Shown in pieces: positions 1 to 64,000 of a DNA stretch of 64,000 bases; position 1 is the first letter of the stretch; each line of letters begins with the position of its first letter. Where the stretch lies: the NCBI GenBank assembly GCA_905235855.1, contig CAJONE010000005.1, positions 1,550 to 65,549 on the forward strand, given 5' to 3'. The notes under the pieces are model-generated. The model did not search any database. It was not told the DNA's origin and saw nothing but the letters and a program-made list of their open reading frames with translations. The DNA comes from an uncultured Bacteroidales bacterium. Lineage in GTDB: Bacteria > Bacteroidota > Bacteroidia > Bacteroidales > P3. Made by a program: the position numbers and the translations under genes.

Positions 1-1
1 G

Positions 2-1153
2 TTGGTAGTAAAACCCACCTACCGCGACACCACTTACGTTGTGGGATGCGGCAGCTATGATTGGGTTGTGGATGGCAGCACCATAGCCACCATAAGCCAT
101 GACACCTTGGCCTCGCACCTTACCACCAGCACCGATGGTCTCGACAGCATGCTGTATCTGCGCTATACACGCGGAAGCATCAACCGTGCCGACACCACAA
201 TCGTAGCATGCGACCACTACACGTTCAAAGGGATTGAATATACGGCGAGCAACAATGTATATGACACTGTACCCGGGGTTGGGATGGATTGCGACACGCA
301 GTACACATGGCATATTCGCATAAACCACCCGATAAATCGGGCGGAAACTGCGGATGTTTGCGACTCGCTGGTGTGGAATGGAACCCTCTATCGGGAATCT
401 GTCACAGATATTTATCACTATACTGCAAATGCCTGTGAGAATACCGACACATTGCACCTTACGGTGCGTTACAGTACAATAGGCGATACTGTGGTCTATG
501 CGCCGCAGAGCTACATATATTTTGATACTACTTTTACCGAAAGTGGCGACCACGCGTATGTGATTCCTAACCAGATAGGATGTGATAGCATAGTGACCAT
601 ACACTTGTACGTGACCCCTCTCGGAATACCGCTACCACAATTGTATGCTTATGAACAGAATGTGCTTATATTGAACCACTACCCGTTTGGCGACAACACT
701 CGTGTGGAGTATGACAGCATCTATTGGGAAAAAGATGGCGTGGTGATGGCGGGCTTCAGCGACGACAACTACCATTTGGATAACTACGGACGGCTAACGG
801 GCTGTTTCAAAGTTTGGGTTAAAATCGAGGGTGTATGGTTCCCAACCAACGAGCTTTGCATGGGTAGTAACGGGATAGACGATGTTTCGGCGGAAATAAA
901 CTTCAATGTGTGGCCTAATCCTGTGCTGCAGGGCCAACCGCTTAATATCGCAATCAGCACTCACACGTCAAACGCCGGAAGCCAGTGGGTTGTGACCGTT
1001 CACGACTTGACAGGACACAAAATACTTGAAAAAAGTATTTGTGGAGAATCTTCTGTGGCATGTTGCACACTTGAAAAAGGAACATATATAGTAACCGTTT
1101 TGGACGCTGCGACAAAGTGGACATCCGCCGGAAAGCGTATTGTAATACGATAG
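2..1153 (+). CDS. Secreted Cys-pair repeat protein with T9SS C-terminal sorting domain (5' end cut by window edge)
   Basis: The ORF is open to the window start. It carries tandem ~50-60 aa modules that open with C-x-x-(Y/L)-x-(W/F)-x-G..Y and close with GC(D/E)(S/T)..L.L.V. The last ~80 aa (NFNVWPNPV...GTYIVTVLD...RIVIR) fit the T9SS CTD pattern. Confidence 0.75.
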   Translation: MVVKPTYRDTTYVVGCGSYDWVVDGSTIATISHDTLASHLTTSTDGLDSMLYLRYTRGSINRADTTIVACDHYTFKGIEYTASNNVYDTVPGVGMDCDTQYTWHIRINHPINRAETADVCDSLVWNGTLYRESVTDIYHYTANACENTDTLHLTVRYSTIGDTVVYAPQSYIYFDTTFTESGDHAYVIPNQIGCDSIVTIHLYVTPLGIPLPQLYAYEQNVLILNHYPFGDNTRVEYDSIYWEKDGVVMAGFSDDNYHLDNYGRLTGCFKVWVKIEGVWFPTNELCMGSNGIDDVSAEINFNVWPNPVLQGQPLNIAISTHTSNAGSQWVVTVHDLTGHKILEKSICGESSVACCTLEKGTYIVTVLDAATKWTSAGKRIVIR

Positions 1154-1197
1154 ATAGCCCGCAAATAGGAAGATAAAGACGCTCAAATATCCATACT

Positions 1198-2112
1198 ATG
1201 CAAAAGACAATCACAAATATATTGGCCGTTTTTTTTCTTATAGCCGCCGCAGTTCCGGTTAAGGCGCAGGAAATTCAAACAGAAAAGCCCCTTACTATTG
1301 TGGAAGGCAGTCATCTTTCGTTTGCTGTCAAGATGGGATATGCTAACTTTATGGTCAATAGTGAGAAAGCAAAAAACAGTCCAGGTGGTTTCGGTGTAGG
1401 TGCTGAAATAGATTACACACATTTTGTAAGCGACCACATTGGATTGCGTGTCGGATGCGAATTCAGCATTCTCACCAGTCGCTACATTATGTCGAGCTAC
1501 ACTGTGCAGAGCAGCGAGCCGATACAGGTGTGGACAAACATCGAGCGTGGCGAGTCAATGACCGTGAACGCTGATTACCGCACTACCACGAAAGATATAA
1601 GTGCCACTTACACGTATACTTCGGTCGGAATACCGGTGGGGTTTGCTTTACAAGGCGAGCATTGGTATGCAATGGCGGGTGCCAAGTTCTATATTCCGTT
1701 GAAATTGCACGAGGAATCGCACTATGGCGAAACGCAAACCGAATGTGTCTCGATCGGCAATAACACCGTATCAATACCGGCAGGTACATTTGGTGGGAAG
1801 AAAATAAACACGATGTCGTACGACTGTTCGGCGCGTGGCAACACTTTCAAACCTTTCTTTGCCACCAGCATAATCGAGGCCGGTTACCGTTTGGGACGCA
1901 CCCGTGGTGACGCTATCGGGATTGGTGTTTATGCGGAATTTGCGTTCAACGAATGCCACCCTGGAAACGACCAACCGCTTATCAGCCGTTCGGGTGGCGT
2001 GGTTTCGTCCGTACCTACCCTTCGCAGTGATGTGGTGAAAAGTCTGCGACTGATGAATGTGGGTTTAAAACTACAGTACGATTTCAGCTTCCGTCATCCC
2101 CGAAGAAGATGA
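1198..2112 (+). CDS. Outer-membrane beta-barrel (porin-family-like) protein
   Basis: Signal peptide ending VKA|QEIQ. Alternating amphipathic strands rich in G/Y/A/F, and a C-terminal aromatic-rich strand (LKLQYDFSF). Confidence 0.5.
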   Translation: MQKTITNILAVFFLIAAAVPVKAQEIQTEKPLTIVEGSHLSFAVKMGYANFMVNSEKAKNSPGGFGVGAEIDYTHFVSDHIGLRVGCEFSILTSRYIMSSYTVQSSEPIQVWTNIERGESMTVNADYRTTTKDISATYTYTSVGIPVGFALQGEHWYAMAGAKFYIPLKLHEESHYGETQTECVSIGNNTVSIPAGTFGGKKINTMSYDCSARGNTFKPFFATSIIEAGYRLGRTRGDAIGIGVYAEFAFNECHPGNDQPLISRSGGVVSSVPTLRSDVVKSLRLMNVGLKLQYDFSFRHPRRR

Positions 2113-3200
2113 AAATACTCCTTTTGGGTGCCACGGGTCTGCTGGGTAACAATGTTCTCGAAACACTGCTTTTGGGCGGACATGATGTTACAGTGATAGT
2201 CCGTAACCCCGACGCTGTTGTCGGTGTCAGTGTCCCCGATGATGCACAGCAAAGACTTCGCGCTTCCAGTGGATTGCCGGAGGTTTCTTTCTCGTCGGGT
2301 GGTTCAGAAGTAAGAATCATCAAAGGTCTTTTGACAGATGCCCGTATAATGCGGCATGCGGCCAGGGGGTGCAATGCTTTGGTCAACTGTGCCGGCGACA
2401 CCGACATGTCGCACCGTCGTCAGGAAGATTATTATCCCGTAAATCGTGACTTGTGTACCACAATATTGGAAGTGGCCCAAACCGAGAAAATAGAAACCAT
2501 AGTCCATGTCAGTACGGTCAACACTATAGGCCACGGTTCTGAGGCGTTGCTGTCCGATGAAAATGTTGCAATGCAGCCGCCTTTTACGGACTCGTGGTAT
2601 GCGTTGAGCAAGCTTGCCGGCGAGCGAATCCTGCTCAATGGGAATTTTGAAAATCGAAGGAGTGCAAATCTCTCTCAAGTCAAACCCAGAGTAGTCATTG
2701 TTAACCCTGGCTACATCATAGGAAAATACGATCAAAAGCCATCTTCTGGCAAACTGCTCATCGCGGGATGGCGTAAAAGGCTTATGATAGTGCCACCGGG
2801 CGGGAAGAGTTTTGTCGGTGCCCATACGGTGGCCATGGCAATAGAAGCTGCTTTGACCAAAGGGCGAAACGGTGAAAAATATATTGTCACGGACGAGGAT
2901 ATGACCTTTTGTCAGTTCTTCCAGTCTGCGGCCCAAGCAGGCGGGTATAAACAGCATATAATCGTTTTGCCCAGATTTGTGTGCCGACTCGCGGGCGTGA
3001 TAGGCGATGCGCTTGCATGGATCGGGATAGGAGTCTCCTTTACGAGCAGGAATGTCAGGCAGTTGATGGTTTTCGAACACTATTCAAACCAAAAGATGGT
3101 GGAGGAACTTGCTATAGAGCCGTCACCCATATATGAAGCTATAAAGGATTTCCTGAAATACAAACAGCTGTATAGGCAACATATTCGCAAAAGTTTGTAA
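2109..3200 (+). CDS. NAD(P)-dependent epimerase/dehydratase (extended SDR) family protein
   Basis: N-terminal Rossmann motif MKILLLGATGLLGNNV and a YALSK-type catalytic Y-x-x-x-K (WYALSKLAGE). Confidence 0.75.
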   Translation: MKILLLGATGLLGNNVLETLLLGGHDVTVIVRNPDAVVGVSVPDDAQQRLRASSGLPEVSFSSGGSEVRIIKGLLTDARIMRHAARGCNALVNCAGDTDMSHRRQEDYYPVNRDLCTTILEVAQTEKIETIVHVSTVNTIGHGSEALLSDENVAMQPPFTDSWYALSKLAGERILLNGNFENRRSANLSQVKPRVVIVNPGYIIGKYDQKPSSGKLLIAGWRKRLMIVPPGGKSFVGAHTVAMAIEAALTKGRNGEKYIVTDEDMTFCQFFQSAAQAGGYKQHIIVLPRFVCRLAGVIGDALAWIGIGVSFTSRNVRQLMVFEHYSNQKMVEELAIEPSPIYEAIKDFLKYKQLYRQHIRKSL

Positions 3201-3205
3201 TTTTG
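3198..3205 (+). promoter_or_regulatory. Bacteroidetes -7 promoter box (TAATTTTG)
   Basis: Exact match to TAnnTTTG, 28 nt upstream of the pyrH ATG. Confidence 0.4.
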
Positions 3206-3232
3206 CAAATCATTATCAAAAAACAAGTAGGC

Positions 3233-3940
3233 ATGAAGTATAAGCGAGTGTTACTTAAATTGAGTGGAGAGTCGCTGATGGGTGAGCAGGGATATGGAAT
3301 ATCGCCCAAGATGCTCGAACAGTATGGAGCCGACATAAAGGCTGCGGTAGAGGCTGGACTGGAATTGGCGATTGTGATAGGCGGAGGAAATATTTTCCGC
3401 GGCCTCACCGGTGCGGCGCAGGGTTTTGACCGTGTGCAGGGCGACTACATGGGAATGCTGGCCACGCTTATAAACAGCATGGCTCTACAGTCGGAACTCG
3501 AACGTCAGGGATTGAGAACCGAGTTGCTTTCGGGCCTCCAGATAGAACCTATATGCAAGGCCATGTCGCGTCGCCGTGCCATTGAGGCTATGCGCGAGGG
3601 ATGCGTCGTAATCATTGGGGGTGGGAGCGGAAACCCGTTCTTCACCACCGACACGGCCTCTGCGCTGCGAGCGGTTGAAATCCAAGCCGACGCAATACTC
3701 AAAGGTACGCGTGTCGACGGCATTTATACCGCCGACCCCGAGAAGGATCATACGGCCACAAAATACCAATGTCTTTCGTATCAGGAAGCATTGTCAAGAC
3801 ATCTGAAGGTTATGGATCTCACGGCATTTGCACTTTGTGAGGAAAACAGTCTGCCGATATATGTGTTTGACATGAACAACCCCGGCAACCTTTTACGTGT
3901 GGTCAAGGGCGAACAGATTGGAACGGAAGTGTGCAAATAG
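3233..3940 (+). CDS. pyrH: UMP kinase
   Basis: MKYKRVLLKLSGESL..., GGGNIFRG and GSGNPFFTTDTASALRA motifs. The ATG at 3233 is preferred over the upstream ORF-track start. Confidence 0.95.
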   Translation: MKYKRVLLKLSGESLMGEQGYGISPKMLEQYGADIKAAVEAGLELAIVIGGGNIFRGLTGAAQGFDRVQGDYMGMLATLINSMALQSELERQGLRTELLSGLQIEPICKAMSRRRAIEAMREGCVVIIGGGSGNPFFTTDTASALRAVEIQADAILKGTRVDGIYTADPEKDHTATKYQCLSYQEALSRHLKVMDLTAFALCEENSLPIYVFDMNNPGNLLRVVKGEQIGTEVCK

Positions 3941-4037
3941 TCGATCCGCCAACCGCTGCGTTCAGGTTCACTTTAATGAGGGTGCTCGGCCAAAGACCGT
4001 TCAAAGAGTCAGTATTAAAATCTAAAAATCTTTTCAT

Positions 4038-4601
4038 ATGAATGAATTATCAAAAGCCTGTCTCGACGAGGCTCGCAACAGTATGCAGGGTGCCATCAAT
4101 TTCTTGAATAAGGAACTTGGCAAAATTCGTGCCAGCAAAGCCAATCCAGCCATGCTCGACGGTGTAAAGGTGGACTATTATGGTACACCGACAGAAATCA
4201 GTCAGGTGGCAAATATCAACACGCCTGACCCACGCAACATAATAATACAGCCGTGGGAGAAAACGCTTGTGGGTGCTATCAACAAGGCGATACTTGATGC
4301 CAATCTGGGTTTCACCCCACGCCATGAGGGCGACATATTGCGCATCGTGGTTCCGCCCATGACCGAGGAAAGGCGTAAAGAACTAACCAAATTGGCCAAG
4401 AGCGAGGTTGAAACTGGCAAAGTAAATGTGCGTAACGCTCGCCGCAATGTACTCGACAAAGTCAAAAAACTTAAAGACAAATCGGTTCCGGAGGATGAGG
4501 TGAAGCAAGTCGAGAAAGAACTACAGGATATCACCGACAAGTTCGTGGCAGAGTGCGACAAAATCTTTGCCACGAAAGAAAAAGAAATAATGACCGTATA
4601 G
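4038..4601 (+). CDS. frr: Ribosome recycling factor
   Basis: 187 aa with a typical RRF sequence (RASKANPAMLDGVKVDYYG, PPMTEERRKEL). Follows pyrH as in most bacteria. Confidence 0.95.
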   Translation: MNELSKACLDEARNSMQGAINFLNKELGKIRASKANPAMLDGVKVDYYGTPTEISQVANINTPDPRNIIIQPWEKTLVGAINKAILDANLGFTPRHEGDILRIVVPPMTEERRKELTKLAKSEVETGKVNVRNARRNVLDKVKKLKDKSVPEDEVKQVEKELQDITDKFVAECDKIFATKEKEIMTV

Positions 4602-4698
4602 GAAAAAGAGAGGAGTGCGTTGCATGGTGGACCGCTTTGGCTATACGGCTAAAGGAAATGTGTTGATATCTCGCTCCGCTTAACGCAGAACCATTTGA

Positions 4699-5595
4699 AT
4701 GTCCGATATGGTTGTATCGTCCGACACCCTGAATTCAGTGGCTATAGGCGCGGAAGGTGTGGAGCCGGTGACGGATGCTTTGTTATGCGGTTCCGCATAC
4801 GTGTCTGGTAAACCTGTAGCCCTCGTTGAGGAGGGTGAATATGTGCTGTTTTGTGAGGATTCTGTTTTCAAGTCACCCGATCAGTCCGCATTGCCTGAGC
4901 GGGTATCGCTTTTCAAAAACCATCTTTTAAAAGCAGAACACTGTGGTGAGGTTAAAAGGGTGGAGGATGGCGATGGCGGATATTTGTTCGGCGTGATGTT
5001 GATACTTACGGTTTTGTTGTTGGTATTTTGTCAGGTGCGCAAGATCGAGTTGAAGAAATGCGTGATGTCGGTTTTAAGTATGCGACACACAAACATAATG
5101 GTGAGAGAGGCGGGCTTGAAAAACGATTTGTCTCTGTGGCCGTTGCCGTTTATTTACTATTCGGTTCAGGGGGCATTGGGATATGTTGCCGCGACAAAAC
5201 TGTTTGGTGAAGAAATCTATGGTATGCTTGGTTTGCCGGTTCTGGTAGGCTCTTTTTTGGCGTTCAGTTTCTTGAAATATTTGCTAATTAAGCTTTTGGG
5301 TTTGGCATGCAATGGTGAAGAAGCCGTGAGCATGTATCTGATATCGGGAAGTTTTTTTCAGCAGATAGGCTCTGTACTTTTGATTCCTTTGACCATTGTT
5401 GGATATTATGTTGAGAAAAATGTGATATGGGTTGCCGGGGCAGTTGCCGCGCTGTTTTTTGTTTTGCGGTTGGGCCGGGGCTTGGCTATGGTTCTGTCGC
5501 GGTCGGCCGGGTCAAAATTGTATTTATTTTATTACCTTTGCATTGTTGAAATAATACCTATTTTGGTAATCGCAAAGGTGTTAATTGACTTTTAA
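4699..5595 (+). CDS. Multi-pass membrane protein (DUF4271-like)
   Basis: About 6 hydrophobic helices. Its position directly upstream of the HemD-like gene is the conserved Bacteroidetes arrangement as I recall it. Confidence 0.55.
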   Translation: MSDMVVSSDTLNSVAIGAEGVEPVTDALLCGSAYVSGKPVALVEEGEYVLFCEDSVFKSPDQSALPERVSLFKNHLLKAEHCGEVKRVEDGDGGYLFGVMLILTVLLLVFCQVRKIELKKCVMSVLSMRHTNIMVREAGLKNDLSLWPLPFIYYSVQGALGYVAATKLFGEEIYGMLGLPVLVGSFLAFSFLKYLLIKLLGLACNGEEAVSMYLISGSFFQQIGSVLLIPLTIVGYYVEKNVIWVAGAVAALFFVLRLGRGLAMVLSRSAGSKLYLFYYLCIVEIIPILVIAKVLIDF

Positions 5596-5686
5596 ACAGT
5601 GTGATAACAAAGAAACGGTGAATGGCATTATTCGAGATTTCAATGAATAACCATTAAATAAATCAAATCAATTCCAACCTTGTTCC

Positions 5687-6658
5687 GTGGCTAAAATTAA
5701 AAATATTCTTATATCACAGCCCGAGCCTGCCGATATCGAGAAATCGCCCTACAAATCGCTCCACAGTGATTTTAACTTGAAACTGACTTTTTTCAAGTTT
5801 TTCAATGTCGAAGGAATCAGTGCATCGGAGTTCCGGAAAAGCCGTATACATATAGGCGAGCACACGGCAATTATACTGAACAGCCGCAACTCGGTCGACC
5901 ACCTCTTCCGAATGGCTAAAGAATTGCGTGAGGTGATACCGGAAACCATGAAATATTTCTGCACATCCGAGGCCATCGCCCTCTATCTGCAGAACTATAT
6001 CCAGTACCGGAAACGCAAGATTTTTTTCGGCAAGCAGTATTTTGCCGACCTGATTGACGTGATGTCCAAACACCGCGAAGAGAATTTTCTTTTTCCCTGC
6101 TCGGACGAAAAGCAGACCGAATACACGAAATTGCTCGACAAGGCCAAATTCAAGTACACAAAGGCTCCGATGTACCGTTCGGTGCCGCGCGACCTCTCGC
6201 ATATCAAACTTGATGACTACGATATAGTGGCTCTGTATTCCCCGATAGGGGTTCGATCGCTTATTCAGAATTTCCCCGACGTGGCAGAGCGAAACATTAT
6301 AATAGCGGCCTTTGGCCTTTCCACTCACGCAGCGCTGAAGGAGGCTGGCATACCGCTGTCGATCAAGGCTCCTACACCGTCGGCTCCATCGATGGCTATG
6401 GCTTTGGAAAACTATTTGCTTGGTAAGCCTCAAGATGAGGTGATTGTGGTTCGTCCAACCAGCCTGAAGGCTCAGCAGAAACTGCATGGCAAGACACTGC
6501 CTAACGGAAAGAAGTTGAGACCGGTTATAGCCAACAAAGAGAAATACAAGCAACGACTGGAGCAAAAAAAGGCCGAGGCGGCAGCACGCCGTGCTGAACG
6601 AAAAGCCGAACGCGAAAAGAAAGAGCGTGAAAAGGCTGAAAAGAAAAATATCAAGTAG
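5687..6658 (+). CDS. Uroporphyrinogen-III synthase-like (HemD family) protein with Lys/Glu-rich C-terminal tail
   Basis: GTG start. The two-lobed HemD-like sequence begins ILISQPEP. The C-terminal 50 aa are a K/E/R/A low-complexity tail. Confidence 0.65.
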   Translation: MAKIKNILISQPEPADIEKSPYKSLHSDFNLKLTFFKFFNVEGISASEFRKSRIHIGEHTAIILNSRNSVDHLFRMAKELREVIPETMKYFCTSEAIALYLQNYIQYRKRKIFFGKQYFADLIDVMSKHREENFLFPCSDEKQTEYTKLLDKAKFKYTKAPMYRSVPRDLSHIKLDDYDIVALYSPIGVRSLIQNFPDVAERNIIIAAFGLSTHAALKEAGIPLSIKAPTPSAPSMAMALENYLLGKPQDEVIVVRPTSLKAQQKLHGKTLPNGKKLRPVIANKEKYKQRLEQKKAEAAARRAERKAEREKKEREKAEKKNIK

Positions 6659-6693
6659 TCAGGTCAGACTCGCATCCGGACAAACAGGGGACA

Positions 6694-7122
6694 TTGAACA
6701 CCTTACGGAAATCGGAAAGGCTGTGTAGCCGCAAGCAGATAGAACGTCTTTATAAAGATGGACACGGTTTTGTGTGTTTTCCATACAGTGTCAGGTGGAT
6801 GTTTGCTCCGAATCAGGTAGTGGAGCAATCGGGAAGTGTGGACAGTCCAAATGTGATGGTTCTTGTTTCCGTGTCCAAACGCCGGTTTCGCAAAGCTGTT
6901 GACAGAAATCGTATAAAACGGCTTACGCGCGAATGCTATCGTCTTCGAAAGAAAAGCCTTTACGAGCAATTCTCGAAAGCTTCGCTCAACCCTATTCTGC
7001 TCTCATTGAGTTATATCGATACAAAAATGCCTGATTTTCACCAGATTTCACACAAATTCGACATGCTCCAGGAGCGACTAAAAAAGGAGGTGCGCGATGC
7101 GCAGGTTGGCAAGGATGATTAG
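6694..7122 (+). CDS. rnpA: Ribonuclease P protein component
   Basis: Small basic protein with the RNR-like motif ([13 protein letters not shown]). Directly followed by yidD. TTG start. Confidence 0.85.
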
Positions 7123-7339
7123 CGCCACGATAGGCAGGGTGATGCTGGGTTTAATATGGCTTTACCGTCGCTGCATATCCCCGTTGCTGCCTCCGGTTTG
7201 CCGTTACACGCCTACCTGTTCGCAGTATGCGGTTGAGGCTATAAAAAAATACGGCCCGTTTAAGGGCGGCTGGCTTGCGGCCAGACGCATTTTGCGTTGC
7301 AACCCGTGGGGCGGTTCGGGCTACGATCCCGTGCCATAG
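7097..7339 (+). CDS. yidD: Membrane protein insertion efficiency factor YidD
   Basis: [37 protein letters not shown] signature. The start could instead be the internal ATG at 7115. Confidence 0.9.
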
Positions 7340-7437
7340 CGTTGGGGGTGGATTGGTATATTCTGGCATATGTTAGCGTTTCGCATATCGCGCACACCCA
7401 TAAATCCAATAATTCAGTAAAATAAATACAAACAAAA

Positions 7438-9081
7438 ATGAAAAAGTTAATGGTAACACTTATGGCACTTTCGCTCTTCGCCGCTTTTGGCTGCAAGAAC
7501 AAGAAAGCCACTAACGAACCGAAACAGACTTCTGAAATTGAACAGAAGGTAAACGAGTATGCCGAGTTCACTTTGACAACCGACATCTCACGGCTCAGTG
7601 AAAAAGAGAAACAGCTCCTGCCGGTGCTTGTAGAGATAGCCGACATAATGGATGAGCTATACTGGGAGCAGTATTTCGGTCTTGATAACCGAAAGTCTCT
7701 CGACACTTTGAGTGACCCTGCTGTGCGAGAGTTTGCCTTGTTGCAATATGGAGCTTGGGATCGTCTCGACGGCGAGAAACCGTTTGTTCCCGGATATGGT
7801 GAACGTCCGAAAGGCGCCAACTTTTATCCCGCCGACATGACCAAAGAGGAATTCGATGCCCTGAATGATCCCGAAAAGAGTAGTCAGTATACCATTCTGC
7901 GTCGTGACGAGAACGGTGCGCTGAAAGTTATTCCCTACCACGAGGCCTACTCCGAAAAGTTGACCAAGGTTTATGAATTGATGGGCAAAGCCATCGAGTT
8001 GGCCGAAGACGAGGGTCTGAAAAACTACCTCACCGAGCGGCGCAAAGCCCTGCAAACCGATGACTATTTTGCCAGTGATATGGCTTGGATGGACATGAAG
8101 AACAGCAAGATTGACTTTGTGGTCGGCCCCATTGAAAATTACGACGACGCCCTATTTGGATACAAGACTTCCTACGAGTCGTTTATACTTGTAAAGGACG
8201 AGAAATGGAGCAATGATTTGGCCAAGTTCGTAAAGATGCTTCCCGACCTGCAGAAGCAGCTGCCTTGCGATGAGAAATACAAGAAAGAAGTGCCCGGCAC
8301 CGAAAGTGACCTCAACGTTTATGATGCGATATACTACGCCGGCGACTGCAATGCGGGTTCCAAAACCATAGCCATTAATTTGCCAAACGACGAACGGGTG
8401 CACCTGAAAAAAGGAGCACGCCGTCTGCAGCTAAAGAATGCTATGCAGGCCAAGTTCGAGACCATATTGATGCCGATTGCGAATTTGTTTGTTTGCGAGG
8501 ACCAGATGGACAATGTAAACTTCAACGCTTTTTTCAGCAACGTCTGCTTCCACGAGGTGGCCCATGGCTTGGGCATCAAGAACACGGTAACGGGCAAAGG
8601 CAACCTGCGCGATGCCTTGAAAGAACAGTACAGTGCGTGGGAAGAGGCCAAGGCTGACATTTGCGGTCTTTTCCTCACACAAACCCTTATCGAGCAGGGG
8701 GAGATAACCAACTGCACTGTCGAGGACGCATACGTCACATTCATAGCTGGCATTCTTCGTAGTGTGCGATTTGGCGCAACCGAAGCTCATGGCGTTGCCA
8801 ATATGATGTGTTTCAATTACTTGGAAGACAACGGTGCATTTACGCGCAACGAGCAGGGCAAATATCTTGTCAATGTCGAGAAGATGCGTGAGGCAATCAA
8901 CAGCTGGGCAGCTTTGATACTCCGTGTCGAGGGCGACGGCGACTACGACTTCGCCAAGTCCTATGCCGCCAAGAATGGTGTCGTAAGGGCTGATTTGCAG
9001 AAAGATTTGGATGTAATCCGCGAGAACAACATACCGAAGGACATCCGATACAATCAGGGTCTCAAGGCTCTTGGCTTGTAA
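7438..9081 (+). CDS. Zinc peptidase lipoprotein, DPP III-like (M49 / NUDT3-C-terminal type)
   Basis: Lipoprotein signal (LFAAFGC). HEVAHGLG plus downstream EEAKADICG fit the two zinc-binding motifs of the DPP III-related family. Confidence 0.65.
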   Translation: MKKLMVTLMALSLFAAFGCKNKKATNEPKQTSEIEQKVNEYAEFTLTTDISRLSEKEKQLLPVLVEIADIMDELYWEQYFGLDNRKSLDTLSDPAVREFALLQYGAWDRLDGEKPFVPGYGERPKGANFYPADMTKEEFDALNDPEKSSQYTILRRDENGALKVIPYHEAYSEKLTKVYELMGKAIELAEDEGLKNYLTERRKALQTDDYFASDMAWMDMKNSKIDFVVGPIENYDDALFGYKTSYESFILVKDEKWSNDLAKFVKMLPDLQKQLPCDEKYKKEVPGTESDLNVYDAIYYAGDCNAGSKTIAINLPNDERVHLKKGARRLQLKNAMQAKFETILMPIANLFVCEDQMDNVNFNAFFSNVCFHEVAHGLGIKNTVTGKGNLRDALKEQYSAWEEAKADICGLFLTQTLIEQGEITNCTVEDAYVTFIAGILRSVRFGATEAHGVANMMCFNYLEDNGAFTRNEQGKYLVNVEKMREAINSWAALILRVEGDGDYDFAKSYAAKNGVVRADLQKDLDVIRENNIPKDIRYNQGLKALGL

Positions 9082-9274
9082 CTTGTTGTCCGTGCGAATG
9101 CCCGACAGCGGATTGAAGTCATTGAAAAAATGCCGTTGGCAAGGCTTCCGTAGCATGTGGTGGCGACACGAGAATTCGCTAATCCAAATATTTTGACAAG
9201 TTGGAGGGCGGTGCAAATTATTGCATCGCTCTCTCTTTGTTCAGGCTCGATATAGCGGTTTTAAAAACTTATCG

Positions 9275-9282
9275 TAAATTTG
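9275..9282 (+). promoter_or_regulatory. Bacteroidetes -7 promoter box (TAAATTTG)
   Basis: TAnnTTTG match 44 nt upstream of the 9326 start. Confidence 0.4.
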
Positions 9283-9325
9283 CAAGCTAAAACAAGGAGT
9301 CACAATTCCAAGAAATCTGATCTGA

Positions 9326-11386
9326 TTGCATCTCTCGATTGACTATCCGTGGTATTTTTGCCTACTATGTATGGCTGGCGGTGCTGTGATGGCTGCGTTG
9401 CTGTATTTCTTACCGTTCGGCAAACGGGACGCTATCTCGTTGAGGGTTAGGATTGTTCTTGCGGCATTAAGGTTTCTTGCCGTCTCGCTCCTGCTGTTTC
9501 TTGTTTTGGAACCGGTATTGATGCGCAAAGTGCACGAGGCTGAAAAACCTATAGTCGTGATAGCGCATGACAATTCGCGCTCTGTAAGGCTTGCACCCGA
9601 TTCGGTGTTCTATGCCAATGATTACCAAACCAGTATCAGGCGAATTGCAAAGCGTCTCTCCGAAAAGTATGAAGTTGTTCAGTATGCTTTTGGCGGGAAG
9701 TGCAGCGCTATTGAAGAAAATGTATCCCTCTCATTCGACGAAACGTCCACCGACATTGCGTCTGTGTTCGCGACGGTGGGGGAAACTTACGACGGGTGCA
9801 ACGTCGGTGCGGTGATTCTGTCTACCGACGGCATATACAACAAAGGAGCCAATCCAGCTTCGTGGTCGCGGCGAGTCGGAGTACCGGTCTATCCGGTTGC
9901 GCTTGGCGACACAACGGTTCTTTGCGATGCAAAGATTAGCCACGTGCGACACAACACAGAGGCATCAATGGGGCGCAAGTTTCCGGTTGAGGTGACAATA
10001 GTCGCAAACAGGTTGAAAGGCAAACGGCAAACATTAACTGTTAGCCACGAAGGGCATGTGCTCTATACAACGCAGATTGACTACAGTTCTGCTCGATACA
10101 GTACTACCGAGTCGTTTATGCTTACTGCTGACAAACCAGGCCTGCAAACGTACAGGGTGGCCATCGGTGTGTCTGATGGCGAATATACTGGGGCCAATAA
10201 CAGTCGCGATATCCATGTGCGTGTGTTGGATCGTCGGCAGCGGGTTGCCATAGTTGCTGCAGCCCCGCATCCTGATGTGGCTGCAATTCGGCGTGCCCTT
10301 GAGTTGAACGAAGGGTTTGAAGTGGATGTGTATTCCGCCGAGGAGTACATGAAACATTCGGCACAAACGCGCTCGGGCAAGCCGGATATGGTTGTTACGC
10401 ATGGGCTTCCATGCAAGGGTTGTCCCGATGTGTGCGGAAGTTTAAAGAAGTTGGAAGTCCCCGTTCTGTATATTCTGGGCACCAACACAGATATTAATGC
10501 TTTTAACGCTTTGCAGACAGGTGTTGCCATTCGCACCAATCTGCAGAGCACTACGGAGGCCACGGCTGTGCCAAACAGTTCGTTTGGCTCGTTTTCGTTG
10601 GAGGGCAGTGTGTATGACGCTTTGACGAGACAAGCACCACTTCAGGTGCCATTCGGCAACTATGAGGTTTCGCCGTCAGTACAGACTCTCCTCTATTCAA
10701 GGGTGGGAAGTGTGACCACCGAGTCACCTTTGATAGCGGTGGGTGGAATAAACACGAGATGTGCATGGATTTTTGGTGAGGGGCTTTGGCGATGGAGGCT
10801 TAGTGATTTGGCCGACAATGGAACATCATTTTTCTTCGACCCGCTGGTCTCCCAGATGGCACTTTATGTATCAACCTCGGCGGAGCGAAGCCGCTTGAAG
10901 GTTGCAGTACCCGATGTAGTGCGTAGCAACGAGCGGTTAGTTCTCAATGCGACCTTGTTCGACGACAATAATTTGCCCACCAATGTTCCCGATGTGAAAC
11001 TTACCCTAACGGGATATTCGGATAGGCAAGATCATGCAGATGTGCCTGTCACAGATGGTTCGATGTCAAGGCAAAGCGTGCATTCCGAACAGGTTGAGTA
11101 TCTTTTTAACCGATATTTGTCGGGCTACCGGCTCGATTTGGGATTTCTCGATGAGGGCAGATATGTTTACAGGGCTAATGCAACACTGGCCGGTCGGAAC
11201 TATGTGGCTGAGGGAGTTTTTGTGGTATCAGGGTCGGATGTTGAGGGTTCGAATGTCACGGCCGACCACACACTTCTGCAAACTATGGCCAGACAGTCGG
11301 GTGGGCGTGTGGCTTCGCCTCACGAACTTGACAGTCTTGCCGACTGGCTCCCGATATCAAAACGGTCATCCATTCGCACACCGTAA
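9326..11386 (+). CDS. vWA-domain membrane protein (Bat-like)
   Basis: TTG start and an N-terminal double transmembrane segment. DxSxS MIDAS-like motif (VIAHDNSRSV) and ILSTDGIYNKG. Confidence 0.55.
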   Translation: MHLSIDYPWYFCLLCMAGGAVMAALLYFLPFGKRDAISLRVRIVLAALRFLAVSLLLFLVLEPVLMRKVHEAEKPIVVIAHDNSRSVRLAPDSVFYANDYQTSIRRIAKRLSEKYEVVQYAFGGKCSAIEENVSLSFDETSTDIASVFATVGETYDGCNVGAVILSTDGIYNKGANPASWSRRVGVPVYPVALGDTTVLCDAKISHVRHNTEASMGRKFPVEVTIVANRLKGKRQTLTVSHEGHVLYTTQIDYSSARYSTTESFMLTADKPGLQTYRVAIGVSDGEYTGANNSRDIHVRVLDRRQRVAIVAAAPHPDVAAIRRALELNEGFEVDVYSAEEYMKHSAQTRSGKPDMVVTHGLPCKGCPDVCGSLKKLEVPVLYILGTNTDINAFNALQTGVAIRTNLQSTTEATAVPNSSFGSFSLEGSVYDALTRQAPLQVPFGNYEVSPSVQTLLYSRVGSVTTESPLIAVGGINTRCAWIFGEGLWRWRLSDLADNGTSFFFDPLVSQMALYVSTSAERSRLKVAVPDVVRSNERLVLNATLFDDNNLPTNVPDVKLTLTGYSDRQDHADVPVTDGSMSRQSVHSEQVEYLFNRYLSGYRLDLGFLDEGRYVYRANATLAGRNYVAEGVFVVSGSDVEGSNVTADHTLLQTMARQSGGRVASPHELDSLADWLPISKRSSIRTP

Positions 11387-11493
11387 ACCACTCTATGTTT
11401 AATTTGTGGTGGATTGTTCTGTTACTGATGGTTCTTTTTGGCACGGAATGGGCGGTACGCAAGTATAACGGTGGAATATAGAAACCCGATGCA

Positions 11494-12765
11494 ATGAACA
11501 TAATGAAATCGCGTTTGCTGAAACCGCTTGCCACATTGCTTTCGGGCAGTTTTCTGGCACAGGGCATAACGCTGGTTTCATATCTTCTTCTCACACGGAT
11601 ATACTCGCCTGCCGACTTTGGGGTATTCAATATTTTTTACAGTTACATCGAGATTCTTATCATTATCTCCACATGCAAGTACGAACTCGCTCCTGTCATT
11701 GCCGATTCCGATCGCGAGGCCAGTGCAATTTCGCGGTTTGCCTTGAGACTTAACACGTTTGTTTCGGTTGCCATCCTTCTCGTAATCCTTGTTCTTAATG
11801 TTTTCCATTTCCTCCCCGGCAAACTGCAGTCGATAGGCTGGATTACGGTTTTTATCCCTTTCATGGTTTTCTTTTGTGGTACCACAAGGGTCTATGCGGC
11901 TTTGTTCAACCGTTTCAGAAAATTCGGCCAGATAGTGTGGTCCGACACAACAATCTCTGTTTGCGGCGCCTTTTTCAAGATAGTGTCCGGCCTCTTGAAA
12001 CCGTTGCACGCAATAGGCCTTCCGATGGGAACGGTCCTCGGTCAGGCAGCAGGGAATGTTAACTATATTGCAAACATCAGAAAACTAAACATTTCCAAGG
12101 ATGTGTCTCGTGACGAGTGCCGTGCTGCGGCGCGTAAGTTTCGCAAGTTTCCGTTATTTACTGCCTCCAAAGATTTTGTTGATTCCTTTTCGAGCAATCT
12201 GCCTTTCATCTGGGTGGCAACAGCTATTGCTGTTCCCGATGCCCAGGTTGGTCTCTACGGACTTGCTCTGACATTTACGTGGCGTCCGGTAAACGTATTC
12301 AACACCGCCGCCGAGCGGGTGCTATACGTCGAAATAGGTGAGCGCCTGCACAATCGAAGGCCGATAGGCCGCGTTATTGCGCGTTTCGTTCTCGGCGTCG
12401 GTCTTATAACTTTGCCTGTGTTCGCACTTCTCTTCGTCTATGCCGAGCCATTTTTCAGCTTCGTTTTCGGATCCAAATGGGCTGGTTCGGCACCTTATTT
12501 GCACGCGCTTTTGCCATGGATGTGGATTCTTTTGCTTACCAATTCACTTCTCTCCGTCCCATACGCGTTATCCAAGCAGCAAGGTGAGTTTGCCTTTTCG
12601 CTTGTGGCTCTTCTGCTGCGTGTTGTGGGACTTGCCATAGGCATTGCCAATCAGGATTTTATACTTGCCATTCAACTTTTCGCTGTCGCGAGTTCGCTCG
12701 TACTGGTTCTTCGACTCGTATGGTACACCATACTACTGCACCGTTATGACAAAGAAACGGTGTGA
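11494..12765 (+). CDS. Polysaccharide biosynthesis protein / oligosaccharide flippase (Wzx-like, MOP superfamily)
   Basis: About 12 transmembrane helices. The N-terminus (LSGSFLAQGITLVSYLLLTRIYSPADFG) is typical of the family. Confidence 0.7.
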   Translation: MNIMKSRLLKPLATLLSGSFLAQGITLVSYLLLTRIYSPADFGVFNIFYSYIEILIIISTCKYELAPVIADSDREASAISRFALRLNTFVSVAILLVILVLNVFHFLPGKLQSIGWITVFIPFMVFFCGTTRVYAALFNRFRKFGQIVWSDTTISVCGAFFKIVSGLLKPLHAIGLPMGTVLGQAAGNVNYIANIRKLNISKDVSRDECRAAARKFRKFPLFTASKDFVDSFSSNLPFIWVATAIAVPDAQVGLYGLALTFTWRPVNVFNTAAERVLYVEIGERLHNRRPIGRVIARFVLGVGLITLPVFALLFVYAEPFFSFVFGSKWAGSAPYLHALLPWMWILLLTNSLLSVPYALSKQQGEFAFSLVALLLRVVGLAIGIANQDFILAIQLFAVASSLVLVLRLVWYTILLHRYDKETV

Positions 12766-12806
12766 GTGTTGTTTTGTAAATTTACTATGTTGCAAATCAA
12801 TCTAAT

Positions 12807-14519
12807 ATGAAGCATCAAATTCTATTTTTTGTACTTATTTTCATGGCGCTTAGTGCCGTTTCGCAAAACAAGGTTTCACGTAATGCAAACCATTTTGTAT
12901 ATCAGCAAGTTGATTATGGCGAAACGGTGGATACATCGTATATTACAGTTGTTCGTAACGGAAACACCATAGAGATTAAATCAGCCAAACCGGATGGTTC
13001 GCTCATCGACGGATATGCTACCGAGGTGACATACGTTGACTATGATAATGACAGTATAACGGTTGTGGCCTCGTTTGCCGACGGCAGTTCCTATTACTAC
13101 CGTCATGGTCTCTCGCGCAACGACATTGAATGGACCTTGGATGGAACACTGCACAAGTGTTCGATTAACAGCAATTCTCTTGTATTCGATATAGATGAAA
13201 GTGTTGCCCTAAATGTCAATCCGTTGCCGCACTATGGTATTAGGCGTGGTATATTGCGATCCTTCTCGCGCAATGGCCAGACATTAATCAAGTTGGTCAA
13301 AGCTGACTACATAAAGCCTACCAAGTATCAGACGTCCGCCTCTGCACGCCAGATTGCGGGTCATGGCTATACACGTGTCTCCCCACGCGAGTTGGATCGC
13401 ATTAAGAAAGAACGTATGGTTATATCTACACGGGTGTTTGACCACGAACAACTTTGCTGGGGAAGAGAGAACGCTCATGTGGAAGGAGGGATGGGCAGTA
13501 TTCCGTTTGATACCGTGCTGCATTACGCTGGCGGTACACTCGTTATGAAACGCATTAACCTGCCCGACTTACCCGATCACTATCAGCATTTTGTTGAAAT
13601 TCACCAGCAGAGCAACGGTGATGCTTACGACCGGACAGGTTCGGTTTTCTTGATTCCGTTTGGCGATAAGTGTTTCTTCGATGGCATTAACCGTCATCCT
13701 GATTCGTTGCCAGTCTTTGTAGGGCGTGATGGTCAGCGTTATCAGGGCATGATGGCAACAGACAGCTATGAGCCTATCATCGAGTTGGTGCGTTTTTTCA
13801 CCCCCTTTGGTGTCGGAAAGTTCAACGAGCGAATGAAAGGTTTCGGTATTGACTGGCGTCCGGAATGTTATTTCAAGCAGGAAATCACCGATATTTATCG
13901 TTATTGTATGGGAACGACAGTTTATATCGGTGCCTGGATTGGCAACTATGACGGAGGTGGCCACCTGCTGACCGTCGACATCAAGTCGTACCCCAATGGT
14001 TTTTTGAAAGAAAATAATTCACAGCGGAGAGGCGAAGTTCTCGCGCTTTTCAATACGTGCAACGTGCTTGAAATGGCAGGGCAGAACTATGGAAAACTTT
14101 TTGCCACGGACTCTCTCTCTGTAGCTTTCACCATTCCAGCCGGTGCCACTTCAGCACACCTCAGATATATCAGCACCGGACACGGCGGTTGGGATGGTGG
14201 CGACGAGTTTGTGCCGAAAACCAACACTATTCTTATTGACGGCAAGGTTGCCTTCACGCATACTCCTTGGCGGCAAGACTGCGGATGCTATCGCGATTTG
14301 AACCCAGTGAGTGGAAACTTTTGGAATGGTCTTTCCAGCAGCGATTTTTCGCGGTCAGGCTGGTGTCCAGGCACGGCCACCCAACCAGTCTATTTCGACT
14401 TCGCTCCGTGGGCCGACGGCAAACGGCACACACTCACGGTGGCAATTCCGCAGGGGCAGCCGGTCGAAGGTATGTTCAGCCACTGGTCTGTAAGTGGCGT
14501 ACTGACGGTGGGCTATTGA
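12807..14519 (+). CDS. Secreted PNGase F-like (peptide-N-glycosidase-related) protein
   Basis: Signal peptide ending AVS|QNK. The C-terminal half has TGHGGWDGGDEF and SRSGWCPG, which I recall as PNGase F family motifs. Assignment by memory only. Confidence 0.45.
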   Translation: MKHQILFFVLIFMALSAVSQNKVSRNANHFVYQQVDYGETVDTSYITVVRNGNTIEIKSAKPDGSLIDGYATEVTYVDYDNDSITVVASFADGSSYYYRHGLSRNDIEWTLDGTLHKCSINSNSLVFDIDESVALNVNPLPHYGIRRGILRSFSRNGQTLIKLVKADYIKPTKYQTSASARQIAGHGYTRVSPRELDRIKKERMVISTRVFDHEQLCWGRENAHVEGGMGSIPFDTVLHYAGGTLVMKRINLPDLPDHYQHFVEIHQQSNGDAYDRTGSVFLIPFGDKCFFDGINRHPDSLPVFVGRDGQRYQGMMATDSYEPIIELVRFFTPFGVGKFNERMKGFGIDWRPECYFKQEITDIYRYCMGTTVYIGAWIGNYDGGGHLLTVDIKSYPNGFLKENNSQRRGEVLALFNTCNVLEMAGQNYGKLFATDSLSVAFTIPAGATSAHLRYISTGHGGWDGGDEFVPKTNTILIDGKVAFTHTPWRQDCGCYRDLNPVSGNFWNGLSSSDFSRSGWCPGTATQPVYFDFAPWADGKRHTLTVAIPQGQPVEGMFSHWSVSGVLTVGY

Positions 14520-14582
14520 CGGCAGGCAATTCTGTGCATCGTATGCTATCAGCCACGATGCATGCGTGCGTTATGGTTAGCT

Positions 14583-16886
14583 TTAATGTCCGTAGTTTGA
14601 AAGGAATTTTATTCGCATGAGACGGATTTCCTCGCGAGTGTAGTCGGGATCATCGGCAAATTCCTCATAGGCCTCGTCAAGCGAACCGCCTTCGGACTCG
14701 CGCCAGTAGTCGAGAAGTTCATTTTGGTGGTCCTCTTCGATGTTGTCGTTAATGTAGTAATCAATGTTGAGTCTGGTGCCGGAACGGATGATATGTTCCA
14801 TCTCGGTTAGAAGTTCATCCATAGACAACCCTTTGCCGTCAGCGATATCGTCGAGCGACATCTGCTTGTCGATAGAGCGGACTATGTAGAGTTTTGAACT
14901 CGATTTGTTTACCACCGAGCGTACAACAATGTCCTGCGGGCGTTCAATCTCATTTTCCTCGACGTAGGTTTTGATGAGGTCGACAAAGGGTTGCCCATAT
15001 TTTTGGGCTTTGCCGATACCGACACCGACACAATGGGAAAGTTCGTCGATTGTGATGGGATATTGTATGGTCATATCTTTGAGCGAACGCTCTTCAAAGA
15101 TGACGTAAAGTGGGAGTTTTTCGCGGGTGGCAATGGATTTCAACAGTGATTTGAGTTGCATATAGAGCCCTTCGTCGGCGGCCTCTATGCCCCCGCCCTC
15201 GGACGTTTCGACGAGTTCGTCGGCGGTGTCGGCTTGGCTGTAGTCGTGGTCGCAACTTACGGTGACATCGTAGGGCGATTTCATGAATTTGAATCCGTCG
15301 GGTGTTATTTTGAGAACGCCATACTGCTCGATTTCCTTTTGCAGCAGTTTGTCGTAAACGGCGTGTCGGATAACCGCTTTCCAATAAAGGTCGTCATGGT
15401 CGGTGCCTTGTCCGAACTGCTCGAGTTGGTCATGTTTGTATGTCTTGGTGTGTGTGTTTACACGCCCCATCATAACGTCAATGATTTCCTTCATCTTGAA
15501 GGCCTGCTTCATGGCGAGAACGGTTTCGAGCATATAGACAGTTTCCTCCCTGGCCTCCATACGCGGTTTGGGATGCAGGCAGTTGTCGCAGTTGCCGCAA
15601 TTCCGGCTTGGGTAGTCTTCGCCGAAATATTTCAGAAGGTTGGCGCGGCGACAGGCCGAACTCTCGGCATAGGAAACCATCTCTTGCACCAGTTGTTGTG
15701 CCTGTTCCTGTTCGGTGACGTTTTTGTCGGTAAAGAACTTGTATAGTTTTTCCACGTCGTGTTCGCTATAGAAGGCTATGCATTTGCCTTCGCCGCCATC
15801 GCGACCGGCTCGTCCGGTTTCCTGGTAGTAGCCTTCGAGACTTTTGGGTATGTCGTAGTGGATAACGAAGCGCACGTCCGGCTTGTCGATACCCATGCCA
15901 AATGCTATTGTGGCCACGATGACATCCACGTCTTCCATCAGGAATTTGTCCTGGTTCTCGGTACGCACTTGCGAATCGAGTCCGGCATGGTAGGGTAGGG
16001 CCTTGATGCCGTTGACCTGGAGAAGTTCGGCCAAATCCTCGACTCGTTTGCGGGTGAGACAATAGATGATGCCGCTTTTGCCGCTATTCTCTTTGATGAA
16101 CTTGATTATTTCCTTGTGTAGCAGAACTGTCTCTGACGGCTTGGGGCGCACTTCGTAGTAAAGGTTCGGGCGATTGAACGATGATATAAAAACCTTGGCG
16201 TTCTCCATGTGCAGGTTCTTGATGATATCCTGTTGCACTTTTGGGGTGGCGGAGGCTGTGAGTGTCAAGATGGGGATATGTGCGTTGATAGCGGTGATTG
16301 CATCGCGGAGACGGCGGTATTCAGGGCGGAAATCGTGACCCCACTCTGAGATGCAGTGCGCCTCATCAATAGCAAAGAATGATATTTTGAGATGTTTCAG
16401 GAAATCAATGGTGTCGGGACGGGAGAGTGTCTCGGGTGCAACGTATAGCATTTTTGTGCCGCCCTTGAGGAGGTCGTCTTTCACCTCGGTCACCTGCTGC
16501 TTGTTGAGCGACGAGTTGAGAAAATGGGCCACGTAGTCGTTGCCGGAATTGTAGCGCACGGCATCGACTTGGTTTTTCATAAGTGCTATTAAGGGAGAGA
16601 CCACGATGGCGGTTCCTTCGGAGATAATGGCCGGCAGTTGGTAGCATAGTGACTTGCCGCCCCCTGTGGGCATTATGACAAAGGTGTCGTTACCATCGAG
16701 CAGACTCTGTATGATCGCTTCCTGATCTCCCTTGAAATGGTCGAAACCGAAAATGTCTTTGAGTTTGGACTGAAGTATGGTGCTGTCTGTGTGCAAGGCT
16801 GGAAGTTTGAAAACGTTAGAAGAAAGAAAAGGTGTGACGTAAGAATGGAAATGTGATTGTGGGTGGCGGGATACCAAAAACTTCAA
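14583..16886 (-). CDS. recQ: ATP-dependent DNA helicase RecQ
   Basis: PTGGGKSLCYQLP, DEAHCISEWGHDFRPEY, a zinc-finger Cys cluster (CRR...CGNCDNC) and a C-terminal HRDC-like region. The N-terminal region has no ATG. The start is TTG at 16886 or TTG at 16796. Confidence 0.9.
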   Translation of the reverse strand: MKFLVSRHPQSHFHSYVTPFLSSNVFKLPALHTDSTILQSKLKDIFGFDHFKGDQEAIIQSLLDGNDTFVIMPTGGGKSLCYQLPAIISEGTAIVVSPLIALMKNQVDAVRYNSGNDYVAHFLNSSLNKQQVTEVKDDLLKGGTKMLYVAPETLSRPDTIDFLKHLKISFFAIDEAHCISEWGHDFRPEYRRLRDAITAINAHIPILTLTASATPKVQQDIIKNLHMENAKVFISSFNRPNLYYEVRPKPSETVLLHKEIIKFIKENSGKSGIIYCLTRKRVEDLAELLQVNGIKALPYHAGLDSQVRTENQDKFLMEDVDVIVATIAFGMGIDKPDVRFVIHYDIPKSLEGYYQETGRAGRDGGEGKCIAFYSEHDVEKLYKFFTDKNVTEQEQAQQLVQEMVSYAESSACRRANLLKYFGEDYPSRNCGNCDNCLHPKPRMEAREETVYMLETVLAMKQAFKMKEIIDVMMGRVNTHTKTYKHDQLEQFGQGTDHDDLYWKAVIRHAVYDKLLQKEIEQYGVLKITPDGFKFMKSPYDVTVSCDHDYSQADTADELVETSEGGGIEAADEGLYMQLKSLLKSIATREKLPLYVIFEERSLKDMTIQYPITIDELSHCVGVGIGKAQKYGQPFVDLIKTYVEENEIERPQDIVVRSVVNKSSSKLYIVRSIDKQMSLDDIADGKGLSMDELLTEMEHIIRSGTRLNIDYYINDNIEEDHQNELLDYWRESEGGSLDEAYEEFADDPDYTREEIRLMRIKFLSNYGH

Positions 16887-16902
16887 ACTTGAAACTTTTT
16901 AG

Positions 16903-16910
16903 TACCTTTG
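16903..16910 (+). promoter_or_regulatory. Bacteroidetes -7 promoter box (TACCTTTG) for kdsD
   Basis: TAnnTTTG match 54 nt upstream of the GTG at 16964. Confidence 0.45.
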
Positions 16911-16920
16911 CAAGGTTTTA

Positions 16921-16928
16921 CAAAGTTA
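16921..16928 (-). promoter_or_regulatory. Bacteroidetes -7 promoter box (TAACTTTG on minus strand) for recQ
   Basis: The plus strand reads CAAAGTTA. It sits back-to-back with the kdsD box. Confidence 0.4.
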
Positions 16929-16963
16929 AGAATAATTGTTCAATTATCCAAATATATTTTGCA

Positions 16964-17932
16964 GTGAAGACGAGAGCAGAGATAAAAAATATTGCAAAAC
17001 AGGTAATTAGGGATGAGCGAGAAGCTGTAGGACAGTTGGAGAAAAAGATAGGGGACGCGTTTTGCGATGCTGTGGAACTGCTTTTCTCGACGCGTGGGCG
17101 TGTGATTGTGGCTGGCATAGGCAAGAGCGCCAACATTGCAACTAAAATTGTTTCAACATTCAATTCAACGGGAACGCCGTCGGTATTCCTGCATGCGGCC
17201 GATGCCATTCATGGCGATTTGGGTGTAGTGCAGCCCGACGACACGGTTATATGCCTTTCGAAAAGCGGCAACACTCCAGAGATAAAAGTGCTTGTGCCGC
17301 TGATAAAACAGTTTGGCAACAAGTTGATAGCAATTGTCGGCAACACTGATTCGTTCCTCGCCGCCGAGGCCGACATAGTACTCGATACGACGGTGAGCCA
17401 TGAGGCTTGCCCGAACAATCTGGCACCGACATCATCAACTACGGCGCAGTTGGCAATGGGCGATGCACTTGCTGTTGCACTTATCGAGTGTCGCAATTTC
17501 ACATCTGCCGACTTTGCCCGGTTCCATCCTGGCGGCGCATTAGGCAAGCAGCTCTATATGAGAGTGTCCGACCTTTCTTTGCAGAACGAGAAACCAACTG
17601 TGGCCCCCGACACTCCTGTGCGCGCTGTTATTATCGAAATGACTTCAAAGCGGCTGGGATGTGCTGTGGTCACGGTCGACGACAAGCCAGTGGGCATGAT
17701 AACCGACGGCGACTTGCGTCGTATGCTCAAGCGCGACGAACAGGTGTCGCATCTCAAGGCATCCGACATTATGACAACCAACCCGAAGCGTGTAATAGAA
17801 AACGAATATGCGGTAAACGCGTTGCATTTGATGCAGAAGAGCAGCATAACCCAATTGGTGGTGGTCGACAGCGAGGGCAGATATTGCGGCGTGGTGCACC
17901 TGCACGACATATTAAGAGAAGGAATTATTTAG
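16964..17932 (+). CDS. kdsD: Arabinose-5-phosphate isomerase (KdsD/KpsF; SIS + tandem CBS)
   Basis: SIS motif VIVAGIGKSANIA and two C-terminal CBS repeats. The in-frame GTG at 16964 is preferred because the longer ORF would overlap recQ and both promoter boxes. Confidence 0.85.
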   Translation: MKTRAEIKNIAKQVIRDEREAVGQLEKKIGDAFCDAVELLFSTRGRVIVAGIGKSANIATKIVSTFNSTGTPSVFLHAADAIHGDLGVVQPDDTVICLSKSGNTPEIKVLVPLIKQFGNKLIAIVGNTDSFLAAEADIVLDTTVSHEACPNNLAPTSSTTAQLAMGDALAVALIECRNFTSADFARFHPGGALGKQLYMRVSDLSLQNEKPTVAPDTPVRAVIIEMTSKRLGCAVVTVDDKPVGMITDGDLRRMLKRDEQVSHLKASDIMTTNPKRVIENEYAVNALHLMQKSSITQLVVVDSEGRYCGVVHLHDILREGII

Positions 17933-17950
17933 ATATTTAGAGAACGAATT

Positions 17951-18709
17951 TTGGGGAAAGTGGAACTGCGAACAGAACATGTGGTCAAGAAATATCGTAC
18001 ACGAACGGTGGTTAACGATGTGTCGGTGTCGGTGTCACAGGGTGAAATAGTTGGACTTTTGGGACCCAATGGCGCTGGCAAAACCACCACGTTCTATATG
18101 ATAGTGGGCATCATAAGACCCTATTCGGGCAAAGTTTTTCTTGACAACAACGAAATAACGCGACAGCCCATGTATCGTCGTGCACAGATGGGAGTGGGAT
18201 ATCTTGCCCAAGAGGCATCGGTATTCCGGCAGATGAGCGTGGAAAACAACATAATGTCGATTTTGGAATTCCGAAAGGACTTGACTAAGGCGCAACGCCG
18301 CGAGAAACTCGAGTCGCTGATAGAAGAGTTTGGACTTGGCAAGATTCGTAAAAGCAAAGGTATACAGCTTTCGGGAGGTGAACGCCGCCGTACGGAGATA
18401 GCGCGAGCGCTGGCCAACGACCCCAGTTTTCTGCTACTCGACGAGCCGTTTGCGGGTGTCGATCCCATTGCCGTGCAGGATATCCAAGACATTGTGGCCC
18501 ACCTCAAGGAGAAGAACATAGGCATACTTATAACCGACCACAATGTGAACGAGACGCTTCGGATAACAGACCGTGCCTACCTGCTTTATGAGGGTAGTGT
18601 GCTGCACCAGGGTATACCGGAGGATATGGCCAACGATCCAGATGTGAGAGCCAAATACTTGGGGCGCGACTTTGTTTGGCACGGCAAGAAAGTCACGCAA
18701 GAGCTATAG
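17951..18709 (+). CDS. lptB: LPS export ABC transporter ATP-binding protein
   Basis: Walker [10 protein letters not shown], signature LSGGERRR, Walker B LLLDEPF. About 250 aa, adjacent to kdsD. Confidence 0.9.
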
Positions 18710-20610
18710 GTCAGAAATCAGGTACGGTTCAGAAAAAGATATACTCTGAAGACGTGGTTGACAGATTTTCCAACAGGGCAAAAGTAATCAGGGCGATGAT
18801 TATCGCCGTGGGCGTTATTTTTGTCTTACGGCTTGCTATGCTCCAGATATTCAGCAACAAATACAAGGAGTTGGCCGAGCGTCAAGCCCTGCGTAATATC
18901 ACCGTATACCCTGCCCGCGGATTGGTATACGACCGTCATGGCGAGTTGCTTGTCTACAACGATGTGGTTTATGATTTGATGGTTGTGCCGCGTCTTGTCC
19001 ACGATCTTGACACTGGCTATTTCTGCCGTGCGGTGGGCATAACGCGCCAGGAATTTGTGGCCTATATGGACAGAGCCCGCTCCTATTCGCCCTATGTGGC
19101 ATCGCCTTTCATGAAACAGATAAAGAAGGACGACTATGCACGGTGGCAGAACCGTCTTTACAAGTTTAACGGTTTTTATGTCCAGAACCGGACACTTCGC
19201 GTTTATCCCAGACCCATCGCGGCTCATGTGCTTGGATATGTGGGCGAGGTTGACGAGTCTGAAATAGCGAAAAACCCTAAGATGCAAATGGGCGACTATG
19301 TGGGCAAGAGCGGCATTGAGAAAACCTACGAGGATTTGCTGTGCGGTAAGAAAGGGCGTAGGGTAGTGCATGTGGATGTGCACAGTCGCGAAATCGGTTC
19401 TTACGAACACGGCCTCTACGACACTGTTCCTGTGGCTGGCGAAAATCTGTATAGTACCATCGATGCCGACCTTCAGGAGTATGCCGAAATGCTGATGGCC
19501 AACAAACGTGGATGCGTTGTGGCCATTGAACCCTCAACCGGCGAAATCTTGGCTCTTGTGTCGGCACCATCCTACGATCCGAACCTGTTGGTCGGGCGTG
19601 TCCGCGGCGCCAACTATCTCGATTTGTTGCACAATATATCCAAACCGCTCTACAATCGCGCTCTTCAGGGGCAGTATCCCCCTGGCTCCATATTCAAGGT
19701 TGCACAGGCTATGATAGCCCTCGATCTTGGAGTCATCCGGCCCGAAACTGGCTTTGTATGCGACAAGTCGCTGGTCGGATGCCACAACCACCCTTCGGCC
19801 AGAAGTGTGCAGGAAGCCATAAAGATGAGCTGCAACCCGTACTTCTATCAGGTGTATCGACGCGTGATACAATCGGGGAAATACAAAAACATCTACAAGG
19901 ATAGCCAGTACGGCCTCACGGTTTGGCGTGAATATATGCTTCGAATGGGGTTTGGCCGTTCGCTCGACCTTGACCTGCCTAACGTCAAGGGTGGGCGCAT
20001 CCCCGACACGGCGTACTACAATCGCTGCTATGGCAAGGAACGCTGGGCTTTTTCAACCATATACAGCAACAGTATCGGACAAGGTGAAGTCGAAGTGGTG
20101 CCGATACAGATGGCAAACCTCGCAGCCATAGTTGCCAACCGCGGCTATTACTATATCCCACATGTCGTGAAGTTCTATGGCGATGACTCGACGCGGATTG
20201 AGAAATATTACGTGAAACAGGAAACTGGCATTGATCCGCAGTATTTCGACATAGCGGCCAAGGGCATGTATGACGTGGTGCACGGTGCAGGTGGCACTGG
20301 CCACAGGGCTGACGTGCCGGGCGTTGCGGTATGTGGTAAAACTGGTACGGCCGAAAACTACGGCAATGACCATTCGGTGTTCATCTCCTTTGCACCGATG
20401 GAGAATCCGCAAATTGCCCTCGCTGTTTATGTTGAGAACGCGCAAGGCGGAGGCGGTGCTTGGGCCGCTCCGATTTCGGGTCTCATCATAGAGAAATACC
20501 TCAAGGGCGAGGTGGAACGTAAGGATTTCGAAAAAAAATATATGGAGGTTAACCCATGCCAAAGTCTCCCTTTGACAAAACGGGTGAAAAAAGTCCGCAA
20601 AAGAAGATAG
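18676..20610 (+). CDS. mrdA: Penicillin-binding protein 2 (elongasome transpeptidase)
   Basis: N-terminal TM helix. Transpeptidase motifs SIFK (SxxK), SNS (SxN-type) and KTGTA. Followed by rodA. The start codon is uncertain (TTG at 18676 overlaps the lptB end). Confidence 0.9.
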
Positions 20611-20613
20611 AAA

Positions 20614-21897
20614 GTGAAACGTTCTAAAAATAGAAATAGCGACACGTCGACACGTCTCAAGTTCGACTGGGTTACGATATTGCTCTATACGATCCTTGTG
20701 GTTTTGGGCTGGGTCAACATATACGCTGCTTGCTACAACGATGCGCATGCATTCGTTTTCGACTTTGCGTCGCAGCATGGCAAACAACTTGTATGGGTGG
20801 CCATAGCCACACTGGTTGCATTCGTCACTCTTTATATCGAGCCGCGCATTTTTTCCGATACTTCATATATAATTTATGCGTTTGCCATCTTTCTTCTTTT
20901 GGTGACGCTGGTGTTGGCACGCACGGTCAATGGTGGCCGTTCGTGGATTGACCTCGGTGCTTTCAAGCTACAGCCCTCCGAGTTCGCCAAGTTTGCCACT
21001 GCTTTGGCGTTGTCAAAATATGTAGGAGGTATTGATATAAAGCTTCAAAGTCCCAAAGTGAGATTGGTTGTGGCTGCCCTGATAGTTATTCCGGCTGCCC
21101 TTATCCTGCTTCAGCACGACACCGGCTCGGCTCTTGTGTTTGCCGCCTTCGTGTTGCCTCTGTTCCGCGAAGGCTTTACCAAGTATGTGCTCATATTTTC
21201 AGTTGTGGCGGTGGTGCTCTTTGTACTGACTTTGTTGGTGAACCAGTATATCGTTATGGCATTGGTTTTGGCTGTCTGTCTGGCTTACCTTTTTCTATGG
21301 CTCAACCGACGCACTCGTACGTCATATATCTATGCGGCCGCTTTTCTTGTGGTGGGGTGCCTTTTTGTCTTCTCGGTCGATTTTGCGTTTGAAAAAGTGC
21401 TCGAACCCCACCAGCGTGAGCGTATCGATGTGCTGCTTGGCAAGACGCACGATTTCAAAGGTGTCGGTTACAATGTGCATCAGTCCAAGATTGCCATCGG
21501 TTCCGGCGGCGTTGCGGGCAAAGGCTATTTAAAAGGTACTATCACCAAGGCCGACTTCGTGCCGGAACAGGAGACTGATTTCATTTTCTGTACGGTAGGT
21601 GAGGAGGGGGGATTTCTCGGAAGTGCCTTTGTGGTTGTGCTTTATATTCTCCTTTTGACGAGGCTTGTCAAGTTGGCTGAGCGGCAGCGCTCGCGTTTCG
21701 CACGTTTCTACGGCTATTCGCTCACAGGTATACTCTTTTTCCATTTCTCTGTAAATGTCGGAATGGTCCTTGGTCTGGTGCCTGTAATAGGCATTCCACT
21801 TCCTTTTTTCAGTTACGGCGGCTCGTCGCTTATCGCATTCACGCTCATGCTTTTCGTCTTTATAAAACAAGACAGTTACCGCACACAATTACTTTGA
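20614..21897 (+). CDS. rodA: SEDS-family peptidoglycan polymerase RodA
   Basis: 10-TM FtsW/RodA sequence (QPSEFAKF, GSGGVAGKGYLKGT, FSYGGSS). GTG start. Confidence 0.9.
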   Translation: MKRSKNRNSDTSTRLKFDWVTILLYTILVVLGWVNIYAACYNDAHAFVFDFASQHGKQLVWVAIATLVAFVTLYIEPRIFSDTSYIIYAFAIFLLLVTLVLARTVNGGRSWIDLGAFKLQPSEFAKFATALALSKYVGGIDIKLQSPKVRLVVAALIVIPAALILLQHDTGSALVFAAFVLPLFREGFTKYVLIFSVVAVVLFVLTLLVNQYIVMALVLAVCLAYLFLWLNRRTRTSYIYAAAFLVVGCLFVFSVDFAFEKVLEPHQRERIDVLLGKTHDFKGVGYNVHQSKIAIGSGGVAGKGYLKGTITKADFVPEQETDFIFCTVGEEGGFLGSAFVVVLYILLLTRLVKLAERQRSRFARFYGYSLTGILFFHFSVNVGMVLGLVPVIGIPLPFFSYGGSSLIAFTLMLFVFIKQDSYRTQLL

Positions 21898-21970
21898 ATT
21901 TATGCCGAACAACTGCGCACCCGCGCCTGTCTAATCCCTAACAGCCACAAGCAAACTTAATCTGTAAATA

Positions 21971-23197
21971 ATGCCTAAAGGAAAAAAAACACACATCGAA
22001 CAATACTGCTCCTTTTGCGGCTCGCCCGAATCGGGAGCGGGACAGCTTATAGCTGGTCTCAACGGTTATATCTGTCAGAATTGTGCCAACAAGGCTTACG
22101 AGATTTTCAACACATATCTTCCTTCGAAGAAGTCCTCTGACTTGTCGGACATCCCCATCCCAACACCACGGGAAATAAAAGAGCATCTCGACCGCTATGT
22201 TATAGGGCAGGACGATGCCAAAAAAGTTCTCTCGGTGGCTGTATACAACCACTACAAGCGGCTGCGGTATGGCGAAAATCATGACAAATCGAACGATACC
22301 GAAATCGAAAAAACCAACATCATTATAGTGGGCGAAACCGGCACCGGCAAAACCCTTATGGCTCGCACCATAGCCCGAATCCTAAATGTGCCGTTCTGCA
22401 TAGCCGATGCTACCACACTCACCGAGGCCGGCTATGTGGGCGACGATGTCGAGAATGTCTTGGTGCGCCTGCTTCAGGCTGCCAATTATGACGTGGCGGC
22501 CGCCGAAAGAGGTATTGTTTTTATTGACGAAATCGACAAGATTGCCCGTAAGAGCGACAACCCGTCTATCACGCGTGACGTTTCGGGCGAGGGTGTGCAG
22601 CAGGCAATGCTGAAATTGCTCGAAGGCGCTGTGGTGAACGTACCGCCGCAGGGTGGACGCAAACATCCCGAACAGCAAATGATTGCGGTCAACACCCAAA
22701 ATATCCTCTTCATTGCGGGCGGTGCCTTCGACGGTATCGAACGTGATATTGCGTCACGTCTTAAAACCAGTGTTATAGGCTTTGGCGGCACTAAAACTCG
22801 TGAGGAAATTGACACCCACAATATGTTGCAGTATATCCAGCCGATGGATTTGAAAAAATTTGGACTTATTCCAGAACTGGTCGGTCGCTTCCCAATGGTC
22901 ACACACCTGCAGCCCCTCGACCGCGACGCCCTGCTGCGCATACTTACCGAACCGAAAAACGCTCTGGTCAAACAGTACACCGAGCTTTTCAAGATGGACG
23001 ATGTCGCCCTGACCTTTGAACCCGATGCCCTTGAGGCTATCGTCGACAAGGCTGTGCAATACAAACTCGGTGCTCGTGGCCTGCGTTCCATTGTCGAATC
23101 GGTCATGACCGACATAATGTTCAATCTTCCCTCGATGAAGGGCAAAAGTGTAAAAATCAGCAGAGACACGGTCGAAAGGTACGCGGTCGTTCGCTAA
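21971..23197 (+). CDS. clpX: ATP-dependent Clp protease ATP-binding subunit ClpX
   Basis: N-terminal C4 zinc finger (CSFCG...CQNC), Walker [25 protein letters not shown]. Confidence 0.97.
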
Positions 23198-23215
23198 AAA
23201 CAATAACTCTGTCTT

Positions 23216-24082
23216 ATGCATGGCAACGGTGTCTCTCTCAATCTGACCGATACTCACACTCACCTGTATCTGGAAGACTACGACGACGACCGTCAGGCCG
23301 TTGTGAGGCGGGCTGTTGAGGCTGGTGTCACCAGGCTCCTGTTGCCGGCTGTCGATAGCGTTTCCTTTGACGCTCTGCACAGAATGGCCACAGACTACCC
23401 TACGCTTTGTTTCCCTATGGCAGGGTTGCACCCTACCTCGGTCAATGCCGGTTTCGAAAGCGAGTTGGCCTTTGTCGAAAAGGTTTTGGCCGATGCCGCC
23501 ATTCCCTGCATAGCAATAGGTGAGGTGGGGCTTGACCTGTATTGGGACGCTACTTTCCTGACGCAACAGGTCGAGGCTCTTCGCTGTCAGCTTGCCATGG
23601 CGTACGCGAGGCGACTGCCTGTCGTTCTCCACCTGCGTAGCGCCAAAAATCAGCACGACGATTCCCCCCAGCACGATGCTTACGAACTTTTCTTCAAAAT
23701 ATGGGACAGTTTTCTGGCCGAACATCCTGTCATCGTAAACACCGAAAAGCCTCATGCCGGTGTTATGCACTGTTTCAGCGGCAGTGTCGACCAGGCCATC
23801 CGAGCTGTGCAACGGGGCTTTTACATTGGTGTTGGCGGTGTGGTGACCTACAAAAATGCCCAGTTGCAACATGTTGTGGCCTCCGTGCCGTTGGAACGCA
23901 TTCTACTCGAAACCGATGCGCCGTACCTTGCACCAGTCCCCTATCGCGGCAGACGTAACGAGAGCGCCTATATTGTCGAAGTGGCAAAAAAAATTGGCGA
24001 AATAAAAGGTGTGTCGCTTGACGAGGTGGCAGCCCAAACCAGCCGCAATGCAACCCTTTTGTTTAGGTTGCCTACCATATAA
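23216..24082 (+). CDS. TatD-family metal-dependent hydrolase
   Basis: DTHTHL N-terminal motif, EVGLD, HCFSG and LLETDAPYL motifs. Confidence 0.85.
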   Translation: MHGNGVSLNLTDTHTHLYLEDYDDDRQAVVRRAVEAGVTRLLLPAVDSVSFDALHRMATDYPTLCFPMAGLHPTSVNAGFESELAFVEKVLADAAIPCIAIGEVGLDLYWDATFLTQQVEALRCQLAMAYARRLPVVLHLRSAKNQHDDSPQHDAYELFFKIWDSFLAEHPVIVNTEKPHAGVMHCFSGSVDQAIRAVQRGFYIGVGGVVTYKNAQLQHVVASVPLERILLETDAPYLAPVPYRGRRNESAYIVEVAKKIGEIKGVSLDEVAAQTSRNATLLFRLPTI

Positions 24083-24106
24083 TGGCTATAAATCAAAACA
24101 TTTTAG

Positions 24107-24114
24107 TATTTTTG
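24107..24114 (+). promoter_or_regulatory. Bacteroidetes -7 promoter box (TATTTTTG)
   Basis: TAnnTTTG match 21 nt upstream of the 24135 ATG. Confidence 0.4.
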
Positions 24115-24134
24115 CAGCCTAATTTAACTGAAAA

Positions 24135-24398
24135 ATGAGCCACGACAAGGAAATCAAAATTTACGAATACGCCTCTTATGTTCTTTTGTTGGGCGCGACT
24201 GCAGTGTTTGTCATACTGCGAAAAAGTAGCCCGCAACTCTCAACCACGCTGACACTGCTTATCCTGGTCGTTGCAGTGCTCATGAGGATGTTCATGGAGC
24301 GTGCCCGACGCAAAACATACGAGGAGGAAAACGAGTCGCTCAAGGCCGACCTCAAGCATCTTACGGCTCTCTTGAAAAAAGAAAAGGGCCGAGAGTAG
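24135..24398 (+). CDS. Small membrane protein, unknown function
   Basis: 87 aa with two hydrophobic helices and a charged helical tail. Has its own promoter box. Confidence 0.4.
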   Translation: MSHDKEIKIYEYASYVLLLGATAVFVILRKSSPQLSTTLTLLILVVAVLMRMFMERARRKTYEEENESLKADLKHLTALLKKEKGRE

Positions 24399-24466
24399 CC
24401 AACCGCTTCCCGGGGCTGTACAACTGACACGGATTAACATAATAACAAATATAATATCATTAGTTT

Positions 24467-25030
24467 ATGGCAACAACAACCGACATTAAAAACGGACTTT
24501 GCATCAATTTCAACAACGATATTTACTGCATCGTTGAGTTCCTTCACGTGAAACCCGGCAAGGGTGCAGCTTTCGTTCGCACCAAGATGCGCAACGTCAA
24601 AACCGGTCGCATGCTCGAAAACACTTTCCCCAGTGGCGCCAAAATCGACATCGTTCGCGTTGAGCGTCGCCCCTATACTTACCTCTACAAGGAAGGCGAT
24701 ATGCATGTGTTTATGCATACCGAGACTTACGAACAGATTTATATTCCCGAAAACATCATCAACGCCCCGCAGTTCCTGCGCGATGGTCAGTATGTCGAAA
24801 TCACTGTCGATGCCGATACCGAGACTCCTCTGATGTGTGAGCTGCCGCCTTTTGTCGAAACTGTCGTGACATACACCGAACCCGGCTTTGCCGGCAACAC
24901 GGCCACCAACGCTATGAAAGACGCTACCGTCGAACCCGGTGTTACCATCCGTGTGCCGCTCTTTATCAAAGAAGGTGAGAAAATCAGGGTCGACACGCGT
25001 ACCAACGAATACAGCGAGCGCATAAAATAA
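24467..25030 (+). CDS. efp: Elongation factor P
   Basis: 187 aa. VEFLHVKPGKGAAFVRTKMRNVKTG and the other EF-P motifs are present. Confidence 0.97.
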   Translation: MATTTDIKNGLCINFNNDIYCIVEFLHVKPGKGAAFVRTKMRNVKTGRMLENTFPSGAKIDIVRVERRPYTYLYKEGDMHVFMHTETYEQIYIPENIINAPQFLRDGQYVEITVDADTETPLMCELPPFVETVVTYTEPGFAGNTATNAMKDATVEPGVTIRVPLFIKEGEKIRVDTRTNEYSERIK

Positions 25031-25083
25031 CAAGTTTCAAGTTTTTGGCCAAAACGGATTTGAGACTAAAAAAACAGAACAAA

Positions 25084-26106
25084 ATGCTATCTGTTTCACA
25101 TTGTCGCAGAGACGCTGTCATTGCGTCTCTGCTTGTTTTGTTGGCTGTTGTGGCAGTTTCATGCGGACGCGAAAAAAAACGCACATCCGATATTAGGCCA
25201 CCTGTCGATTACGCAGCCGTGGCAATACCCAATTTTTCTGCCGACACGGCATTCGCTTTCATCGAAAAACAGCTCTCTTTCGGCATTCGCACGCCTGGTA
25301 GCAAGGGGCATGAAGCCTGTGCAAAATACCTGCGCGAAACCATGTCTCGCTGGTGCGATACGGTCATTTCGCAGCCTTTTAGCACTGTGCTGTGGAACGG
25401 GCAGACTGTGAAAGGTGAAAATATCATTGCCTCGCTCAATCCCGAGAAGTCAGACCGTATCTTGCTTTGTGCCCACTGGGACAGTCGCCTCTGGGCCGAC
25501 CACGACCCCGACAGCCTCAACCGTCGAAAACCTATCATGGGTGCCAACGACGGTGCCAGCGGCGTGGCCACTTTGATGGAAATGGCGCGGGTGATGTCGC
25601 CGAAACGTCCCTCGGTGGGCATCGATTTCATATTTTTCGACGTGGAGGATCAAGGCACAGCCAGCTGGTCCGAATCCGAGTATCAGGACAACACTTGGTG
25701 CAAAGGTTCTCAATTCTGGGCACAAAATCCCCACCGACCATACTACAGCGCCATCTATGGTATACTGCTTGACATGGTTGCCACTCCGCAGCCACGGTTT
25801 ACCAAGGAGGAGATAAGTCGGCATTATGCAGCTACAATCTTGAACAAAGTCTGGCAGGTGGCTGCGACCACAGCGGGCGGCTCTGTCTTTGTCGACCAGA
25901 ATACCGACGCCATTCTCGACGACCACCTCTATGTCAATCAGATTGCCAACATCCCTACCATCGACATTGTGCAGAACAGCACGGATTGCAGCTTCTTCAA
26001 ACACTGGCATACCCTCGGCGACAATATTGAGGCCGTCGATGCAAAATCTATGAAGATTGTGGCCGACGTGGTGATGAAAACCATTTATGGCGACTATGGC
26101 AACTGA
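25084..26106 (+). CDS. M28-family zinc enzyme lipoprotein, probable glutaminyl cyclase
   Basis: Lipoprotein signal (LLAVVAVSC). M28/QC metal-site motifs HWDSR, GANDGASGVA and FFDVEDQG. The size and lipoprotein nature fit Bacteroidetes mammalian-type QC. Confidence 0.65.
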   Translation: MLSVSHCRRDAVIASLLVLLAVVAVSCGREKKRTSDIRPPVDYAAVAIPNFSADTAFAFIEKQLSFGIRTPGSKGHEACAKYLRETMSRWCDTVISQPFSTVLWNGQTVKGENIIASLNPEKSDRILLCAHWDSRLWADHDPDSLNRRKPIMGANDGASGVATLMEMARVMSPKRPSVGIDFIFFDVEDQGTASWSESEYQDNTWCKGSQFWAQNPHRPYYSAIYGILLDMVATPQPRFTKEEISRHYAATILNKVWQVAATTAGGSVFVDQNTDAILDDHLYVNQIANIPTIDIVQNSTDCSFFKHWHTLGDNIEAVDAKSMKIVADVVMKTIYGDYGN

Positions 26107-26554
26107 ATTCAAATGCACGAAACCGTTCGCATGCTGTAGGCCGTTCGTCCTATTGGCTCTTATGTGTTTCGCTCTTCTCTGTTCGTGCAGGCACGAGAAC
26201 AGGTGCGACACACCTATCGGTGCCGTCAACTGTAATCTCGACCCCAACTCGCCGCTTTATAACAGGCTTAACAATGTGGGCGGTTATGAGTATCTTGTAG
26301 GAGGCAATCATGGGATTTTTGTTGTCCGCACCTCGATGTCCGAGTTTGCCGTTTTTGAGCGTACATGTCCGCACGACCACGATGGCATTGTCGAAGTTGT
26401 CGACGGTTGGGATGGTGCAGTGCTGCAGTGTCCGGTTTGTGGAAGCCGCTTCAACACCTATGCCGACGGTATACCTTTCGACGGTAGCGCGACAAGTTGC
26501 CCGCTCTACCAATATGGTGCCACTTACGATGCCGGAATGCTATATATATATTGA
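26087..26554 (+). CDS. Rieske-fold-like lipoprotein with atypical Cys/His pattern
   Basis: Lipoprotein signal (ALLCSC). Carries CPHDH...(17 aa)...CPVCGS where Rieske proteins have CxH...CxxH. Confidence 0.45.
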   Translation: MATMATEFKCTKPFACCRPFVLLALMCFALLCSCRHENRCDTPIGAVNCNLDPNSPLYNRLNNVGGYEYLVGGNHGIFVVRTSMSEFAVFERTCPHDHDGIVEVVDGWDGAVLQCPVCGSRFNTYADGIPFDGSATSCPLYQYGATYDAGMLYIY

Positions 26555-26654
26555 TTGTGGACGCGGACGACATGTGTAATAAATTTTAAAAAGCTGAGAT
26601 AGCGGAAATTGTAAAAAAAAACAGGCTTGTTTTATCGAATTTGCAGTTTTTTTG

Positions 26655-26662
26655 TATCTTTG
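26655..26662 (+). promoter_or_regulatory. Bacteroidetes -7 promoter box (TATCTTTG) for tRNA-Ser
   Basis: TAnnTTTG match ~62 nt upstream of the mature tRNA 5' end, with a TTTG about 20 nt further upstream. Confidence 0.45.
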
Positions 26663-26724
26663 CAAACGTTTTAAATCACCGAAAATAAAACATTGAGCGT
26701 TTCACTCATGTTTTCGGTTATAAC

Positions 26725-26812
26725 GGAAAGGTGCTCGAGTGGTTGAAGAGGCCCGCCTGGAAAGCGAGTAAGCGTTAAAAGCGCTTCAAGGGTTCGAATC
26801 CCTTCCTTTCCG
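26725..26812 (+). tRNA. tRNA-Ser (anticodon GGA), type II with long variable arm
   Basis: Manual fold. Acceptor GGAAAGG/CCTTTCC, anticodon loop CTGGAAA, long variable arm (GCGTTAAAAGCGC hairpin), T arm AAGGG-TTCGAAT-CCCTT, discriminator G. No encoded CCA. Confidence 0.9.
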
Positions 26813-26820
26813 CAAAATGA

Positions 26821-26866
26821 AACGCTGCAAGCGGATGAGTAATCGGAATCTTGCAGCGTTTTTTCT
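26821..26866 (+). terminator. Rho-independent terminator after tRNA-Ser
   Basis: 11 bp perfect stem AACGCTGCAAG / CTTGCAGCGTT followed by a T-run. Confidence 0.8.
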
Positions 26867-27100
26867 TTGTGTAGGCATAAATCTGCGACGCTCTTTTACA
26901 TACTGGCAGAAATCCATTTGAGAAAAATGTACCACACACATTCGCTTCGACACAGTGTTCTGCATTGCCCCCCCCTTTGACACACGGCCTCGCGAAACAT
27001 GAATCTATGTTTACGTTTGTACAGTGCAGTTGTGCCTCGTAGCCGCTTCTTGGCTTACCTAAAAAATGTGAAAAAATTTCCAAAATCAAAATATTTATCC

Positions 27101-27108
27101 TATATTTG
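27101..27108 (+). promoter_or_regulatory. Bacteroidetes -7 promoter box (TATATTTG)
   Basis: TAnnTTTG match ~110 nt upstream of the 27219 ATG. Confidence 0.4.
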
Positions 27109-27218
27109 CGACTAATTCAACAAAAGTGCACAACCTCGTATTGCGCCTATATCCAGCACGGTATGAGGTGGTTGCAAGAAAACGAGAAAATTATTTTATT
27201 CACCAAAACACACTCACA

Positions 27219-29966
27219 ATGAAAAAAATTGTAATGGTTATGTGTTTCGCGCTATGCACCTCCCTTGCATTTGCGCAAACCAAGCATGCCTCTCACAAGG
27301 GTAATGCGACAAAAGTTACAGCGGCCAAGTCACTGTCGAAAGACAATGGCCAGTCGATGCCGGCCTACAAGGCCTCTATTTTTAACTCCAAGGCGGGTGG
27401 CGATGTCATCGCTTCTTGGGATTTCTCCGACGAGAACTCGTTTTCCACAGGAACCATTGACGCGACCACGACCATCAACAACCCCGATGGCTCCTCGGTG
27501 CTTATGATTAAGCACACGCAGACCAATGCACACTCCAAATGGAACCGTATCCCCGATGCCAGCGAGGAGACTATGGCTACCTATGAGGGTCTCACTGCCG
27601 AACAGGGTGGCTATCCCGTAACATTGAGCATTTGGTACGATTTCACCTACATGGAGAACGCTCCCACTGGCGACAACGGTTTCATGATTATGACTATGCT
27701 CGACCAGTATCTGGCCGGCGGCGGTTCTGGTGCCACCGGCAATTTCGATGCCTATATCGCTTTCCCGGCCGTCAGCACCGTTGGTGCTCCTCAGGTGGAG
27801 TTCTCTCTCTATCAGATCTACACCTGCTTCAACAACGACAAAACCTACATTGACTACAGCACTGACGGCACCACATGGTACCAGTACGAAATCAATGTCC
27901 GGAATGTCGACCTCGGTTCCAATGACGATGCTGTCGGCACAAAGAGAGTTATGATGCCCGCCGCTTGCGGTGATCAGGCCAACCTTTACCTCCGTATCCG
28001 CTGGACCTGCGACAATGCTGCCGGCGGCGTTTACGGATATGTTTGGTATATCGACGACGTGAAGCTAACCGAGGCTAACGAAAATGAAATCATGCTCCAC
28101 AAATCGTCCTACGACTTCGGTTTCTACCATCAGATACCCCAGGGTCTTGATGTGCCTATCACATGGTGGACATCCATCCAGAACTTCGGCACCGCAGCCC
28201 AGAACAATGTAACCCTCAGCATGAACCATCTCGATGCCAACCAAAGCTCTCTGACCGAGCTCGGTTCCATGACCTATGGTCCGCTGGCTCCCGCCCAGCA
28301 GGTTGACACCTCTGTTGCAGGCTTGGTCACTTACGAGAACGCCAATGGCTGGCATGTTGTTTCGGCCGAAACTCCCAATGCCCCCGGTTCCAAGTTCCCC
28401 ACCACCGCTGTTGGCGACAACTACATCGTCCCCGGTTACGGTGCAACCAACTGCCCCAACAAATATGGCGACACCATACTCTATATGGTAAACGCTCTCG
28501 AGGCGTCGCCCGATGGTCTAGGTCAGGTTGCTGTGTGGGCACAGGACAATGGTGTTCTCACTCCCTATGCCTACTGCGTCGATGGTTTGGTGCCCGGTGA
28601 AGCGGCTGACCAGTGGTATCTGTCGACCGGTATGGGCGACGACAATCCCAGCTACACCAAGCCCGGCTATGACCTCTGGAACAGATTCGTGACTGGTGCA
28701 AACGTGCCCGACAACTGGGTTATCCGCGGTATGCAGCTTGTGGCCGCCACGCAGTACAGCGCAACCAATCCTAACCAGAACATCTTCCTCCAGCCTGGTG
28801 CAAAAATCACCCCGTCCCTCTATATGGACTCGACCGGAAGCGTACTCAGCGAATATCTTGAGACCGGCGCGGGCGAATATGAGACCAAGACCGACGACTA
28901 CAACTATTTCGACGAGAGCATGCAGCGCATCACCCGCACCTCTGCCGATTATCAGGAATATATGCTTCCCGGCGAGTATAAGGCAATCAACATCATGTTC
29001 CCCGAACAGCCCGAGTTGCTCCCCAACACCTCCTATCGTCTGGGTTACGAACTGGTCGAGGGCTTCTTCGCAGTTGCCAGCCAGTCGACACGCTATGTCC
29101 ACCACTACGAGGGCGATCCCGACACCCTGCTTTACTACGTCTACTTCAGCTCCGACACACTGAAAGACGGCACCACCAACGTGCTTAGAAAATATGGACG
29201 CTACTATGGTGAAGGCAATGGCGAGAACCATATTGCCTACGATCCTGAAGCAAACCGTATTGCCCCAGACGTTTCACAGCGTGTTCCTATGATTCGTATG
29301 CTTGTCGGTCCGAAGGTTGAATATCCCAAATTCCACGTCACTGTCGAGTGCGAGGGTTACAACGGAATGGAGATTCCCGCTGCCTCGACCGTATTCCAGC
29401 CAACCGTCAGCACAAGCGAATCGGTTTGCGGCCAGCGTGTCGAAATGAACGTCGGCAGTGCAGGTTCCTATGTTGTCGCCGAGGCCGAGTCTGGCTACAA
29501 TGTGTATGAGGTTTGGGTCGACGGCCAGCTTGTTTATGCAGCCGGCATCGAGCCTACCGATCCCAATGTCGAACATCGCGTAAACACCACTTACGACTAT
29601 GACCTGGTGTACTACTACTTCCAGAACTACACCGGTACCGAGGGCAACATCAAATTCATCTTTGCCGATGCCAGCGAGACTCATCAGCAGGGTGGTGGTG
29701 ACGAAGGCATCGACGAAGTTGCCAACGCTGTCCACATGAACCTCTTCCCGAACCCGGCCAGTGGCAAGGTTAACCTCTCTATTGCCGGTGTCAGCGGCAA
29801 AGTGAACTGCGCAGTTCTCGATATGAGCGGTCGCACTGTTTACAGCCAGACCATCAACGCCGAGGAGACCACTTCTCTCAACATCTCGAACCTCGCCAAG
29901 GGCGCCTATTTCGTGCGCATCACCAACAACGAGTTCACCAAAGTCGAGAAACTGGTCGTACGCTAA
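27219..29966 (+). CDS. Large secreted protein with T9SS C-terminal sorting domain
   Basis: Signal peptide MKKIVMVMCFALCTSLAFA|QTK at the internal ATG 27219. N-terminal jelly-roll/MAM-like region. The C-terminal 80 aa (MNLFPNPASGKVNL...GAYFVRITNNEF...VVR) is a T9SS CTD. Confidence 0.8.
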   Translation: MKKIVMVMCFALCTSLAFAQTKHASHKGNATKVTAAKSLSKDNGQSMPAYKASIFNSKAGGDVIASWDFSDENSFSTGTIDATTTINNPDGSSVLMIKHTQTNAHSKWNRIPDASEETMATYEGLTAEQGGYPVTLSIWYDFTYMENAPTGDNGFMIMTMLDQYLAGGGSGATGNFDAYIAFPAVSTVGAPQVEFSLYQIYTCFNNDKTYIDYSTDGTTWYQYEINVRNVDLGSNDDAVGTKRVMMPAACGDQANLYLRIRWTCDNAAGGVYGYVWYIDDVKLTEANENEIMLHKSSYDFGFYHQIPQGLDVPITWWTSIQNFGTAAQNNVTLSMNHLDANQSSLTELGSMTYGPLAPAQQVDTSVAGLVTYENANGWHVVSAETPNAPGSKFPTTAVGDNYIVPGYGATNCPNKYGDTILYMVNALEASPDGLGQVAVWAQDNGVLTPYAYCVDGLVPGEAADQWYLSTGMGDDNPSYTKPGYDLWNRFVTGANVPDNWVIRGMQLVAATQYSATNPNQNIFLQPGAKITPSLYMDSTGSVLSEYLETGAGEYETKTDDYNYFDESMQRITRTSADYQEYMLPGEYKAINIMFPEQPELLPNTSYRLGYELVEGFFAVASQSTRYVHHYEGDPDTLLYYVYFSSDTLKDGTTNVLRKYGRYYGEGNGENHIAYDPEANRIAPDVSQRVPMIRMLVGPKVEYPKFHVTVECEGYNGMEIPAASTVFQPTVSTSESVCGQRVEMNVGSAGSYVVAEAESGYNVYEVWVDGQLVYAAGIEPTDPNVEHRVNTTYDYDLVYYYFQNYTGTEGNIKFIFADASETHQQGGGDEGIDEVANAVHMNLFPNPASGKVNLSIAGVSGKVNCAVLDMSGRTVYSQTINAEETTSLNISNLAKGAYFVRITNNEFTKVEKLVVR

Positions 29967-30019
29967 TTGTTGAATGGCACTGTCGTTGGGGCTCAAATCC
30001 CACCGACATGTCGCATAAA

Positions 30020-30058
30020 CAGGCGGGACACTCCCTAAAGGGTGTCTCGCCTTGTTTT
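30020..30058 (+). terminator. Rho-independent terminator
   Basis: 10 bp stem GGCGGGACAC / GTGTCTCGCC (one G-U pair) followed by TTGTTTT. Confidence 0.7.
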
Positions 30059-30085
30059 AATTGCCGTCGTTTCAATAAAAAACAT

Positions 30086-30093
30086 TATTTTTG
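30086..30093 (+). promoter_or_regulatory. Bacteroidetes -7 promoter box (TATTTTTG)
   Basis: TAnnTTTG match 26 nt upstream of the ATG at 30119. Confidence 0.45.
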
Positions 30094-30118
30094 CACAGTT
30101 TTTCACGGCAGACAGGAT

Positions 30119-31927
30119 ATGCAATTAAACAAACCGCTTCTTCTTGCATTTTTCTTTTTTGCGGCCTACCATACGGTCGCCCAGACCTACAATTTGAATT
30201 TCAGCGCTGTCGACAGCGATAACAATCGCTATCAACTCGACAGTGTGTCGGTTTTCGACATGTCGCAGGGATGGAGAACCACCCTTGTTTACCCTGACAC
30301 GATTATGAGTCTGACCGTAGGCACGGCGGAAATACGGTCCACGTCTGCAAGTGGTTCGCTTAGCTCGGTATACCCGAATCCTTCAGGTGACAGGGCTAAT
30401 GTCTTTTTCCATGTGGATCATGAAACGACCGCCAGGGTGACAGTATACAGGGCGAATGCTGATATTGTATACGAGACGGCAATACAACTTGTGGCGGGGG
30501 GTAATCGTGTCGAAGTCACACTTGGCGGCAGAGGCGTATTCTTTATGCATATAAATGCTAACGGTGTGCAAAGAGTGGCGAAGCTTGTGTCTTTTGCAAA
30601 CAAAGCACACTGGTGCGTCGAACCGCCGGTATCGTACCCCGTACCGTCGAAAGGCGAAAATGGAGGTGCATTCACCACAGGTGACATCATGCGAATCACC
30701 GGCTATGCCACGTTTAAAAACGCCCGGATAGCAAGTGAGCCCTTTGTAGGCAACATTACAAGCGGGCAGGACATAACCTTCTCCCTCCCCATCAGCTACA
30801 CGGCTCCCAGTGTTGAAACCTCCGAGGCGAGCGGAGTGAATGCGACTGGTGCCATCTGTGGCGGCACCGTACTGGCCGATGGCGGCAAACCGGTCACTAC
30901 TCGCGGTGTGTGCTACAGTTCGGAAAGAACACCTACCGTGGAGGACAACATAACTCTCAACGGAGACGGCATAGGTGATTTCACCGCACAGCTCGAAAAC
31001 CTCCAACCTGGCACCACTTATCTTTTCAGGGCTTACGCATTTAACGCAAAAGGGTTCTCGTATGGCGAAACCAAGACGTTCACAACACCCTTGACCGACG
31101 ACAATCCTTATGAGGATGGAATGCTGTCGGGCGTATTCTCTGTCAGCGACACACAACGGGTTGCGTTCTCGAAAGGCAATCTCCAGTACAGCACACTTGG
31201 AAACCATCTTACAGCTGCAGCCACCATTGAGTCCGGTATCTGGCGTTTCGCCGAGGCACAATATATGTATATTGGTGATGGCAATTCCGCTATATCGGAA
31301 AACTATAGTGGTTTTATCGACCTGTTCGGATGGGGAACCAGCGGTTGGAACAGTGGTGCGCAGTCGTATCAGCCCTATTCCGCATCCACTTCAAACGCCG
31401 ATTACCTCACGATGCGCGATATCAGTGGCACCGATGCTGACTGGGGGCATTATAATGCCATTCAAAACGGCGGAAACACTCCGGAAATGTGGCGGCTTTT
31501 GACATTAGCCGAATGGCAATACCTGCTCAGTGAGGACAACGTCGCCAGAAACGGCAAAAACGCCCAAGCCACGATAACCATCGGACAAACCGAATACAGC
31601 GGATTGCTTCTGTTGCCCGATAGCTTTGTGCTGCCCGAGGGCTGCCAGTATGTGGCGGGTTATGCCAACGGATACTCAACAAACCAGTACTCGCTCGATC
31701 AATGGCTGGCAATGGAGGAGGCAGGCGCGGTGTTTGTCGTTGCAGCCGGAAGGCGTAACGGCACCACTCTGGCTCATCTGAACGCCCGATGCATGTATTG
31801 GAGCGGCACGCCTAATGATGGGAACAGTTCGCATATCCTGTTCTGTATGTCGGGTGCCTTGCAGAGCGACGGTGTCGACCAGGTGCATATCGGTGCTGCC
31901 GTGCGTTTGGTGCGTCCGGTTGAATAA
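30119..31927 (+). CDS. Secreted multidomain protein: internal T9SS-CTD-like beta-sandwich, Fn3-like domain, C-terminal DUF1566/FISUMP-like domain
   Basis: Signal peptide MQLNKPLLLAFFFFAAYHTVA|QTY. SVYPNPSGDRANVFF...VFFMHINANG sits near the N-terminus. An Fn3-like stretch reads GGTVLADGGKPVTTRGVCYS...YLFRAYAFN. The C-terminal part has DLFGWGTSGW, WRLLTLAEWQYLL, YWSGTP and VRLVRPV. Confidence 0.7.
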   Translation: MQLNKPLLLAFFFFAAYHTVAQTYNLNFSAVDSDNNRYQLDSVSVFDMSQGWRTTLVYPDTIMSLTVGTAEIRSTSASGSLSSVYPNPSGDRANVFFHVDHETTARVTVYRANADIVYETAIQLVAGGNRVEVTLGGRGVFFMHINANGVQRVAKLVSFANKAHWCVEPPVSYPVPSKGENGGAFTTGDIMRITGYATFKNARIASEPFVGNITSGQDITFSLPISYTAPSVETSEASGVNATGAICGGTVLADGGKPVTTRGVCYSSERTPTVEDNITLNGDGIGDFTAQLENLQPGTTYLFRAYAFNAKGFSYGETKTFTTPLTDDNPYEDGMLSGVFSVSDTQRVAFSKGNLQYSTLGNHLTAAATIESGIWRFAEAQYMYIGDGNSAISENYSGFIDLFGWGTSGWNSGAQSYQPYSASTSNADYLTMRDISGTDADWGHYNAIQNGGNTPEMWRLLTLAEWQYLLSEDNVARNGKNAQATITIGQTEYSGLLLLPDSFVLPEGCQYVAGYANGYSTNQYSLDQWLAMEEAGAVFVVAAGRRNGTTLAHLNARCMYWSGTPNDGNSSHILFCMSGALQSDGVDQVHIGAAVRLVRPVE

Positions 31928-31943
31928 ACTGCGGTGTCTCCCG

Positions 31944-32813
31944 TCAAAGGATATTGCCCAACTGCTCTTTGATTTTTTCAAGCTCGTCCTTCATTTCGAC
32001 CACGAGACGCTGTATCTCCACGTGGTTGGCTTTTGATCCAGTGGTGTTTATCTCACGCCCCATCTCCTGCGCTACGAAAGCAAGTTTTTTTCCGCACACC
32101 TCCTCGCTGCGCATTGTGTCGCGGAAAAAGGCTATATGCTTTGCAAGGCGCACTTTCTCCTCGGTGATGTCGAGCTTCTCAAGATAGTATATCAGCTCCT
32201 GTTCGAAGCGTACAGGATCGACCTCTTTCACGGCAAAGTCGGCAAAATAACGCTTGATACGCTCGCGCGCGGTGTCGATGCGGTCGCTTTCATACTGTGG
32301 TATGATATTCAGGCGCTGCTCTATTGCATCCACGTGTTTTGCGAAATCTTTTTCCAATATCGAACCCTCGTCTGAGCGAAACCGTTCCACATCGTTGATG
32401 GCCGATGTTATGCAATCGCGGACCGTAGCCCAGTCGCCGTCGCTTATCTCTTCTGCTATTCCTGCATTCCACAAGTCAGGCTGTCTGACAAGAGTTGAGA
32501 AAATGTCGCCATGCGATATCTCAACCTTCAACTCCGATGCGGCGCTGATGAGCTCGGCATATCTCGCGCTTAACAATTCTCGGTCCAGTTGTGCTTGTGT
32601 CGCATCCGAATTGGCCTCGGACAATGTAAAATCCACCTTGCCGCGGTTCAATGCCGAAAGCATCGAGCGTATGTCCAGCTCGTGTGTGCGATAGCGTTGT
32701 GGCAATTTCACGTTCAGGTCGAGCTGTTTGCTGTTTAGGGTTTTTATCTCCACAGATATTGTCATGCCGCCTGCGGCACATTGCTGCTTGGCGAATCCAG
32801 TCATTGATTTCAT
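31944..32813 (-). CDS. yicC: YicC-family stress-induced protein
   Basis: MKSMTGFAK N-terminus and a C-terminal DUF1732-like helix (GREINTTGSKANHVEIQRLVVEMKDELEKIKEQ). Confidence 0.85.
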   Translation of the reverse strand: MKSMTGFAKQQCAAGGMTISVEIKTLNSKQLDLNVKLPQRYRTHELDIRSMLSALNRGKVDFTLSEANSDATQAQLDRELLSARYAELISAASELKVEISHGDIFSTLVRQPDLWNAGIAEEISDGDWATVRDCITSAINDVERFRSDEGSILEKDFAKHVDAIEQRLNIIPQYESDRIDTARERIKRYFADFAVKEVDPVRFEQELIYYLEKLDITEEKVRLAKHIAFFRDTMRSEEVCGKKLAFVAQEMGREINTTGSKANHVEIQRLVVEMKDELEKIKEQLGNIL

Positions 32814-32880
32814 GGGGCTATATTTTTTGATGTATGTATATTGATTTATTGTTGTGCTGTTGAGCGATGCGTATAAGGCG

Positions 32881-33915
32881 TCAGAATCCGTCTATCAGTC
32901 TTTGCATCTCCGGTGTGGCATAAGTTTTGTACTGCCCTTTTTCGTCATAGATGAAAAAAGCATGTTTGATTTCGGGATGCCGGTCGATAAAATGTTTTGC
33001 GCTGTCGAGCCCCATAACCATAAAGGCGGTGGCCAGTGCGTCGGCTTTCCAGGCTGTGGTGTCGACCACGGTTGCGCTTAAAAGGGTGTGGTTGACGGGA
33101 AATCCGGTCGAAGGGTCTATTGTGTGTGAGTAGCGTGTACCGTCTTTCTCGTAGTATTTGCGGTAGTTTCCCGATGTCACCAGTGCCGCGTCGCGCAGGG
33201 CAACACTTTCCATAACCTGCGGGATGCTGGTGCTGTCGGCTGCGGGTTTCTCGATGCCTACAATCCAGGGTTGTCCCCCCTCTTTGCATCCTTTGGCTAT
33301 AATCTCTCCGCCCACATCGATAAGGTAGTTTTTTATACCTTTTGACTGTAAAAATCCGGCCAGCAGGTCGACCGAAAACCCTTGAGCTATTGCGTTGAAG
33401 TCGATTTCGGTGCGTTTGTCCTCTCTCCATAGGACGGCGCCGCCGGCGCTAACGTCGTCGTGCCGGTGTATGGCAACGGCGGCGTAGCATATTCTCAGAA
33501 GGCTGTCCACGGCGGCTGTGTCGAGCGTGGTTCTCGTCTTCGCGCCAAATCCCCATGCGTTGACCAGTTTTCCGACTCTGCAGTCGAATGCTCCACTGGT
33601 GTATCGGTTTATCGCAAGAGATTTTTCCAGAAGGTCGGCAGTTATGTTGTCCATAAGGCTGTCGTCGCCACGGTTCAGCCTGTTTAGGGTGGAGTTTTCA
33701 ACCCAGAGCGATGCCGAGAGGTCAAATGCCCGTAGCAGTGAGTCGACCTCTTGCTGCAGGTTGCGGTTCTCCTTGTCTCGGTAGATTACTGTGTAGAATG
33801 TGCCCTGAGCTTTGCCTCCGATTTTGATTGTGCCGCCGCTACGGTTACAAGAGAATATCCCCGCCGACAATGCGGCGGAGCAAAAAAACAGTATTGCAAA
33901 ACTATGAGTTTTCAT
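32881..33915 (-). CDS. apbE: FAD:protein FMN transferase (ApbE family) lipoprotein
   Basis: Lipoprotein signal (GIFSC). ApbE motifs FNAIAQGFSVD, YSHTIDPSTGFPV and ADALATAFMVMG. Confidence 0.9.
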   Translation of the reverse strand: MKTHSFAILFFCSAALSAGIFSCNRSGGTIKIGGKAQGTFYTVIYRDKENRNLQQEVDSLLRAFDLSASLWVENSTLNRLNRGDDSLMDNITADLLEKSLAINRYTSGAFDCRVGKLVNAWGFGAKTRTTLDTAAVDSLLRICYAAVAIHRHDDVSAGGAVLWREDKRTEIDFNAIAQGFSVDLLAGFLQSKGIKNYLIDVGGEIIAKGCKEGGQPWIVGIEKPAADSTSIPQVMESVALRDAALVTSGNYRKYYEKDGTRYSHTIDPSTGFPVNHTLLSATVVDTTAWKADALATAFMVMGLDSAKHFIDRHPEIKHAFFIYDEKGQYKTYATPEMQRLIDGF

Positions 33916-33925
33916 TATCCCATAA

Positions 33926-33967
33926 TTGAAAAAGCGTCCGGCACACCTTTCGTTTACCGAACGCTTT
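33926..33967 (-). terminator. Possible rho-independent terminator/attenuator between the cargo gene and apbE
   Basis: On the minus strand, AAAGCGTTCGG / CCGGACGCTTT (11 bp stem, 1 mismatch) is followed by TTTTTC. It lies only 11 nt upstream of the apbE start, so its role is uncertain. Confidence 0.35.
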
Positions 33968-33985
33968 CTCTATAAAGGTTCTGTC

Positions 33986-35332
33986 TTATTTCTTGACGGC
34001 AATCTTTTGGTTGACAACCGAGCCGTCAGCCATTCTCAAACTGACCATGTATATGCCGTTGTTGTAGCGTGCAACATTCAGACCGTAGGTCTCTGCGGAC
34101 ACTTTCGACTCGTCGATTTTCTGACCAGCCATATTGTAAACCACAATTGATTCGACAGTTTTTGGGCTTTCGATGTTAAGCAGAGCCGATGCGGGGTTGG
34201 GATAGAGTTTCACATCGCTGTCCGCTGCCTCGGTTATTCCCGTGACGTAAGGGCTTACCATAACGGTTACATAAGCTGTGCGTGAGCATTTTCTGTCGGC
34301 CGAGGTGGCAGTCAATGCCACATCGGTGTTCTCGGTCAGGTTAGTAAGAGTGATGGATGGGTCGGTAGATGTTTGACCGGCGTAGTTCCAGTTCAGAGAG
34401 GCGTTGGAATGGTCGCATTCGCTGGTAAGGGTGGTGCTTTGGCCCGGGAGAAGGTCAAGGTTGCCGATTATCCTCACCGAGAGATCCTCGTAGACAGTCA
34501 GGTTAATGACAACATTGCTGTCGCACTTTTCTGTAGATTGACCTACTTTAATTGTGTCGACCTTGCTTTCGTTGTAGGTCTTGCCAAGGAATATAAACGC
34601 ACCGCAGGATGTAGTGTCAATGGGGGTGTATTTTGCGTCGTGAATGACGAAGTGTATAAGCAATGTGTTCTCCTGACATTGCCCATTGGTGGTCACAACA
34701 GAAACCCTGGAAGTGTCTCTTGTGGTGTATGATGTTAAACGGTTCACGCCGTTGCCGTAGGAAGCAAAGCCGCAGCCTGATACTGTTGTGTCGCTTGTTG
34801 AGCCAGCCGACGGTGCAACGATGGTGAGGTTAAGTGTGTGCAGTTCGGCGCATGTACCCGTTGTTGCGTCGGCATGAACAGTATCGGTGCATACGGTGTC
34901 GGTGGTGAATGTTTTGTTGCGCCATGCGAACTGGAAACATGCCGAGGTGTCGTAGGAGTAACGTCCGGTGTCCTCTATGGTCAATGTGAGTGTTACTGTG
35001 CTGTCGCACCCGTAACGGTCGCTGAATGTGTGGGTGGCAACTGTGGACTCGCGATAGGTGGAGTCGCCCCATGTGTATTTGCAGCCAGCTGCAACCTCGT
35101 CGGTGAAAGAGCCCCCAAGGTGGACTTCCAAGTCAAGGACATAAAGAGTGTCGCCGCTGATGTAGAATGCCACGGTGTCGTGGTAATACGTTTCGCCGTT
35201 GCCTTCATCCCAAGTATAACTTTCGCAGGCACTTTTTGTGACAAACTCGTGATACAATGACTTTGTCTGTGCCACGGCAATCAAAGGAAACATAAGAGCC
35301 AGCAATGAAGCAATAAATAGTACTTTCTTCAT
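33986..35332 (-). CDS. Secreted Cys-pair repeat protein with T9SS C-terminal sorting domain
   Basis: Signal peptide ...LIAVA|QTK. Five modules of the same C..(Y/F).W..G..Y ... C(D/E/Q)(S/N)..L.L.(I/V) type as in ORF 2-1153. C-terminal CTD is KLYPNPASALLNIE...GIYMVSLRM...IAVKK. Confidence 0.8.
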   Translation of the reverse strand: MKKVLFIASLLALMFPLIAVAQTKSLYHEFVTKSACESYTWDEGNGETYYHDTVAFYISGDTLYVLDLEVHLGGSFTDEVAAGCKYTWGDSTYRESTVATHTFSDRYGCDSTVTLTLTIEDTGRYSYDTSACFQFAWRNKTFTTDTVCTDTVHADATTGTCAELHTLNLTIVAPSAGSTSDTTVSGCGFASYGNGVNRLTSYTTRDTSRVSVVTTNGQCQENTLLIHFVIHDAKYTPIDTTSCGAFIFLGKTYNESKVDTIKVGQSTEKCDSNVVINLTVYEDLSVRIIGNLDLLPGQSTTLTSECDHSNASLNWNYAGQTSTDPSITLTNLTENTDVALTATSADRKCSRTAYVTVMVSPYVTGITEAADSDVKLYPNPASALLNIESPKTVESIVVYNMAGQKIDESKVSAETYGLNVARYNNGIYMVSLRMADGSVVNQKIAVKK

Positions 35333-35432
35333 ATTACAGTTTCTTTTATTTGTTCGATAAATGTTATTAACAACTTACTATCAACATTCTACGTTGGTTA
35401 TACCTAACCGAACGCTTTTTTTCAACAATGTG

Positions 35433-35440
35433 CAAAGATA
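35433..35440 (-). promoter_or_regulatory. Bacteroidetes -7 promoter box (TATCTTTG on minus strand)
   Basis: The plus strand reads CAAAGATA, ~100 nt upstream of the 35332 start. Confidence 0.4.
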
Positions 35441-35479
35441 GTATTTTTTTTGCAAAAAAAAACCTTATTGTGAAAAAGG

Positions 35480-36904
35480 TCATTTTTTTCTGACAAGTTC
35501 AACAATATTTTCGACATGGTGTGTGTGTGGGAACATGTCAACGGGTTGTATTCGGGCAGGGTCGTAGAATTCGGACATCAGCTTTATATCGCGTGCCTGG
35601 GTGGCCGGATTGCAGCTGACATATATTATTTTACGCGGTGCTGCGGCAATCAGTTGTCTTATCACTTTTTCGTGCATGCCCGCTCGTGGTGGGTCGGTTA
35701 TTACGATATCGGGCTTGCCGTGTGCGTTTATGAAGTCTTCGGTGAGTATTTCGGCCATGTCGCCTGCAAAAAAACTTGTATTGTTCAGTCTGTTCAAGTA
35801 TGCGTTGGCTTTTGCGTCGTCGATGGCTTCGTTGACGTACTCTATGCCAATAACCCGATTGCACATTGGTGCAACAAATTGTGCTATGGTGCCGGTGCCG
35901 GTATACAGGTCGTAGACGGTGTCGTTGTCGCGCAAGTCGGCAAATTCGGCCACATAGCGGTATAGGCGGTGCGCCTGCTCCGAATTGGTCTGGTAGAACG
36001 ACTTGGGATTAATCCTGAAACGCAGGAAACCGTCTTTGCGATATGTTGTCATCCGTTCCTCAAGATAGGGGTTGCCGGCAAAAAGATGTGCCTTGAGGTC
36101 GGCGTATGAGTCGTTAAGTTTGTTGTTTATGATATAGTGAAGCGAGGTCACTTGTGGAAAATTGTCGCGTAAAGCGGTCAGCAGCGGCACAAGCTGGTCG
36201 GGCCAATCGTCGGCCACAATTACTATAAGCATCCATTCGCCTGCCGAATTGTTGCGAACCACCAGGTTTCTCAAGTATCCGGTGTGGTTCCGGATGTCGT
36301 AGAATGGGAGATTGTTGGCTATGGCATAGTTGCGTACAAAAAGGCGAATGGTGTTTGAGAGTTCGTCCTGTAGTAGGCACGACTTTATGTCGAGCACCTT
36401 GTCAAACAGGCCGGATATGTGAAACCCTAATGCGCCGTTGTTTGTTGAAGGTGTGTTTTCCTGCGGGTTGTCAATCCAGGCACGTGTAGAGAATGTGTAT
36501 TCCAGCTTGTTGCGGTAGTGGAATATCTTTTCAGAGCCGCAAATGGGGCGCATTTCATTGCTTTTGACATTGCCCAAATGTTCGAGTGTTTCTTTCACCA
36601 GCTTTTGTTTGGTTTCGAGCTGGCTGGTATATTCGAGCATCTGCCATTTGCAGCCGCCGCAGACACCGAAATGCGGGCATTTGGCATCGACTCTTTTTTC
36701 GGAGAATTTTTTTAAGGCGACAGCTTTTGCTTCGCAATAGGTTTTCTTCGACTTAAGCACTCGTATATCAACCACGTCGCCTGGTACGACAAACGGCACA
36801 AAAACCACTTTCCCGTCAATGTGTGACAGTGCTTTTCCCTCTGCTGCTATATCCTCTATCAAGACGTTCTCGATAACTGGGTGCTCTTTGCGCTTTCTAC
36901 TCAT
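35480..36904 (-). CDS. rlmD: 23S rRNA (uracil-5-)-methyltransferase RlmD/RumA family
   Basis: TRAM domain, Fe-S Cys cluster (CPHFGVCGGCKWQ) and SAM-MTase motifs (DLYTGTGTI, DPPRAG). The internal ATG at 36904 (MSRKRKEHPV) is preferred. Confidence 0.85.
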   Translation of the reverse strand: MSRKRKEHPVIENVLIEDIAAEGKALSHIDGKVVFVPFVVPGDVVDIRVLKSKKTYCEAKAVALKKFSEKRVDAKCPHFGVCGGCKWQMLEYTSQLETKQKLVKETLEHLGNVKSNEMRPICGSEKIFHYRNKLEYTFSTRAWIDNPQENTPSTNNGALGFHISGLFDKVLDIKSCLLQDELSNTIRLFVRNYAIANNLPFYDIRNHTGYLRNLVVRNNSAGEWMLIVIVADDWPDQLVPLLTALRDNFPQVTSLHYIINNKLNDSYADLKAHLFAGNPYLEERMTTYRKDGFLRFRINPKSFYQTNSEQAHRLYRYVAEFADLRDNDTVYDLYTGTGTIAQFVAPMCNRVIGIEYVNEAIDDAKANAYLNRLNNTSFFAGDMAEILTEDFINAHGKPDIVITDPPRAGMHEKVIRQLIAAAPRKIIYVSCNPATQARDIKLMSEFYDPARIQPVDMFPHTHHVENIVELVRKK

Positions 36905-37079
36905 AACTGAAGTTTCAATTTTTAGTTTAGCCGACCGGATGGACAAAAAAAAGAGGCAATGTACCACAAAGCCTCCCAATTCGTTCACCTGTTGGACTTG
37001 TCGCGTTGCCGGTCTCCCGATAACAGGTCGCTAATGCGGATTTCTTGGCGAAAAGGGATTCGCCTCACCGCAACACAGA

Positions 37080-37226
37080 CTATCGTTCGTCAGAGACAGA
37101 CAGTTTTTTTCTGCCTTTTCTGCGGCGGGCAGCCAGAACTTTTCTGCCGTTGGCCGTAGACATTCTCTTGCGAAATCCGTGCTTATTAGCTCTTTTTCTG
37201 CGTGATGGTTGGAATGTTCTTTTCAT
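37080..37226 (-). CDS. rpmH: 50S ribosomal protein L34
   Basis: Hand translation of the minus strand gives [48 protein letters not shown] plus a stop. Absent from the ORF track because it is under 60 aa. Confidence 0.92.
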
Positions 37227-37248
37227 TTTCTGTAAGATTTTGGATTTG

Positions 37249-37256
37249 CAAAAGTA
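37249..37256 (-). promoter_or_regulatory. Bacteroidetes -7 promoter box (TACTTTTG on minus strand) for rpmH
   Basis: The plus strand reads CAAAAGTA, 23 nt upstream of the rpmH ATG. Confidence 0.5.
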
Positions 37257-37438
37257 CAAAAAAAATATTTATCAACAAGAAAAATTGGGAAATCGTAACT
37301 ATTTAATCGGATTCAACAGTATGCACGGTGGCAGATGCTGGCTGTAAACAGGTTCTTTTACAGCATTATAAAAATAATTCATAAATCTTTGAAAAGAGAC
37401 AAAGTTGAAACGACGGTTAATAATTGTTGAAAAATATG

Positions 37439-37446
37439 TATTTTTG
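37439..37446 (+). promoter_or_regulatory. Bacteroidetes -7 promoter box (TATTTTTG)
   Basis: TAnnTTTG match 33 nt upstream of the ATG at 37479. Confidence 0.45.
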
Positions 37447-37478
37447 CAAACCGTTTCGATTTTGAAAGTTGGAAACAG

Positions 37479-38180
37479 ATGGAGATAAAATCATTCAACA
37501 AACTCGTCGACAATCCCCTCGAACTCTCGTTTCAGGACAAGGTGCTCGTTCAGGAGGAATGCTTGAAAACGCCGTTCAGCGCCATACTCAGACTGCTTGA
37601 CACGCTGTGCAGCAAAGCCTGCAATATAGCAACCGACAAGATGAGCAACATGCATACCATTTTGCTTTATCTACCCGAAAACAACACATTGTCGGTACTG
37701 CTGGGCAAGGTCAGGCTGAAAGATACGATCGGAGAGACGCCGAGCGGGAATATGACAAAGGATGAAACAGAGCAGGTGTTGCCTCGAACAGAGCAAAGCC
37801 GAAACAAACCGGAAACAGTCGAACAGGCTGTTCAACAACCCGAGGTCGACATACTACAGGAGATAAACGACTATCAGGAAGTTTCGTTCAAGACTGCGCC
37901 GAAGAGTGTGATTCTTGACAAGTTTCTTGAAGCAGCGTCATGCGGCAATGTGGACAACAGTCCGGTCGAACCAGTTGCAGTGAGCGAGTTGGGCAAAAAA
38001 AGCTTACAACCAAACAATTCGTTAAACACTGAAACACTTGCATTTATACTTGTCCAACAAGGCAAATTCGACAAGGCTATTGAGGTCTACACCAATTTGT
38101 CAGCCCAAAATCCCGAAAAAAGTGCTACTTTTGCAGTCCGCATTGAGGAAATAAAAAAGAAGTCTGGACATGTGCAGTAG
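37479..38180 (+). CDS. Hypothetical protein with TPR-like C-terminal helix pair
   Basis: ORF with its own promoter box. The C-terminus (LAFILVQQGKFDKAIEVYTNLSAQNPEKSATFAVRIEEIKK) resembles one TPR unit. No other motif was recognised. Confidence 0.45.
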   Translation: MEIKSFNKLVDNPLELSFQDKVLVQEECLKTPFSAILRLLDTLCSKACNIATDKMSNMHTILLYLPENNTLSVLLGKVRLKDTIGETPSGNMTKDETEQVLPRTEQSRNKPETVEQAVQQPEVDILQEINDYQEVSFKTAPKSVILDKFLEAASCGNVDNSPVEPVAVSELGKKSLQPNNSLNTETLAFILVQQGKFDKAIEVYTNLSAQNPEKSATFAVRIEEIKKKSGHVQ

Positions 38181-38230
38181 CCGTGTAATCAGGCGTTAGC
38201 AAACGATAAACAAACAAAAACAAAAAAACT

Positions 38231-38560
38231 ATGGCAATCTATCATTTTATTGTTGCGCTCATACTTTTGGTTTGTATACTTTTGGCAGTGGTTGTACTGA
38301 TACAAAACTCCAAAGGTGGCGGGCTGGCAGCCAATTTCTCGGCCCCTACGGAAATAATGGGTGTGCGCAAAACGACCGACTTTCTCGAAAAGGCCACATG
38401 GTGGCTCGCAATAGCTTTGGTGGTGTTGAGCCTTGCGGCCACGATGGCTATTCCGCGAAACCACATCAACAGCCAGAGTGACAGAGAGCAAACTGAGCAG
38501 ACCGAACAGACCGACAATACTCCGTCGGCAACGGGTACATCGGAGAATTCGGCAAAATAA
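38231..38560 (+). CDS. secG: Preprotein translocase subunit SecG
   Basis: Two TM helices with the VVVLIQNSKGGGLAANF motif between them. Confidence 0.85.
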   Translation: MAIYHFIVALILLVCILLAVVVLIQNSKGGGLAANFSAPTEIMGVRKTTDFLEKATWWLAIALVVLSLAATMAIPRNHINSQSDREQTEQTEQTDNTPSATGTSENSAK

Positions 38561-38585
38561 AAGAGGGAAATTGAAAAAAATACGG

Positions 38586-38623
38586 CAGGAGCGCACGCAG
38601 CCGACGCGGTGCTCCTGTTTTTG
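38586..38623 (+). terminator. Rho-independent terminator after secG
   Basis: 9 bp stem CAGGAGCGC / GCGGTGCTCCTG region (one G-U pair) followed by TTTTT. Confidence 0.6.
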
Positions 38624-38683
38624 TTATGTCAGGTTTTGGTTCGATTGTGAAGTGGGGCGATCGCGGATTAACAATACAGGAGA

Positions 38684-40138
38684 ATGAACGCATCAGATTT
38701 GCAAAATGCCAAAAACTATATTCTGCTAAATTTGGGGCATAGTCCCACGCGCGATCAGGATGAGGCATGCGAGCGGATAGTGGAGTTCCTTTACGACCCG
38801 TCGTCAAATGCCGCGTGTGTGCTGCGCGGATATGCAGGCACAGGCAAGACCACGCTGGTCAGTGCGTTGATAAGCTCGGCAAAGGCAATGCGCCTGAAAA
38901 CCGTTTTGCTTGCGCCCACAGGCCGTGCGGCCAAGGTGCTGTCGAACTATTCGCACAGGCGTGCATTCACGATACACAAGTACATATACCTTACTGCAAC
39001 AGACCCCTCGGGCAACGTGCGTGTTGTGCGAGAGCCCAACAAGCACAGCTACACGCTGTTTATAGTGGACGAGGCATCGATGATCGGACTCTCGTCGCAG
39101 GGATTGGACGGCCATTCCATGAATAACCTGCTCGACGACCTGAACGAATATGTGCGTTCGGGCAACAACTGCAGGCTAATGCTTATAGGCGACAGTGCGC
39201 AGCTGCCTCCTGTGGGCGAGACTGAAAGTCCGGCCTTGAACAGTGGTTTTCTGCAAGGGGCACTTATGCTGAGGGTGCACGAGTCGGAACTCAGGGAGGT
39301 GGTGCGTCAGAAATACGAATCACAGATACTCACAGCCGCCACGGCGTTGCGAGCCAGGATAGGGCAGTTGTGTGACGGAGAACCGGTCGACATGCCTCTC
39401 TTTGCGGGACCCATGGGCCGTGACCTTGTGAGACTCGACGCGTGCGATATGACTGATGTGTTGAATCGCGAATATTCGGAGTGTTCGGAGGAGAATGTGG
39501 TCCTGATATGCCGCACAAACAAGCGTGCGAACCTTTTTAACCAGGCTATCCGCAACCGTGTTCTGTTTCGTGACGGTGAAATAAATGCTGGCGACTATCT
39601 TATGGTGGTGCGAAACAACTACCATTGGCTTGATGCCGACTCGGATATAGGTTTCATCGCCAACGGCGACATTGTGGAAGTGCTTGCGTTGCGAAACCAT
39701 GAGGAGCTTTACGGATTCCGTTTTGCAGACGCCACTGTTCGTTTCATAGACTATCCGGACGCCCCAACGCTCGATTGCAAGATAATTCTGAACACCCTGC
39801 ACTCGGAGAGCCCCAGCTTGACATCGGACGAGTCGCGACGGCTATATGACGCCGTAGCCGAGGACTATGCCGACCTACCGACACGCGCCGAACGGCACAA
39901 GGCCATTCGATCAAACCCTTACTATAACGCGCTTCAGGTTAAATTTGCCTATGCACTCACGTGCCACAAGACCCAAGGCGGCCAGTGGGACACCGTGATA
40001 GTGGAACAGGGCTACTTGACCGACGAGATGCTCAACAAAGAATACCTGCGATGGCTCTACACCGCCATTACGCGTGCAACGGGAAAAGTATACCTTCTGA
40101 ATTTCGAAGACAGGTTTTTCGGCGGAGAGACACCCTAA
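38684..40138 (+). CDS. RecD/Pif1-like SF1 DNA helicase
   Basis: Walker A GYAGTGKTT, Walker B LFIVDEASMI, and the C-terminal UvrD_C_2-type motif AYALTCHKTQGGQWDTVIV. Confidence 0.8.
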   Translation: MNASDLQNAKNYILLNLGHSPTRDQDEACERIVEFLYDPSSNAACVLRGYAGTGKTTLVSALISSAKAMRLKTVLLAPTGRAAKVLSNYSHRRAFTIHKYIYLTATDPSGNVRVVREPNKHSYTLFIVDEASMIGLSSQGLDGHSMNNLLDDLNEYVRSGNNCRLMLIGDSAQLPPVGETESPALNSGFLQGALMLRVHESELREVVRQKYESQILTAATALRARIGQLCDGEPVDMPLFAGPMGRDLVRLDACDMTDVLNREYSECSEENVVLICRTNKRANLFNQAIRNRVLFRDGEINAGDYLMVVRNNYHWLDADSDIGFIANGDIVEVLALRNHEELYGFRFADATVRFIDYPDAPTLDCKIILNTLHSESPSLTSDESRRLYDAVAEDYADLPTRAERHKAIRSNPYYNALQVKFAYALTCHKTQGGQWDTVIVEQGYLTDEMLNKEYLRWLYTAITRATGKVYLLNFEDRFFGGETP

Positions 40139-40554
40139 TAGCACATCACGTTGAATGCGTTTTTGATAAGGTTGATTTCGGGTTGGCCGTTGTGCATAAC
40201 AATGCCAACAACGTCAAATCTTGTATTGCCCTGCCAATTGTTGGAGCGCACGTAATGGTCGGCCAAGCGAATCAGCGATTGGCGTTTGCGGTGATCCACA
40301 GCGTCCTCGGGCAAGCCGGCGCTGGTGTCGTTGCGTGTCTTTACTTCAATTATAACAAGGTCACCTCCCTCAATGGCCACGAGGTCGATTTCGTGTTTTT
40401 TGGGCTGGTAGTTGTTGTCCAGTATAGTGTAGCCGTGGTTGGCCAGCCATTGTTTAGCAATGCGCTCTCCTTCCACGCCGAGTTTTTTGGCTTTTTGGCG
40501 GCTTTCAAGGCTGCGCGAGGCCGATGGCTCCCGAAGAACACTAACGTACGCCAT
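40135..40554 (-). CDS. YraN-family (UPF0102) endonuclease-like protein
   Basis: GERIAKQWLANHGYTILDNNY...EIDLVAI...LVIIEVKTR core. The internal ATG at 40554 is preferred. Confidence 0.8.
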   Translation of the reverse strand: MAYVSVLREPSASRSLESRQKAKKLGVEGERIAKQWLANHGYTILDNNYQPKKHEIDLVAIEGGDLVIIEVKTRNDTSAGLPEDAVDHRKRQSLIRLADHYVRSNNWQGNTRFDVVGIVMHNGQPEINLIKNAFNVMCY

Positions 40555-40799
40555 GATTTGTAAGGTTTTAGCGGAATTATAAGGTAACAAGCTTTTTGGA
40601 TACGCACATTGGCAAAATGCAGTTGCTGAACGACAGAGGGTCGTAGCATGCCACTGTTTAATTGCAAAACGGTTTTTGGGTGTTTTTATTGCAGATTGCG
40701 ATTGTCGGCGGCTAATTTTGAGTTATGCTGGCGGATGACCGACAGGGTATGCTTTTGCGGTGTATGTATATGTTTTTTCGCCGATTGTGTTATTTTTTG

Positions 40800-40807
40800 T
40801 ACTTTTG
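40800..40807 (+). promoter_or_regulatory. Bacteroidetes -7 promoter box (TACTTTTG)
   Basis: TAnnTTTG match 9 nt upstream of ATG 40816 and 21 nt upstream of ATG 40828. This argues against the longer 40648 start. Confidence 0.4.
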
Positions 40808-40815
40808 CGGACAAA

Positions 40816-42006
40816 ATGTGGAATGCGATGGATATAAGTTCATTTTTCGAACCGATAGATATCAGCAAGATAGGCTATAAGCGAGGTCATTTTGCACCAC
40901 GGTTTGGCGATTTGGTTGACAGCTACAATAAAGAGGGCAACCGGTTCCCATCCATTGAAAAGGGAGGAATAGCAATAATTGGGCTTACCGACGGTCGTGG
41001 CGCCGCGGCGAATCTCAACTGCGCCAACGCTGCCGATATGGTGCGCCGGTACCTGTACCCGCTTGCGGGCATTGAGAACGGCGTGAGGGTGATGGACCTT
41101 GGCAATATGGTTCAAGGTGAGCGGGTGGAGGACTCGCGTCAGGCTTTGGTCGAGGTGGCGGCTGAACTGTTGCGGCACAACTGCATCATTGTGGCCGTCG
41201 GCGGAGGACAGGATTATACGTGGTCGCTCTATCGTGCATACGCGCAGGTTGGACGGGTGCTCAACATTGCGGCCATAGACTCGCGTTTCGACATTGACGA
41301 GGATGGAGTGCTGGACTCGCACAATTGGCTACGCCACATCATAATGGATCAGCCGAACTATCTTTTCAATTTTACCAATGTTGGATATCAGACCTATTTT
41401 GTGGGGCAGCCCTATGTGGAACTGATGGATGACCTGAAATTCGATGCCTACCGGCTTGGCTGGGTGAGAGAGAATATTGGCCGCTCAGAGCCGTTGCTGC
41501 GCAATGCCGACTGCGTAAGTATTGACATTGGTGCTGTGCGGCAGAGCGATGCCCCGGCCAATACTTTTCCGTCGCCGCACGGTTTCTATGGTGAGGAGCT
41601 ATGCCAGCTGACGAGATTTGCCGGTTTGAGCGACAAAACCAGTTCGCTCGGACTGTTTGAGTTTTCGCCGGTGCACGACAATTCGGGACAGACTGCGCAC
41701 ATGCTCTCACACGCTTTGTGGTATTTTGCAGATGCCGTGGGCCAGCGCAAAGACGACAACCCGTACCGCGACACGGAGAACTACCGCCGTGTGATTGTAC
41801 CGCTCGAAGAACATGGCATAGAGGTGGTTTACTACAAAAGCAAAAAAAGCGACCGTTGGTGGGTCGAGGTTCCGTGTTCTACCAATACAAAAGACTCAAA
41901 CAAGCAGCATATGCTTATACCATGCCTTTACTCCGACTACGAGCAGGCGCTTGAGAACAAGATACCGGACGTGTGGTGGAAATTCTATACTCGCATGAAC
42001 AGCTGA
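40816..42006 (+). CDS. Arginase/formimidoylglutamase-fold protein with non-canonical metal-site residues
   Basis: The arginase-family layout is recognisable: GGGQD where GGDHS is expected, IDSRFD where DxHxD is expected, and SIDIG...SDAP where SxDxD..DP..AP is expected. The start may be 40816 or 40828. Confidence 0.6.
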   Translation: MWNAMDISSFFEPIDISKIGYKRGHFAPRFGDLVDSYNKEGNRFPSIEKGGIAIIGLTDGRGAAANLNCANAADMVRRYLYPLAGIENGVRVMDLGNMVQGERVEDSRQALVEVAAELLRHNCIIVAVGGGQDYTWSLYRAYAQVGRVLNIAAIDSRFDIDEDGVLDSHNWLRHIIMDQPNYLFNFTNVGYQTYFVGQPYVELMDDLKFDAYRLGWVRENIGRSEPLLRNADCVSIDIGAVRQSDAPANTFPSPHGFYGEELCQLTRFAGLSDKTSSLGLFEFSPVHDNSGQTAHMLSHALWYFADAVGQRKDDNPYRDTENYRRVIVPLEEHGIEVVYYKSKKSDRWWVEVPCSTNTKDSNKQHMLIPCLYSDYEQALENKIPDVWWKFYTRMNS

Positions 42007-42046
42007 AAATTCAATAATTCCAAAAACAGATTCAAATCTTATTTAT

Positions 42047-42149
42047 TAACCCAAGGGGTGCTGCAAAACTGCGGAGTGCGAACCGATAGTGCTCCAGACA
42101 GCTGAGAACAAACCCTTACAACCTGATCCGGATAATACCGGCGGAGGAA
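42047..42149 (+). promoter_or_regulatory. TPP (THI-box) riboswitch
   Basis: GGGGTGC ... GCTGAGA ... ACCC ... AACCTGATCCGGATAATACCGGCGGAGGAA matches the conserved THI-element core. It ends 6 nt before the ATG of the TonB-dependent receptor. Confidence 0.88.
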
Positions 42150-42154
42150 AAACT

Positions 42155-44401
42155 ATGAAAAAAACTTTATGTGGGCTCTCAAGCAGAGCCGTTGCCGTTT
42201 TGGCAACAATTGTTTCGACAACAATCCCGTTTGGCGCCAATGCGCAGGAACATCGTGACAGCCGCGATTCGGTGCGTGTGCTCGAGGAAGTGATTGTGAG
42301 CGACAGCAGGGTGAGCGCATCGGCGCCTATGACGACAGCGACGCTCACGCGTGACGACATCAGCGACCGCAAGGGCGAAATTTCGGTGCCCTACGTTCTG
42401 GAAATGCAACCAAGCGTTGTGGTTGAGAGCGAGCAGGGCAGGACTGGCAACACGTCGATACGCATCCGAGGTGTGGACGCGACGCGCATCAATGTCAACA
42501 TCAACGGTATCACGTTGAACGACGCCGAGAGCCAGGCTGTATATTGGGTGAACATACCGAATTTGGGCGGAATGGCGCAGAGCCTGCAGCTGCAGCGAGG
42601 TGTTGGCACCTCGGTGGGCGGAAGTGCCGCGCTCGGGGGCACGATAAGCTTCCAAACCCTGACACCGGCATCGGAGCCCTACGCCACGGTGGATATCGGC
42701 TACGGGTCGTTCAACACGAAACAATATGGCATAACCGTCGGCAGCGGGCGCACGAAACACGGTTTTGCGTTCGACATGGCATACAACGGTTTCGGGTCGG
42801 ACGGATATGTGCGCAACAGCGGCAGCGACCAGCAATCGCTTTTTCTCACCGGTAGCTGGTCGAACGACAAAACGCTGCTCAAAGCCATTTTTATACTCGG
42901 ACACCAGCGCACCGAAATAGCCTGGAACGGTTCGACTGCCACTGACCTCGATGCCGACCCGCGATACAATGATGCGGGCATGTATGCCGACGACCTCGGA
43001 AACATATACTATTACGACAACGAGGCGGATTTCTACAACCAGCGCCACTATCAGCTCTATTGGGTTCAGACTTTGGTCAAAGGATGGAGTCTCAATGCAG
43101 CATTCGATTTCACGCACGGCGACGGTTACGACGAGAACTACCGCTACAACAGCAAACCTGCAAAATACGGACTTATAAGCAATGGCAGGGTTGACTGCAT
43201 CACTCAGAAAAACATGTTCAACAGCTCGTATACGCTCAATATGGCCGCAAAATACCGCAACAAATGGGTCGACCTTTCGTTTGGTGCGGCAGGCAACTAC
43301 TACGACGGCAACCATTACGGCAACGTGATATGGTCGAAAGATTCGACACTGAACAAAACCCTTGCACATTATGGGCTACCAAACGGCGATGGCGACAAAT
43401 ATGAATGGTACCGCAACAAAGGTGTGAAAAGGGACGGATCGTTTTTCGCCAAAGCCTCTTTCAGTTTGCTTGACGGGCACATGAATGTGTACGCCGACCT
43501 GCAATTGCGTTTTGTGGACTACACGCTACGCGGTCGCGACGACGAGTTTTTCCGTGACTTTGATTCGGTCGAGATGGACTATCATAAGTTCTATCCGTTT
43601 TTCAACCCGCGTGTGGGCATAAACTACGCATTCAACGAAATGCACCGTATCTATTTTGTTGCCGGCATATCCAACCGCGAGCCAAACCGCTCGGACGTGA
43701 AAAACCACCTGATGATTGGCGAAGAGGTGAAGGCCGAGCACCTTCTCGACATTGAGTTCGGCTATGGGCTGAAAGGCAAGAACTACACTGCCAAAGCCAA
43801 TATGTATGCGATGCTCTACAAAGACCAGCTCACCCCGAGCGGACTGTTCAGCACATCGGGATACGGACTGCTTATAAATGTGGACAAGAGCTACCGTATC
43901 GGTATCGAACTCGAGGGTGGCTACAAGCCGTGTCGCTGGTTTGACTTTGGAGCCAATCTCACGCTCAGCCAAAACAAGGTAATAGACTACGAATACGAGG
44001 ATTGCGACTCGTTGTGGAACTACCGTTCGCACAAAGGGACAACCGATTTGGCAATGTCGCCGAGTATAGTGGGAGCTCTAATGCTCAATTTCAACCCGTG
44101 GAAAACGCTCAAGCTGCAGCTCGTAGGCAAATATGTGGGCGACATGTACGTCGACAACACATCGCGCGAGTCGATGAAGCAGGATGGCTACTTTGTGAGC
44201 AACGCAAAGATATCGTACACATGGACACTGAAAGGGAAGAGCACAATCGAAGCGCAGTTTCTGGTCAACAACCTCTTCAACAACCACTACAGGCTTTCGG
44301 CGTGGGGAAGCGATTCGTGGGATGTCCCGGGTGCGGTCGACAGATATTACTACCAGCAGCCTGGCATAAATTTTATGGGCCGCATTGTGGTCAGCTTGTA
44401 G
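42155..44401 (+). CDS. TonB-dependent receptor (probable thiamine/thiamine-precursor outer-membrane transporter)
   Basis: Signal peptide ...FGANA|QEH, plug domain (IRIRGVDATRINVNINGITLND), a long beta-barrel and a C-terminal aromatic residue. Preceded by the TPP riboswitch. Confidence 0.85.
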   Translation: MKKTLCGLSSRAVAVLATIVSTTIPFGANAQEHRDSRDSVRVLEEVIVSDSRVSASAPMTTATLTRDDISDRKGEISVPYVLEMQPSVVVESEQGRTGNTSIRIRGVDATRINVNINGITLNDAESQAVYWVNIPNLGGMAQSLQLQRGVGTSVGGSAALGGTISFQTLTPASEPYATVDIGYGSFNTKQYGITVGSGRTKHGFAFDMAYNGFGSDGYVRNSGSDQQSLFLTGSWSNDKTLLKAIFILGHQRTEIAWNGSTATDLDADPRYNDAGMYADDLGNIYYYDNEADFYNQRHYQLYWVQTLVKGWSLNAAFDFTHGDGYDENYRYNSKPAKYGLISNGRVDCITQKNMFNSSYTLNMAAKYRNKWVDLSFGAAGNYYDGNHYGNVIWSKDSTLNKTLAHYGLPNGDGDKYEWYRNKGVKRDGSFFAKASFSLLDGHMNVYADLQLRFVDYTLRGRDDEFFRDFDSVEMDYHKFYPFFNPRVGINYAFNEMHRIYFVAGISNREPNRSDVKNHLMIGEEVKAEHLLDIEFGYGLKGKNYTAKANMYAMLYKDQLTPSGLFSTSGYGLLINVDKSYRIGIELEGGYKPCRWFDFGANLTLSQNKVIDYEYEDCDSLWNYRSHKGTTDLAMSPSIVGALMLNFNPWKTLKLQLVGKYVGDMYVDNTSRESMKQDGYFVSNAKISYTWTLKGKSTIEAQFLVNNLFNNHYRLSAWGSDSWDVPGAVDRYYYQQPGINFMGRIVVSL

Positions 44402-44437
44402 AGGGTGGGGGAGTGTCAATCCTGAATTTCGGACGCA

Positions 44438-45088
44438 TTGGTTCAAATCACTTTTTTCAATATTCAGCTTGATCTGGTTGAGGTGGTAGGCGCGGCTATC
44501 GGTCTTGCCTACCTCTTCTTCGAATACCGTGCCAGTATCTGGACGTGGGTGTTCGGTGTTCTGATGCCTGTGGTGTATGTGTGGCTGTTCTTCCGCAAAG
44601 GGCTCTATGCCAATATGGGAATCAACGTTTATTATATAGCGGCCTCGGTGTATGGCTTTGTCGCGTGGCGGCGGACGATGAGGCAAAGTGCAGGTGTTGC
44701 CGATTCGGAGACCGACCAGCTGCCGTCGGGAGGCCAGGTGGCGATTCAAAGCTGCCCGCGCAGGTTTTTCATTCCCATCGTGGTCATAACGCTTCTTTTA
44801 GCCGCAGCCCTGACGTTTCTGCTAATGCAGCTGAAAGAGAGCCAATATCCGTTGCTCGACGGGTTGACGGCCTCGCTGTCAATGATGATGATGTATATGC
44901 TTTCGCGCCGCTGGTACCAGCAGTGGATTCTATGCATCGTCAGCGAGCCGCTAATGATGGCACTTGGCATCCTCACGGGCATGTACGCCACAGCCGTGAT
45001 GTATGCCATTTACCTCGTCGTGGCGGTTATGGGCTACATCAAATGGCGCAGGGACTATCTCTTGCAGACTACGGGCGGAAAACAGTGA
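44438..45088 (+). CDS. PnuC-family transporter (PnuT-like thiamine transporter)
   Basis: 7-TM PnuC-like sequence (VEVVGAAIGLAYLFFEYRASIWTWVFGVL..., YGFVAWRR). Lies in the riboswitch-controlled operon. TTG start. Confidence 0.7.
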   Translation: MVQITFFNIQLDLVEVVGAAIGLAYLFFEYRASIWTWVFGVLMPVVYVWLFFRKGLYANMGINVYYIAASVYGFVAWRRTMRQSAGVADSETDQLPSGGQVAIQSCPRRFFIPIVVITLLLAAALTFLLMQLKESQYPLLDGLTASLSMMMMYMLSRRWYQQWILCIVSEPLMMALGILTGMYATAVMYAIYLVVAVMGYIKWRRDYLLQTTGGKQ

Positions 45089-45098
45089 CAAAAAGCTT

Positions 45099-45692
45099 AT
45101 GAACAGTAACGAAATACCTGTCGAGCGGCATCCGCTGAAGCCGTTTCTGCCACGAGGGGCTCGTCTGCTTATGCTTGGCAGTTTTCCGCCGCCGCGCAAC
45201 CGCTGGCGCATGGATTTTTTCTACCCTAACCCGTCGAATCAAATGTGGAACATATTTGGACTTCTGTTTTATGGTGATGCAGAAAGATTTGTGGACAAGG
45301 AACGGCGTGGTTTTAGGCAGGCTGATATCCAGTCGATGCTTGCCGAACACGGAATAGCCGTTTACGACACGGCCACGGCCGTTTGCCGCATGAACGGCAA
45401 CGCTTCCGACAAAGGCCTGTGTATAGTCGAGAAAACCGATCTGTCAGCACTGTTGTCCGACTTGCCGTTGTGTGGCGATATAGTGTGCACTGGTCAGAAA
45501 AGCATCAGCGTGATTGTTGAGGATTATGGTGCGAGTGTCCCGCCGATGGGTATGGCCAGCGAGTTCATTTTGGGCAACCGGATTATGCGGCTTTGGCGGA
45601 TGCCCTCCTCGTCGAGAGCCTACCCGATGAGGCTGCACGAGAAAGCAGGCTACTATCGCCGCATGATGGTCGCGACTGGTATATTGAAGTGA
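45099..45692 (+). CDS. Uracil-DNA glycosylase superfamily protein (hypoxanthine/deoxyinosine glycosylase-like)
   Basis: LLMLGSFPPP...FFYPNPSNQMWNIFG motif, typical of the family-6-like UDG group. The internal ATG at 45099 is preferred. Confidence 0.55.
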   Translation: MNSNEIPVERHPLKPFLPRGARLLMLGSFPPPRNRWRMDFFYPNPSNQMWNIFGLLFYGDAERFVDKERRGFRQADIQSMLAEHGIAVYDTATAVCRMNGNASDKGLCIVEKTDLSALLSDLPLCGDIVCTGQKSISVIVEDYGASVPPMGMASEFILGNRIMRLWRMPSSSRAYPMRLHEKAGYYRRMMVATGILK

Positions 45693-45727
45693 AAGTTTAT
45701 GTGCAAACAAAATTCCGGCATAGAAAA

Positions 45728-46396
45728 ATGAATGTAGCTATCCTTTGCAACGGTGATTTTCCTACTGCACCCCAGCCGCTTAAAGCATTCGGCGAGGCCG
45801 ACCAAATAGTGTGCTGCGACGGTGCTTACGACACGTTTGTGGGCAAGGGTCTGGGTATATGTGCGCCCATCATCGTAATAGGCGATATGGATTCGATAGG
45901 AAACAGTGGCGCTGTGCGCTGCATACGGGTCGCCGAGCAGGACACCAACGACCAGACGAAGGCATTCCGTTATGTGCGCGACAAATGGCCGGAGGCCAAC
46001 ATAACAATCTTGGGGGCCACCGGCAAACGGGAGGACCACACACTGGGCAATATCTCTCTCCTTGCTGACTATTTTGAAAGTGTGTGCAATAGCGGGTTAC
46101 AGGACTTTCACCATGCCAGCGCCCCGGTTGTCTGTATGCTTACCGATTACGGACGCTTTACACCAGTGAACCGGCGGAGCGAGTTTGCCAGTTTCGCGCG
46201 ACAGCAGGTCTCGCTGTTTTCAATGACCCCCGGTTGTCTGATAACCACCGAGGGGCTGAAATATCCGCTCTGCCGCGAGCCTTTGCCCCGTTTGTGGCAG
46301 GGAACGCTCAATGCGTGCCTCGGCGACAGTTTTGCGATTATCCCGGAAAACGGCATTGTGATTGTATATCAAACCTATCAACCCAAGGAGGAATAG
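45728..46396 (+). CDS. Thiamine diphosphokinase
   Basis: TPK motifs CCDGAY, VIGDMDS, EQDTNDQTKA and GATGKREDHTLGNI. ATG at 45728. Confidence 0.78.
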   Translation: MNVAILCNGDFPTAPQPLKAFGEADQIVCCDGAYDTFVGKGLGICAPIIVIGDMDSIGNSGAVRCIRVAEQDTNDQTKAFRYVRDKWPEANITILGATGKREDHTLGNISLLADYFESVCNSGLQDFHHASAPVVCMLTDYGRFTPVNRRSEFASFARQQVSLFSMTPGCLITTEGLKYPLCREPLPRLWQGTLNACLGDSFAIIPENGIVIVYQTYQPKEE

Positions 46397-46661
46397 TCTT
46401 TACGTGATAATTCTAAACAACCTAATAGGCTGAATGTTCAGATATTGCATGTGTATACGGTTATTGCTTCGGTTCGAAATGTGCAATTTTGCATTATAGG
46501 GGCACAAAAAAAGCGACCTAAAATGAAAAAAATTGCAAAAAAGTAGCAGTAAGAGGTCATAAATAAGAAAAAACTGTACTCAAAATATCGTCATAGTCGA
46601 CCACCTGCAAATATGAGAATTTTCTCCGCAAAAAAAATGTCGGTGATTGTGCAGACTTTTA

Positions 46662-46669
46662 TAATTTTG
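46662..46669 (+). promoter_or_regulatory. Orphan Bacteroidetes -7 promoter box (TAATTTTG) with no downstream ORF
   Basis: TAnnTTTG match. The ~140 nt between it and the 46788-46819 hairpin contain no ATG-initiated ORF. Confidence 0.35.
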
Positions 46670-46787
46670 CAACGTCTTAAGAGGTCAGAAGAGGTTTTGT
46701 TGGTTTGCCTCTTCGCGCACAAGGGCTTTTTCCGAAACGCCGTGTGCTGAAAAAAAGGGCACTTAAGATATAGTTTGGTTTAAAAGC

Positions 46788-46819
46788 AAATACCGGGTGG
46801 TGAAAGCCGCCCGGTATTT
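46788..46819. terminator. Strong hairpin, probable bidirectional terminator
   Basis: AAATACCGGGTGG-TGAAAG-CCGCCCGGTATTT forms a 13 bp stem with one G-U pair. T-rich on the minus-strand side (TTTGCTTTTAAA) and TTTGTGGTTT on the plus side. Confidence 0.65.
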
Positions 46820-46854
46820 GTGGTTTAGGTCCGTGCCAGGTCGGTTACCTGGGA

Positions 46855-49800
46855 TCACCTGCAAACACCTGTGTTTAGGCGTAGATATTGCAGAGTCTGA
46901 AGAAAAAGAAACCGATATTCCTGACTCCACGGAGGGACTTGCGGAATGATTTTATTTTTGAGTTGAACTGTTCGGCGGATGCGTTGGTGGAGCGTTGGTT
47001 GTAGTAGTTGAACCAGCGTCGTCCGCTCGGCCATGCCCATGCCTCCGCGCCGGAACTGGTCCTCTATGCTCTCGTCCGTCTGCGCATCCTCTGTCGCATC
47101 TTCTTCGCCGTCGCGGAAACGGATGTCGTCGTTGGCAGGGTCGAATGTTCCGACGTTCTCGGTCGCGCTCTTTATCTGGTTGGGCGACATCGGTATGTAG
47201 TCGGTTGATAGCGGTGGTTCGCTGCCGTCTCTCAACTCTCCCGCGTAGCCGCCCTCGCGTATGTTACGCACAATCACCCCGTCGTAGCCGTTCTTTGCGG
47301 CGTTGTGCACCTCTGCCTCCATCTCCAGTGTGCCTGCATCTCCCCACGTCTTGCCGCCGAAGTCAATCACCAGAGGGTTGCGCATGTTCACATAGCATTC
47401 GTACACGTCCGGCACACGCTCCATGCCGATGCTCACAATCTCGTCTATTGGCGTTTCAATCCCGACATATTCCAGTATGTCGCCGAGTATTTCCCTGTCA
47501 AGGTGGTCTCCTGCTTCGAGTTTTTCTCTTATCACATCGGCAAAATTCCCCCAGCCGTACAGTTCATCAACTTCATAGTCTCCGTCTGTTGCAAACTCTG
47601 CCAACTGCCTTGCTGAAATGTCGTCAATTGCCACCTTTTGCCCGTTTACTTGCAGTATGCAATCAGCTTCGCGTTTGAACATGTCTGCGGTGCTGCGGTC
47701 GTTGCTGAAAAACGACGGCGTGTTGAATATTCGTATCTGCTCGCCACTCCTGCTGCCGTGGTACACCACCTGCGGCTCGCCGTTCTCGTCCACCACCTTT
47801 GATGAATTGGTTTTTGCCGACAGAATATCTTTTAGTATCTTTGCAACATCTCCAAGATGGGAGCCGGTATCAATCCCGGTCTTGAACTCCTCGTCTTGGA
47901 GTTCTTTTTGAAGCGCAACCTCATGCAGATAGAAACGGTGTGTACCGTCCGAATGTGTGACCTCGTTGGCGACAACAATACAGATATGGTTCTCCTCACC
48001 GATTTTCACGGGTGCTGCAAAAGTAACCGAGCCGTAGCCTCTGCCCTTCCAGTTTTCCTGTCGGTCTATTATACGCCCGCCCGATATGATTTCGGGTACT
48101 GCGGCAAATGCAGCAGCCTTTGTGCGTCCGAGTCCATGCGAGATACTGTCCTTGACGCTCCTTTCGTCAAGAAGTATTGTTCCGACACCAGCTCTTTCCA
48201 CTCTCCCGGCATACTTGGTGTCATAATATTCGGCGACACGCTTTGTTATGGGCATATCGTCTTTTTCAAATTCGTTCCCGGTCAGGCGCGCTACCACGTC
48301 GTCACCAAGCAGATAGGCTGCAATTGCCGCTTTCTCCCAATCGCCAAACATCGTCTTGAAAGCCTGTGTCCGTACCTGCTTCCACTGGCGGTCGTCCAGC
48401 TTGCTCGGTTTACCGTTGGGTGCTTTCTTCCATGTGCCGTCGGCTTTGGCTTTGCGCTCTATCTCCATCTCCTCGGCCCGAATGTCGGCCTGCCGTTCCG
48501 CCCGCGTCTTTCCGTCGCGTAGCGTTATGTCGTCCTCTGCTGCCATTCCCTCTCTCTGCTTCTCCACCTTCCAGTCTCTGCCGTAAGGTGCCTTGTCCGC
48601 ATACTCTCCCACGCCCAGCTCGGCCTGCATCGCTATGTCCTGCGCCTGTCTCACATATCCCCAGTTGCCCTCGGGCTCTGTCAGGTTCTTCCAGCTCCGC
48701 CACAGCACAAACCTCAACTCGTTCTCCGTGATGGTGTGGTTGCCGATCCAGTCGCCCATACCTATCTTCTTCACCATCCTTATGAACCAGTCTTTCACCA
48801 TCCTCCACCAGCTCTCATACTGTGGGTGTTCGAAGTTCTGCGTCTCCGCCATTTTCGCCATATACTCCTCTGTGGCGGTGCGGACGTTCCAGTTGTATTT
48901 CTTCGAAAGCGACGCTATCTCTCTCCTTATATCCTCCGTGCTGTGGGCATACACGTCGTCCAGGAACGTGTCGAAGTTCTCTCCAAACAACTCCCTCAGT
49001 CCGTGGTGTGCCACCCCTTCGTGGAGTATAGTATGGAACACATCGTCCATCCCCGTGTTGTTGTACATGATGACGTATATCTTCCCCGTCTTGGTGTCGT
49101 ACCACCCTTTGGCTCTCTTCTGGCGGTCGGTCAGGTTCATGCCTTCCAGCTCGTCGATGTCCAGCACCACGTTTACTCGGTCGCCCAGGTTCAGCTTCTC
49201 GGCAAACCTCTCGGCCGTCTTCTTCCGCTGGTTCCACACTCTCTCTATGTGGCGGTCGAACTGCGCCTTCGTATACCCTGCCTTCTTCGCCCTCTTCAAC
49301 GCCTCGTCGTATGGCGTGTAAGTCACCTGCGGCCCTTCGCCTATCCTCGTCACTACCGAAATATCGTTCTCGCTCTCGGCCTCTTGTGAATTATTTTTTG
49401 CAGTTTCGGGATAATTCAGTAATTTTGCAGCTGAAAACGAGTTGTTGCCTGAGCGGGGGAGTTCGCCATTATTGTCGTCTCCATGTGTCCCTTCCAACAA
49501 CTCGATTTCTGTTATTTCATAGCTGTAAGCTTTCGATTTTTCGTTTTCACTATTGTAGCGCTTTACCGTTGTTTTGACACGGTAGAGTTGGCCATCAATG
49601 TCTATTCCACCATACAAGCGTACAACGTCTTTCAAGTGTCTGTCGCCTTTTTTGTCATCATGAACCTCTCCAACAATGGAGTTTTCTATGATACTCGGCA
49701 TAACTTTCAGAGCAGAAAGGTGAACATCTTTGTTGTCGCTCTTACTGACAGCCTTTTCGCTTAGGTATTTGTCAACGGCTGTGCTGCTGATATTGACGTT

Positions 49801-52800
49801 TCCTATTTCTGGGTTCTCATATTCTCCGACAATGTTTTGCTTTGCCCACTTTCGCGCCTCCTTGAAGTCCTTGAAACCATGTTCCTTCTCCGCTCCAACA
49901 ATATTGACAGTTCTATTGTCATTCTCATCACCTCCCACCTTCTGGAACATTATCCCCTCTTTCCCTCTCACCGTCTCCAGCGTCACGTTCTTTCTGCTCT
50001 CCTCGTTGCCGTGCTCGTAGCTCACCACAGTAAGCCCTGCATCCTCCAGCGCCTGCCGCACATCCTCGCTCACGTTGTCCGGCACCACCGCCACCTCGAA
50101 CTCGTCCAGCATTACGGGACGTTTGAACTTCGTCTCGAAATACTTGGCCGGCAATGTCTTCACGTCTTCTATGAAGTTCATAAGTTGCGATGCCAGATCG
50201 CTGTCTTTGGCGATGTCGTAGCCGTACTCGCTGTTAAGGTATGCTATCGGGTCTCTCTTGGTCAACGCCTCCTGCAGTCTGCTCTCAGCGATGTCGTTGT
50301 TGATAAACGGGTTGCTGTCTATCTTCTTCATATCCGAAATCTGTCCCACGATGTCAAACAGCTCGTTGCTCAGTTCTTCGGTTCTCTGCTCCATCTGGCT
50401 CTTGCCGTCGCCGTCCTCTATGACACCTCTGTTCAGCAACTCTTTGTGTTTCCTAATGTCGCTCAGGCTTTTGAACCTCGGTAGCAGTATGGCTCTTGTC
50501 GGACCGAATCCTGTCTGGTCGTAGCTGTTCTGCTCTGCGTTTTTGTTCATGAGCTTGCTGGCGTTCTCCACCGTGTTCGGCACATACCTTCTGTTTCCGC
50601 TTGGTGTCCATCCTGCAAACAGCTTCTCGTCTATGTCCTCGTCGTTGAACAGCGTCTCTTTCCACTTGTAGTATTCTTCAGCCAGTCCTTCCTTGGCTAC
50701 CATATAGTCCGCATCGCTGTCCGTTCCGTACCAATCCACCTCTGGCTCATTGCGTCTCCGCTCGTCCATCTGCAGTCCGTGCAGGTAGTTGTCCGTGGCG
50801 TTGAAGTACATCCTGCCTTTCTCGTCAACGTACTTCGCACGCTTAGCGTCAATGAGCAACTGTTCGGCTTTCTTCCTCTTCTCCTCGTCGGCTATACCTG
50901 CGGTGGCTTTCTTCGCCTCGTTCTCTATGTCGCCCATTATGAGTTTTAGGAGCTCATCTTTCTGCTCCTGTGTCAGGTCGTCAAAAGAGACGTTCGAGAG
51001 GTTATCTGCTCCCGTAATCTTTCTTGCTGCTTCGTACTCCTCCGGTGTGCTGTCTATCCTCTTCATCTTCTTCTTCGGGTCATACCCTTTCTGCTTCAAG
51101 AATATGAACGCCAGGTTGTGTGTGTCGCCATCCACGAAACGCTCCAGCTGCTGCTTCAGATGTCTTTCCAGCTCTTTGTCTCCGTTCGCTGCCTCTTTCG
51201 CAATCTGATCGAAGTGTTTCTCTCCCTGCTTGGTCATCATCTTGGTGATGCTGGGATAAGTAGGAGTCCATGCGTCGCCTGCGTATGTGCCTGCATTCCG
51301 CCCTGTCCTGCTGTCTATCAGGCTTGCTTTCGGTATCAGGCTTATCTCGCCGTAGACATTCAGCGTGCCGTTCTTCGTGTCTATCACTGCCATGCTCGGG
51401 TTGGCGAACCCGCCCTGCTTCAATGCCTTCTTCAGCTTCTCCTCGCTTATGTTGTGTACGCCCATCAGCGTCTTCTCCTCCGTCGCTCTCGGGTTGTACC
51501 CTCTTGCCAGGTCGCCCATCACCATGTCGGCGAAGTCGTCGGCTGTCAGGTTTTCTACCCCCTCCACCTTGCCTGCGAAGAGGTCACGTGCCATGTTCCA
51601 GAACTTGCTCAGTATCTCTCTCAGCTTGTGGAACATCGTGGCCACCTTCGCCTTCTCGAATACATCGTGGGTCTTCGACATCTCCTCTCTCATGTCCGCC
51701 TCCAGACGTTCACGCCCTCGCTTGCCGCTGTAGTGGGCAAACACCTCATCCGTCAGCTCGTCCTCGTTCTTCAGCTCCGGGTAGCGTCCTCTCACGTACT
51801 CCCACAGCCGTCCGTCCTCCACGCCTTTCATCTCCTCGGTCAGCTGCGCCCATGCCGTCGGGTTGGCTTTCCGCAATCCCTGCGCCCACAGGTGCGTGTA
51901 CTCGTGTATCGGTGTGTCGGGTGTCGCCACTCGCGGGTCTATGTATATCTCGCCGTTCAAAGTGTACCCCAGCACCTCCCCGTCCTCCGTCTTGAAGAAC
52001 ATCGGCTGTCCTTCCATCACGCTCTCCTTCATCTCGGGTGTCACGTCCACGCTCCACATCGTGAGGCCGTTGTCGCCGATATTCGGCAACTCCACCTCCC
52101 CGGTTTTCACTCCCCACTTCTTGCCGTACTTGTCCATGAACCTCGGCAGTATCTGGTCGTAGAACCCTTTCATCCCCTCGCCTCCGATATGCATGCCCTC
52201 GCCTTCGATGGTTTCCCACTCGGTATTCATTATTTTCTCTGCAAGAGACTTGCCAAACACCTCTGAAACGTGTTTGCCATTGGCATTTTCCATAAGTCCA
52301 TTGGCTTGTGAAATAATGCCATCTTCCGAAATGTACATGGCAGACTGACCACGCTCTGGGAATTTTAGATTTACCATTTTCACATCTTTCCCATCCCGTT
52401 TTACTGTCTGTATGTCTATCTTCTCTACGGCTTTACTCAGGTCGTACCTCTCCGCCTGCTGCTCGCCCTTAGTCCAAGCCACCTTGTCGTAGCCGTTCTC
52501 GGCGGCATACCGCAGCATGCGCTTCATGCACACCTCGTGCCAGTTCTTGTCAAACGGCGCGTCGGGAACATCACCTGCATTTCTTCCATTCACTCGTTCC
52601 CACTCCATTTGTGCCTCTTCTGCATCATTGAGTGCTTTAACCAGTTTTTCGTGTTTGCGCCATTCGTCTTCGCTTCTTTCTAACGGGTGCTTGATACCTT
52701 TCTTTTCGAGTTCATCATTGTAATCCTGAAGTTCGTCCCAAGCATCTTGACTTGCTTTTATCAAACGTTGCAATTCCTTCGGACGATATCCCTTCTCTCT

Positions 52801-55800
52801 TCCCTCCTGATGCCTATTGCTCTGTATCTCGTCGATGACCAGTACGCGCTTGCCGTCCTTGTCCGTCGTCTCTCCGAACCTCACCCACGCCACGGCGCGG
52901 CCCTCGCCTGCGTCGCCGAAGTGTATCTCGTCGCTCTCTTTCCACGGCTCGATGGTCGGCACGGTCAAGGCTATCTCGCTCCTGTTCTCCAAACCCTCGG
53001 TGGTGTATTCCAGGCGAGTGGAGTTGATGTATCTGTAACCATCTATAGATTCAAGGTAGTCTTCAAAACCATCATTGATTTCTATTCTGCCGCCTGTTCC
53101 GTCTAAAGCCATATTGAAGTCGTCACCATAACGCTCTATCATCTCGTTCCATGCGCCCTCCCAGTTCCCGTCATGTTCCTTTATCAATTCATCGTATTCT
53201 TGTTGCAAGGCAGTTAGACCGCTCTCCGAATAATTCACCTCTTCAATCTGAAGGGCATTCTCACGGATATAGTCCAGCACCTCCTGCTTGGTGAGGCTCT
53301 TGCCTTTCTGCTCGTTGAGCCAGTCGCTTAGTCCCGTCCACTTGTCCTCGCCAGCTTTCAGTCCGCCGTTCTTGGTGAGCATGGCCTTCCACTGCTCCGC
53401 CGTGGCTTTCTCTTGCTTTATACCCTCCACGGCTCTCATCGCATTCGAATAGAACACAGGCTTCATCTCCGGCACATACTCGCCACCCTCGGCCTTGTGG
53501 AATCGTATCTTGTCGACTATCTTGAGGTTGTTCTCGTCGAAGACGACGTAGTTCTTCGCCCCGTCGCTCCGGCCACCGCTCATATACTCCGCAGGGTACT
53601 TGATGCCCACGTAGCCCATCGAGTGCAGGAACTCCGAAGCAGCCTTGTCGCTGCCGGTTATAGCGGTAATGATGTTGTGGTAGACAGCACCGCCCTGTCT
53701 GTTGGTAGCCTCCCCAGCGTTCAGGTACTCTCTGTCGAGCCATTTGTCTATACTCACCTCGTCCGACTTCGGATACCTCTCCTTGGCTATCGGCATTAAG
53801 CGCTCTTTTATCTCATTCCACCTCTCCGTTTCAGGCAGGTTGGTGTAGTCAAAGTAGTTGCTCCCGTCGTCGTCGGGTATCTCCACCGTGTAGAGGATTT
53901 TGTCATAATCATTCTCATTAAAACGTCTTTTGTCTTCTTCCCTAAGTTTTGTTAGTTTCTCCTCTGCCTTTTCGTAATTCTCTTTTGCTTGTTCTTTATC
54001 TTCTTCGTTGGCGTGTTCGTAATCCCATAAAGCATTTAATAAGTCTTTATTTGCGGCTGTGATTTTTTTAGATAGTTGTCCTCTACTTGTGCTCTCCGCA
54101 TACATCCTCCCAATCCCTTCCACCTCCGTAACGTAGGTGCCATATCCGTAAGCCTGCGCCCCTTCGCCCTCGCCCATGTGCGAGTGGTCGAATGCCTCAA
54201 AGTCAGCACCGCTGCCGTGGTAGGCTCGCATCTCGCGCAAATTGCTCTGCGGCAGGTCGTGTTCCACTGGGAAATAGCTGTAATTCCCTCCCACGTCCTT
54301 GGTGTGCAGCTTGCAGTCCGCATCTATCACGCTGATGTTTCCGGCTGCGTCGCGCACGATGTTGCTTTTCTGCAGGTCGGCCACTATTATCTCGCCGTTG
54401 CTGAAGGCTGAGTTCTCCTTGTTTATGGGCTTGAATCCAAGTCCGGCCATGTACTCCACGCGCTCCTGCTCGGTCAAAGGTTTGCTGTTGGAAAAATTGA
54501 CAATGGGCTGTTCCAGCACACGGACAAAACCTTTTCCAAAGTCTCCATACCCAACTATCTTATATGCAGAGTTGGGAAACACATAGTTGAACAGGGGAAT
54601 GTTGTCAAGGTCGGGTCTGAAACGCTTGCCTTCGGGCTTGCCGTGCGAGAGTTTTATGACGTGCGTACCGTCCTTGGCGGCGTACACGTCGCTGTCTGTG
54701 CCGCTGCCGATAGGTTCTGTGTTGTCGGTGAAATCTGTGAGGTCGGTGTGCCAGTTGCCTGTAGCTTTAGCCCACCGCTCTAACAGCTCTTTCTTCTTTG
54801 CCTCGATAGCTCTTCTTCCTGACGGACGAGTTCGTTCATTCGGTCTGACTGTGCTTTCAGAAACTCGTGTGAAAAGTGCATCGAGAGCGTTCTCTCGCGC
54901 TCTTTCATACATTCTTCGTTCCACTTCCTGTGGAAGTCGTTCAGATAGCCGTCGTCCGTACTTGTTGTCTGGTGTGACATCATCTATGAAGTCTCTAATT
55001 TCTTGCAAAGATACATCATTATATTCACCTGACAAAATAATATTGTACACCTCTTTTGCATCCTCTCTCCGTTTCTCTTCTCTGGCGAGGCGTTTTCTGC
55101 GTGCTTCAGCAACGCTTTTCCCTGTCACAAAAGCCGTGGCTTCGTCTATTACCCTGTTCTGCTCTTCCCTTTCTTTGCGCCTCTCGCTCATCTCGCCCCC
55201 GCTCATCAGTTTCACATTCTCTCTGTACTTGTCCAGCATCTCCTGGCCTTTCTTCGTCACGTAGTGCGTCGGCACGCCCGTGGCTTTCAGCACCTCCACC
55301 ACGCCTTTCGTCAGCTCCTTCTGCTCCTTCGTCGGCTTCGCCGTTTCTCCCTCCGACTTCTGACTCCGCACGTTGGCTCCATACAGGCCCTCTCCCAATC
55401 TCCGCAAGTCGTCTCGGCTCTTCAAACCTTCGCTCTCGTACCACTGTCGCAACGTCTCGTCGGGCACAACACCAGACAGCGACACCAGGTATTCGTCAAC
55501 CTGATGCCCTGCGTTCTTCTTGTAGTTGCCATTGTAGGCAAAGTCCTCGAAGGCTCCGCTGCCCTCGTTCTCTTTCAACCCTTCGACGATACGGCGCACG
55601 TTGGCTCCGATTTCCTCCGGGGTCATCGTCTCGCTGACGGGCGTAAGGCCGAAAGGTTTTTCATAGCCTGTGCCCTCGGCAAGGATACGCTGCTTGCGCT
55701 CCTCCTGGAGTCTTTGCTCCCGGCTCTCCGCTACTGCTCCTCTTCGGTCTCCGTCGGCTTCGTTTCCTCGCTGTCCTCCATCACCTTCTTGTGTGCCTTG

Positions 55801-56193
55801 AACAGCAGATCGAGTTTCCGCGCTTTCAGGTCTTGTTTCGGTTGCGACTGCTGCTCCGCTGGCTGCTTCGGTGTTGTCTGATTGTCCATTTCTTTTCTTT
55901 TTATAATATTCTACTATGTCTTTCTTTATATCCTCTTTCGTCCTCGGCTCGAACAAGGCAAGTCCTCCACTGTTCGCTTCAGCCTCCGCACTCTTGTTAT
56001 ATAACGTCAACACATCTCTAAAATTATCCACTCCGCTGCTCATCTCGTCGGCCATCAGCACCACAGCCGGCTCAAACCTGTCTTCTACCAGCCCTTCTAT
56101 CAGGTTGCCCTGTCGCTTGAACTCATCCCATTTCATCTTGCTCCGTCTGGCTTCGTACAGCAGGTCTATCGTCGTGTTTATCTCTTCTGTCAA
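46855..56193 (-). CDS. Giant (3112 codon) polyvalent-type multi-enzyme protein
   Basis: Single open frame. By-eye modules are a kinase-like domain (aa ~490-632), a YHGS ART-like module (aa ~655-900), HEYTH zincin (aa 1430-1434), HEGVAHH zincin (aa 2391-2397), two related ~135 aa modules (aa ~2095-2235 and ~2630-2765) and a second YHGS/PNQIKS ART-like module (aa ~2795-3030). TTG start. The last ~60 codons are an out-of-frame transposase remnant. Confidence 0.8.
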   Translation of the reverse strand: MTEEINTTIDLLYEARRSKMKWDEFKRQGNLIEGLVEDRFEPAVVLMADEMSSGVDNFRDVLTLYNKSAEAEANSGGLALFEPRTKEDIKKDIVEYYKKKRNGQSDNTEAASGAAVATETRPESAETRSAVQGTQEGDGGQRGNEADGDRRGAVAESREQRLQEERKQRILAEGTGYEKPFGLTPVSETMTPEEIGANVRRIVEGLKENEGSGAFEDFAYNGNYKKNAGHQVDEYLVSLSGVVPDETLRQWYESEGLKSRDDLRRLGEGLYGANVRSQKSEGETAKPTKEQKELTKGVVEVLKATGVPTHYVTKKGQEMLDKYRENVKLMSGGEMSERRKEREEQNRVIDEATAFVTGKSVAEARRKRLAREEKRREDAKEVYNIILSGEYNDVSLQEIRDFIDDVTPDNKYGRRLSERLPQEVERRMYERARENALDALFTRVSESTVRPNERTRPSGRRAIEAKKKELLERWAKATGNWHTDLTDFTDNTEPIGSGTDSDVYAAKDGTHVIKLSHGKPEGKRFRPDLDNIPLFNYVFPNSAYKIVGYGDFGKGFVRVLEQPIVNFSNSKPLTEQERVEYMAGLGFKPINKENSAFSNGEIIVADLQKSNIVRDAAGNISVIDADCKLHTKDVGGNYSYFPVEHDLPQSNLREMRAYHGSGADFEAFDHSHMGEGEGAQAYGYGTYVTEVEGIGRMYAESTSRGQLSKKITAANKDLLNALWDYEHANEEDKEQAKENYEKAEEKLTKLREEDKRRFNENDYDKILYTVEIPDDDGSNYFDYTNLPETERWNEIKERLMPIAKERYPKSDEVSIDKWLDREYLNAGEATNRQGGAVYHNIITAITGSDKAASEFLHSMGYVGIKYPAEYMSGGRSDGAKNYVVFDENNLKIVDKIRFHKAEGGEYVPEMKPVFYSNAMRAVEGIKQEKATAEQWKAMLTKNGGLKAGEDKWTGLSDWLNEQKGKSLTKQEVLDYIRENALQIEEVNYSESGLTALQQEYDELIKEHDGNWEGAWNEMIERYGDDFNMALDGTGGRIEINDGFEDYLESIDGYRYINSTRLEYTTEGLENRSEIALTVPTIEPWKESDEIHFGDAGEGRAVAWVRFGETTDKDGKRVLVIDEIQSNRHQEGREKGYRPKELQRLIKASQDAWDELQDYNDELEKKGIKHPLERSEDEWRKHEKLVKALNDAEEAQMEWERVNGRNAGDVPDAPFDKNWHEVCMKRMLRYAAENGYDKVAWTKGEQQAERYDLSKAVEKIDIQTVKRDGKDVKMVNLKFPERGQSAMYISEDGIISQANGLMENANGKHVSEVFGKSLAEKIMNTEWETIEGEGMHIGGEGMKGFYDQILPRFMDKYGKKWGVKTGEVELPNIGDNGLTMWSVDVTPEMKESVMEGQPMFFKTEDGEVLGYTLNGEIYIDPRVATPDTPIHEYTHLWAQGLRKANPTAWAQLTEEMKGVEDGRLWEYVRGRYPELKNEDELTDEVFAHYSGKRGRERLEADMREEMSKTHDVFEKAKVATMFHKLREILSKFWNMARDLFAGKVEGVENLTADDFADMVMGDLARGYNPRATEEKTLMGVHNISEEKLKKALKQGGFANPSMAVIDTKNGTLNVYGEISLIPKASLIDSRTGRNAGTYAGDAWTPTYPSITKMMTKQGEKHFDQIAKEAANGDKELERHLKQQLERFVDGDTHNLAFIFLKQKGYDPKKKMKRIDSTPEEYEAARKITGADNLSNVSFDDLTQEQKDELLKLIMGDIENEAKKATAGIADEEKRKKAEQLLIDAKRAKYVDEKGRMYFNATDNYLHGLQMDERRRNEPEVDWYGTDSDADYMVAKEGLAEEYYKWKETLFNDEDIDEKLFAGWTPSGNRRYVPNTVENASKLMNKNAEQNSYDQTGFGPTRAILLPRFKSLSDIRKHKELLNRGVIEDGDGKSQMEQRTEELSNELFDIVGQISDMKKIDSNPFINNDIAESRLQEALTKRDPIAYLNSEYGYDIAKDSDLASQLMNFIEDVKTLPAKYFETKFKRPVMLDEFEVAVVPDNVSEDVRQALEDAGLTVVSYEHGNEESRKNVTLETVRGKEGIMFQKVGGDENDNRTVNIVGAEKEHGFKDFKEARKWAKQNIVGEYENPEIGNVNISSTAVDKYLSEKAVSKSDNKDVHLSALKVMPSIIENSIVGEVHDDKKGDRHLKDVVRLYGGIDIDGQLYRVKTTVKRYNSENEKSKAYSYEITEIELLEGTHGDDNNGELPRSGNNSFSAAKLLNYPETAKNNSQEAESENDISVVTRIGEGPQVTYTPYDEALKRAKKAGYTKAQFDRHIERVWNQRKKTAERFAEKLNLGDRVNVVLDIDELEGMNLTDRQKRAKGWYDTKTGKIYVIMYNNTGMDDVFHTILHEGVAHHGLRELFGENFDTFLDDVYAHSTEDIRREIASLSKKYNWNVRTATEEYMAKMAETQNFEHPQYESWWRMVKDWFIRMVKKIGMGDWIGNHTITENELRFVLWRSWKNLTEPEGNWGYVRQAQDIAMQAELGVGEYADKAPYGRDWKVEKQREGMAAEDDITLRDGKTRAERQADIRAEEMEIERKAKADGTWKKAPNGKPSKLDDRQWKQVRTQAFKTMFGDWEKAAIAAYLLGDDVVARLTGNEFEKDDMPITKRVAEYYDTKYAGRVERAGVGTILLDERSVKDSISHGLGRTKAAAFAAVPEIISGGRIIDRQENWKGRGYGSVTFAAPVKIGEENHICIVVANEVTHSDGTHRFYLHEVALQKELQDEEFKTGIDTGSHLGDVAKILKDILSAKTNSSKVVDENGEPQVVYHGSRSGEQIRIFNTPSFFSNDRSTADMFKREADCILQVNGQKVAIDDISARQLAEFATDGDYEVDELYGWGNFADVIREKLEAGDHLDREILGDILEYVGIETPIDEIVSIGMERVPDVYECYVNMRNPLVIDFGGKTWGDAGTLEMEAEVHNAAKNGYDGVIVRNIREGGYAGELRDGSEPPLSTDYIPMSPNQIKSATENVGTFDPANDDIRFRDGEEDATEDAQTDESIEDQFRRGGMGMAERTTLVQLLQPTLHQRIRRTVQLKNKIIPQVPPWSQEYRFLFLQTLQYLRLNTGVCR
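46875..47021 (-). pseudogene. 3'-terminal remnant of an ISL3-like transposase gene
   Basis: The minus-strand frame +1 relative to the giant ORF translates to RRWFNYYNQRSTNASAEQFNSKIKSFRKSLRGVRNIGFFFFRLCNIYA*. This fits the TNxxxExxNxKIKxxxR...G(V/F)...F..R(L/I) C-terminal signature of ISL3-family transposases. That frame is closed by a stop ~11 codons upstream of RRWF. Confidence 0.55.
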
Positions 56194-56302
56194 CGCATAG
56201 TCTCCAAGCCTGCGGTTCTCTGCTATCTGCGGACATCATGTTTTGTCGTTAAGGCAATAAAACACGAGAGAATACGTTGTTTAAACAAACCGTTGCAACA
56301 AT

Positions 56303-57148
56303 ATGGCGTACAAAAACCACACACTTTCCGCTACTTTGCCAGACGACTATACACGTGTGTTTCTCATAGAGCTGAAAGCTGCCATCCGCGAGGGGTCGCC
56401 TTTCTTTGCCCGCTATGGGGGATACGGGATGGAGCCTCTTCTTCGAAATGGGTTGGAAAGAGTGTGCGTGGTGCAAATCGAACAGGGGCTTAAACCCCAA
56501 CGGTATGATATATTAGCGATTGAGAGAGAGTCGAAGTGTGTATTTCGCCGTTTTTTGTGCTGTAAGGGAGAAAAATTTGTGGTTATGGGAGACTCCTGCC
56601 GCAGTGAGGAACTGGTCGAACAGGCGGCGGTGTTAGGCCGTGTGAGCGAGGTGAAACGCGGTGACGGCAAGTCCCTAATGTGCGGTGGCGATGTATGGAT
56701 GAAGCACTCGGCCAAGTCTGTAAAAAAACGGCAACGGATAAACTGGCTAAAGAACCTTTTCAGTGGAAAACGGATGAAATATTGGGCTGCCGCCTACTTT
56801 GTGATTTTGCTGCTCTCGATGTGGATGCCGTTGGGCGGGTTGCCGCTGCCCGACAATTTTATTCTCGGCCTGCGACCCGACCATTTTTTTCACGCCTCGA
56901 TCTATTGTTTTTGCGCTTTTTTTCTGACTAAATTGATGGGCATGCGAAACGCATGCATGTTACCGCATTGTCTGACTGTTTGGCTTGGGAGTATGGCAAT
57001 CGGTGTTGTCACAGAATTCGGGCAGAAACTGCTGCCATATCGCTCGTTCGATATAAACGATTTGATTGCAAACGCTATCGGAGCCACGTTGGGGTGGCTT
57101 GCGGTTGAAATGTTGTGCAAAACGGACACTTCTATTGCAAAAACGTAA
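56303..57148 (+). CDS. Fusion of an S24/S26-peptidase-like beta-barrel (catalytic Ser replaced) with a VanZ-like membrane domain
   Basis: The N-terminal part has GYGMEPLLRNG, RYDILAI and VVMGDS (the S24/S26 pattern is GxSMxP). The C-terminal 4-TM domain with EFGQKLLPYRSFDINDLIANAIGATLG is VanZ-like. Confidence 0.55.
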   Translation: MAYKNHTLSATLPDDYTRVFLIELKAAIREGSPFFARYGGYGMEPLLRNGLERVCVVQIEQGLKPQRYDILAIERESKCVFRRFLCCKGEKFVVMGDSCRSEELVEQAAVLGRVSEVKRGDGKSLMCGGDVWMKHSAKSVKKRQRINWLKNLFSGKRMKYWAAAYFVILLLSMWMPLGGLPLPDNFILGLRPDHFFHASIYCFCAFFLTKLMGMRNACMLPHCLTVWLGSMAIGVVTEFGQKLLPYRSFDINDLIANAIGATLGWLAVEMLCKTDTSIAKT

Positions 57149-57189
57149 CGTACCCGCATAGGTCTATGTGAAAACCGAAAAGAAAAAGA

Positions 57190-58800
57190 ATGAGTATGCC
57201 TCCACTTACAACCGCCTCATGGCTCAACACGGCCATACAGACAGTCAACAGTCTGGTATGGAGTCCCGCTCTTGTGGTGCTTTGTCTTGCTGCAGCCCTC
57301 TATTTCTCCGTAAGGACCCGTTTTGTGCAGGTGAGGCGTTTTGGTGAGATGTGCAGGCTGCTGTTCAGTACCGATAAAAAACAGAAAACCGGAATCTCGT
57401 CGTTTCAGGCCTTCGCCATGGCATTGTCAGGGCGTGTTGGGACGGGCAACATTGTGGGAGTGGCTACCGCAATCGGATTTGGGGGTGCAGGGGCCATTGT
57501 GTGGATGTGGGTTATTGCATTCTTCGGGGCGGGAAGTGCCTTTGCGGAAGCCACGCTTGCCCAAATCTATAAAGAAAATCACCACGGCCAGTTTCGTGGC
57601 GGTCCGGCCTACTATATTGAAAAGGGATTGCACAGTCCGCTGTTCGGTTCGCTCTTTGCCATCATAGCAGCCCTGGCTTGCGGCTTCTTTATGCCACCGG
57701 TGCAGTGCAACGGAATTGCCATGTCGATGTCGCGAACATTCGATATAGAGGCGTGGGTTGTTGGTATTGGTGTGGCACTGCTTCTGGCACTTGTCATCAT
57801 AGGCGGAGTTAAGCGGATAGCCTATGTGGCACAGCTTGTGGCACCCGTTATGGCCGTAATATACGTGGTGCTTTCGGTAGTGGTGCTGGTCGTTCACTAC
57901 CAGGTTGTGCCGTCGGTGTTTGTCGAGATGTTGCGTGGTGCCGTCGGGGTGAGTCAGGTGGGTGCGGCGATACTTGGCAGCACCATAGCATGGGGAGTGA
58001 AACGCGGCATATACTCCAACGAAGCAGGGCAGGGCACAGGCCCCATAGTGGCTGCCGCTGCCAAGGTAAACCATCCCGTCAAGCAGGGTTTAGTTCAGGC
58101 CTTCTCTGTCTATATAGACACCCTGCTGGTGTGTACAGCCACGGCTATGATGATTCTGGCTTGCCACACCTATAACATCATTGACCATGTGCAGACTATG
58201 TCAGACGGAACGACACATGTTGCATATATGCACCAAAACCCTGAAGCGCCCGAAGGCGAACCTGGCGTGTTCTACACTTCCGCGGCTCTTGCTACCGTGA
58301 TTGGAACCAAAGCAGCGGATGTCATTATTTCGTTTGCGCTATTCTTTTTCGCTTTCACGACCATTATGGCATACTATTACTATGCCGAGACCAACTTGGT
58401 TTATCTCTTCAGCCGATTTCGCGGTCGCGCTCTCAAACGGCGCTGGGCAAAGATGAGCGAGGCCGAACGAGTGGCAGCGGAAGCGGCAATCGAAGAGTAT
58501 GACCGAACCTTTGGCGACGAACGAACCGAAAAGATTGCCATCTGGGTGTTGCGCATATTCACTCTTGCCGCCGTGGTGCTGGGTTCGGTTACCGGCAGCG
58601 GCATTGCGTGGACTCTCGGCGACATTGGCGTAGGCGCGATGGCGTGGATTAACATCGTAGCCATCCTGTTGTTGTCGCCTAAGGCACTGAACGCATTGAA
58701 AGAATACGAGAAATCGAGAAAGCAGGGTACGGAACCGCACTTCGACCCTAAAAAGCTGAATATTTCCAATGCAGACTATTGGGAGAAACAACAATCTTGA
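57190..58800 (+). CDS. Alanine/glycine:cation symporter (AGCS family)
   Basis: About 11 TM helices. Typical N-terminus (VWSPALVVLCLAAALYFSVRTRFVQVRRF) and GTGNIVGVATAI motif. Confidence 0.88.
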   Translation: MSMPPLTTASWLNTAIQTVNSLVWSPALVVLCLAAALYFSVRTRFVQVRRFGEMCRLLFSTDKKQKTGISSFQAFAMALSGRVGTGNIVGVATAIGFGGAGAIVWMWVIAFFGAGSAFAEATLAQIYKENHHGQFRGGPAYYIEKGLHSPLFGSLFAIIAALACGFFMPPVQCNGIAMSMSRTFDIEAWVVGIGVALLLALVIIGGVKRIAYVAQLVAPVMAVIYVVLSVVVLVVHYQVVPSVFVEMLRGAVGVSQVGAAILGSTIAWGVKRGIYSNEAGQGTGPIVAAAAKVNHPVKQGLVQAFSVYIDTLLVCTATAMMILACHTYNIIDHVQTMSDGTTHVAYMHQNPEAPEGEPGVFYTSAALATVIGTKAADVIISFALFFFAFTTIMAYYYYAETNLVYLFSRFRGRALKRRWAKMSEAERVAAEAAIEEYDRTFGDERTEKIAIWVLRIFTLAAVVLGSVTGSGIAWTLGDIGVGAMAWINIVAILLLSPKALNALKEYEKSRKQGTEPHFDPKKLNISNADYWEKQQS

Positions 58801-59458
58801 GCAAACTTTGTTTGCCCTTCGCGACGAGCAATATGCCGTTTTTTCGGCAAGGCTTATCCCGAACATTAGGCCAGAAACCATAATCGGCGTGAGGTCGCCT
58901 GATCTGCGGCGCATAGCAAGGGAATGCGGCTACAGTTTGAGCATATTCGGCAATCCACTTCTTCCGCACCGATGGCATGAGGAAAATATGCTTCACGCAT
59001 ACATAATATGCGGCATGAAGAATTTTGGCGTGGCTTTTGACCAAACAGAGCTTTTTTTGCCGTTCGTGACCAACTGGGCTGTGTGCGACTCGCTGTCGCC
59101 CAAAACCTTCGCCCGAAATGCTGAAAAATTGTCTGGCAGGATTGCCATCTGGTTGTCGTCGCCGCACGAGTACACTGTACGCTTTGGCATATCGATGCTT
59201 ATGCGGCACTTTCTCGACATCCGCTTCAGGCACGAATACCTGCAGTGGGTTGCTTCCATAGAACGCGACGAATACTATATCCGCATGATGCAAGCGTGGT
59301 ATTTCGCCACAGCCCTTGCCAAAAGATGGGATGAGACTATGGAATACCTGCGTTCTGATGCGCTTGGCGAATGGGTGCGACGCAAAAGCATACAGAAAGC
59401 CCTGGAAAGTTTTCGTATAGGCGACAGGCAGAAAGACACTCTCCGCTCATTGCGCTAA
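58769..59458 (+). CDS. DNA alkylation repair protein (AlkD-like HEAT-repeat)
   Basis: RLIPNIRPETIIGVRSPDLRRIA, NWAVCDS and WYFATALAK motifs, characteristic of the DNA_alkylation family. Confidence 0.72.
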   Translation: MQTIGRNNNLEQTLFALRDEQYAVFSARLIPNIRPETIIGVRSPDLRRIARECGYSLSIFGNPLLPHRWHEENMLHAYIICGMKNFGVAFDQTELFLPFVTNWAVCDSLSPKTFARNAEKLSGRIAIWLSSPHEYTVRFGISMLMRHFLDIRFRHEYLQWVASIERDEYYIRMMQAWYFATALAKRWDETMEYLRSDALGEWVRRKSIQKALESFRIGDRQKDTLRSLR

Positions 59459-59648
59459 TCGGGACTGCAATGTAGTGACAACACTTTGCCACAGTAATCG
59501 CCATATTTCGCAATCAAACATTTCGTAAAGACAAAAGTGTGCGGGAAACGAAATAATTTCGTATTTTCGTAATCGTCAAATAACGGCAGCCGACTTGGCA
59601 ATGTATTGATATGTTGAATGTTGGATGCATTTTATTTACTAGTTGCTT

Positions 59649-60251
59649 ATGAAAGTTAAAGTTCATCTCATTCTGACAGCTATTATTTTGGTGGCTGTCG
59701 GTGTTTTGTGTGTTAGCTATCCCGAAAAAAGCACACAGTCGCTCACATGGTTGCTCGGTGTCTTGATTTTGGCATCGGGCTGTTTCACAATCCTGTTCAG
59801 TCTCAAAGCCCAAAAGATTATTCCTAACGCAAGCTCGTCAACGCTGCTCGGAGTGTTCCAGATTATGCTGGGATCGCTATTTATCATAAGTACCTTTGGA
59901 GCGCTGAATACCAATGCTATAGGTGTGCTGTTTGCCACATGGGTGATGTATGAGGGGCTTTCGCTACTTATATCATCGTTTGGATACAAAAAAGCGCAGT
60001 ACGGCAACTGGTGGATTATGTTGCTCGTTGGCCTGCTTAACGTGGTTCTGGGCTACATTGCCCTGCTCAATGCAGAAGATGTCAGCAAGGTTCTGACCGT
60101 AATAGTCGGGCTGGGAATCGTGGCCGATGGCGTGATGCGCATTGTAGCGTTTATAGCCATAGCGCGAATAGAGAAACGCCTTAAGGAGGCCACCAGGTTT
60201 GACGAAGCTGAGGTGCTGGAAGAAAATGCTCCGGCAAATGGTGACAATTAA
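59649..60251 (+). CDS. HdeD/DUF308-family membrane protein
   Basis: Six hydrophobic helices with repeated G-x-x-x-I-(L/A)-x-G patterns. ATG at 59649 is preferred over TTG at 59643. Confidence 0.55.
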   Translation: MKVKVHLILTAIILVAVGVLCVSYPEKSTQSLTWLLGVLILASGCFTILFSLKAQKIIPNASSSTLLGVFQIMLGSLFIISTFGALNTNAIGVLFATWVMYEGLSLLISSFGYKKAQYGNWWIMLLVGLLNVVLGYIALLNAEDVSKVLTVIVGLGIVADGVMRIVAFIAIARIEKRLKEATRFDEAEVLEENAPANGDN

Positions 60252-60358
60252 TTTACCGACTGCAAAACAGTGGTGAAAAGGAGCCTTCACACATTAGTGA
60301 AAGGTTGCCTTGAATTTCACGGAATCATTAAATAATCAAACAAACATAACACTAAACA

Positions 60359-61306
60359 ATGAAAAAGATATTGATAGTGGGTGCAGGCGGACAGATAGGA
60401 TCCGAGCTCACCCGCGTATTGCGCGACACCTACGGCAACGACAATGTGGTTTGCAGTGACCTTCGTCCGCTCAAAGGCGACCCATACGAGCGTGGCCCCA
60501 TCGAGCGCATCGACTCCACGCAAATCATGCAGATAGCCACTGCGGTGAAAAACTACAACACCGACACTATCTACAATTTAGCGGCAATCCTCTCGGCTAC
60601 TGCCGAACTCAACCCGATGCTTGGCTGGAATGTGGGCATTTGCTCGCTGGTAAACTGTTTGGAGGTGGCCCGTCTGTTCGGCTGTGCGGTGTTCACACCA
60701 TCGTCGATAGGTGCATTTGGTCCTTCGACCCCTCACGACAACACGCCGCAGGACACCATTCAGCGACCCAACACCATTTACGGCGTCACCAAGGTCACCG
60801 GCGAGCTGCTTTCCGACTACTATTTCACCCGTTTCGGTGTGGACACCCGTTCGGTTCGTTTCCCTGGGTTGATAAGCCATCAGACACTGCCCGGCGGCGG
60901 CACCACCGACTACGCAGTCGAGATATACTATGCCGCCGTGAAAGGCGAGGATTTTGTTTGCCCGCTGAAACAGGGTACCTATATGGACATGATGTACATG
61001 CCAGATGCCCTGAAAGCCATGGTCGACATCATGGAGGCAGACCCCGCAAGACTGAAACACAGAAACAGTTTCAACGTGACCTCCATGAGTTTCGACCCCG
61101 AAATCATCTACAACGCAATAAAGAAACACTATCCCGGCTTCAAGATGACCTATCAGCCCGAACCCATCAAGCAGGCCATTGCCGACAGCTGGCCCAACAA
61201 AATGGATGACAGCTGTGCTCGCGAGGAGTGGGATTGGAGTCCGCAGTATGACCTCGCCCGCATGACTGACGATATGATACTGAACCTTAAGAAAAAGCTG
61301 CTCTGA
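60359..61306 (+). CDS. NAD-dependent epimerase/dehydratase family protein, L-threonine 3-dehydrogenase-like
   Basis: MKKILIVGAGGQIGSEL Rossmann motif and YGVTKVTGE (YxxxK). The overall sequence resembles SDR-type threonine dehydrogenases. Confidence 0.7.
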   Translation: MKKILIVGAGGQIGSELTRVLRDTYGNDNVVCSDLRPLKGDPYERGPIERIDSTQIMQIATAVKNYNTDTIYNLAAILSATAELNPMLGWNVGICSLVNCLEVARLFGCAVFTPSSIGAFGPSTPHDNTPQDTIQRPNTIYGVTKVTGELLSDYYFTRFGVDTRSVRFPGLISHQTLPGGGTTDYAVEIYYAAVKGEDFVCPLKQGTYMDMMYMPDALKAMVDIMEADPARLKHRNSFNVTSMSFDPEIIYNAIKKHYPGFKMTYQPEPIKQAIADSWPNKMDDSCAREEWDWSPQYDLARMTDDMILNLKKKLL

Positions 61307-61359
61307 TACTTACGCGGGATTTTACGGCCCACACAATCAGCCGTTCTCCCTAAATTTAG

Positions 61360-61367
61360 TATCTTTG
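61360..61367 (+). promoter_or_regulatory. Bacteroidetes -7 promoter box (TATCTTTG) for the oxidoreductase operon
   Basis: TAnnTTTG match 55 nt upstream of the ATG at 61422. Confidence 0.45.
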
Positions 61368-61421
61368 CAGTCTCACTTCAAAAACAAAGTACCTAAATAT
61401 TAATCACACAAATTTAAAACT

Positions 61422-61640
61422 ATGGCATTTAAAGGACAAATCGTAATCGACACCGAGCGTTGCAAGGGATGCGCAGTATGCCTCGCCGCATGCCCAATGC
61501 AGTGCATCGCTCTGTCGAAAAATGTAAACGGCAAGGGTTACAATTACACCGAGACCGTCAATGACAAATGCATCGGATGCGCCAGCTGCGCTATCGTCTG
61601 CCCGGACGGCGTTATCTCGGTTTACAAAATCAAGTGTTAA
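61422..61640 (+). CDS. 2-oxoacid:ferredoxin oxidoreductase delta subunit (2x[4Fe-4S] ferredoxin)
   Basis: Two CxxCxxCxxxCP motifs (CKGCAVCLAACP and CIGCASCAIVCP) in 72 aa. Confidence 0.85.
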   Translation: MAFKGQIVIDTERCKGCAVCLAACPMQCIALSKNVNGKGYNYTETVNDKCIGCASCAIVCPDGVISVYKIKC

Positions 61641-61659
61641 ACAGAAAAAAGAAAATACA

Positions 61660-62742
61660 ATGGCAAAAGAACTGAAATTGATGAAGGGCAACGAGGCTAT
61701 TGCCCGAGCAATGATTGCCAGTGGTACGGACGGCTACTTTGGCTACCCGATTACCCCGCAGTCTGAAGTTATGGAAACCCTTATGGCCGAGAAACCCTGG
61801 GAAGACACAGGTATGGTTGTTCTGCAGGCCGAAAGCGAGATGGCATCTATCAATATGGTCTATGGCGGTGCCGCAACCGGCAAGAAGGTAGCCACCTCCA
61901 GCTCATCGCCCGGAATATCGCTGATGCAGGAAGGTCTTACTTATTTGGCCGGTGCCGAAATACCCTGTCTGGTTGTCAACGTTATGCGCGGCGGTCCTGG
62001 TCTGGGAACGATACAGCCCTCGCAGAGTGACTATTTCCAGAGCGTCAAGGGCGGCGGTCACGGCGACTATCAGCTCTACACCCTCGCTCCGGCAAGCGTG
62101 CAGGAGATGTACGACTTTGTGTTCGAGGCATGGGACATTGCTTTCAAATACCGTAACCCAGTGCTGATTCTCTCAGATGGTGCTATCGGCCAGTGCATGG
62201 AGAAACTCTACACTCGCGACTACATCCCCCGCTGGACCGAAGAGGAACGTCGCAAAAACGCACCGTGGGGCACCTGGGGCAAACCTGCCACCCGCAACCA
62301 CAACATCATCACTTCGCTCGAACTTGATTCGGCTCGTCAAGAGGTGTTCAACCACAAACTGCAGGCCAAATACGCCGAAATGAAAGAAAAAGAAGTGCGC
62401 TACGAGACTTTGAATTGCGAAGATGCCGACTACATATTTGTCGCCTACGGTTCGTCGAGCCGCATAGCCATGAAAGCTATGCAGATGGCACGCGAGAAGG
62501 GCATCAAAGTCGGACTGTTCCGCCTTATCACCCTTTTCCCGTTCCCGACCAAGCAGTTGGCCGAGGTCGCAAAGCACGTCAAAGGCATTCTTTGCGTTGA
62601 GATGAGTGCCGGACAGATGATAGAGGATGTGCGCCTTGCAACGCAGTGCGGTGTCAAAACCGAACATTTCGGACGTTTTGGCGGCATTATCCCGACCCCG
62701 ACAGAGGTTCTGGAAGCTCTGGAAAACAAAATTATAAAATAA
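61660..62742 (+). CDS. 2-oxoacid:ferredoxin oxidoreductase alpha subunit
   Basis: MAKELKLMKGNEAIARA..., GYPITPQSE and SSSPGISLM motifs. The ATG at 61660 removes the overlap with the ferredoxin gene. Confidence 0.85.
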   Translation: MAKELKLMKGNEAIARAMIASGTDGYFGYPITPQSEVMETLMAEKPWEDTGMVVLQAESEMASINMVYGGAATGKKVATSSSSPGISLMQEGLTYLAGAEIPCLVVNVMRGGPGLGTIQPSQSDYFQSVKGGGHGDYQLYTLAPASVQEMYDFVFEAWDIAFKYRNPVLILSDGAIGQCMEKLYTRDYIPRWTEEERRKNAPWGTWGKPATRNHNIITSLELDSARQEVFNHKLQAKYAEMKEKEVRYETLNCEDADYIFVAYGSSSRIAMKAMQMAREKGIKVGLFRLITLFPFPTKQLAEVAKHVKGILCVEMSAGQMIEDVRLATQCGVKTEHFGRFGGIIPTPTEVLEALENKIIK

Positions 62743-62872
62743 AACGTGTGTATGCGTAAATGTTGAATGTGTCGGGGGCAGTGGTGAAATGAACCGGCAC
62801 ACGGCACAATCACAAAACACGCAACCATAACCTACACGTTATCGCAGTTACACAATAATTAAATCAAAGATT

Positions 62873-63721
62873 ATGAATCAAGATATAGAAGCTCGCAAAC
62901 AAGAGCTGTTGAACCAGGGTTACACCGAGGTTTACACCAAAACAAAAGTGCTCACCGATGCGGTTATGCACTACTGCCCGGGTTGCGGACACGGCACGAC
63001 TCATCGTCTCGTGGCCGAGGTTATCGACGAGATGGGTATTCAGGACAACGTGGTTGGCGTATCGCCGGTTGGATGCTCAGTGCTGGCCTACAACTATTTT
63101 GACGTCGACTTCCAGGAGGCCGCTCATGGACGTGCTCCTGCGGTTGCCACGGCTGTCAAACGTCTGAATCCTGACACTTTCGTGTTCACCTATCAGGGCG
63201 ACGGCGACCTTGCCGCTATCGGAACTGCCGAAACCATCCATGCCTGCAACCGTGGTGAGAACATCACGATGATTTTCGTGAACAACGGCATTTACGGTAT
63301 GACTGGCGGCCAGATGGCTCCGACCACTCTGATTGGAATGAAGAGCGCCACCACGCCCTACGGACGCCGTGTCGACATCAACGGCTACCCCCTTCGCATT
63401 ACGGAGTTGATCTCGACACTGCCCGGAACGTACTATGTGACCCGCCAGAGTGTGCAGACCCCTGCCGCCGTGCGCAAGGCAAAAGCCGCTATCCGCAAGG
63501 CTTTCGAAAACCAGAAACTGAAAAAAGGTCTCAGTTTTGTCGAAATCCTGTCAAACTGCAACTCGGGCTGGAAAATGACACCCGTACAGGCTAACAAATG
63601 GATGGAAGACAACATGATGCCCAACTACCCTGTGGGTGACATCAAGGTCGATGGCAAACTGGTTGAAAACATCGACGTGGCCCGCCTTGCGGTTGACCAC
63701 CCGCTTTCAGTTATGCAGTAA
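62873..63721 (+). CDS. 2-oxoacid:ferredoxin oxidoreductase beta subunit (TPP-binding)
   Basis: CPGCGHG and the TPP motif GDGDLAAIG...NNGIYGMTGGQ. Confidence 0.9.
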   Translation: MNQDIEARKQELLNQGYTEVYTKTKVLTDAVMHYCPGCGHGTTHRLVAEVIDEMGIQDNVVGVSPVGCSVLAYNYFDVDFQEAAHGRAPAVATAVKRLNPDTFVFTYQGDGDLAAIGTAETIHACNRGENITMIFVNNGIYGMTGGQMAPTTLIGMKSATTPYGRRVDINGYPLRITELISTLPGTYYVTRQSVQTPAAVRKAKAAIRKAFENQKLKKGLSFVEILSNCNSGWKMTPVQANKWMEDNMMPNYPVGDIKVDGKLVENIDVARLAVDHPLSVMQ

Positions 63722-63795
63722 TCAATAAGTCCTATGGGACTTGTCTGTCCTATACGACCTATATGACTTATTAATCAAACAAAAATTCAGAAACA

Positions 63796-64000
63796 ATGAC
63801 AGAAGAAATAATCATAGCCGGATTTGGAGGACAGGGTGTTCTCTCTATGGGTAAGATATTGGCCTATTCCGGAGTAATGCAAGACAAGGAAGTGAGCTGG
63901 ATGCCCAGCTACGGTCCCGAAATGCGCGGCGGCACGGCCAATGTGTCCGTCATTATCAGCGATGAGCGCATCAGCTCGCCCATCATCAACCAGTTCGACA
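63796..64000 (+). CDS. 2-oxoacid:ferredoxin oxidoreductase gamma subunit (3' end beyond window)
   Basis: Hand translation gives [24 protein letters not shown]...[18 protein letters not shown], typical of the gamma subunit. Not in the ORF track, presumably because no stop lies inside the window. Confidence 0.8.

Follow-up and report, generated by a model that had tools for sequence, protein, structure and literature searches.

The open reading frame (ORF) at 46855-56193 on the minus strand of the window, the 64,000-nt stretch of an uncultured Bacteroidales contig analyzed here, is probably a recent prophage leftover, namely a giant polyvalent-protein gene truncated at both ends. ORF listing and translation confirmed a single frame of 3112 codons (~9.3 kb) with a TTG start. 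The first-pass annotation had described a whole polyvalent-type multi-enzyme gene, either the relic of a decayed element or a domesticated chromosomal multi-effector. The polyvalent character was confirmed, and the relic is the best reading of the locus, supported by both truncations and by the homology to relatives. The whole gene had to be abandoned, since the ORF comes from the interior of a larger gene, lacks a native start, and ends in 65 unrelated codons. Most likely, it belongs to the already known polyvalent kind rather than to a new kind of system.

The profile search proposed by the first-pass annotation was run against the polyvalent families and returned Kinase-PolyVal (PF18762), ART-PolyVal (PF18760, twice), PBECR5 (PF18814), and LPD3 (PF18798, twice), all above the Pfam gathering cut-offs. 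Several class-specific effector domains of polyvalent proteins are therefore found in one polypeptide, and the product is identified as a polyvalent protein of the Iyer/Aravind type. Searches against PHROG gave matches to phage families of 2900-3500 positions, and nearly all alignment columns conserved at 90% or more among the homologues were unchanged in the ORF, across modules. The modules, in the order of the protein, are:

54301..55431, minus strand: conserved pre-kinase region (residues 255-460) and Kinase-PolyVal (residues 465-631); PF18762, E 3.8e-38, 131 bits
53494..54231, minus strand: ART-PolyVal module 1 (residues ~655-900), a divergent copy with an insert; PF18760
51994..53481, minus strand: module A (residues ~905-1400), without a Pfam model; homologue alignment
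51484..51996, minus strand: module B (residues 1400-1570), without a Pfam model; regular expression and homologue alignment
50857..51480, minus strand: PBECR5, predicted RNase module (residues 1572-1779); PF18814, E 7.7e-21
49909..50826, minus strand: module C (residues ~1790-2095), conserved, without a Pfam model; homologue alignment
49543..49863, minus strand: LPD3 copy 1 (residues 2111-2217); PF18798
48574..49233, minus strand: module D (residues ~2321-2540), with an invariant H-E-x3-H...E; phrog_14770, E 2e-52
47929..48243, minus strand: LPD3 copy 2 (residues 2651-2755); PF18798, 34 bits in a segment scan
47143..47790, minus strand: ART-PolyVal module 2 (residues 2802-3017); PF18760, 53 bits

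The kinase-like domain reported earlier is Kinase-PolyVal (E 4e-38), and the pre-kinase/kinase segment kept 35/35 columns with at least 90% conservation among 47 homologues. Its presence had been called unusual, but it is normal for the clade, the type being assigned to (pro)phages of Bacteroidetes by Iyer et al. (PMC5512222). Two ART modules had likewise been recognized correctly, but not their H-Y-E motif, the motif of ART-PolyVal being H-Y-D (PMC5512222). Module 1 scored 33.2 bits against a cut-off of 31.2 (match at about 655-780) and kept 28 of 29 conserved columns, while module 2 kept all 21, including the YHG and YDG motifs. The two related modules of ~135 aa proved to be the two LPD3 copies (E 1.8e-25 for the whole protein, in two stretches), and PBECR5 begins with the conserved-looking block GVHNISEEKL..PSMAVID. 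In PBECR5, a single conserved column deviates (E1701Q). Decay was weighed as its cause and dismissed, since P0002, a phage homologue, has this residue too.

The four modules without a Pfam model were delimited by comparison with homologues. Module A (~500 aa), which is common to at least 17-27 homologues, holds the blocks EIQS..HQEGR, PDAPFxKNWHE, KRMLRYAAENGYDKVAWT, and GGEGMKGFYD, among them the previously noted EIQSNRHQEG and DAPFDKNWHE. Its AF2 model (pLDDT 78) had no significant Foldseek neighbor in the PDB, with weak local GNAT-like matches only; these were local, at E 0.03 or worse and mostly of low to moderate probability, so that a GNAT assignment is a hint only. Nineteen BFVD phage proteins matched module A at E<1e-3, several of them named polyvalent-associated. 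Module B contains the sole strict HExxH of the ORF (HEYTH, residue 1430, 51892-51906) and is presumed to be zincin-like; it kept 18/18 conserved columns among 78 homologues and shares 92% aa identity with P0033 of another locus. Module C kept 29/30 columns (30 homologues) and lies inside a match to phrog_22978. Module D carries HEGVAH (H-E-x3-H) with a distal invariant E and is 95-96% identical in amino acids to P0002 and P0003. Its AF2 model (pLDDT 85, pTM 0.81) had no Foldseek neighbor in the PDB at E<1. Of the two HExxH zincins claimed at first, one is thus a strict motif, while the zincin nature of the second is unproven. Many polyvalent proteins possess a zincin-like metallopeptidase (MPTase) with which they process themselves. 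Neither module matched MPTase-PolyVal or any other Pfam model, Pfam scans of the module B relatives and of the module D alignment members found nothing, and searching PDB sequences, be it with the whole protein or with the module A and D profiles, returned noise only.

As first reported, regular expressions found neither a Walker A (GxxxxGK[ST]) nor a [DNS]PP[YFW] motif in the 3112 aa, including its (D/N)PP(Y/F/W) form. Pfam, NCBIfam, and PADLOC gave no methylase, helicase, or defense match (0 PADLOC families at E<=0.01), and Pfam found no MuF_C or portal-linked domain in the fragment. The lack of methylase and helicase had been judged unusual, a view we do not share: it is common in the clade, and it says little here because ~1300-1950 N-terminal and at least 1000 C-terminal ancestral residues are missing.

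The real extent of the homologous sequence was determined by blastp and tblastn, and both breakpoints were located:

47059..56235, minus strand: region with homology to the interior of polyvalent-protein genes of phages; blastp and tblastn
56236..56238, minus strand: in-frame stop codon marking the 5' breakpoint; translation and sequence
55774..56235, minus strand: N1, the C-terminal rest of a conserved block that lies 3' of the ddrB-ParB DNase core in relatives; homologue alignment
46855..47058, minus strand: unrelated 3' tail of ~65 codons and stop, read through past the 3' breakpoint; no covering homologue

Residue 1 of the ORF aligned by blastp at residues 1315-1958 of 16 homologues. Together with the 14 codons 5' of it, which are also homologous, it falls at residues ~1300-1950 of homologues 4.6-5.4 k aa long, and tblastn homology reached 56235. 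In 8/8 homologues tested, the alignment began at the codon directly after the in-frame stop, which is separated by 64 nt from the start codon of the divergent VanZ gene (56303). The 5' break falls within the N1 block, and 8 homologues were conserved without interruption from one side of it to the other. P0037 has its ParB Pfam match at residues 1361-1487, with homology to the ORF beginning at 1626; the ParB core is deleted from the ORF. At the 3' side, homology ended in a linker at residue ~3041-3045 (~47059), while the subjects run 1000-1500 aa further, in P0090 with RadC and MuF_C. No homologue covered the residues after ~3045, the alignments fading to noise past 'DIRFRDGEEDATEDAQT'. Neither a native 5' end with its own start nor a native 3' end was found, the candidate starts being limited to the TTG and an internal ATG (M20). 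The relic spans 47059..56235 (minus strand, ~3059 codons), and the ORF is an internal fragment of a larger phage polyvalent gene. The remark that both gene ends look damaged was right but understated, because the ORF is such a fragment.

It is very unlikely that the locus is an assembly artefact, in which a phage fragment was misjoined between chromosomal pieces or a prophage collapsed at a module B repeat. Three other assemblies do end or diverge inside module B (51921, 51934, and 51969), one ends at 46899, and locus L087 is visibly chimeric at module B, where it is joined to a polyubiquitin gene. However, ERZ1667847, an independent 36-kb contig, spans TPK, the entire ORF, and VanZ with 1 mismatch. 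Three assemblies show the left junction and four show the right one, so that the chimera named in the first-pass annotation as a refutation is unlikely. The order module A, module B, PBECR5 across the break is also found in one continuous alignment to P0002 residues 1899-3141, the window holds no internal DNA repeat, and a collapse would still leave both truncated ends against chromosomal genes. The sequence is identical in several samples, all copies representing one clone (1 mismatch in 20 kb).

The chromosomal neighbors were as first described, with a TPP riboswitch (42044-42166), a TonB receptor, a PnuT-like gene, and TPK of the thiamine operon on the left and VanZ, a Na/Ala symporter, and a DNA-alkylation repair gene on the right. 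The reported absence of mobile-element genes was likewise reproduced: among the ORFs scanned at 27-64 kb of the window, no integrase, tra/mob, capsid, terminase, or other phage gene was found, and these neighbors are housekeeping or T9SS-cargo genes. The ORF therefore has no (pro)phage packaging, virion, or conjugation context in the window; its relatives do have a phage virion context, which was presumably the ancestral one. The suggested synteny comparison around TPK and VanZ was carried out and showed that synteny breaks at the locus: the nearest relatives of VanZ and TPK have different neighbors and lack a PolyVal gene. A symporter search of genome contigs gave 80 loci, 3 sharing the downstream genes and 0 the upstream side; the corresponding VanZ search gave nothing. 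No att repeat or other element scar was found at the junctions, which have no direct or inverted repeats of 9 nt or more in common, so that insertion of a fragment by illegitimate recombination is possible as opposed to decay in place. The 704-bp left flank matched nothing in GenBank phages, the fetched loci, or Rfam. The codon usage of the ORF is less host-like (RSCU r 0.63, vs 0.87 between host halves).

The contexts of the relatives point to a phage or prophage as the source of the ORF, rather than a conjugative element. The P0002 gene (rumen phage contig L001) has a P22_portal gene on one side and an SU10_MCP gene on the other, the P0004 gene is near a P22_portal gene, and the P0060 gene is in a prophage with SU10_MCP. 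A distance of 3 kb separates the P0010 gene from a prophage integrase, KilA-N/ANT also being close, and gp68 of the Bacteroides temperate phage BF1-TP2 is near the integrase and repressor of that phage. The relatives thus reside on podovirus-like phage contigs or in Bacteroides or Bacteroidales prophages beside integrases. They also contain InPase, ddrB-ParB, LPD38, and PBECR2, which are phage-only domains (PMC5512222). The earlier proposal of a phage or conjugative-element origin, and the homologue-context check suggested with it, consequently stood for the phage and prophage part, whereas no conjugative element was found. A remnant of an integrative conjugative element (ICE) is extremely unlikely: RadC (PF04002), listed as conjugative-element-specific by Iyer et al. 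(PMC5512222), occurs in some relatives, but these also carry the phage-type MuF_C, and every context read comprised phage genes (portal, SU10 capsid, prophage integrase, KilA-N/ANT) or the gene alone. Relaxase and T4SS genes and ICE-only domains (primase, ArdC-N, SMS/RadA) were absent both from the nine distinct relative loci read and from the window.

Similarity to phage genes is mosaic. Compared with contig L001, DNA identity was 94.5% over 805 nt (module D) and 87% over 1387 nt; DNA identity to phage genes was 65-80% in other modules, and modules are shuffled among homologues; amino acid identity to P0002 was 65% over 1180 aa, with 95% in module D. Among 5.8 billion proteins, no truncated orthologue of the same architecture was found, and, the identical protein excepted, no protein covered more than 38% of the query. 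A viral contig scan with whole-protein patterns, which were too specific, gave no match.

The same beads-on-a-string chain and module mosaicism, with Kinase-PolyVal, ART-PolyVal, PBECR5, and LPD3, characterize the polyvalent proteins of Iyer, Burroughs, Anand, de Souza, and Aravind (2017; J Bacteriol 199:e00245-17; PMC5512222). Unlike these, the ORF is an internal piece lacking native start and end, MuF/MuF_C, the ParB core, and adjoining packaging genes, and four of its modules (A, B, C, and D) have no Pfam model. Giant polyvalent genes are also found in the Bacteroides temperate phages BF1-TP2 (gp68), BS-TP4, and BKO1-TP3, as 'DarB-like antirestriction' (PQ571263, PQ571277, and PQ571269), with 38-42% aa identity to the ORF over PBECR5, module C, LPD3, and module D. 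These genes and that of L001 are complete (3633-4982 aa) and lie in full phage genomes, whereas the ORF does not. DarB and DdrB of phage P1 are capsid-packaged antirestriction proteins. They share with the ORF's kind the concept of large multi-domain proteins that travel in the phage head and are injected along with the DNA, and DdrB is the source of the ParB type found in the relatives. DarB combines an N6-adenine methylase and an SF2 helicase, a dyad for which the ORF has no NPPY, Walker A, or profile match (regular expression, Pfam, and NCBIfam), nor is there sequence similarity to DarB. Other Bacteroidales stumps of 1.9-3.7 k aa have housekeeping flanks and zero to few phage-derived neighbors, as at the ORF locus: L002/L003 (GCA_017479385.1), with an integrase and a PolyVal gene split by a frameshift; L111/L112 (P0033), with a 2092-aa PolyVal gene and a DnaJ-like gene amid housekeeping genes; and L093 (P0058), a further chromosomal stump. 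Unlike the ORF, they keep an integrase, a DnaJ-like phage gene, or island genes, and the ORF is the barest stump compared, with the longest open frame.

In related phages, the full gene encodes ~4,600-5,400 aa and is located within or next to the virion module (P22-type portal and SU10-type major capsid protein), or else the prophage integrase is a few kb away. By analogy with the model of Iyer et al. (2017) and with P1 DarB/DdrB, its product would be packaged in the capsid, ejected with the DNA, and then probably cut into units, including a protein kinase, ADP-ribosyltransferases, a PBECR RNase, and a ParB-type DNase, which would modify or damage host components early in infection. In the rumen Bacteroidales chromosome, deletions or rearrangements probably removed the integrase and structural genes, together with the first ~1300-1950 codons, which included the ParB core, and at least the last 1000 codons (RadC, MuF_C, InPase, and LPD38 in relatives). 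What was left would be ~9.2 kb of in-frame coding sequence followed by ~65 junk codons up to a chance stop. Without a native start and the rest of the phage, the fragment could not do its original job, and it is presumably not expressed. Since a gene of 15 kb fills at least a quarter of such a prophage, surviving stumps would often be polyvalent pieces, and the integrase- or portal-proximal position of the relatives' genes would explain their survival. The openness of the frame would reflect youth rather than function. As 4.6% of possible substitutions in the ORF create a stop, a neutral ORF of 9.3 kb should break by ~0.1-0.5% divergence, and the intact module residues with 87-94.5% DNA identity to a phage contig point to recent decay, not long domestication.

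One signal lies just beyond the stop codon:

46787..46820, minus strand: hairpin followed by UUUGCUUUU, terminator-like, 34 nt past the stop codon

The hairpin is strong (RNAfold -27.1 kcal/mol, z = -3.96, 0/200 shuffles as stable); it was not called by a consensus terminator scan and had no exact match in viral and metagenome collections. It is among the points in favor of a domesticated multi-effector, with the host expressing the truncated protein from the region common with the divergent VanZ gene and putting its kinase, ART, or RNase modules to use, perhaps to fend off competitors or incoming phages, a reading which we consider unlikely. The intact 3112-codon frame with nearly all conserved residues kept, the identical sequence in several samples, and the other long open PolyVal stumps in chromosomes agree with this reading. 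Against it, the 5' cut lies within a conserved block and leaves only the TTG or M20 as starts, the 65-codon tail is junk, no other lineage has an orthologue of this architecture, and the PADLOC models had no match. No recognizable promoter was seen, a search for a TAnnTTTG-type motif on the minus strand at 56100-56600 being a weak test and the sigma-70 and Bacteroidetes-type scans uninformative, and no secretion or delivery signal or apparatus was identified. Because all copies are one clone, nothing demonstrates persistence over time.

Iyer et al. proposed, for cassette-like ORFs of Verrucomicrobium spinosum (PMC5512222), an idea that would make the fragment a silent, promoter-less reservoir of modules for infecting or resident phages, feeding the mosaicism of polyvalent genes. 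The module-wise mosaic identity fits this published idea but is equally expected if the fragment derives from one mosaic phage; with a single fragment, no adjoining full-length locus or cassette array, and no host benefit to maintain it, such a role is quite improbable. More generally, it is doubtful that this fragment and similar Bacteroidales stumps are kept by selection, be it as an exapted host multi-enzyme or as a module library for phages. That reading rests on the hairpin, the intact frame, the kept residues, and the long open stumps of at least three other lineages. A 9.3 kb frame free of stops and frameshifts with its conserved residues is also expected under selection, and several independent stumps with long open frames could mean retention for a reason. 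If the exaptation version were true, phage weaponry might, for instance, have been turned on superinfecting phages.

The locus carries a lesson for annotation: a 3112-aa 'hypothetical protein' of a rumen MAG is an internal phage polyvalent fragment and represents neither a host gene nor a new system. Chromosomes retain long stumps of very large phage genes whose frames are still open. Such stumps can mislead gene catalogues and can also break metagenome assemblies; those compared here fork within module B, which is conserved. The fragment also shows cleanly where four widespread, conserved phage modules (A-D) begin and end, which have no Pfam model and no solved structural neighbor, one of them with recurrent weak GNAT-like signals. 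These modules would be reasonable biochemical targets for learning what phages inject into Bacteroidales.

The ORF listing and the translation of the window gave a single minus-strand ORF at 46855-56193 (3112 codons), with a strong purine skew, as in coding strands rich in K/E/D/G codons. The whole protein and ten overlapping 420-aa pieces were scanned against Pfam. The features, by residue, are given below; modules A to D are common to many homologues and have no Pfam model.

Residues 465-631, minus strand: Kinase-PolyVal (Pfam, E = 4e-38)
Residues ~655-780, minus strand: ART-PolyVal, copy 1 (ART1; Pfam, 33 bits)
Residues ~905-1400 (window 51994-53481), minus strand: module A
Residues 1400-1570, minus strand: module B, containing HEYTH
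Residues 1572-1779, minus strand: PBECR5 (Pfam, E = 8e-21)
Residues ~1790-2095, minus strand: module C
Residues 2111-2217 and 2651-2755, minus strand: two LPD3 copies (Pfam)
Residues ~2321-2540 (window 48574-49233), minus strand: module D, containing H-E-x3-H...E
Residues 2802-3017, minus strand: ART-PolyVal, copy 2 (ART2; Pfam, 53 bits)

These Pfam families supported the polyvalent-type protein proposed in the first-pass annotation. Regex searches of the protein agreed with its report of no Walker A and no (D/N)PP(Y/F/W) motif (zero matches, also with S in the first position). They returned one strict HExxH, so that one of the two HExxH motifs claimed was retained; the second, in module D, reads H-E-x3-H...E, and its zincin label is unproven because the confident AF2 model of this module (pLDDT 85, pTM 0.81) had no PDB neighbours. 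The invariant H-E-x3-H...E sits on a helix after three short strands. The module A core (AF2, pLDDT 78) likewise had no significant PDB structural neighbours; it gave recurrent weak local matches to GNAT acetyltransferases and, in BFVD, 19 hits with E < 1e-3 to large proteins of uncultured phages, several labelled polyvalent-associated. Both A and D are phage modules of good conservation that lack a Pfam family and a PDB structural neighbour. The ORF also matched three PHROGs phage families of 2900-3500 positions each, of unknown function, and NCBIfam and PADLOC scans of it gave no match.

A search of 5.8 billion proteins returned 237 relatives, mostly of 2000-5400 aa with the polyvalent Pfam set; the kinase was present in about half of the 120 listed. 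Among the matches listed, query coverage was at most 38% for every relative except the identical P0001. In BLASTP against 119 relatives, ORF residue 1 aligned to residues 1315-1958 of sixteen 4000-5400-aa proteins, while alignments ended at ORF residues 3026-3044 with subjects extending 1000-1500 aa further. Using tblastn with subject segments, the start of homology was placed at window position 56235, the codon directly after an in-frame stop (56236-56238), 14 codons upstream of the TTG taken as the start in the ORF listing and only 64 nt from the divergent VanZ start codon. Conservation among eight relatives was unbroken across this breakpoint, and the ddrB-ParB Pfam core of the homologue P0037 is found ~140 aa before the matching point; therefore, the 5' cut falls inside a conserved block, with loss of the ParB-type DNase. 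At the 3' end, true similarity runs out within the linker '...NQIKSA...DIRFRDGEEDATEDAQT' at about residue 3045 (window ~47059), the last ~65 codons had no homologue among the relatives searched, and the homologue P0090 runs on past this position with RadC and MuF_C. The alignments show that the ORF, although real, is not a complete gene; it is an internal fragment of a longer gene, cut at both ends.

On a 44-kb contig, the gene for P0002 has a P22-type portal gene on one side and an SU10-type capsid gene on the other; P0002 is 65% identical to the ORF product over 1180 aa and 95% identical in module D. Other relatives adjoin a P22-type portal gene (P0004), lie within a prophage carrying an SU10 capsid gene (P0060), or follow a prophage integrase at a distance of 3 kb, KilA-N/ANT genes being close by (P0010). 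The best GenBank matches were cultured temperate Bacteroides phages, one annotated as 'DarB-like antirestriction'. InPase, ddrB-ParB, LPD38, and PBECR2, which occur in relatives of the ORF, are phage-type only according to Iyer et al. (PMC5512222). The kinase is expected, since according to the same authors this type occurs mainly in Bacteroidetes and Verrucomicrobia (pro)phages. Thus, the kinase and the missing methylase/helicase, considered unusual in the first-pass annotation, are both normal for Bacteroidetes phage polyvalent proteins, and lack of the dyad is ordinary for this clade. The DNA is a mosaic, whose identity to the phage contig carrying P0002 is 94.5% across 805 nt, 87% across 1387 nt, and 65-80% outside these best stretches. 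Of the phage or conjugative source suggested earlier, the portal, capsid, and integrase genes beside relatives point to a phage.

The host is an uncultured rumen Bacteroidales bacterium, and the surroundings of the fragment are as follows.

Left: TPP riboswitch, TonB receptor, PnuT-like gene, TPK (thiamine diphosphokinase)
Right: VanZ, Na/Ala symporter, DNA-alkylation repair gene
Farther out: YicC, ApbE, T9SS-cargo proteins, tRNA methyltransferase, RecD-like helicase, pyruvate:ferredoxin oxidoreductase subunits

No phage or conjugation genes were found among the scanned neighbouring ORFs, matching the housekeeping setting already reported. In the nearest GTDB species, what is shared with the window is limited to the genes downstream of the symporter. 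An epimerase precedes VanZ in the closest VanZ relative (64% identity), which lacks a PolyVal gene. In the closest TPK relative (65-74% over the thiamine block), TPK is followed by PKD, M23 peptidase, TrmD, and PyrH genes. Consequently, the fragment lies at a junction of two conserved blocks in this lineage only; these genomes offered no empty site for comparison.

Several further features were observed around the fragment. An extra ORF (45003-45692, plus strand) lies between the PnuT-like transporter and TPK in the TPP-riboswitch operon; its weak match to hypoxanthine-DNA glycosylase (TIGR04274) scores 33 bits, below the cut-off of 80, and in L098, the closest relative, nothing separates PnuT from TPK. 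The ~460 bp between TPK and the ORF stop (46397-46855) are anonymous non-coding DNA rich in A/T, with repeated TTGCAAAAT/ATTTTGCAA-like words and no match in phages, Rfam, or fetched loci. A 198-kb contig (JGI 3300031993, Ga0310696_10000054; L095/L099) carries VanZ-symporter-alkylation repair at 64-82% aa identity and, ~19 kb off in opposite orientation, DUF308-epimerase-POR at 74-97% (epimerase 96%, POR_N 97%), after which comes TPK with just 54%. Divergence there is very uneven, and the gene order is not that of the window. Three ORFs (27126-29966, 30008-31927, and 33986-35332) that follow shortly after tRNA-Ser(GGA) (26725-26813) encode T9SS C-terminal sorting domains (Por_Secre_tail).

Other assemblies of the locus were retrieved via the exact VanZ and TPK proteins. 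The 36-kb contig ERZ1667847 contains TPK, the ORF, and VanZ and differs by one mismatch; ERZ28573638 runs across the left junction up to 51921, a Logan contig runs across the right junction starting at 51934, a second Logan contig ends at 46899, and the match to ERZ27234816 begins at 51969, where it is joined to an AT-rich polyubiquitin gene. The breaks at 51921-51969 (L087, L088, L090) all fall inside module B. As this module has 92% protein identity to P0033 of a separate locus, the forks are probably repeat-induced breaks caused by the near-identical module. Across the fork, the order A-B-PBECR5-C agrees with a single continuous alignment to P0002, and the window contains no internal DNA repeat. 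The locus is real; the assembly chimera considered earlier was not borne out, since the junctions recur and one contig spans both of them. In L087, the 871 nt of AT-rich sequence with the polyubiquitin gene is probably a eukaryotic chimera of rumen protist or fungal origin.

Of the columns conserved at least 90% among homologues, the ORF kept 35/35 in the kinase, 28/29 in ART1, 45/46 in A, 18/18 in B, 20/21 in PBECR5, 29/30 in C, 15/16 in D, and 21/21 in ART2; the rare deviations were conservative or common to the phage homologue. Stops would arise from 4.6% of all possible point changes, and a neutral 9.3-kb frame is expected to be broken at roughly 0.1-0.5% divergence, assuming a modest indel rate. 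The open frame therefore implies either very recent truncation or selection. A selected role for the fragment is improbable: its architecture occurs in no other lineage among the matches listed, both ends are junk, and every copy seen is one clone, the small chance we leave to it resting on the recurrence of PolyVal stumps in other chromosomes. Codon usage was less host-like than that of host genes among themselves. A strong hairpin with a U-run (46787-46820, -27 kcal/mol) lies 3' of the stop, and no promoter motif was recognised upstream by a scan that likewise missed the VanZ promoter. With both ends truncated and relatives in phage contexts, the ORF is most likely a doubly truncated prophage stump, in support of the decayed-element relic first proposed.

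Comparable genes were found elsewhere. In GCA_017479385.1 (JAFVCE010000005.1, 1947-16440), a compact island between DPP-IV and QueG holds a tyrosine-type integrase, three small ORFs, a PolyVal gene broken into two overlapping ORFs of 1655 and 2025 aa, and an ORF of 121 aa. The island resembles a prophage stump whose integrase-proximal layout is that of the fetched locus L110 and of Bacteroides phage BF1-TP2, where the 3633-aa polyvalent gene lies a few kb from repressor and integrase. P0033 (2092 aa, with MuF_C and RadC), a second 'orphan', has a DnaJ/TerB-like gene and a ParE toxin pair close to it and is surrounded by housekeeping genes (AsmA, IspD, CoaE, YajC, NusB, LeuRS) in several samples (L111/L112, 10001-17118; 6 contigs); BF1-TP2 similarly has a DnaJ-like gene directly after its polyvalent gene. 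P0058 (1875 aa) adjoins lpxA. A polyvalent gene occupies at least a quarter of a prophage and lies near its integrase end, which makes it a likely survivor of deletions.

What the first reader, a model, noticed from the sequence alone, without database searches (positions are those of the whole stretch)
46855..47045. The 3' end of the giant ORF is a chimera reading out of frame through an ISL3-like transposase remnant
After the acidic stretch ...EEDATEDAQTDESIEDQFRRGG, the ORF continues for ~60 codons (MGMAERTTLVQLLQPTLHQRIRR...LNTGVCR*) with a composition unlike the rest of the protein. The same DNA in the +1 frame gives RRWFNYYNQRSTNASAEQFNSKIKSFRKSLRGVRNIGFFFFRLCNIYA*, a recognisable ISL3-family transposase C-terminus with its own stop at 46875-46877. 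So an IS once inserted into or next to the gene and was later almost entirely deleted, leaving ~150 bp. The giant protein's native C-terminus is either lost or replaced by a fortuitous tail. This marks one edge of the island and shows the locus has been rearranged.
Basis: seen in the sequence. Interest (0 to 1): 0.65.

Follow-up and report, generated by a model that had tools for sequence, protein, structure and literature searches.

The report
IS scar on truncated phage gene
The last ~50 codons of a 9.3-kb open reading frame read out of frame through the final 160 bases of a dead insertion sequence, and the 'giant gene' is itself an internal fragment of a larger phage gene stranded between ordinary chromosomal genes, which is ordinary genome decay rather than a new system.

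Summary
Window 46852-47011 (minus strand) is the terminal 160 bp of an ISAon1-family (ISL3-superfamily) insertion sequence. It holds the last 45 transposase codons (NCBIfam NF049917 E 1.2e-18; Pfam PF01610 E 1.7e-6), the transposase stop (46877-46875) and a complete 26-bp right inverted repeat (46877-46852). The 3112-codon ORF reads through it in another frame and stops at a TGA inside the repeat. No homologue shares this tail. The junction is base-identical in two other metagenome assemblies.

The interpretation needs widening in three ways.
- The intact IS end lies 25 bp from a conserved chromosomal sRNA-like element. Insertion into the gene is therefore not shown. What is seen is a deletion-type junction between the IS interior and the gene.
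- The ORF is also cut at its 5' end. Homology to residues ~1300-1700 of ~5000-aa relatives runs past the nominal start codon up to the in-frame stop.
- The 'island' is only this gene fragment, lying between thiamine pyrophosphokinase and VanZ-like core genes. Relatives of the gene sit in phage head modules.

The locus is best read as a prophage relic carrying an IS scar. Interest is low.

The parts
46852..47011 (-). Terminal 160 bp of an ISAon1-family (ISL3-superfamily) insertion sequence, equivalent to about positions 1260-1419 of a ~1419-bp element
   Evidence: blastn to intact copies L027, L031, L028 and L029 begins at 47011 and ends at 46850-46852. Pfam and NCBIfam hits.
46878..47011 (-). 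Last ~45 codons of the transposase, (F)NYYNQRSTNASAEQFNSKIKSFRKSLRGVRNIGFFFFRLCNIYA, read one base out of phase with the giant ORF
   Evidence: It is 73-80% identical to the C-terminal fragments P0121-P0125.
46852..46877 (-). Complete right inverted repeat TAAACACAGGTGTTTGCAGGTGATCC. It holds the transposase stop TAA (46877-46875) and the giant ORF's stop TGA (46857-46855).
   Evidence: 26-bp inverted repeats of intact copies: L027 82-107/1475-1500, L029 162-187/1557-1582, L031 186-211/1580-1605. Alignment. There is no second copy in the window.
47012..47026 (-). 3' junction zone between the polyvalent-gene DNA and the IS interior. The exact breakpoint is not resolvable. A possible ACGACG match to the IS lies here.
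   Evidence: Alignment A4.
47027..56235 (-). Internal ~9.2-kb fragment of a phage-type polyvalent protein gene carrying Kinase-PolyVal, PBECR5, LPD3 and ART-PolyVal domains
   Evidence: Pfam scan, mosaic homology to 3000-5800-aa relatives, and relatives located in phage head modules.
56194..56238 (-). 5' junction. The in-frame stop TGA (56238-56236) is followed by CPQIAENRRLGDYA. These codons lie upstream of the nominal TTG start (56193) but are still homologous to internal residues of relatives.
   Evidence: and blastx.
46662..46828 (+). Conserved chromosomal non-coding element, a candidate sRNA with a TAATTTTG box and a terminator hairpin. It shows that DNA up to about 46830 is native chromosome.
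   Evidence: 74-75% identical to L015 and L016 downstream of their thiamine pyrophosphokinase genes. Consensus fold. No Rfam family.
45728..46396 (+). Thiamine pyrophosphokinase, a core flank gene and last gene of the arginase-TonB receptor-PnuC-TPK block
56303..57148 (+). VanZ-like core gene, divergent from the fragment and 64 bp from the 5' junction stop codon

Best explanation
The 3112-codon ORF is not a complete gene with a swapped tail. It is an internal fragment of a much larger (about 4700-5800 aa) virion-type polyvalent protein gene of a prophage, and everything else of that prophage has been lost.

At the 3' end, a deletion-type illegitimate junction joins the gene, shortly after its ART-PolyVal module, to position ~1260 of an ISAon1-family insertion sequence. 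That IS sat in the chromosome, or at the very edge of the integrated element, 25 bp downstream of a conserved sRNA-like gene. About 1260 bp of the IS and the 3' part of the gene went with the deletion.

Translation, if any occurs, runs on by chance for ~51 codons in a non-transposase frame and stops at a TGA inside the IS inverted repeat.

At the 5' end, a second junction cuts the gene in the middle of a conserved module, 64 bp from the VanZ-like gene. The annotated TTG and ATG starts are therefore fortuitous.

Shown: the identity and limits of the IS remnant, the lack of a conserved tail, both truncations, and the core-gene flanks.

Inferred: that the losses were deletions, their order, the prophage origin, and that the fragment is a non-functional relic.
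For: - IS identity and limits. Intact relatives have the two ORFs NF049916 and NF049917 and 26-bp inverted repeats, and the window keeps only the last 160 bp.
- The junction is 100% identical in independent assemblies L009/L012 and L010. L011 breaks inside the repeat.
- The tail is not conserved and the ART module is internal in long relatives.
- The 90% cluster holds only this sequence, a one-SNP variant and a chimeric 1401-aa call.
- 5' truncation: residues 1-140 align from residue 1 to positions ~1300-1700 of 4650-5384-aa relatives. ENRRLGDYAL is conserved upstream of the start codon. Relatives stay conserved further upstream, including a ddrB-ParB domain that the window lacks.
- Flanks are core genes. 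The arginase-TonB-PnuC-TPK-sRNA block is syntenic in L015 and L016.
- Three of four relatives examined lie beside P22_portal or SU10_MCP genes.
Against: - The 9.3-kb frame has no stop or frameshift, and its GC3 (0.65) matches the host. The event is therefore either recent or the fragment is kept by selection, and no expression data exist.
- No parental IS (>95% identical) and no intact parental gene were found, so the breakpoints and the mechanism (microhomology, order of events) are not demonstrated.
- Polyvalent proteins are modular and shuffled, so 'internal in relatives' is weaker evidence than a collinear orthologue would be.
- No empty site from a close relative was available.
- One relative (P0275) lies next to TatC/TatA and type I restriction genes rather than phage head genes.
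Confidence: 0.8

Rival explanations
1. An IS inserted into, or just after, an otherwise complete giant gene and was then almost wholly deleted. The protein is full-length apart from a replaced C-terminus, and the remnant marks the edge of a larger island.
For: The IS remnant and the fortuitous tail are real. The 23-25 bp between the sRNA terminator and the inverted repeat are too short to say whether they are chromosome or element DNA. An IS lying inside the integrated element cannot therefore be excluded.
Against: - The intact outer repeat faces conserved chromosomal DNA, and the broken inner end faces the gene.
- The 5' end is cut mid-module.
- No island genes exist on either side.
- A simple insertion followed by internal deletion would leave both IS ends, and there is no left repeat in the window.
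Confidence: 0.1
2. The doubly truncated fragment is expressed and retained by the host as a domesticated multi-enzyme protein (kinase, PBECR5 nuclease, ADP-ribosyltransferase), with the IS-derived tail tolerated.
For: There is an uninterrupted 9.3-kb frame. The sequence is identical or nearly so in at least four samples, with only one substitution, D1482E. Its composition matches the host.
Against: - Near-identity also covers the flanks, so it reflects one clone and not selection.
- There is no exact Bacteroidetes -7 box (TAnnTTTG) on its strand in the 5' flank.
- The start codon is fortuitous and the first module is cut.
- No other lineage carries it.
Confidence: 0.07
3. Assembly artefact: a short-read assembler joined the gene to an IS end through a repeat.
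For: All sources are short-read metagenome assemblies. One contig (L011) ends inside the remnant at 46899. Another (L013) is demonstrably chimeric elsewhere in the gene.
Against: - The same junction is base-for-base identical in contigs from separate samples and assemblers, namely the window's 66-kb source contig, ERZ1667847 (k87) and ERZ28573638.
- The remnant is only 160 bp, with unique sequence on both sides.
- IS homology stops cleanly at an internal IS position, which a repeat-induced misjoin would not produce.
Confidence: 0.03

Closest known systems
ISAon1-family insertion sequences (NCBIfam NF049916 and NF049917; Pfam DDE_Tnp_ISL3), e.g. the annotated copy on the Segatella copri DSM 18205 replicon NZ_CP085933.1 (L026 1162-2664) and the metagenomic copies L027, L029 and L031
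   Same: The last 45 transposase codons are shared. The stop codon is embedded in the right inverted repeat. The 26-bp terminal repeat has the sequence type GGxTCAxCTGCA...CTGTGTTTA.
   Different: Only 160 of ~1420 bp are present. The upstream ORF, the catalytic region and the left repeat are missing. DNA identity to the nearest sampled copy is only 82%, so it cannot transpose.
Polyvalent proteins of phages and conjugative elements (Iyer et al. 2017, PMC5512222)
   Same: It has a multi-domain architecture with Kinase-PolyVal, PBECR5, LPD3 and ART-PolyVal. Its module relationships to 3000-5800-aa proteins are mosaic. Relatives are encoded in phage morphogenesis modules.
   Different: Here the gene stands alone between core chromosomal genes. 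It lacks both native termini, and no mobile-element genes surround it.
Cryptic prophage remnants and IS-associated gene truncation (pseudogene formation)
   Same: A fragment of mobile-element DNA is bounded by illegitimate junctions, one of them involving an IS. The reading frame is extended by chance into foreign DNA.
   Different: The surviving open frame is unusually long (9.3 kb) and comes from a single gene. The IS itself is truncated internally, rather than causing a precise IS-end deletion.
Other stand-alone 3' remnants of the same IS family (P0121-P0124; loci L001-L008)
   Same: They are short C-terminal transposase fragments of 56-94 aa with the right repeat retained.
   Different: Those lie between genes of a tyrosine-recombinase/DUF8237 locus and are not fused to an upstream ORF.

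Membership tests
ISAon1-family IS (ISL3 superfamily) | Transposase matching NF049917 / PF01610 | tested here: inconclusive
   Only the last 45 of 327 profile positions match (E 1.2e-18, 67 bits against a cut-off of 250). Pfam gives 28.4 bits, above its cut-off of 23. This is a fragment of a family member, not a transposase.
ISAon1-family IS (ISL3 superfamily) | Upstream ORF (NF049916, N-terminal region protein) | tested here: not met
   It is present in L027 and L026. It is absent from the window, because IS homology starts only at 47011.
ISAon1-family IS (ISL3 superfamily) | Pair of ~26-bp terminal inverted repeats | tested here: not met
   The right repeat is intact at 46852-46877. There is no left repeat anywhere in the 64 kb, even allowing 3 mismatches.
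ISAon1-family IS (ISL3 superfamily) | Target-site duplication flanking the element | not testable with these tools
   Only one end survives.
Polyvalent protein (Iyer et al. 2017) | Several unrelated effector and enzyme domains in one polypeptide, including PolyVal-specific domains | tested here: met
   Kinase-PolyVal E 3.8e-38, LPD3 1.8e-25, PBECR5 7.7e-21 and ART-PolyVal 1.1e-19.
Polyvalent protein (Iyer et al. 2017) | Encoded within a phage, prophage, plasmid or conjugative element | tested here: not met
   The window flanks are TPK, a PnuC-type transporter, VanZ-like, Na/Ala symporter and similar core genes. Relatives are beside portal and capsid genes.
Polyvalent protein (Iyer et al. 2017) | Complete gene with native start and end | tested here: not met
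   5' homology runs through the start codon to a stop. The 3' end runs into the IS.

The most novel reading that the evidence does not exclude
A host bacterium has kept, and expresses, a 3100-residue internal slab of a phage polyvalent protein (kinase, PBECR5 nuclease and ADP-ribosyltransferase) as a chromosomal gene of its own, for example for defence or exclusion. An IS inverted repeat supplies its stop codon. This would be a case of domestication of a phage counter-defence polyprotein.
Probability: 0.06. Interest if true: 0.55.

Novelty: new member of a known kind. Interest (0 to 1): 0.2.

Why it matters
Its main value is for annotation. A 3093-3112-aa 'hypothetical protein' in public rumen MAG data is in fact a doubly truncated relic with an IS-derived tail, so it should not be used as a reference architecture for polyvalent proteins. 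It also documents an ISAon1-family scar at a synteny breakpoint, next to a conserved and undescribed sRNA-like gene. If the fragment turned out to be expressed and maintained, it would be an example of host capture of a phage multi-effector protein.

Tried and rejected
- Exact look-up of the 3112-aa product found nothing. The gene caller's version starts at M20 (P0270).
- Searches with the 60-aa remnant returned only short fragments, so intact ISs had to be fetched from plasmids and from metagenome contigs.
- IMG/VR scans found nothing with the IS remnant or with either end of the gene.
- The INPHARED phage collection gave only one short 54-residue match.
- The GTDB scan with thiamine pyrophosphokinase did not give an empty site. 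The nearest genomes are only 62-67% identical and have other genes after the sRNA-like element.
- Rfam has no family for the conserved non-coding element.
- No paper mentions ISAon1.
- I considered that the tail might be native or a domesticated transposase piece. I rejected this because no homologue aligns into it.
- I considered that the 1401-aa variant in L013 showed an alternative gene end. I rejected it as a chimeric contig joined to AT-rich, eukaryote-like DNA.

Full report
**1. Observation**

The ORF 46855..56193 (minus strand, 3112 codons) is real. Its last codons read ...DDIRFRDGEEDATEDAQTDESIEDQFRRGGMGMAERTTLVQLLQPTLHQRIRR...LNTGVCR*. The next frame gives RRWFNYYNQRSTNASAEQFNSKIKSFRKSLRGVRNIGFFFFRLCNIYA* with a TAA at 46877-46875.

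That peptide matches the extreme C-terminus of Pfam DDE_Tnp_ISL3 (positions 201-239 of 240, E 1.7e-6, above the gathering score). It also matches the NCBIfam 'ISAon1 family transposase' model (positions 283-327 of 327, E 1.2e-18). The ORF-frame tail matches nothing. The tail has 2% acidic residues against 18.7% in the rest of the protein.

**2. Anatomy of the IS remnant**

Intact relatives were obtained from a Segatella copri replicon (L026) and from metagenome contigs (L027, L029, L031). They are ~1.42-1.5 kb long. Each has two ORFs (NF049916 upstream protein and NF049917 transposase) and 26-27-bp imperfect inverted repeats, and the transposase stop codon lies inside the right repeat.

DNA similarity of the window to these copies (77-82%) begins abruptly at 47011 and ends at 46850-46852. 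The remnant is therefore the last 160 bp of the IS. The right repeat TAAACACAGGTGTTTGCAGGTGATCC (46877-46852) is complete, and the giant ORF's TGA (46857-46855) lies within it. No left repeat and no other IS piece occurs in the 64 kb. Only about 51 codons of the tail are IS-derived. A possible ACGACG match leaves the breakpoint somewhere in 47012-47026.

**3. Not an artefact of one assembly**

Contigs from other samples are 99.99-100% identical across the junction. L009/L012 span TPK to VanZ, and L010 spans TPK into the gene. L011 stops inside the remnant at 46899, as expected for a repeat.

**4. What the giant ORF is**

Pfam finds Kinase-PolyVal, PBECR5, LPD3 and ART-PolyVal domains. This makes it a polyvalent protein in the sense of Iyer et al. 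2017 (PMC5512222).

An exhaustive HMMER search with the last 330 residues found 4944 homologues. Among the best 150, none aligns beyond query residue 278, and the tail starts at residue 270. In all 14 hits of >=1000 aa that match the whole ART module, 257-2706 more residues follow, with a median of 1432. What follows the N.DIRF motif differs from protein to protein.

Full-length searches show mosaic, non-collinear relatives of 1776-5400 aa. The 90% cluster holds only this sequence, a one-SNP variant (D1482E) and a chimeric call. The tail is therefore not native, and the native 3' part is missing.

**5. The 5' end is truncated too**

Residues 1-140 align, starting from residue 1, to positions ~1300-1700 of many 4650-5384-aa relatives. 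The 14 codons upstream of the nominal TTG (CPQIAENRRLGDYA) are still homologous to the relatives' MPSIVENRRLGDYA. Similarity ends exactly at the in-frame TGA at 56238-56236.

Relatives that are divergent from one another remain alignable further upstream, and they carry a ddrB-ParB domain there that the window lacks. Only 64 bp separate the junction from the start of the divergent VanZ-like gene. There is no exact Bacteroidetes -7 box on the fragment's strand in that flank.

**6. Surroundings**

Both flanks are core genes.
- On the 3' side (lower coordinates): arginase-like, TonB-dependent receptor, PnuC-type transporter and thiamine pyrophosphokinase.
- On the 5' side (higher coordinates): VanZ-like, Na/Ala symporter, DNA-alkylation repair, epimerase and 2-oxoacid:ferredoxin oxidoreductase genes.

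There is no island beyond the fragment. The nearest genomes are rumen Bacteroidales MAGs, with TPK 62-67% identical. They keep the arginase-TonB-PnuC-TPK block.

Downstream of TPK, those MAGs also keep a ~165-bp non-coding element that is 74-75% identical to window 46662-46826. It has a TAATTTTG box (46662-46669) and a terminator hairpin with compensatory changes, and it has no Rfam match. DNA up to about 46830 is therefore native chromosome. The IS repeat starts 25 bp later.

In the relatives, the element is followed by M23 peptidase-TrmD-PyrH-Frr. In the window, PyrH and Frr lie at 3233-4598. The remnant thus sits at a synteny breakpoint.

**7. Origin of the gene**

The closest relatives lie in phage morphogenesis modules.
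- P0271 lies between a P22-type portal gene and an SU10-type capsid gene.
- P0329 lies near an SU10 capsid gene.
- P0273 lies next to a portal gene.
- P0275 lies at the edge of chromosomal genes.

The fragment's GC (0.525) and GC3 (0.65) match the host's.

**8. Explanation**

A prophage carrying a polyvalent virion gene of roughly 5000 aa was reduced to one 9.2-kb internal fragment. One junction fuses the gene, just after its ART module, to an internal point of an ISAon1-type IS. The outer end of that IS had been 25 bp from the sRNA-like gene. The other junction cuts a conserved module next to VanZ. The ORF's start and its last ~51 codons are accidents of the junctions.

The steps that are shown and those that are inferred are listed under the best explanation. 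They are scored in their own section.

**9. Verdict**

It is an instance of a well-known process: IS-associated truncation and prophage decay. Interest is low. The only unusual points are the length of the surviving frame and the double truncation, which current annotation hides.

Noticed in passing
window 46662-46828 (+): Candidate ~155-nt sRNA gene with a Bacteroidetes-type TAATTTTG box and a terminator hairpin (46788-46819). It is conserved downstream of thiamine pyrophosphokinase in two other rumen Bacteroidales MAGs (L015 12522-12692, L016 11199-11370). Six base pairs show compensatory changes, from only 3 sequences. No Rfam family matches.
   Followed up: partly
L013 1-871 (joins window 51969); L010 ends at window 51921; L014 starts at window 51934: Three independent assemblies break or diverge within 50 bp inside the giant ORF. 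In L013 the join leads into AT-rich DNA encoding a leucine-rich-repeat plus ubiquitin-like protein that looks eukaryotic, perhaps from a rumen protist. This is most likely a chimeric contig. The reason for the shared break point is unknown.
   Followed up: partly
L001 5001-5195 and L002-L008: Another stand-alone 3' remnant of the same IS family (a 56-aa ORF plus the right repeat) recurs in at least 8 contigs. It lies between genes of a tyrosine-recombinase/DUF8237 locus and is preceded by a short tandem duplication (AATACCAGTCTATC...). Short 3'-end scars of this IS family therefore seem common.
   Followed up: no
window 45171-45692 (+): A 173-aa ORF with no Pfam match lies between the PnuC-type transporter and thiamine pyrophosphokinase genes. 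It is absent in L015 and L016, where those two genes are 2-11 bp apart.
   Followed up: no
window 3233-5583 (+) versus L015 14622-16793: PyrH, Frr and the following membrane-protein gene directly follow the TPK-sRNA-M23-TrmD block in relatives. In the window they lie 42 kb upstream of TPK, and the M23 and TrmD genes are not in the window. This is a large rearrangement relative to the nearest sampled genomes.
   Followed up: partly
L044 3-14765: In a relative, the polyvalent gene is called as three consecutive overlapping large ORFs of 1323, 1776 and 1844 aa next to a P22-type portal gene. This suggests frameshifts or programmed breaks in such giant genes.
   Followed up: no

Follow-up and report, generated by a model that had tools for sequence, protein, structure and literature searches.

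Protein kinases have a section of their own in the description of polyvalent proteins by Iyer, Burroughs, Anand, de Souza and Aravind (2017, J Bacteriol 199:e00245-17, PMC5512222), where they form a monophyletic group of the Ser/Thr/Tyr superfamily in which the whole C-terminal subdomain has been lost and the active-site residues are intact. Their hosts are polyvalent proteins of Bacteroidetes and Verrucomicrobia (pro)phages, with stand-alone versions mentioned for Bacteroidetes, and the retained core was judged nearer to protein kinases. In the same paper, analogies are drawn with T4 Alt and with T7 gp0.7, the latter serving as a functional analogue, a kinase encoded by a phage and believed to target host proteins early. 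The domain is held in Pfam as Kinase-PolyVal (PF18762), and a study of the Legionella kinome (PMC9758233) lists it within Pfam's PKinase clan. An earlier note on the DNA analysed here had taken a kinase not to be among the commonly listed modules of polyvalent proteins; since Iyer et al. (2017) describe exactly such a kinase, and PF18762 represents it in Pfam, that premise was wrong. The DNA in question, hereafter the window, is a stretch of 64,000 nt from an uncultured Bacteroidales bacterium (GCA_905235855.1 CAJONE010000005.1:1550-65549), and we read its kinase-like region, with a probability of about 0.88, as a minimal Kinase-PolyVal enzyme, that is, a phage polyvalent module that is carried here by a relic gene.

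The domain lies within one giant ORF:

46855 to 56193, minus strand: giant host ORF of 3112 codons, a polyvalent-protein gene fragment (ORF calling, translation, Pfam)
54301 to 54801, minus strand: Kinase-PolyVal domain, aa 465-631 (Pfam PF18762, E 3.8e-38; AlphaFold2 pLDDT 83.5, pTM 0.75)

Together with Kinase-PolyVal, Pfam recognizes PBECR5 (residues 1572-1779), LPD3 (2111-2217) and ART-PolyVal (best stretch 2929-3017) in this ORF, a combination that makes it a typical polyvalent protein and that corresponds to the published setting of the family, namely giant polyvalent proteins of Bacteroidetes (pro)phages with ART-PolyVal, LPD3 and PBECR modules. An ART-like module (YHGSGADF), distinct from the kinase, begins at about aa 655. 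An NCBIfam search assigned no family to the giant protein, which was already labelled PF18762 in the precomputed database (as P0002). Translation puts residues 490-632 exactly at 54298-54726, the region singled out in the earlier note, and each of the motifs named there is found at the residues given for it: IGSGTDSDVY at 495-504, HVIKL with K514, ADLQKSNIVRD with D606 and N611, and VIDAD with D624 and D626. The location of the domain was thus correct, whereas its start had been placed some 25 residues downstream of the true one, since the family domain begins at aa 465. A larger conserved block travels with the kinase (aa 252-665, about 54199-55440, minus strand), comprising about 200 aa upstream, the kinase itself and the start of the ART-like module; it is co-linear, at 65% identity, in the relatives P0003 and P0005, which are otherwise mosaic and carry the block at very different distances from the N-terminus.

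The segment aa 465-631 matches PF18762 with 131.4 bits (E 3.8e-38) over profile positions 2-160 of 160, the curated cut-off of the family being 27 bits. When excised, the domain scores 137.5 bits against the same profile and has no second Pfam family at E<=10, and so no PF00069, APH, RIO1 or Kdo match. The entry bears the title 'Serine/Threonine/Tyrosine Kinase found in polyvalent proteins'. Judged by its sequence, the segment is an intact copy of Kinase-PolyVal and an ordinary, already catalogued member of that family. An exhaustive HMMER search with a 197-aa domain query returned 764 family clusters (50% identity) at E<=1e-3 and 92 at E<=1e-30, and 447 giant proteins carrying Kinase-PolyVal were found by a word-indexed search; a sequence search of the PDB with the family profile gave no relative, its best match (E 0.4) being an unrelated EAL protein. 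The residues on which a kinase assignment depends are located as follows:

54682 to 54711, minus strand: Gly-rich ATP loop IGSGTDSDVY, aa 495-504 (G498 near-invariant; on GxGxxG of Pkinase by hhalign)
54652 to 54654, minus strand: K514, the beta3 ATP-anchoring lysine (244/244; on the invariant Lys of Pkinase by hhalign; model strand 511-516)
54508 to 54510, minus strand: Q562, the hinge Gln in the last N-lobe strand (244/244; model strand 556-563; named by Iyer et al. 2017)
54361 to 54378, minus strand: catalytic loop D606-L-Q-K-S-N611, equivalent to HRDxKxxN and here VAD...N (on the catalytic-loop Asp and Asn of Pkinase by hhalign)
54316 to 54330, minus strand: VIDAD, aa 622-626, with D624 as the metal-binding Asp at the DFG position (240/244; on the DFG Asp of Pkinase by hhalign)

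Conservation was assessed on 244 domain sequences, consisting of the query and 243 homologues that are 20-80% identical to it. Column counts of this alignment are 244 for K514 and D606, 243 for N611 and 240 for D624, so that the four residues proposed as catalytic are kept in 240-244 of the 244 sequences; Q562 and G548 are likewise found in 244, G498 in 241, and W481, which sits in an N-terminal helix that belongs to the family domain, in 243. Position 500, directly before the strand 501-505, is acidic in all 244 sequences (182 Asp, 62 Glu), and we have equated it, by our own column assignment, with the Glu that Iyer et al. (2017) place N-terminal to strand 2. The window protein retains every invariant residue of the family and shares with it the loss of the C-terminal subdomain, the invariant Lys/Asp/Asn/Asp set and the Gln in the last N-lobe strand; in the domain itself there is no difference, position 500 being Asp here and Glu in the paper.

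The relation to Hanks-type kinases was addressed by aligning the family with a Pkinase (PF00069) alignment of 21 bacterial domains from Bacteroidota genomes. The two profiles match over 123 columns (hhalign probability 88.7%, E 2.6e-6), with EPIGSGTDSDVY falling on the GxGxxG loop, K514 on the invariant beta3 Lys, VAD (604-606) on HRD, N611 on the catalytic-loop Asn and D624 on the DFG Asp, which reproduces the roles that had been proposed for the four residues. The alphaC Glu aligns with D528, and the better conserved D530 lies two residues further. The match stops at DFG, leaving Pkinase template columns 144-255 unmatched. Thus, both families have an N-lobe and a core made of the catalytic loop and the Mg loop, but the window domain is without the activation segment, the APE motif and the subsequent C-lobe helices, has VAD for HRD and DAD (624-626) for DFG with the Asp residues alone kept, spans about 165 aa in its core as against about 260, and shows no PF00069 sequence match at E<=10. 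Between residues 577 and 606 this subgroup has no conserved His, the insert described by Iyer et al. (2017) being expected between a His and the catalytic Asp; KPINKENSAFSNGE (588-601) looks insert-like, yet hhalign places the segment, ungapped, on the end of the helix that precedes the catalytic loop.

These alignments bear on two sceptical readings of the motifs. According to the first, the domain would be a pseudokinase, or a purely structural spacer with vestigial motifs, as might be suggested by VAD in place of HRD, by DAD in place of DFG and by its position in what is, in this genome, a decaying gene. We regard this as very improbable, given that the Lys, Asp, Asn and Asp positions and the Gly-loop persist in 240-244 of 244 sequences, including homologues down to about 20% identity, and such constancy at the catalytic positions argues for selection on catalysis. 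According to the second, the motifs would be a chance resemblance within a long, low-complexity ORF, an idea whose probability is close to nil and which is refuted by the Pfam match (E 3.8e-38), by the alignment to Pkinase (E 2.6e-6) and by the same invariant columns in hundreds of homologues.

An AlphaFold2 model of the core, computed from a 46-sequence alignment built from related loci, has a mean pLDDT of 83.5 and a pTM of 0.75; a search for short stand-alone relatives intended to diversify that alignment returned mostly close relatives and many partial matches. The model has, in order, an N-terminal helix, beta2 (501-505), beta3 (511-516), a short alphaC (531-538), beta4 (545-551) and beta5 (556-563), which are followed by a helix (575-584), four short strands around D606, N611 and D624 and a low-confidence tail. 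After D624 there is one short strand (626-629), beyond which confidence falls, and the C-lobe helices are absent. When the model is compared with the PDB by Foldseek, the best 50 matches are all protein kinases (probability 0.77-1.0), among them CK2alpha, DAPK1, MEK1, BRI1, PLK4 and PKA, with weak scores (best E 4.5e-3, TM 0.32-0.40). Against BFVD, the best matches are phage polyvalent proteins (E 1.2e-9, TM 0.69); a 198-aa 'PolyVal Serine/Threonine/Tyrosine Kinase' is also found (E 1.2e-7), followed by viral Ser/Thr kinases that include a RIO-like phage kinase (weak, E 1.5e-2). The proposal of a protein-kinase-like domain finds agreement in the Pfam match, in the profile alignment with Pkinase and in PDB fold matches of which the best 50 are all to kinases. 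A bilobal kinase fold, as expected in the note, is strictly speaking not what the model shows, for the C-lobe with its helices is missing. Since the loss of this lobe is what sets the family apart, it does not speak against a kinase, and the predicted fold is that of a kinase core without the classical bilobal architecture.

The same reduction raises the question of what is phosphorylated. The domain could have the kinase fold without being a protein kinase, and serve chiefly as an ATPase or molecular switch in the manner of RIO and Bud32, or phosphorylate small molecules, lipids, sugars or nucleic-acid ends, as do enzymes of the APH, Kdo or WaaP type. RIO and Bud32 are trimmed kinase cores that have no classical activation loop and act largely as ATPases. 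The helices that form the peptide-binding groove of the C-lobe are absent from the window domain, a RIO-like phage kinase is among its weak BFVD matches, and the literature searched reports neither an assay nor a substrate for any Kinase-PolyVal member, which keeps this reading live; protein-kinase activity and the substrate are inferred. We nevertheless consider a substrate other than protein, or a mere ATPase, unlikely: the best 50 PDB matches are Hanks-type, with APH, choline-kinase and Kdo structures absent among those 50, the Pfam search to E<=10 found nothing of the APH, RIO1 or Kdo families, the Asp that serves as catalytic base is invariant, and the retained core was placed closer to protein kinases by Iyer et al. 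(2017). Membership of the RIO/Bud32 group itself was considered and rejected: there is no RIO1 Pfam match, and RIO kinases retain helices in the C-lobe and have an N-terminal helix specific to them.

For a protein kinase of the Kinase-PolyVal type, a region partly outside the Pfam model may be of importance:

54760 to 54945, minus strand: helical extension, aa 417-478, with an S-E-R-L-P... motif (R419 conservation; AlphaFold2 of a longer construct)

The PF18762 model starts at aa 465, leaving aa 417-464 outside it, and the roughly 60 residues before the core bear a semi-conserved motif, [SL]-E-R-[LIF]-[SP]-x-E-E...G...G-R, which is found in close and distant family members, stand-alone ones included; 34 of 51 distant homologues and all 41 of the close ones sampled share R419. 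When aa 395-650 are modelled, pTM rises to 0.86 (0.75 for the core alone) at a pLDDT of 85.5, and three helices appear at 422-431, 433-448 and 457-478. Both the semi-conserved motif and the higher pTM suggest that the functional unit is possibly larger than PF18762. Foldseek on this longer model again returned only protein kinases, over about 170 aligned columns, and did not reveal where the N-terminal helices dock. We suggest tentatively, and hold it to be rather less probable than its opposite, that the true folding unit exceeds the Pfam model and that the extension packs on the truncated kinase, partly replacing the lost C-lobe, in which case substrate docking, action as a pseudosubstrate or stabilisation of the catalytic loop may be among its roles.

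The phage setting of the family can be followed in homologous loci, which were found in Bacteroidales MAGs and in IMG/VR contigs. For instance, an intact homologue of 5302 aa on a 53-kb IMG/VR contig has its kinase at residues 2558-2724, 79% identical over the domain, and its gene adjoins that of the terminase large subunit, a neighbour that supports a phage context. A tblastn search with the domain gave no match in 50,697 GenBank phage records and 72,556 plasmids, and all known members of the close subgroup come from metagenomic Bacteroidales phages and prophages. The 2.25-Mb genome of the window has one Kinase-PolyVal copy. Two Pkinase (PF00069) matches elsewhere in this genome (G000:C75:2839-3366 and G000:C19:8399-8953, at about profile positions 11-196 of 263) are unrelated to the polyvalent one. 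Distribution in the genus is patchy, with the family present in 9 of 24 other genomes, often in short open frames of 226-302 aa. In four genomes of the same genus, Kinase-PolyVal occupies open frames of 249-293 aa (loci L056, L057, L058 and L060 in G017, G014, G024 and G008, respectively), which look like the stand-alone versions mentioned by Iyer et al. (2017).

Where the window departs from the published family is in its host gene, which has lost both ends and lies stranded within a chromosome:

56194 to 56238, minus strand: 5' breakpoint (in-frame homology to a longer relative up to the TGA at 56236-56238, then none)
46852 to 47011, no strand assigned: end of an ISL3-family insertion sequence, which supplies the final ~50 codons of the ORF (contig C25 of this genome has a 97% identical copy)

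The longer relative, P0145, is 97% identical and has 506 extra N-terminal residues that include a ddrB-like ParB domain. The in-frame codons that immediately follow the stop at 56236-56238 in the window are matched by '...IPQIAENRRLGD' of P0145. Homology ends at this point, so the 5' part of the gene is missing. At the other end, the copy on C25 overlaps the 3' end of a DDE_Tnp_ISL3 transposase gene, and its 97% identity to 46852-47011 marks the last ~50 codons, about 157 nt at the end of the ORF, as the end of an insertion sequence. The surroundings are chromosomal housekeeping genes, with a TonB receptor, an NMN transporter and thiamin pyrophosphokinase (TPK) on one flank and a VanZ-like gene, a Na/Ala symporter and DNA alkylation repair on the other. 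GC content is the same as in these surroundings, and the window contains T9SS sorting domains, which are typical of Bacteroidota. A search of 25 other genomes of the genus located the VanZ-like neighbour in 23; in the 11 relative loci examined, the TPK gene and the Na/Ala symporter were both absent within 1.5 kb, and with synteny not conserved an empty site could not be shown.

Read from these breakpoints, the giant ORF is a relic that has been cut at its 5' end, where it has neither a native start nor the ddrB-ParB head, and at its 3' end, where an ISL3 scar closes it. The truncation is probably recent, since the frame is still open for 9.3 kb; with this frame stop-free and every invariant residue kept, the relic is possibly very recent or still expressed, and expression could proceed from the TTG at 56193 or from the ATG at codon 20. 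No TAnnTTTG promoter box lies upstream of the ORF on the coding strand. A Bacteroidetes-type -7 box (TATCTTTG) is found at 55006-55013 (minus), on the coding strand inside the ORF and about 200 nt upstream of the kinase; it is probably there by chance, but could drive an internal transcript. The whole window contains 55 copies of TAnnTTTG, where shuffles lead one to expect 34.8 +/- 5.1, which is consistent with promoter usage in Bacteroidota. Given a gene cut at both ends and set among housekeeping genes, the kinase is probably no longer deployed here. The suggestion that, if active, it would add a phosphorylation activity to the other modules of the protein is therefore doubtful for this locus, where the gene is truncated at both ends.

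Read as a minimal Kinase-PolyVal enzyme, the window domain has retained its N-lobe with the Gly-loop, the beta3 Lys514, an acidic alphaC residue (D528 or D530) and the hinge Gln562, and, of its C-lobe, only the catalytic strands, in which Asp606 would act as base and Asn611 and Asp624 would hold Mg-ATP, while the activation segment and all subsequent C-lobe helices have been lost. The residues that bind ATP and Mg and provide the catalytic base in protein kinases are present, family-invariant and in the expected strands. Such an enzyme would phosphorylate host proteins on hydroxyl groups, using the gamma-phosphate of ATP, and, being without an activation loop, would be constitutively competent. 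By analogy with T7 gp0.7 and T4 Alt, the giant polyvalent protein may be packed in the virion and delivered with the DNA. T7 gp0.7 itself is an early gene product and not part of a virion-delivered polyprotein. The virion-packaged polyprotein might be processed by zincin modules, according to the model of Iyer et al. (2017), and in complete phage genes the kinase would act alongside the ART and nuclease modules. In the window, the kinase sequence has not yet decayed, though the kinase is probably undeployed.

As a discovery the domain counts for little, since the domain, its odd architecture and its polyvalent setting were published in 2017 and are in Pfam. What is of value are the corrections: the kinase call was right, the claim of an unlisted module was wrong, and the carrier gene is a stranded fragment, so that there is no new activity to ascribe to the organism. 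The point that reaches across the family is how a kinase without a C-lobe chooses its substrate, and the packing of the upstream extension on the truncated core, if true, would account for how such a kinase can work.
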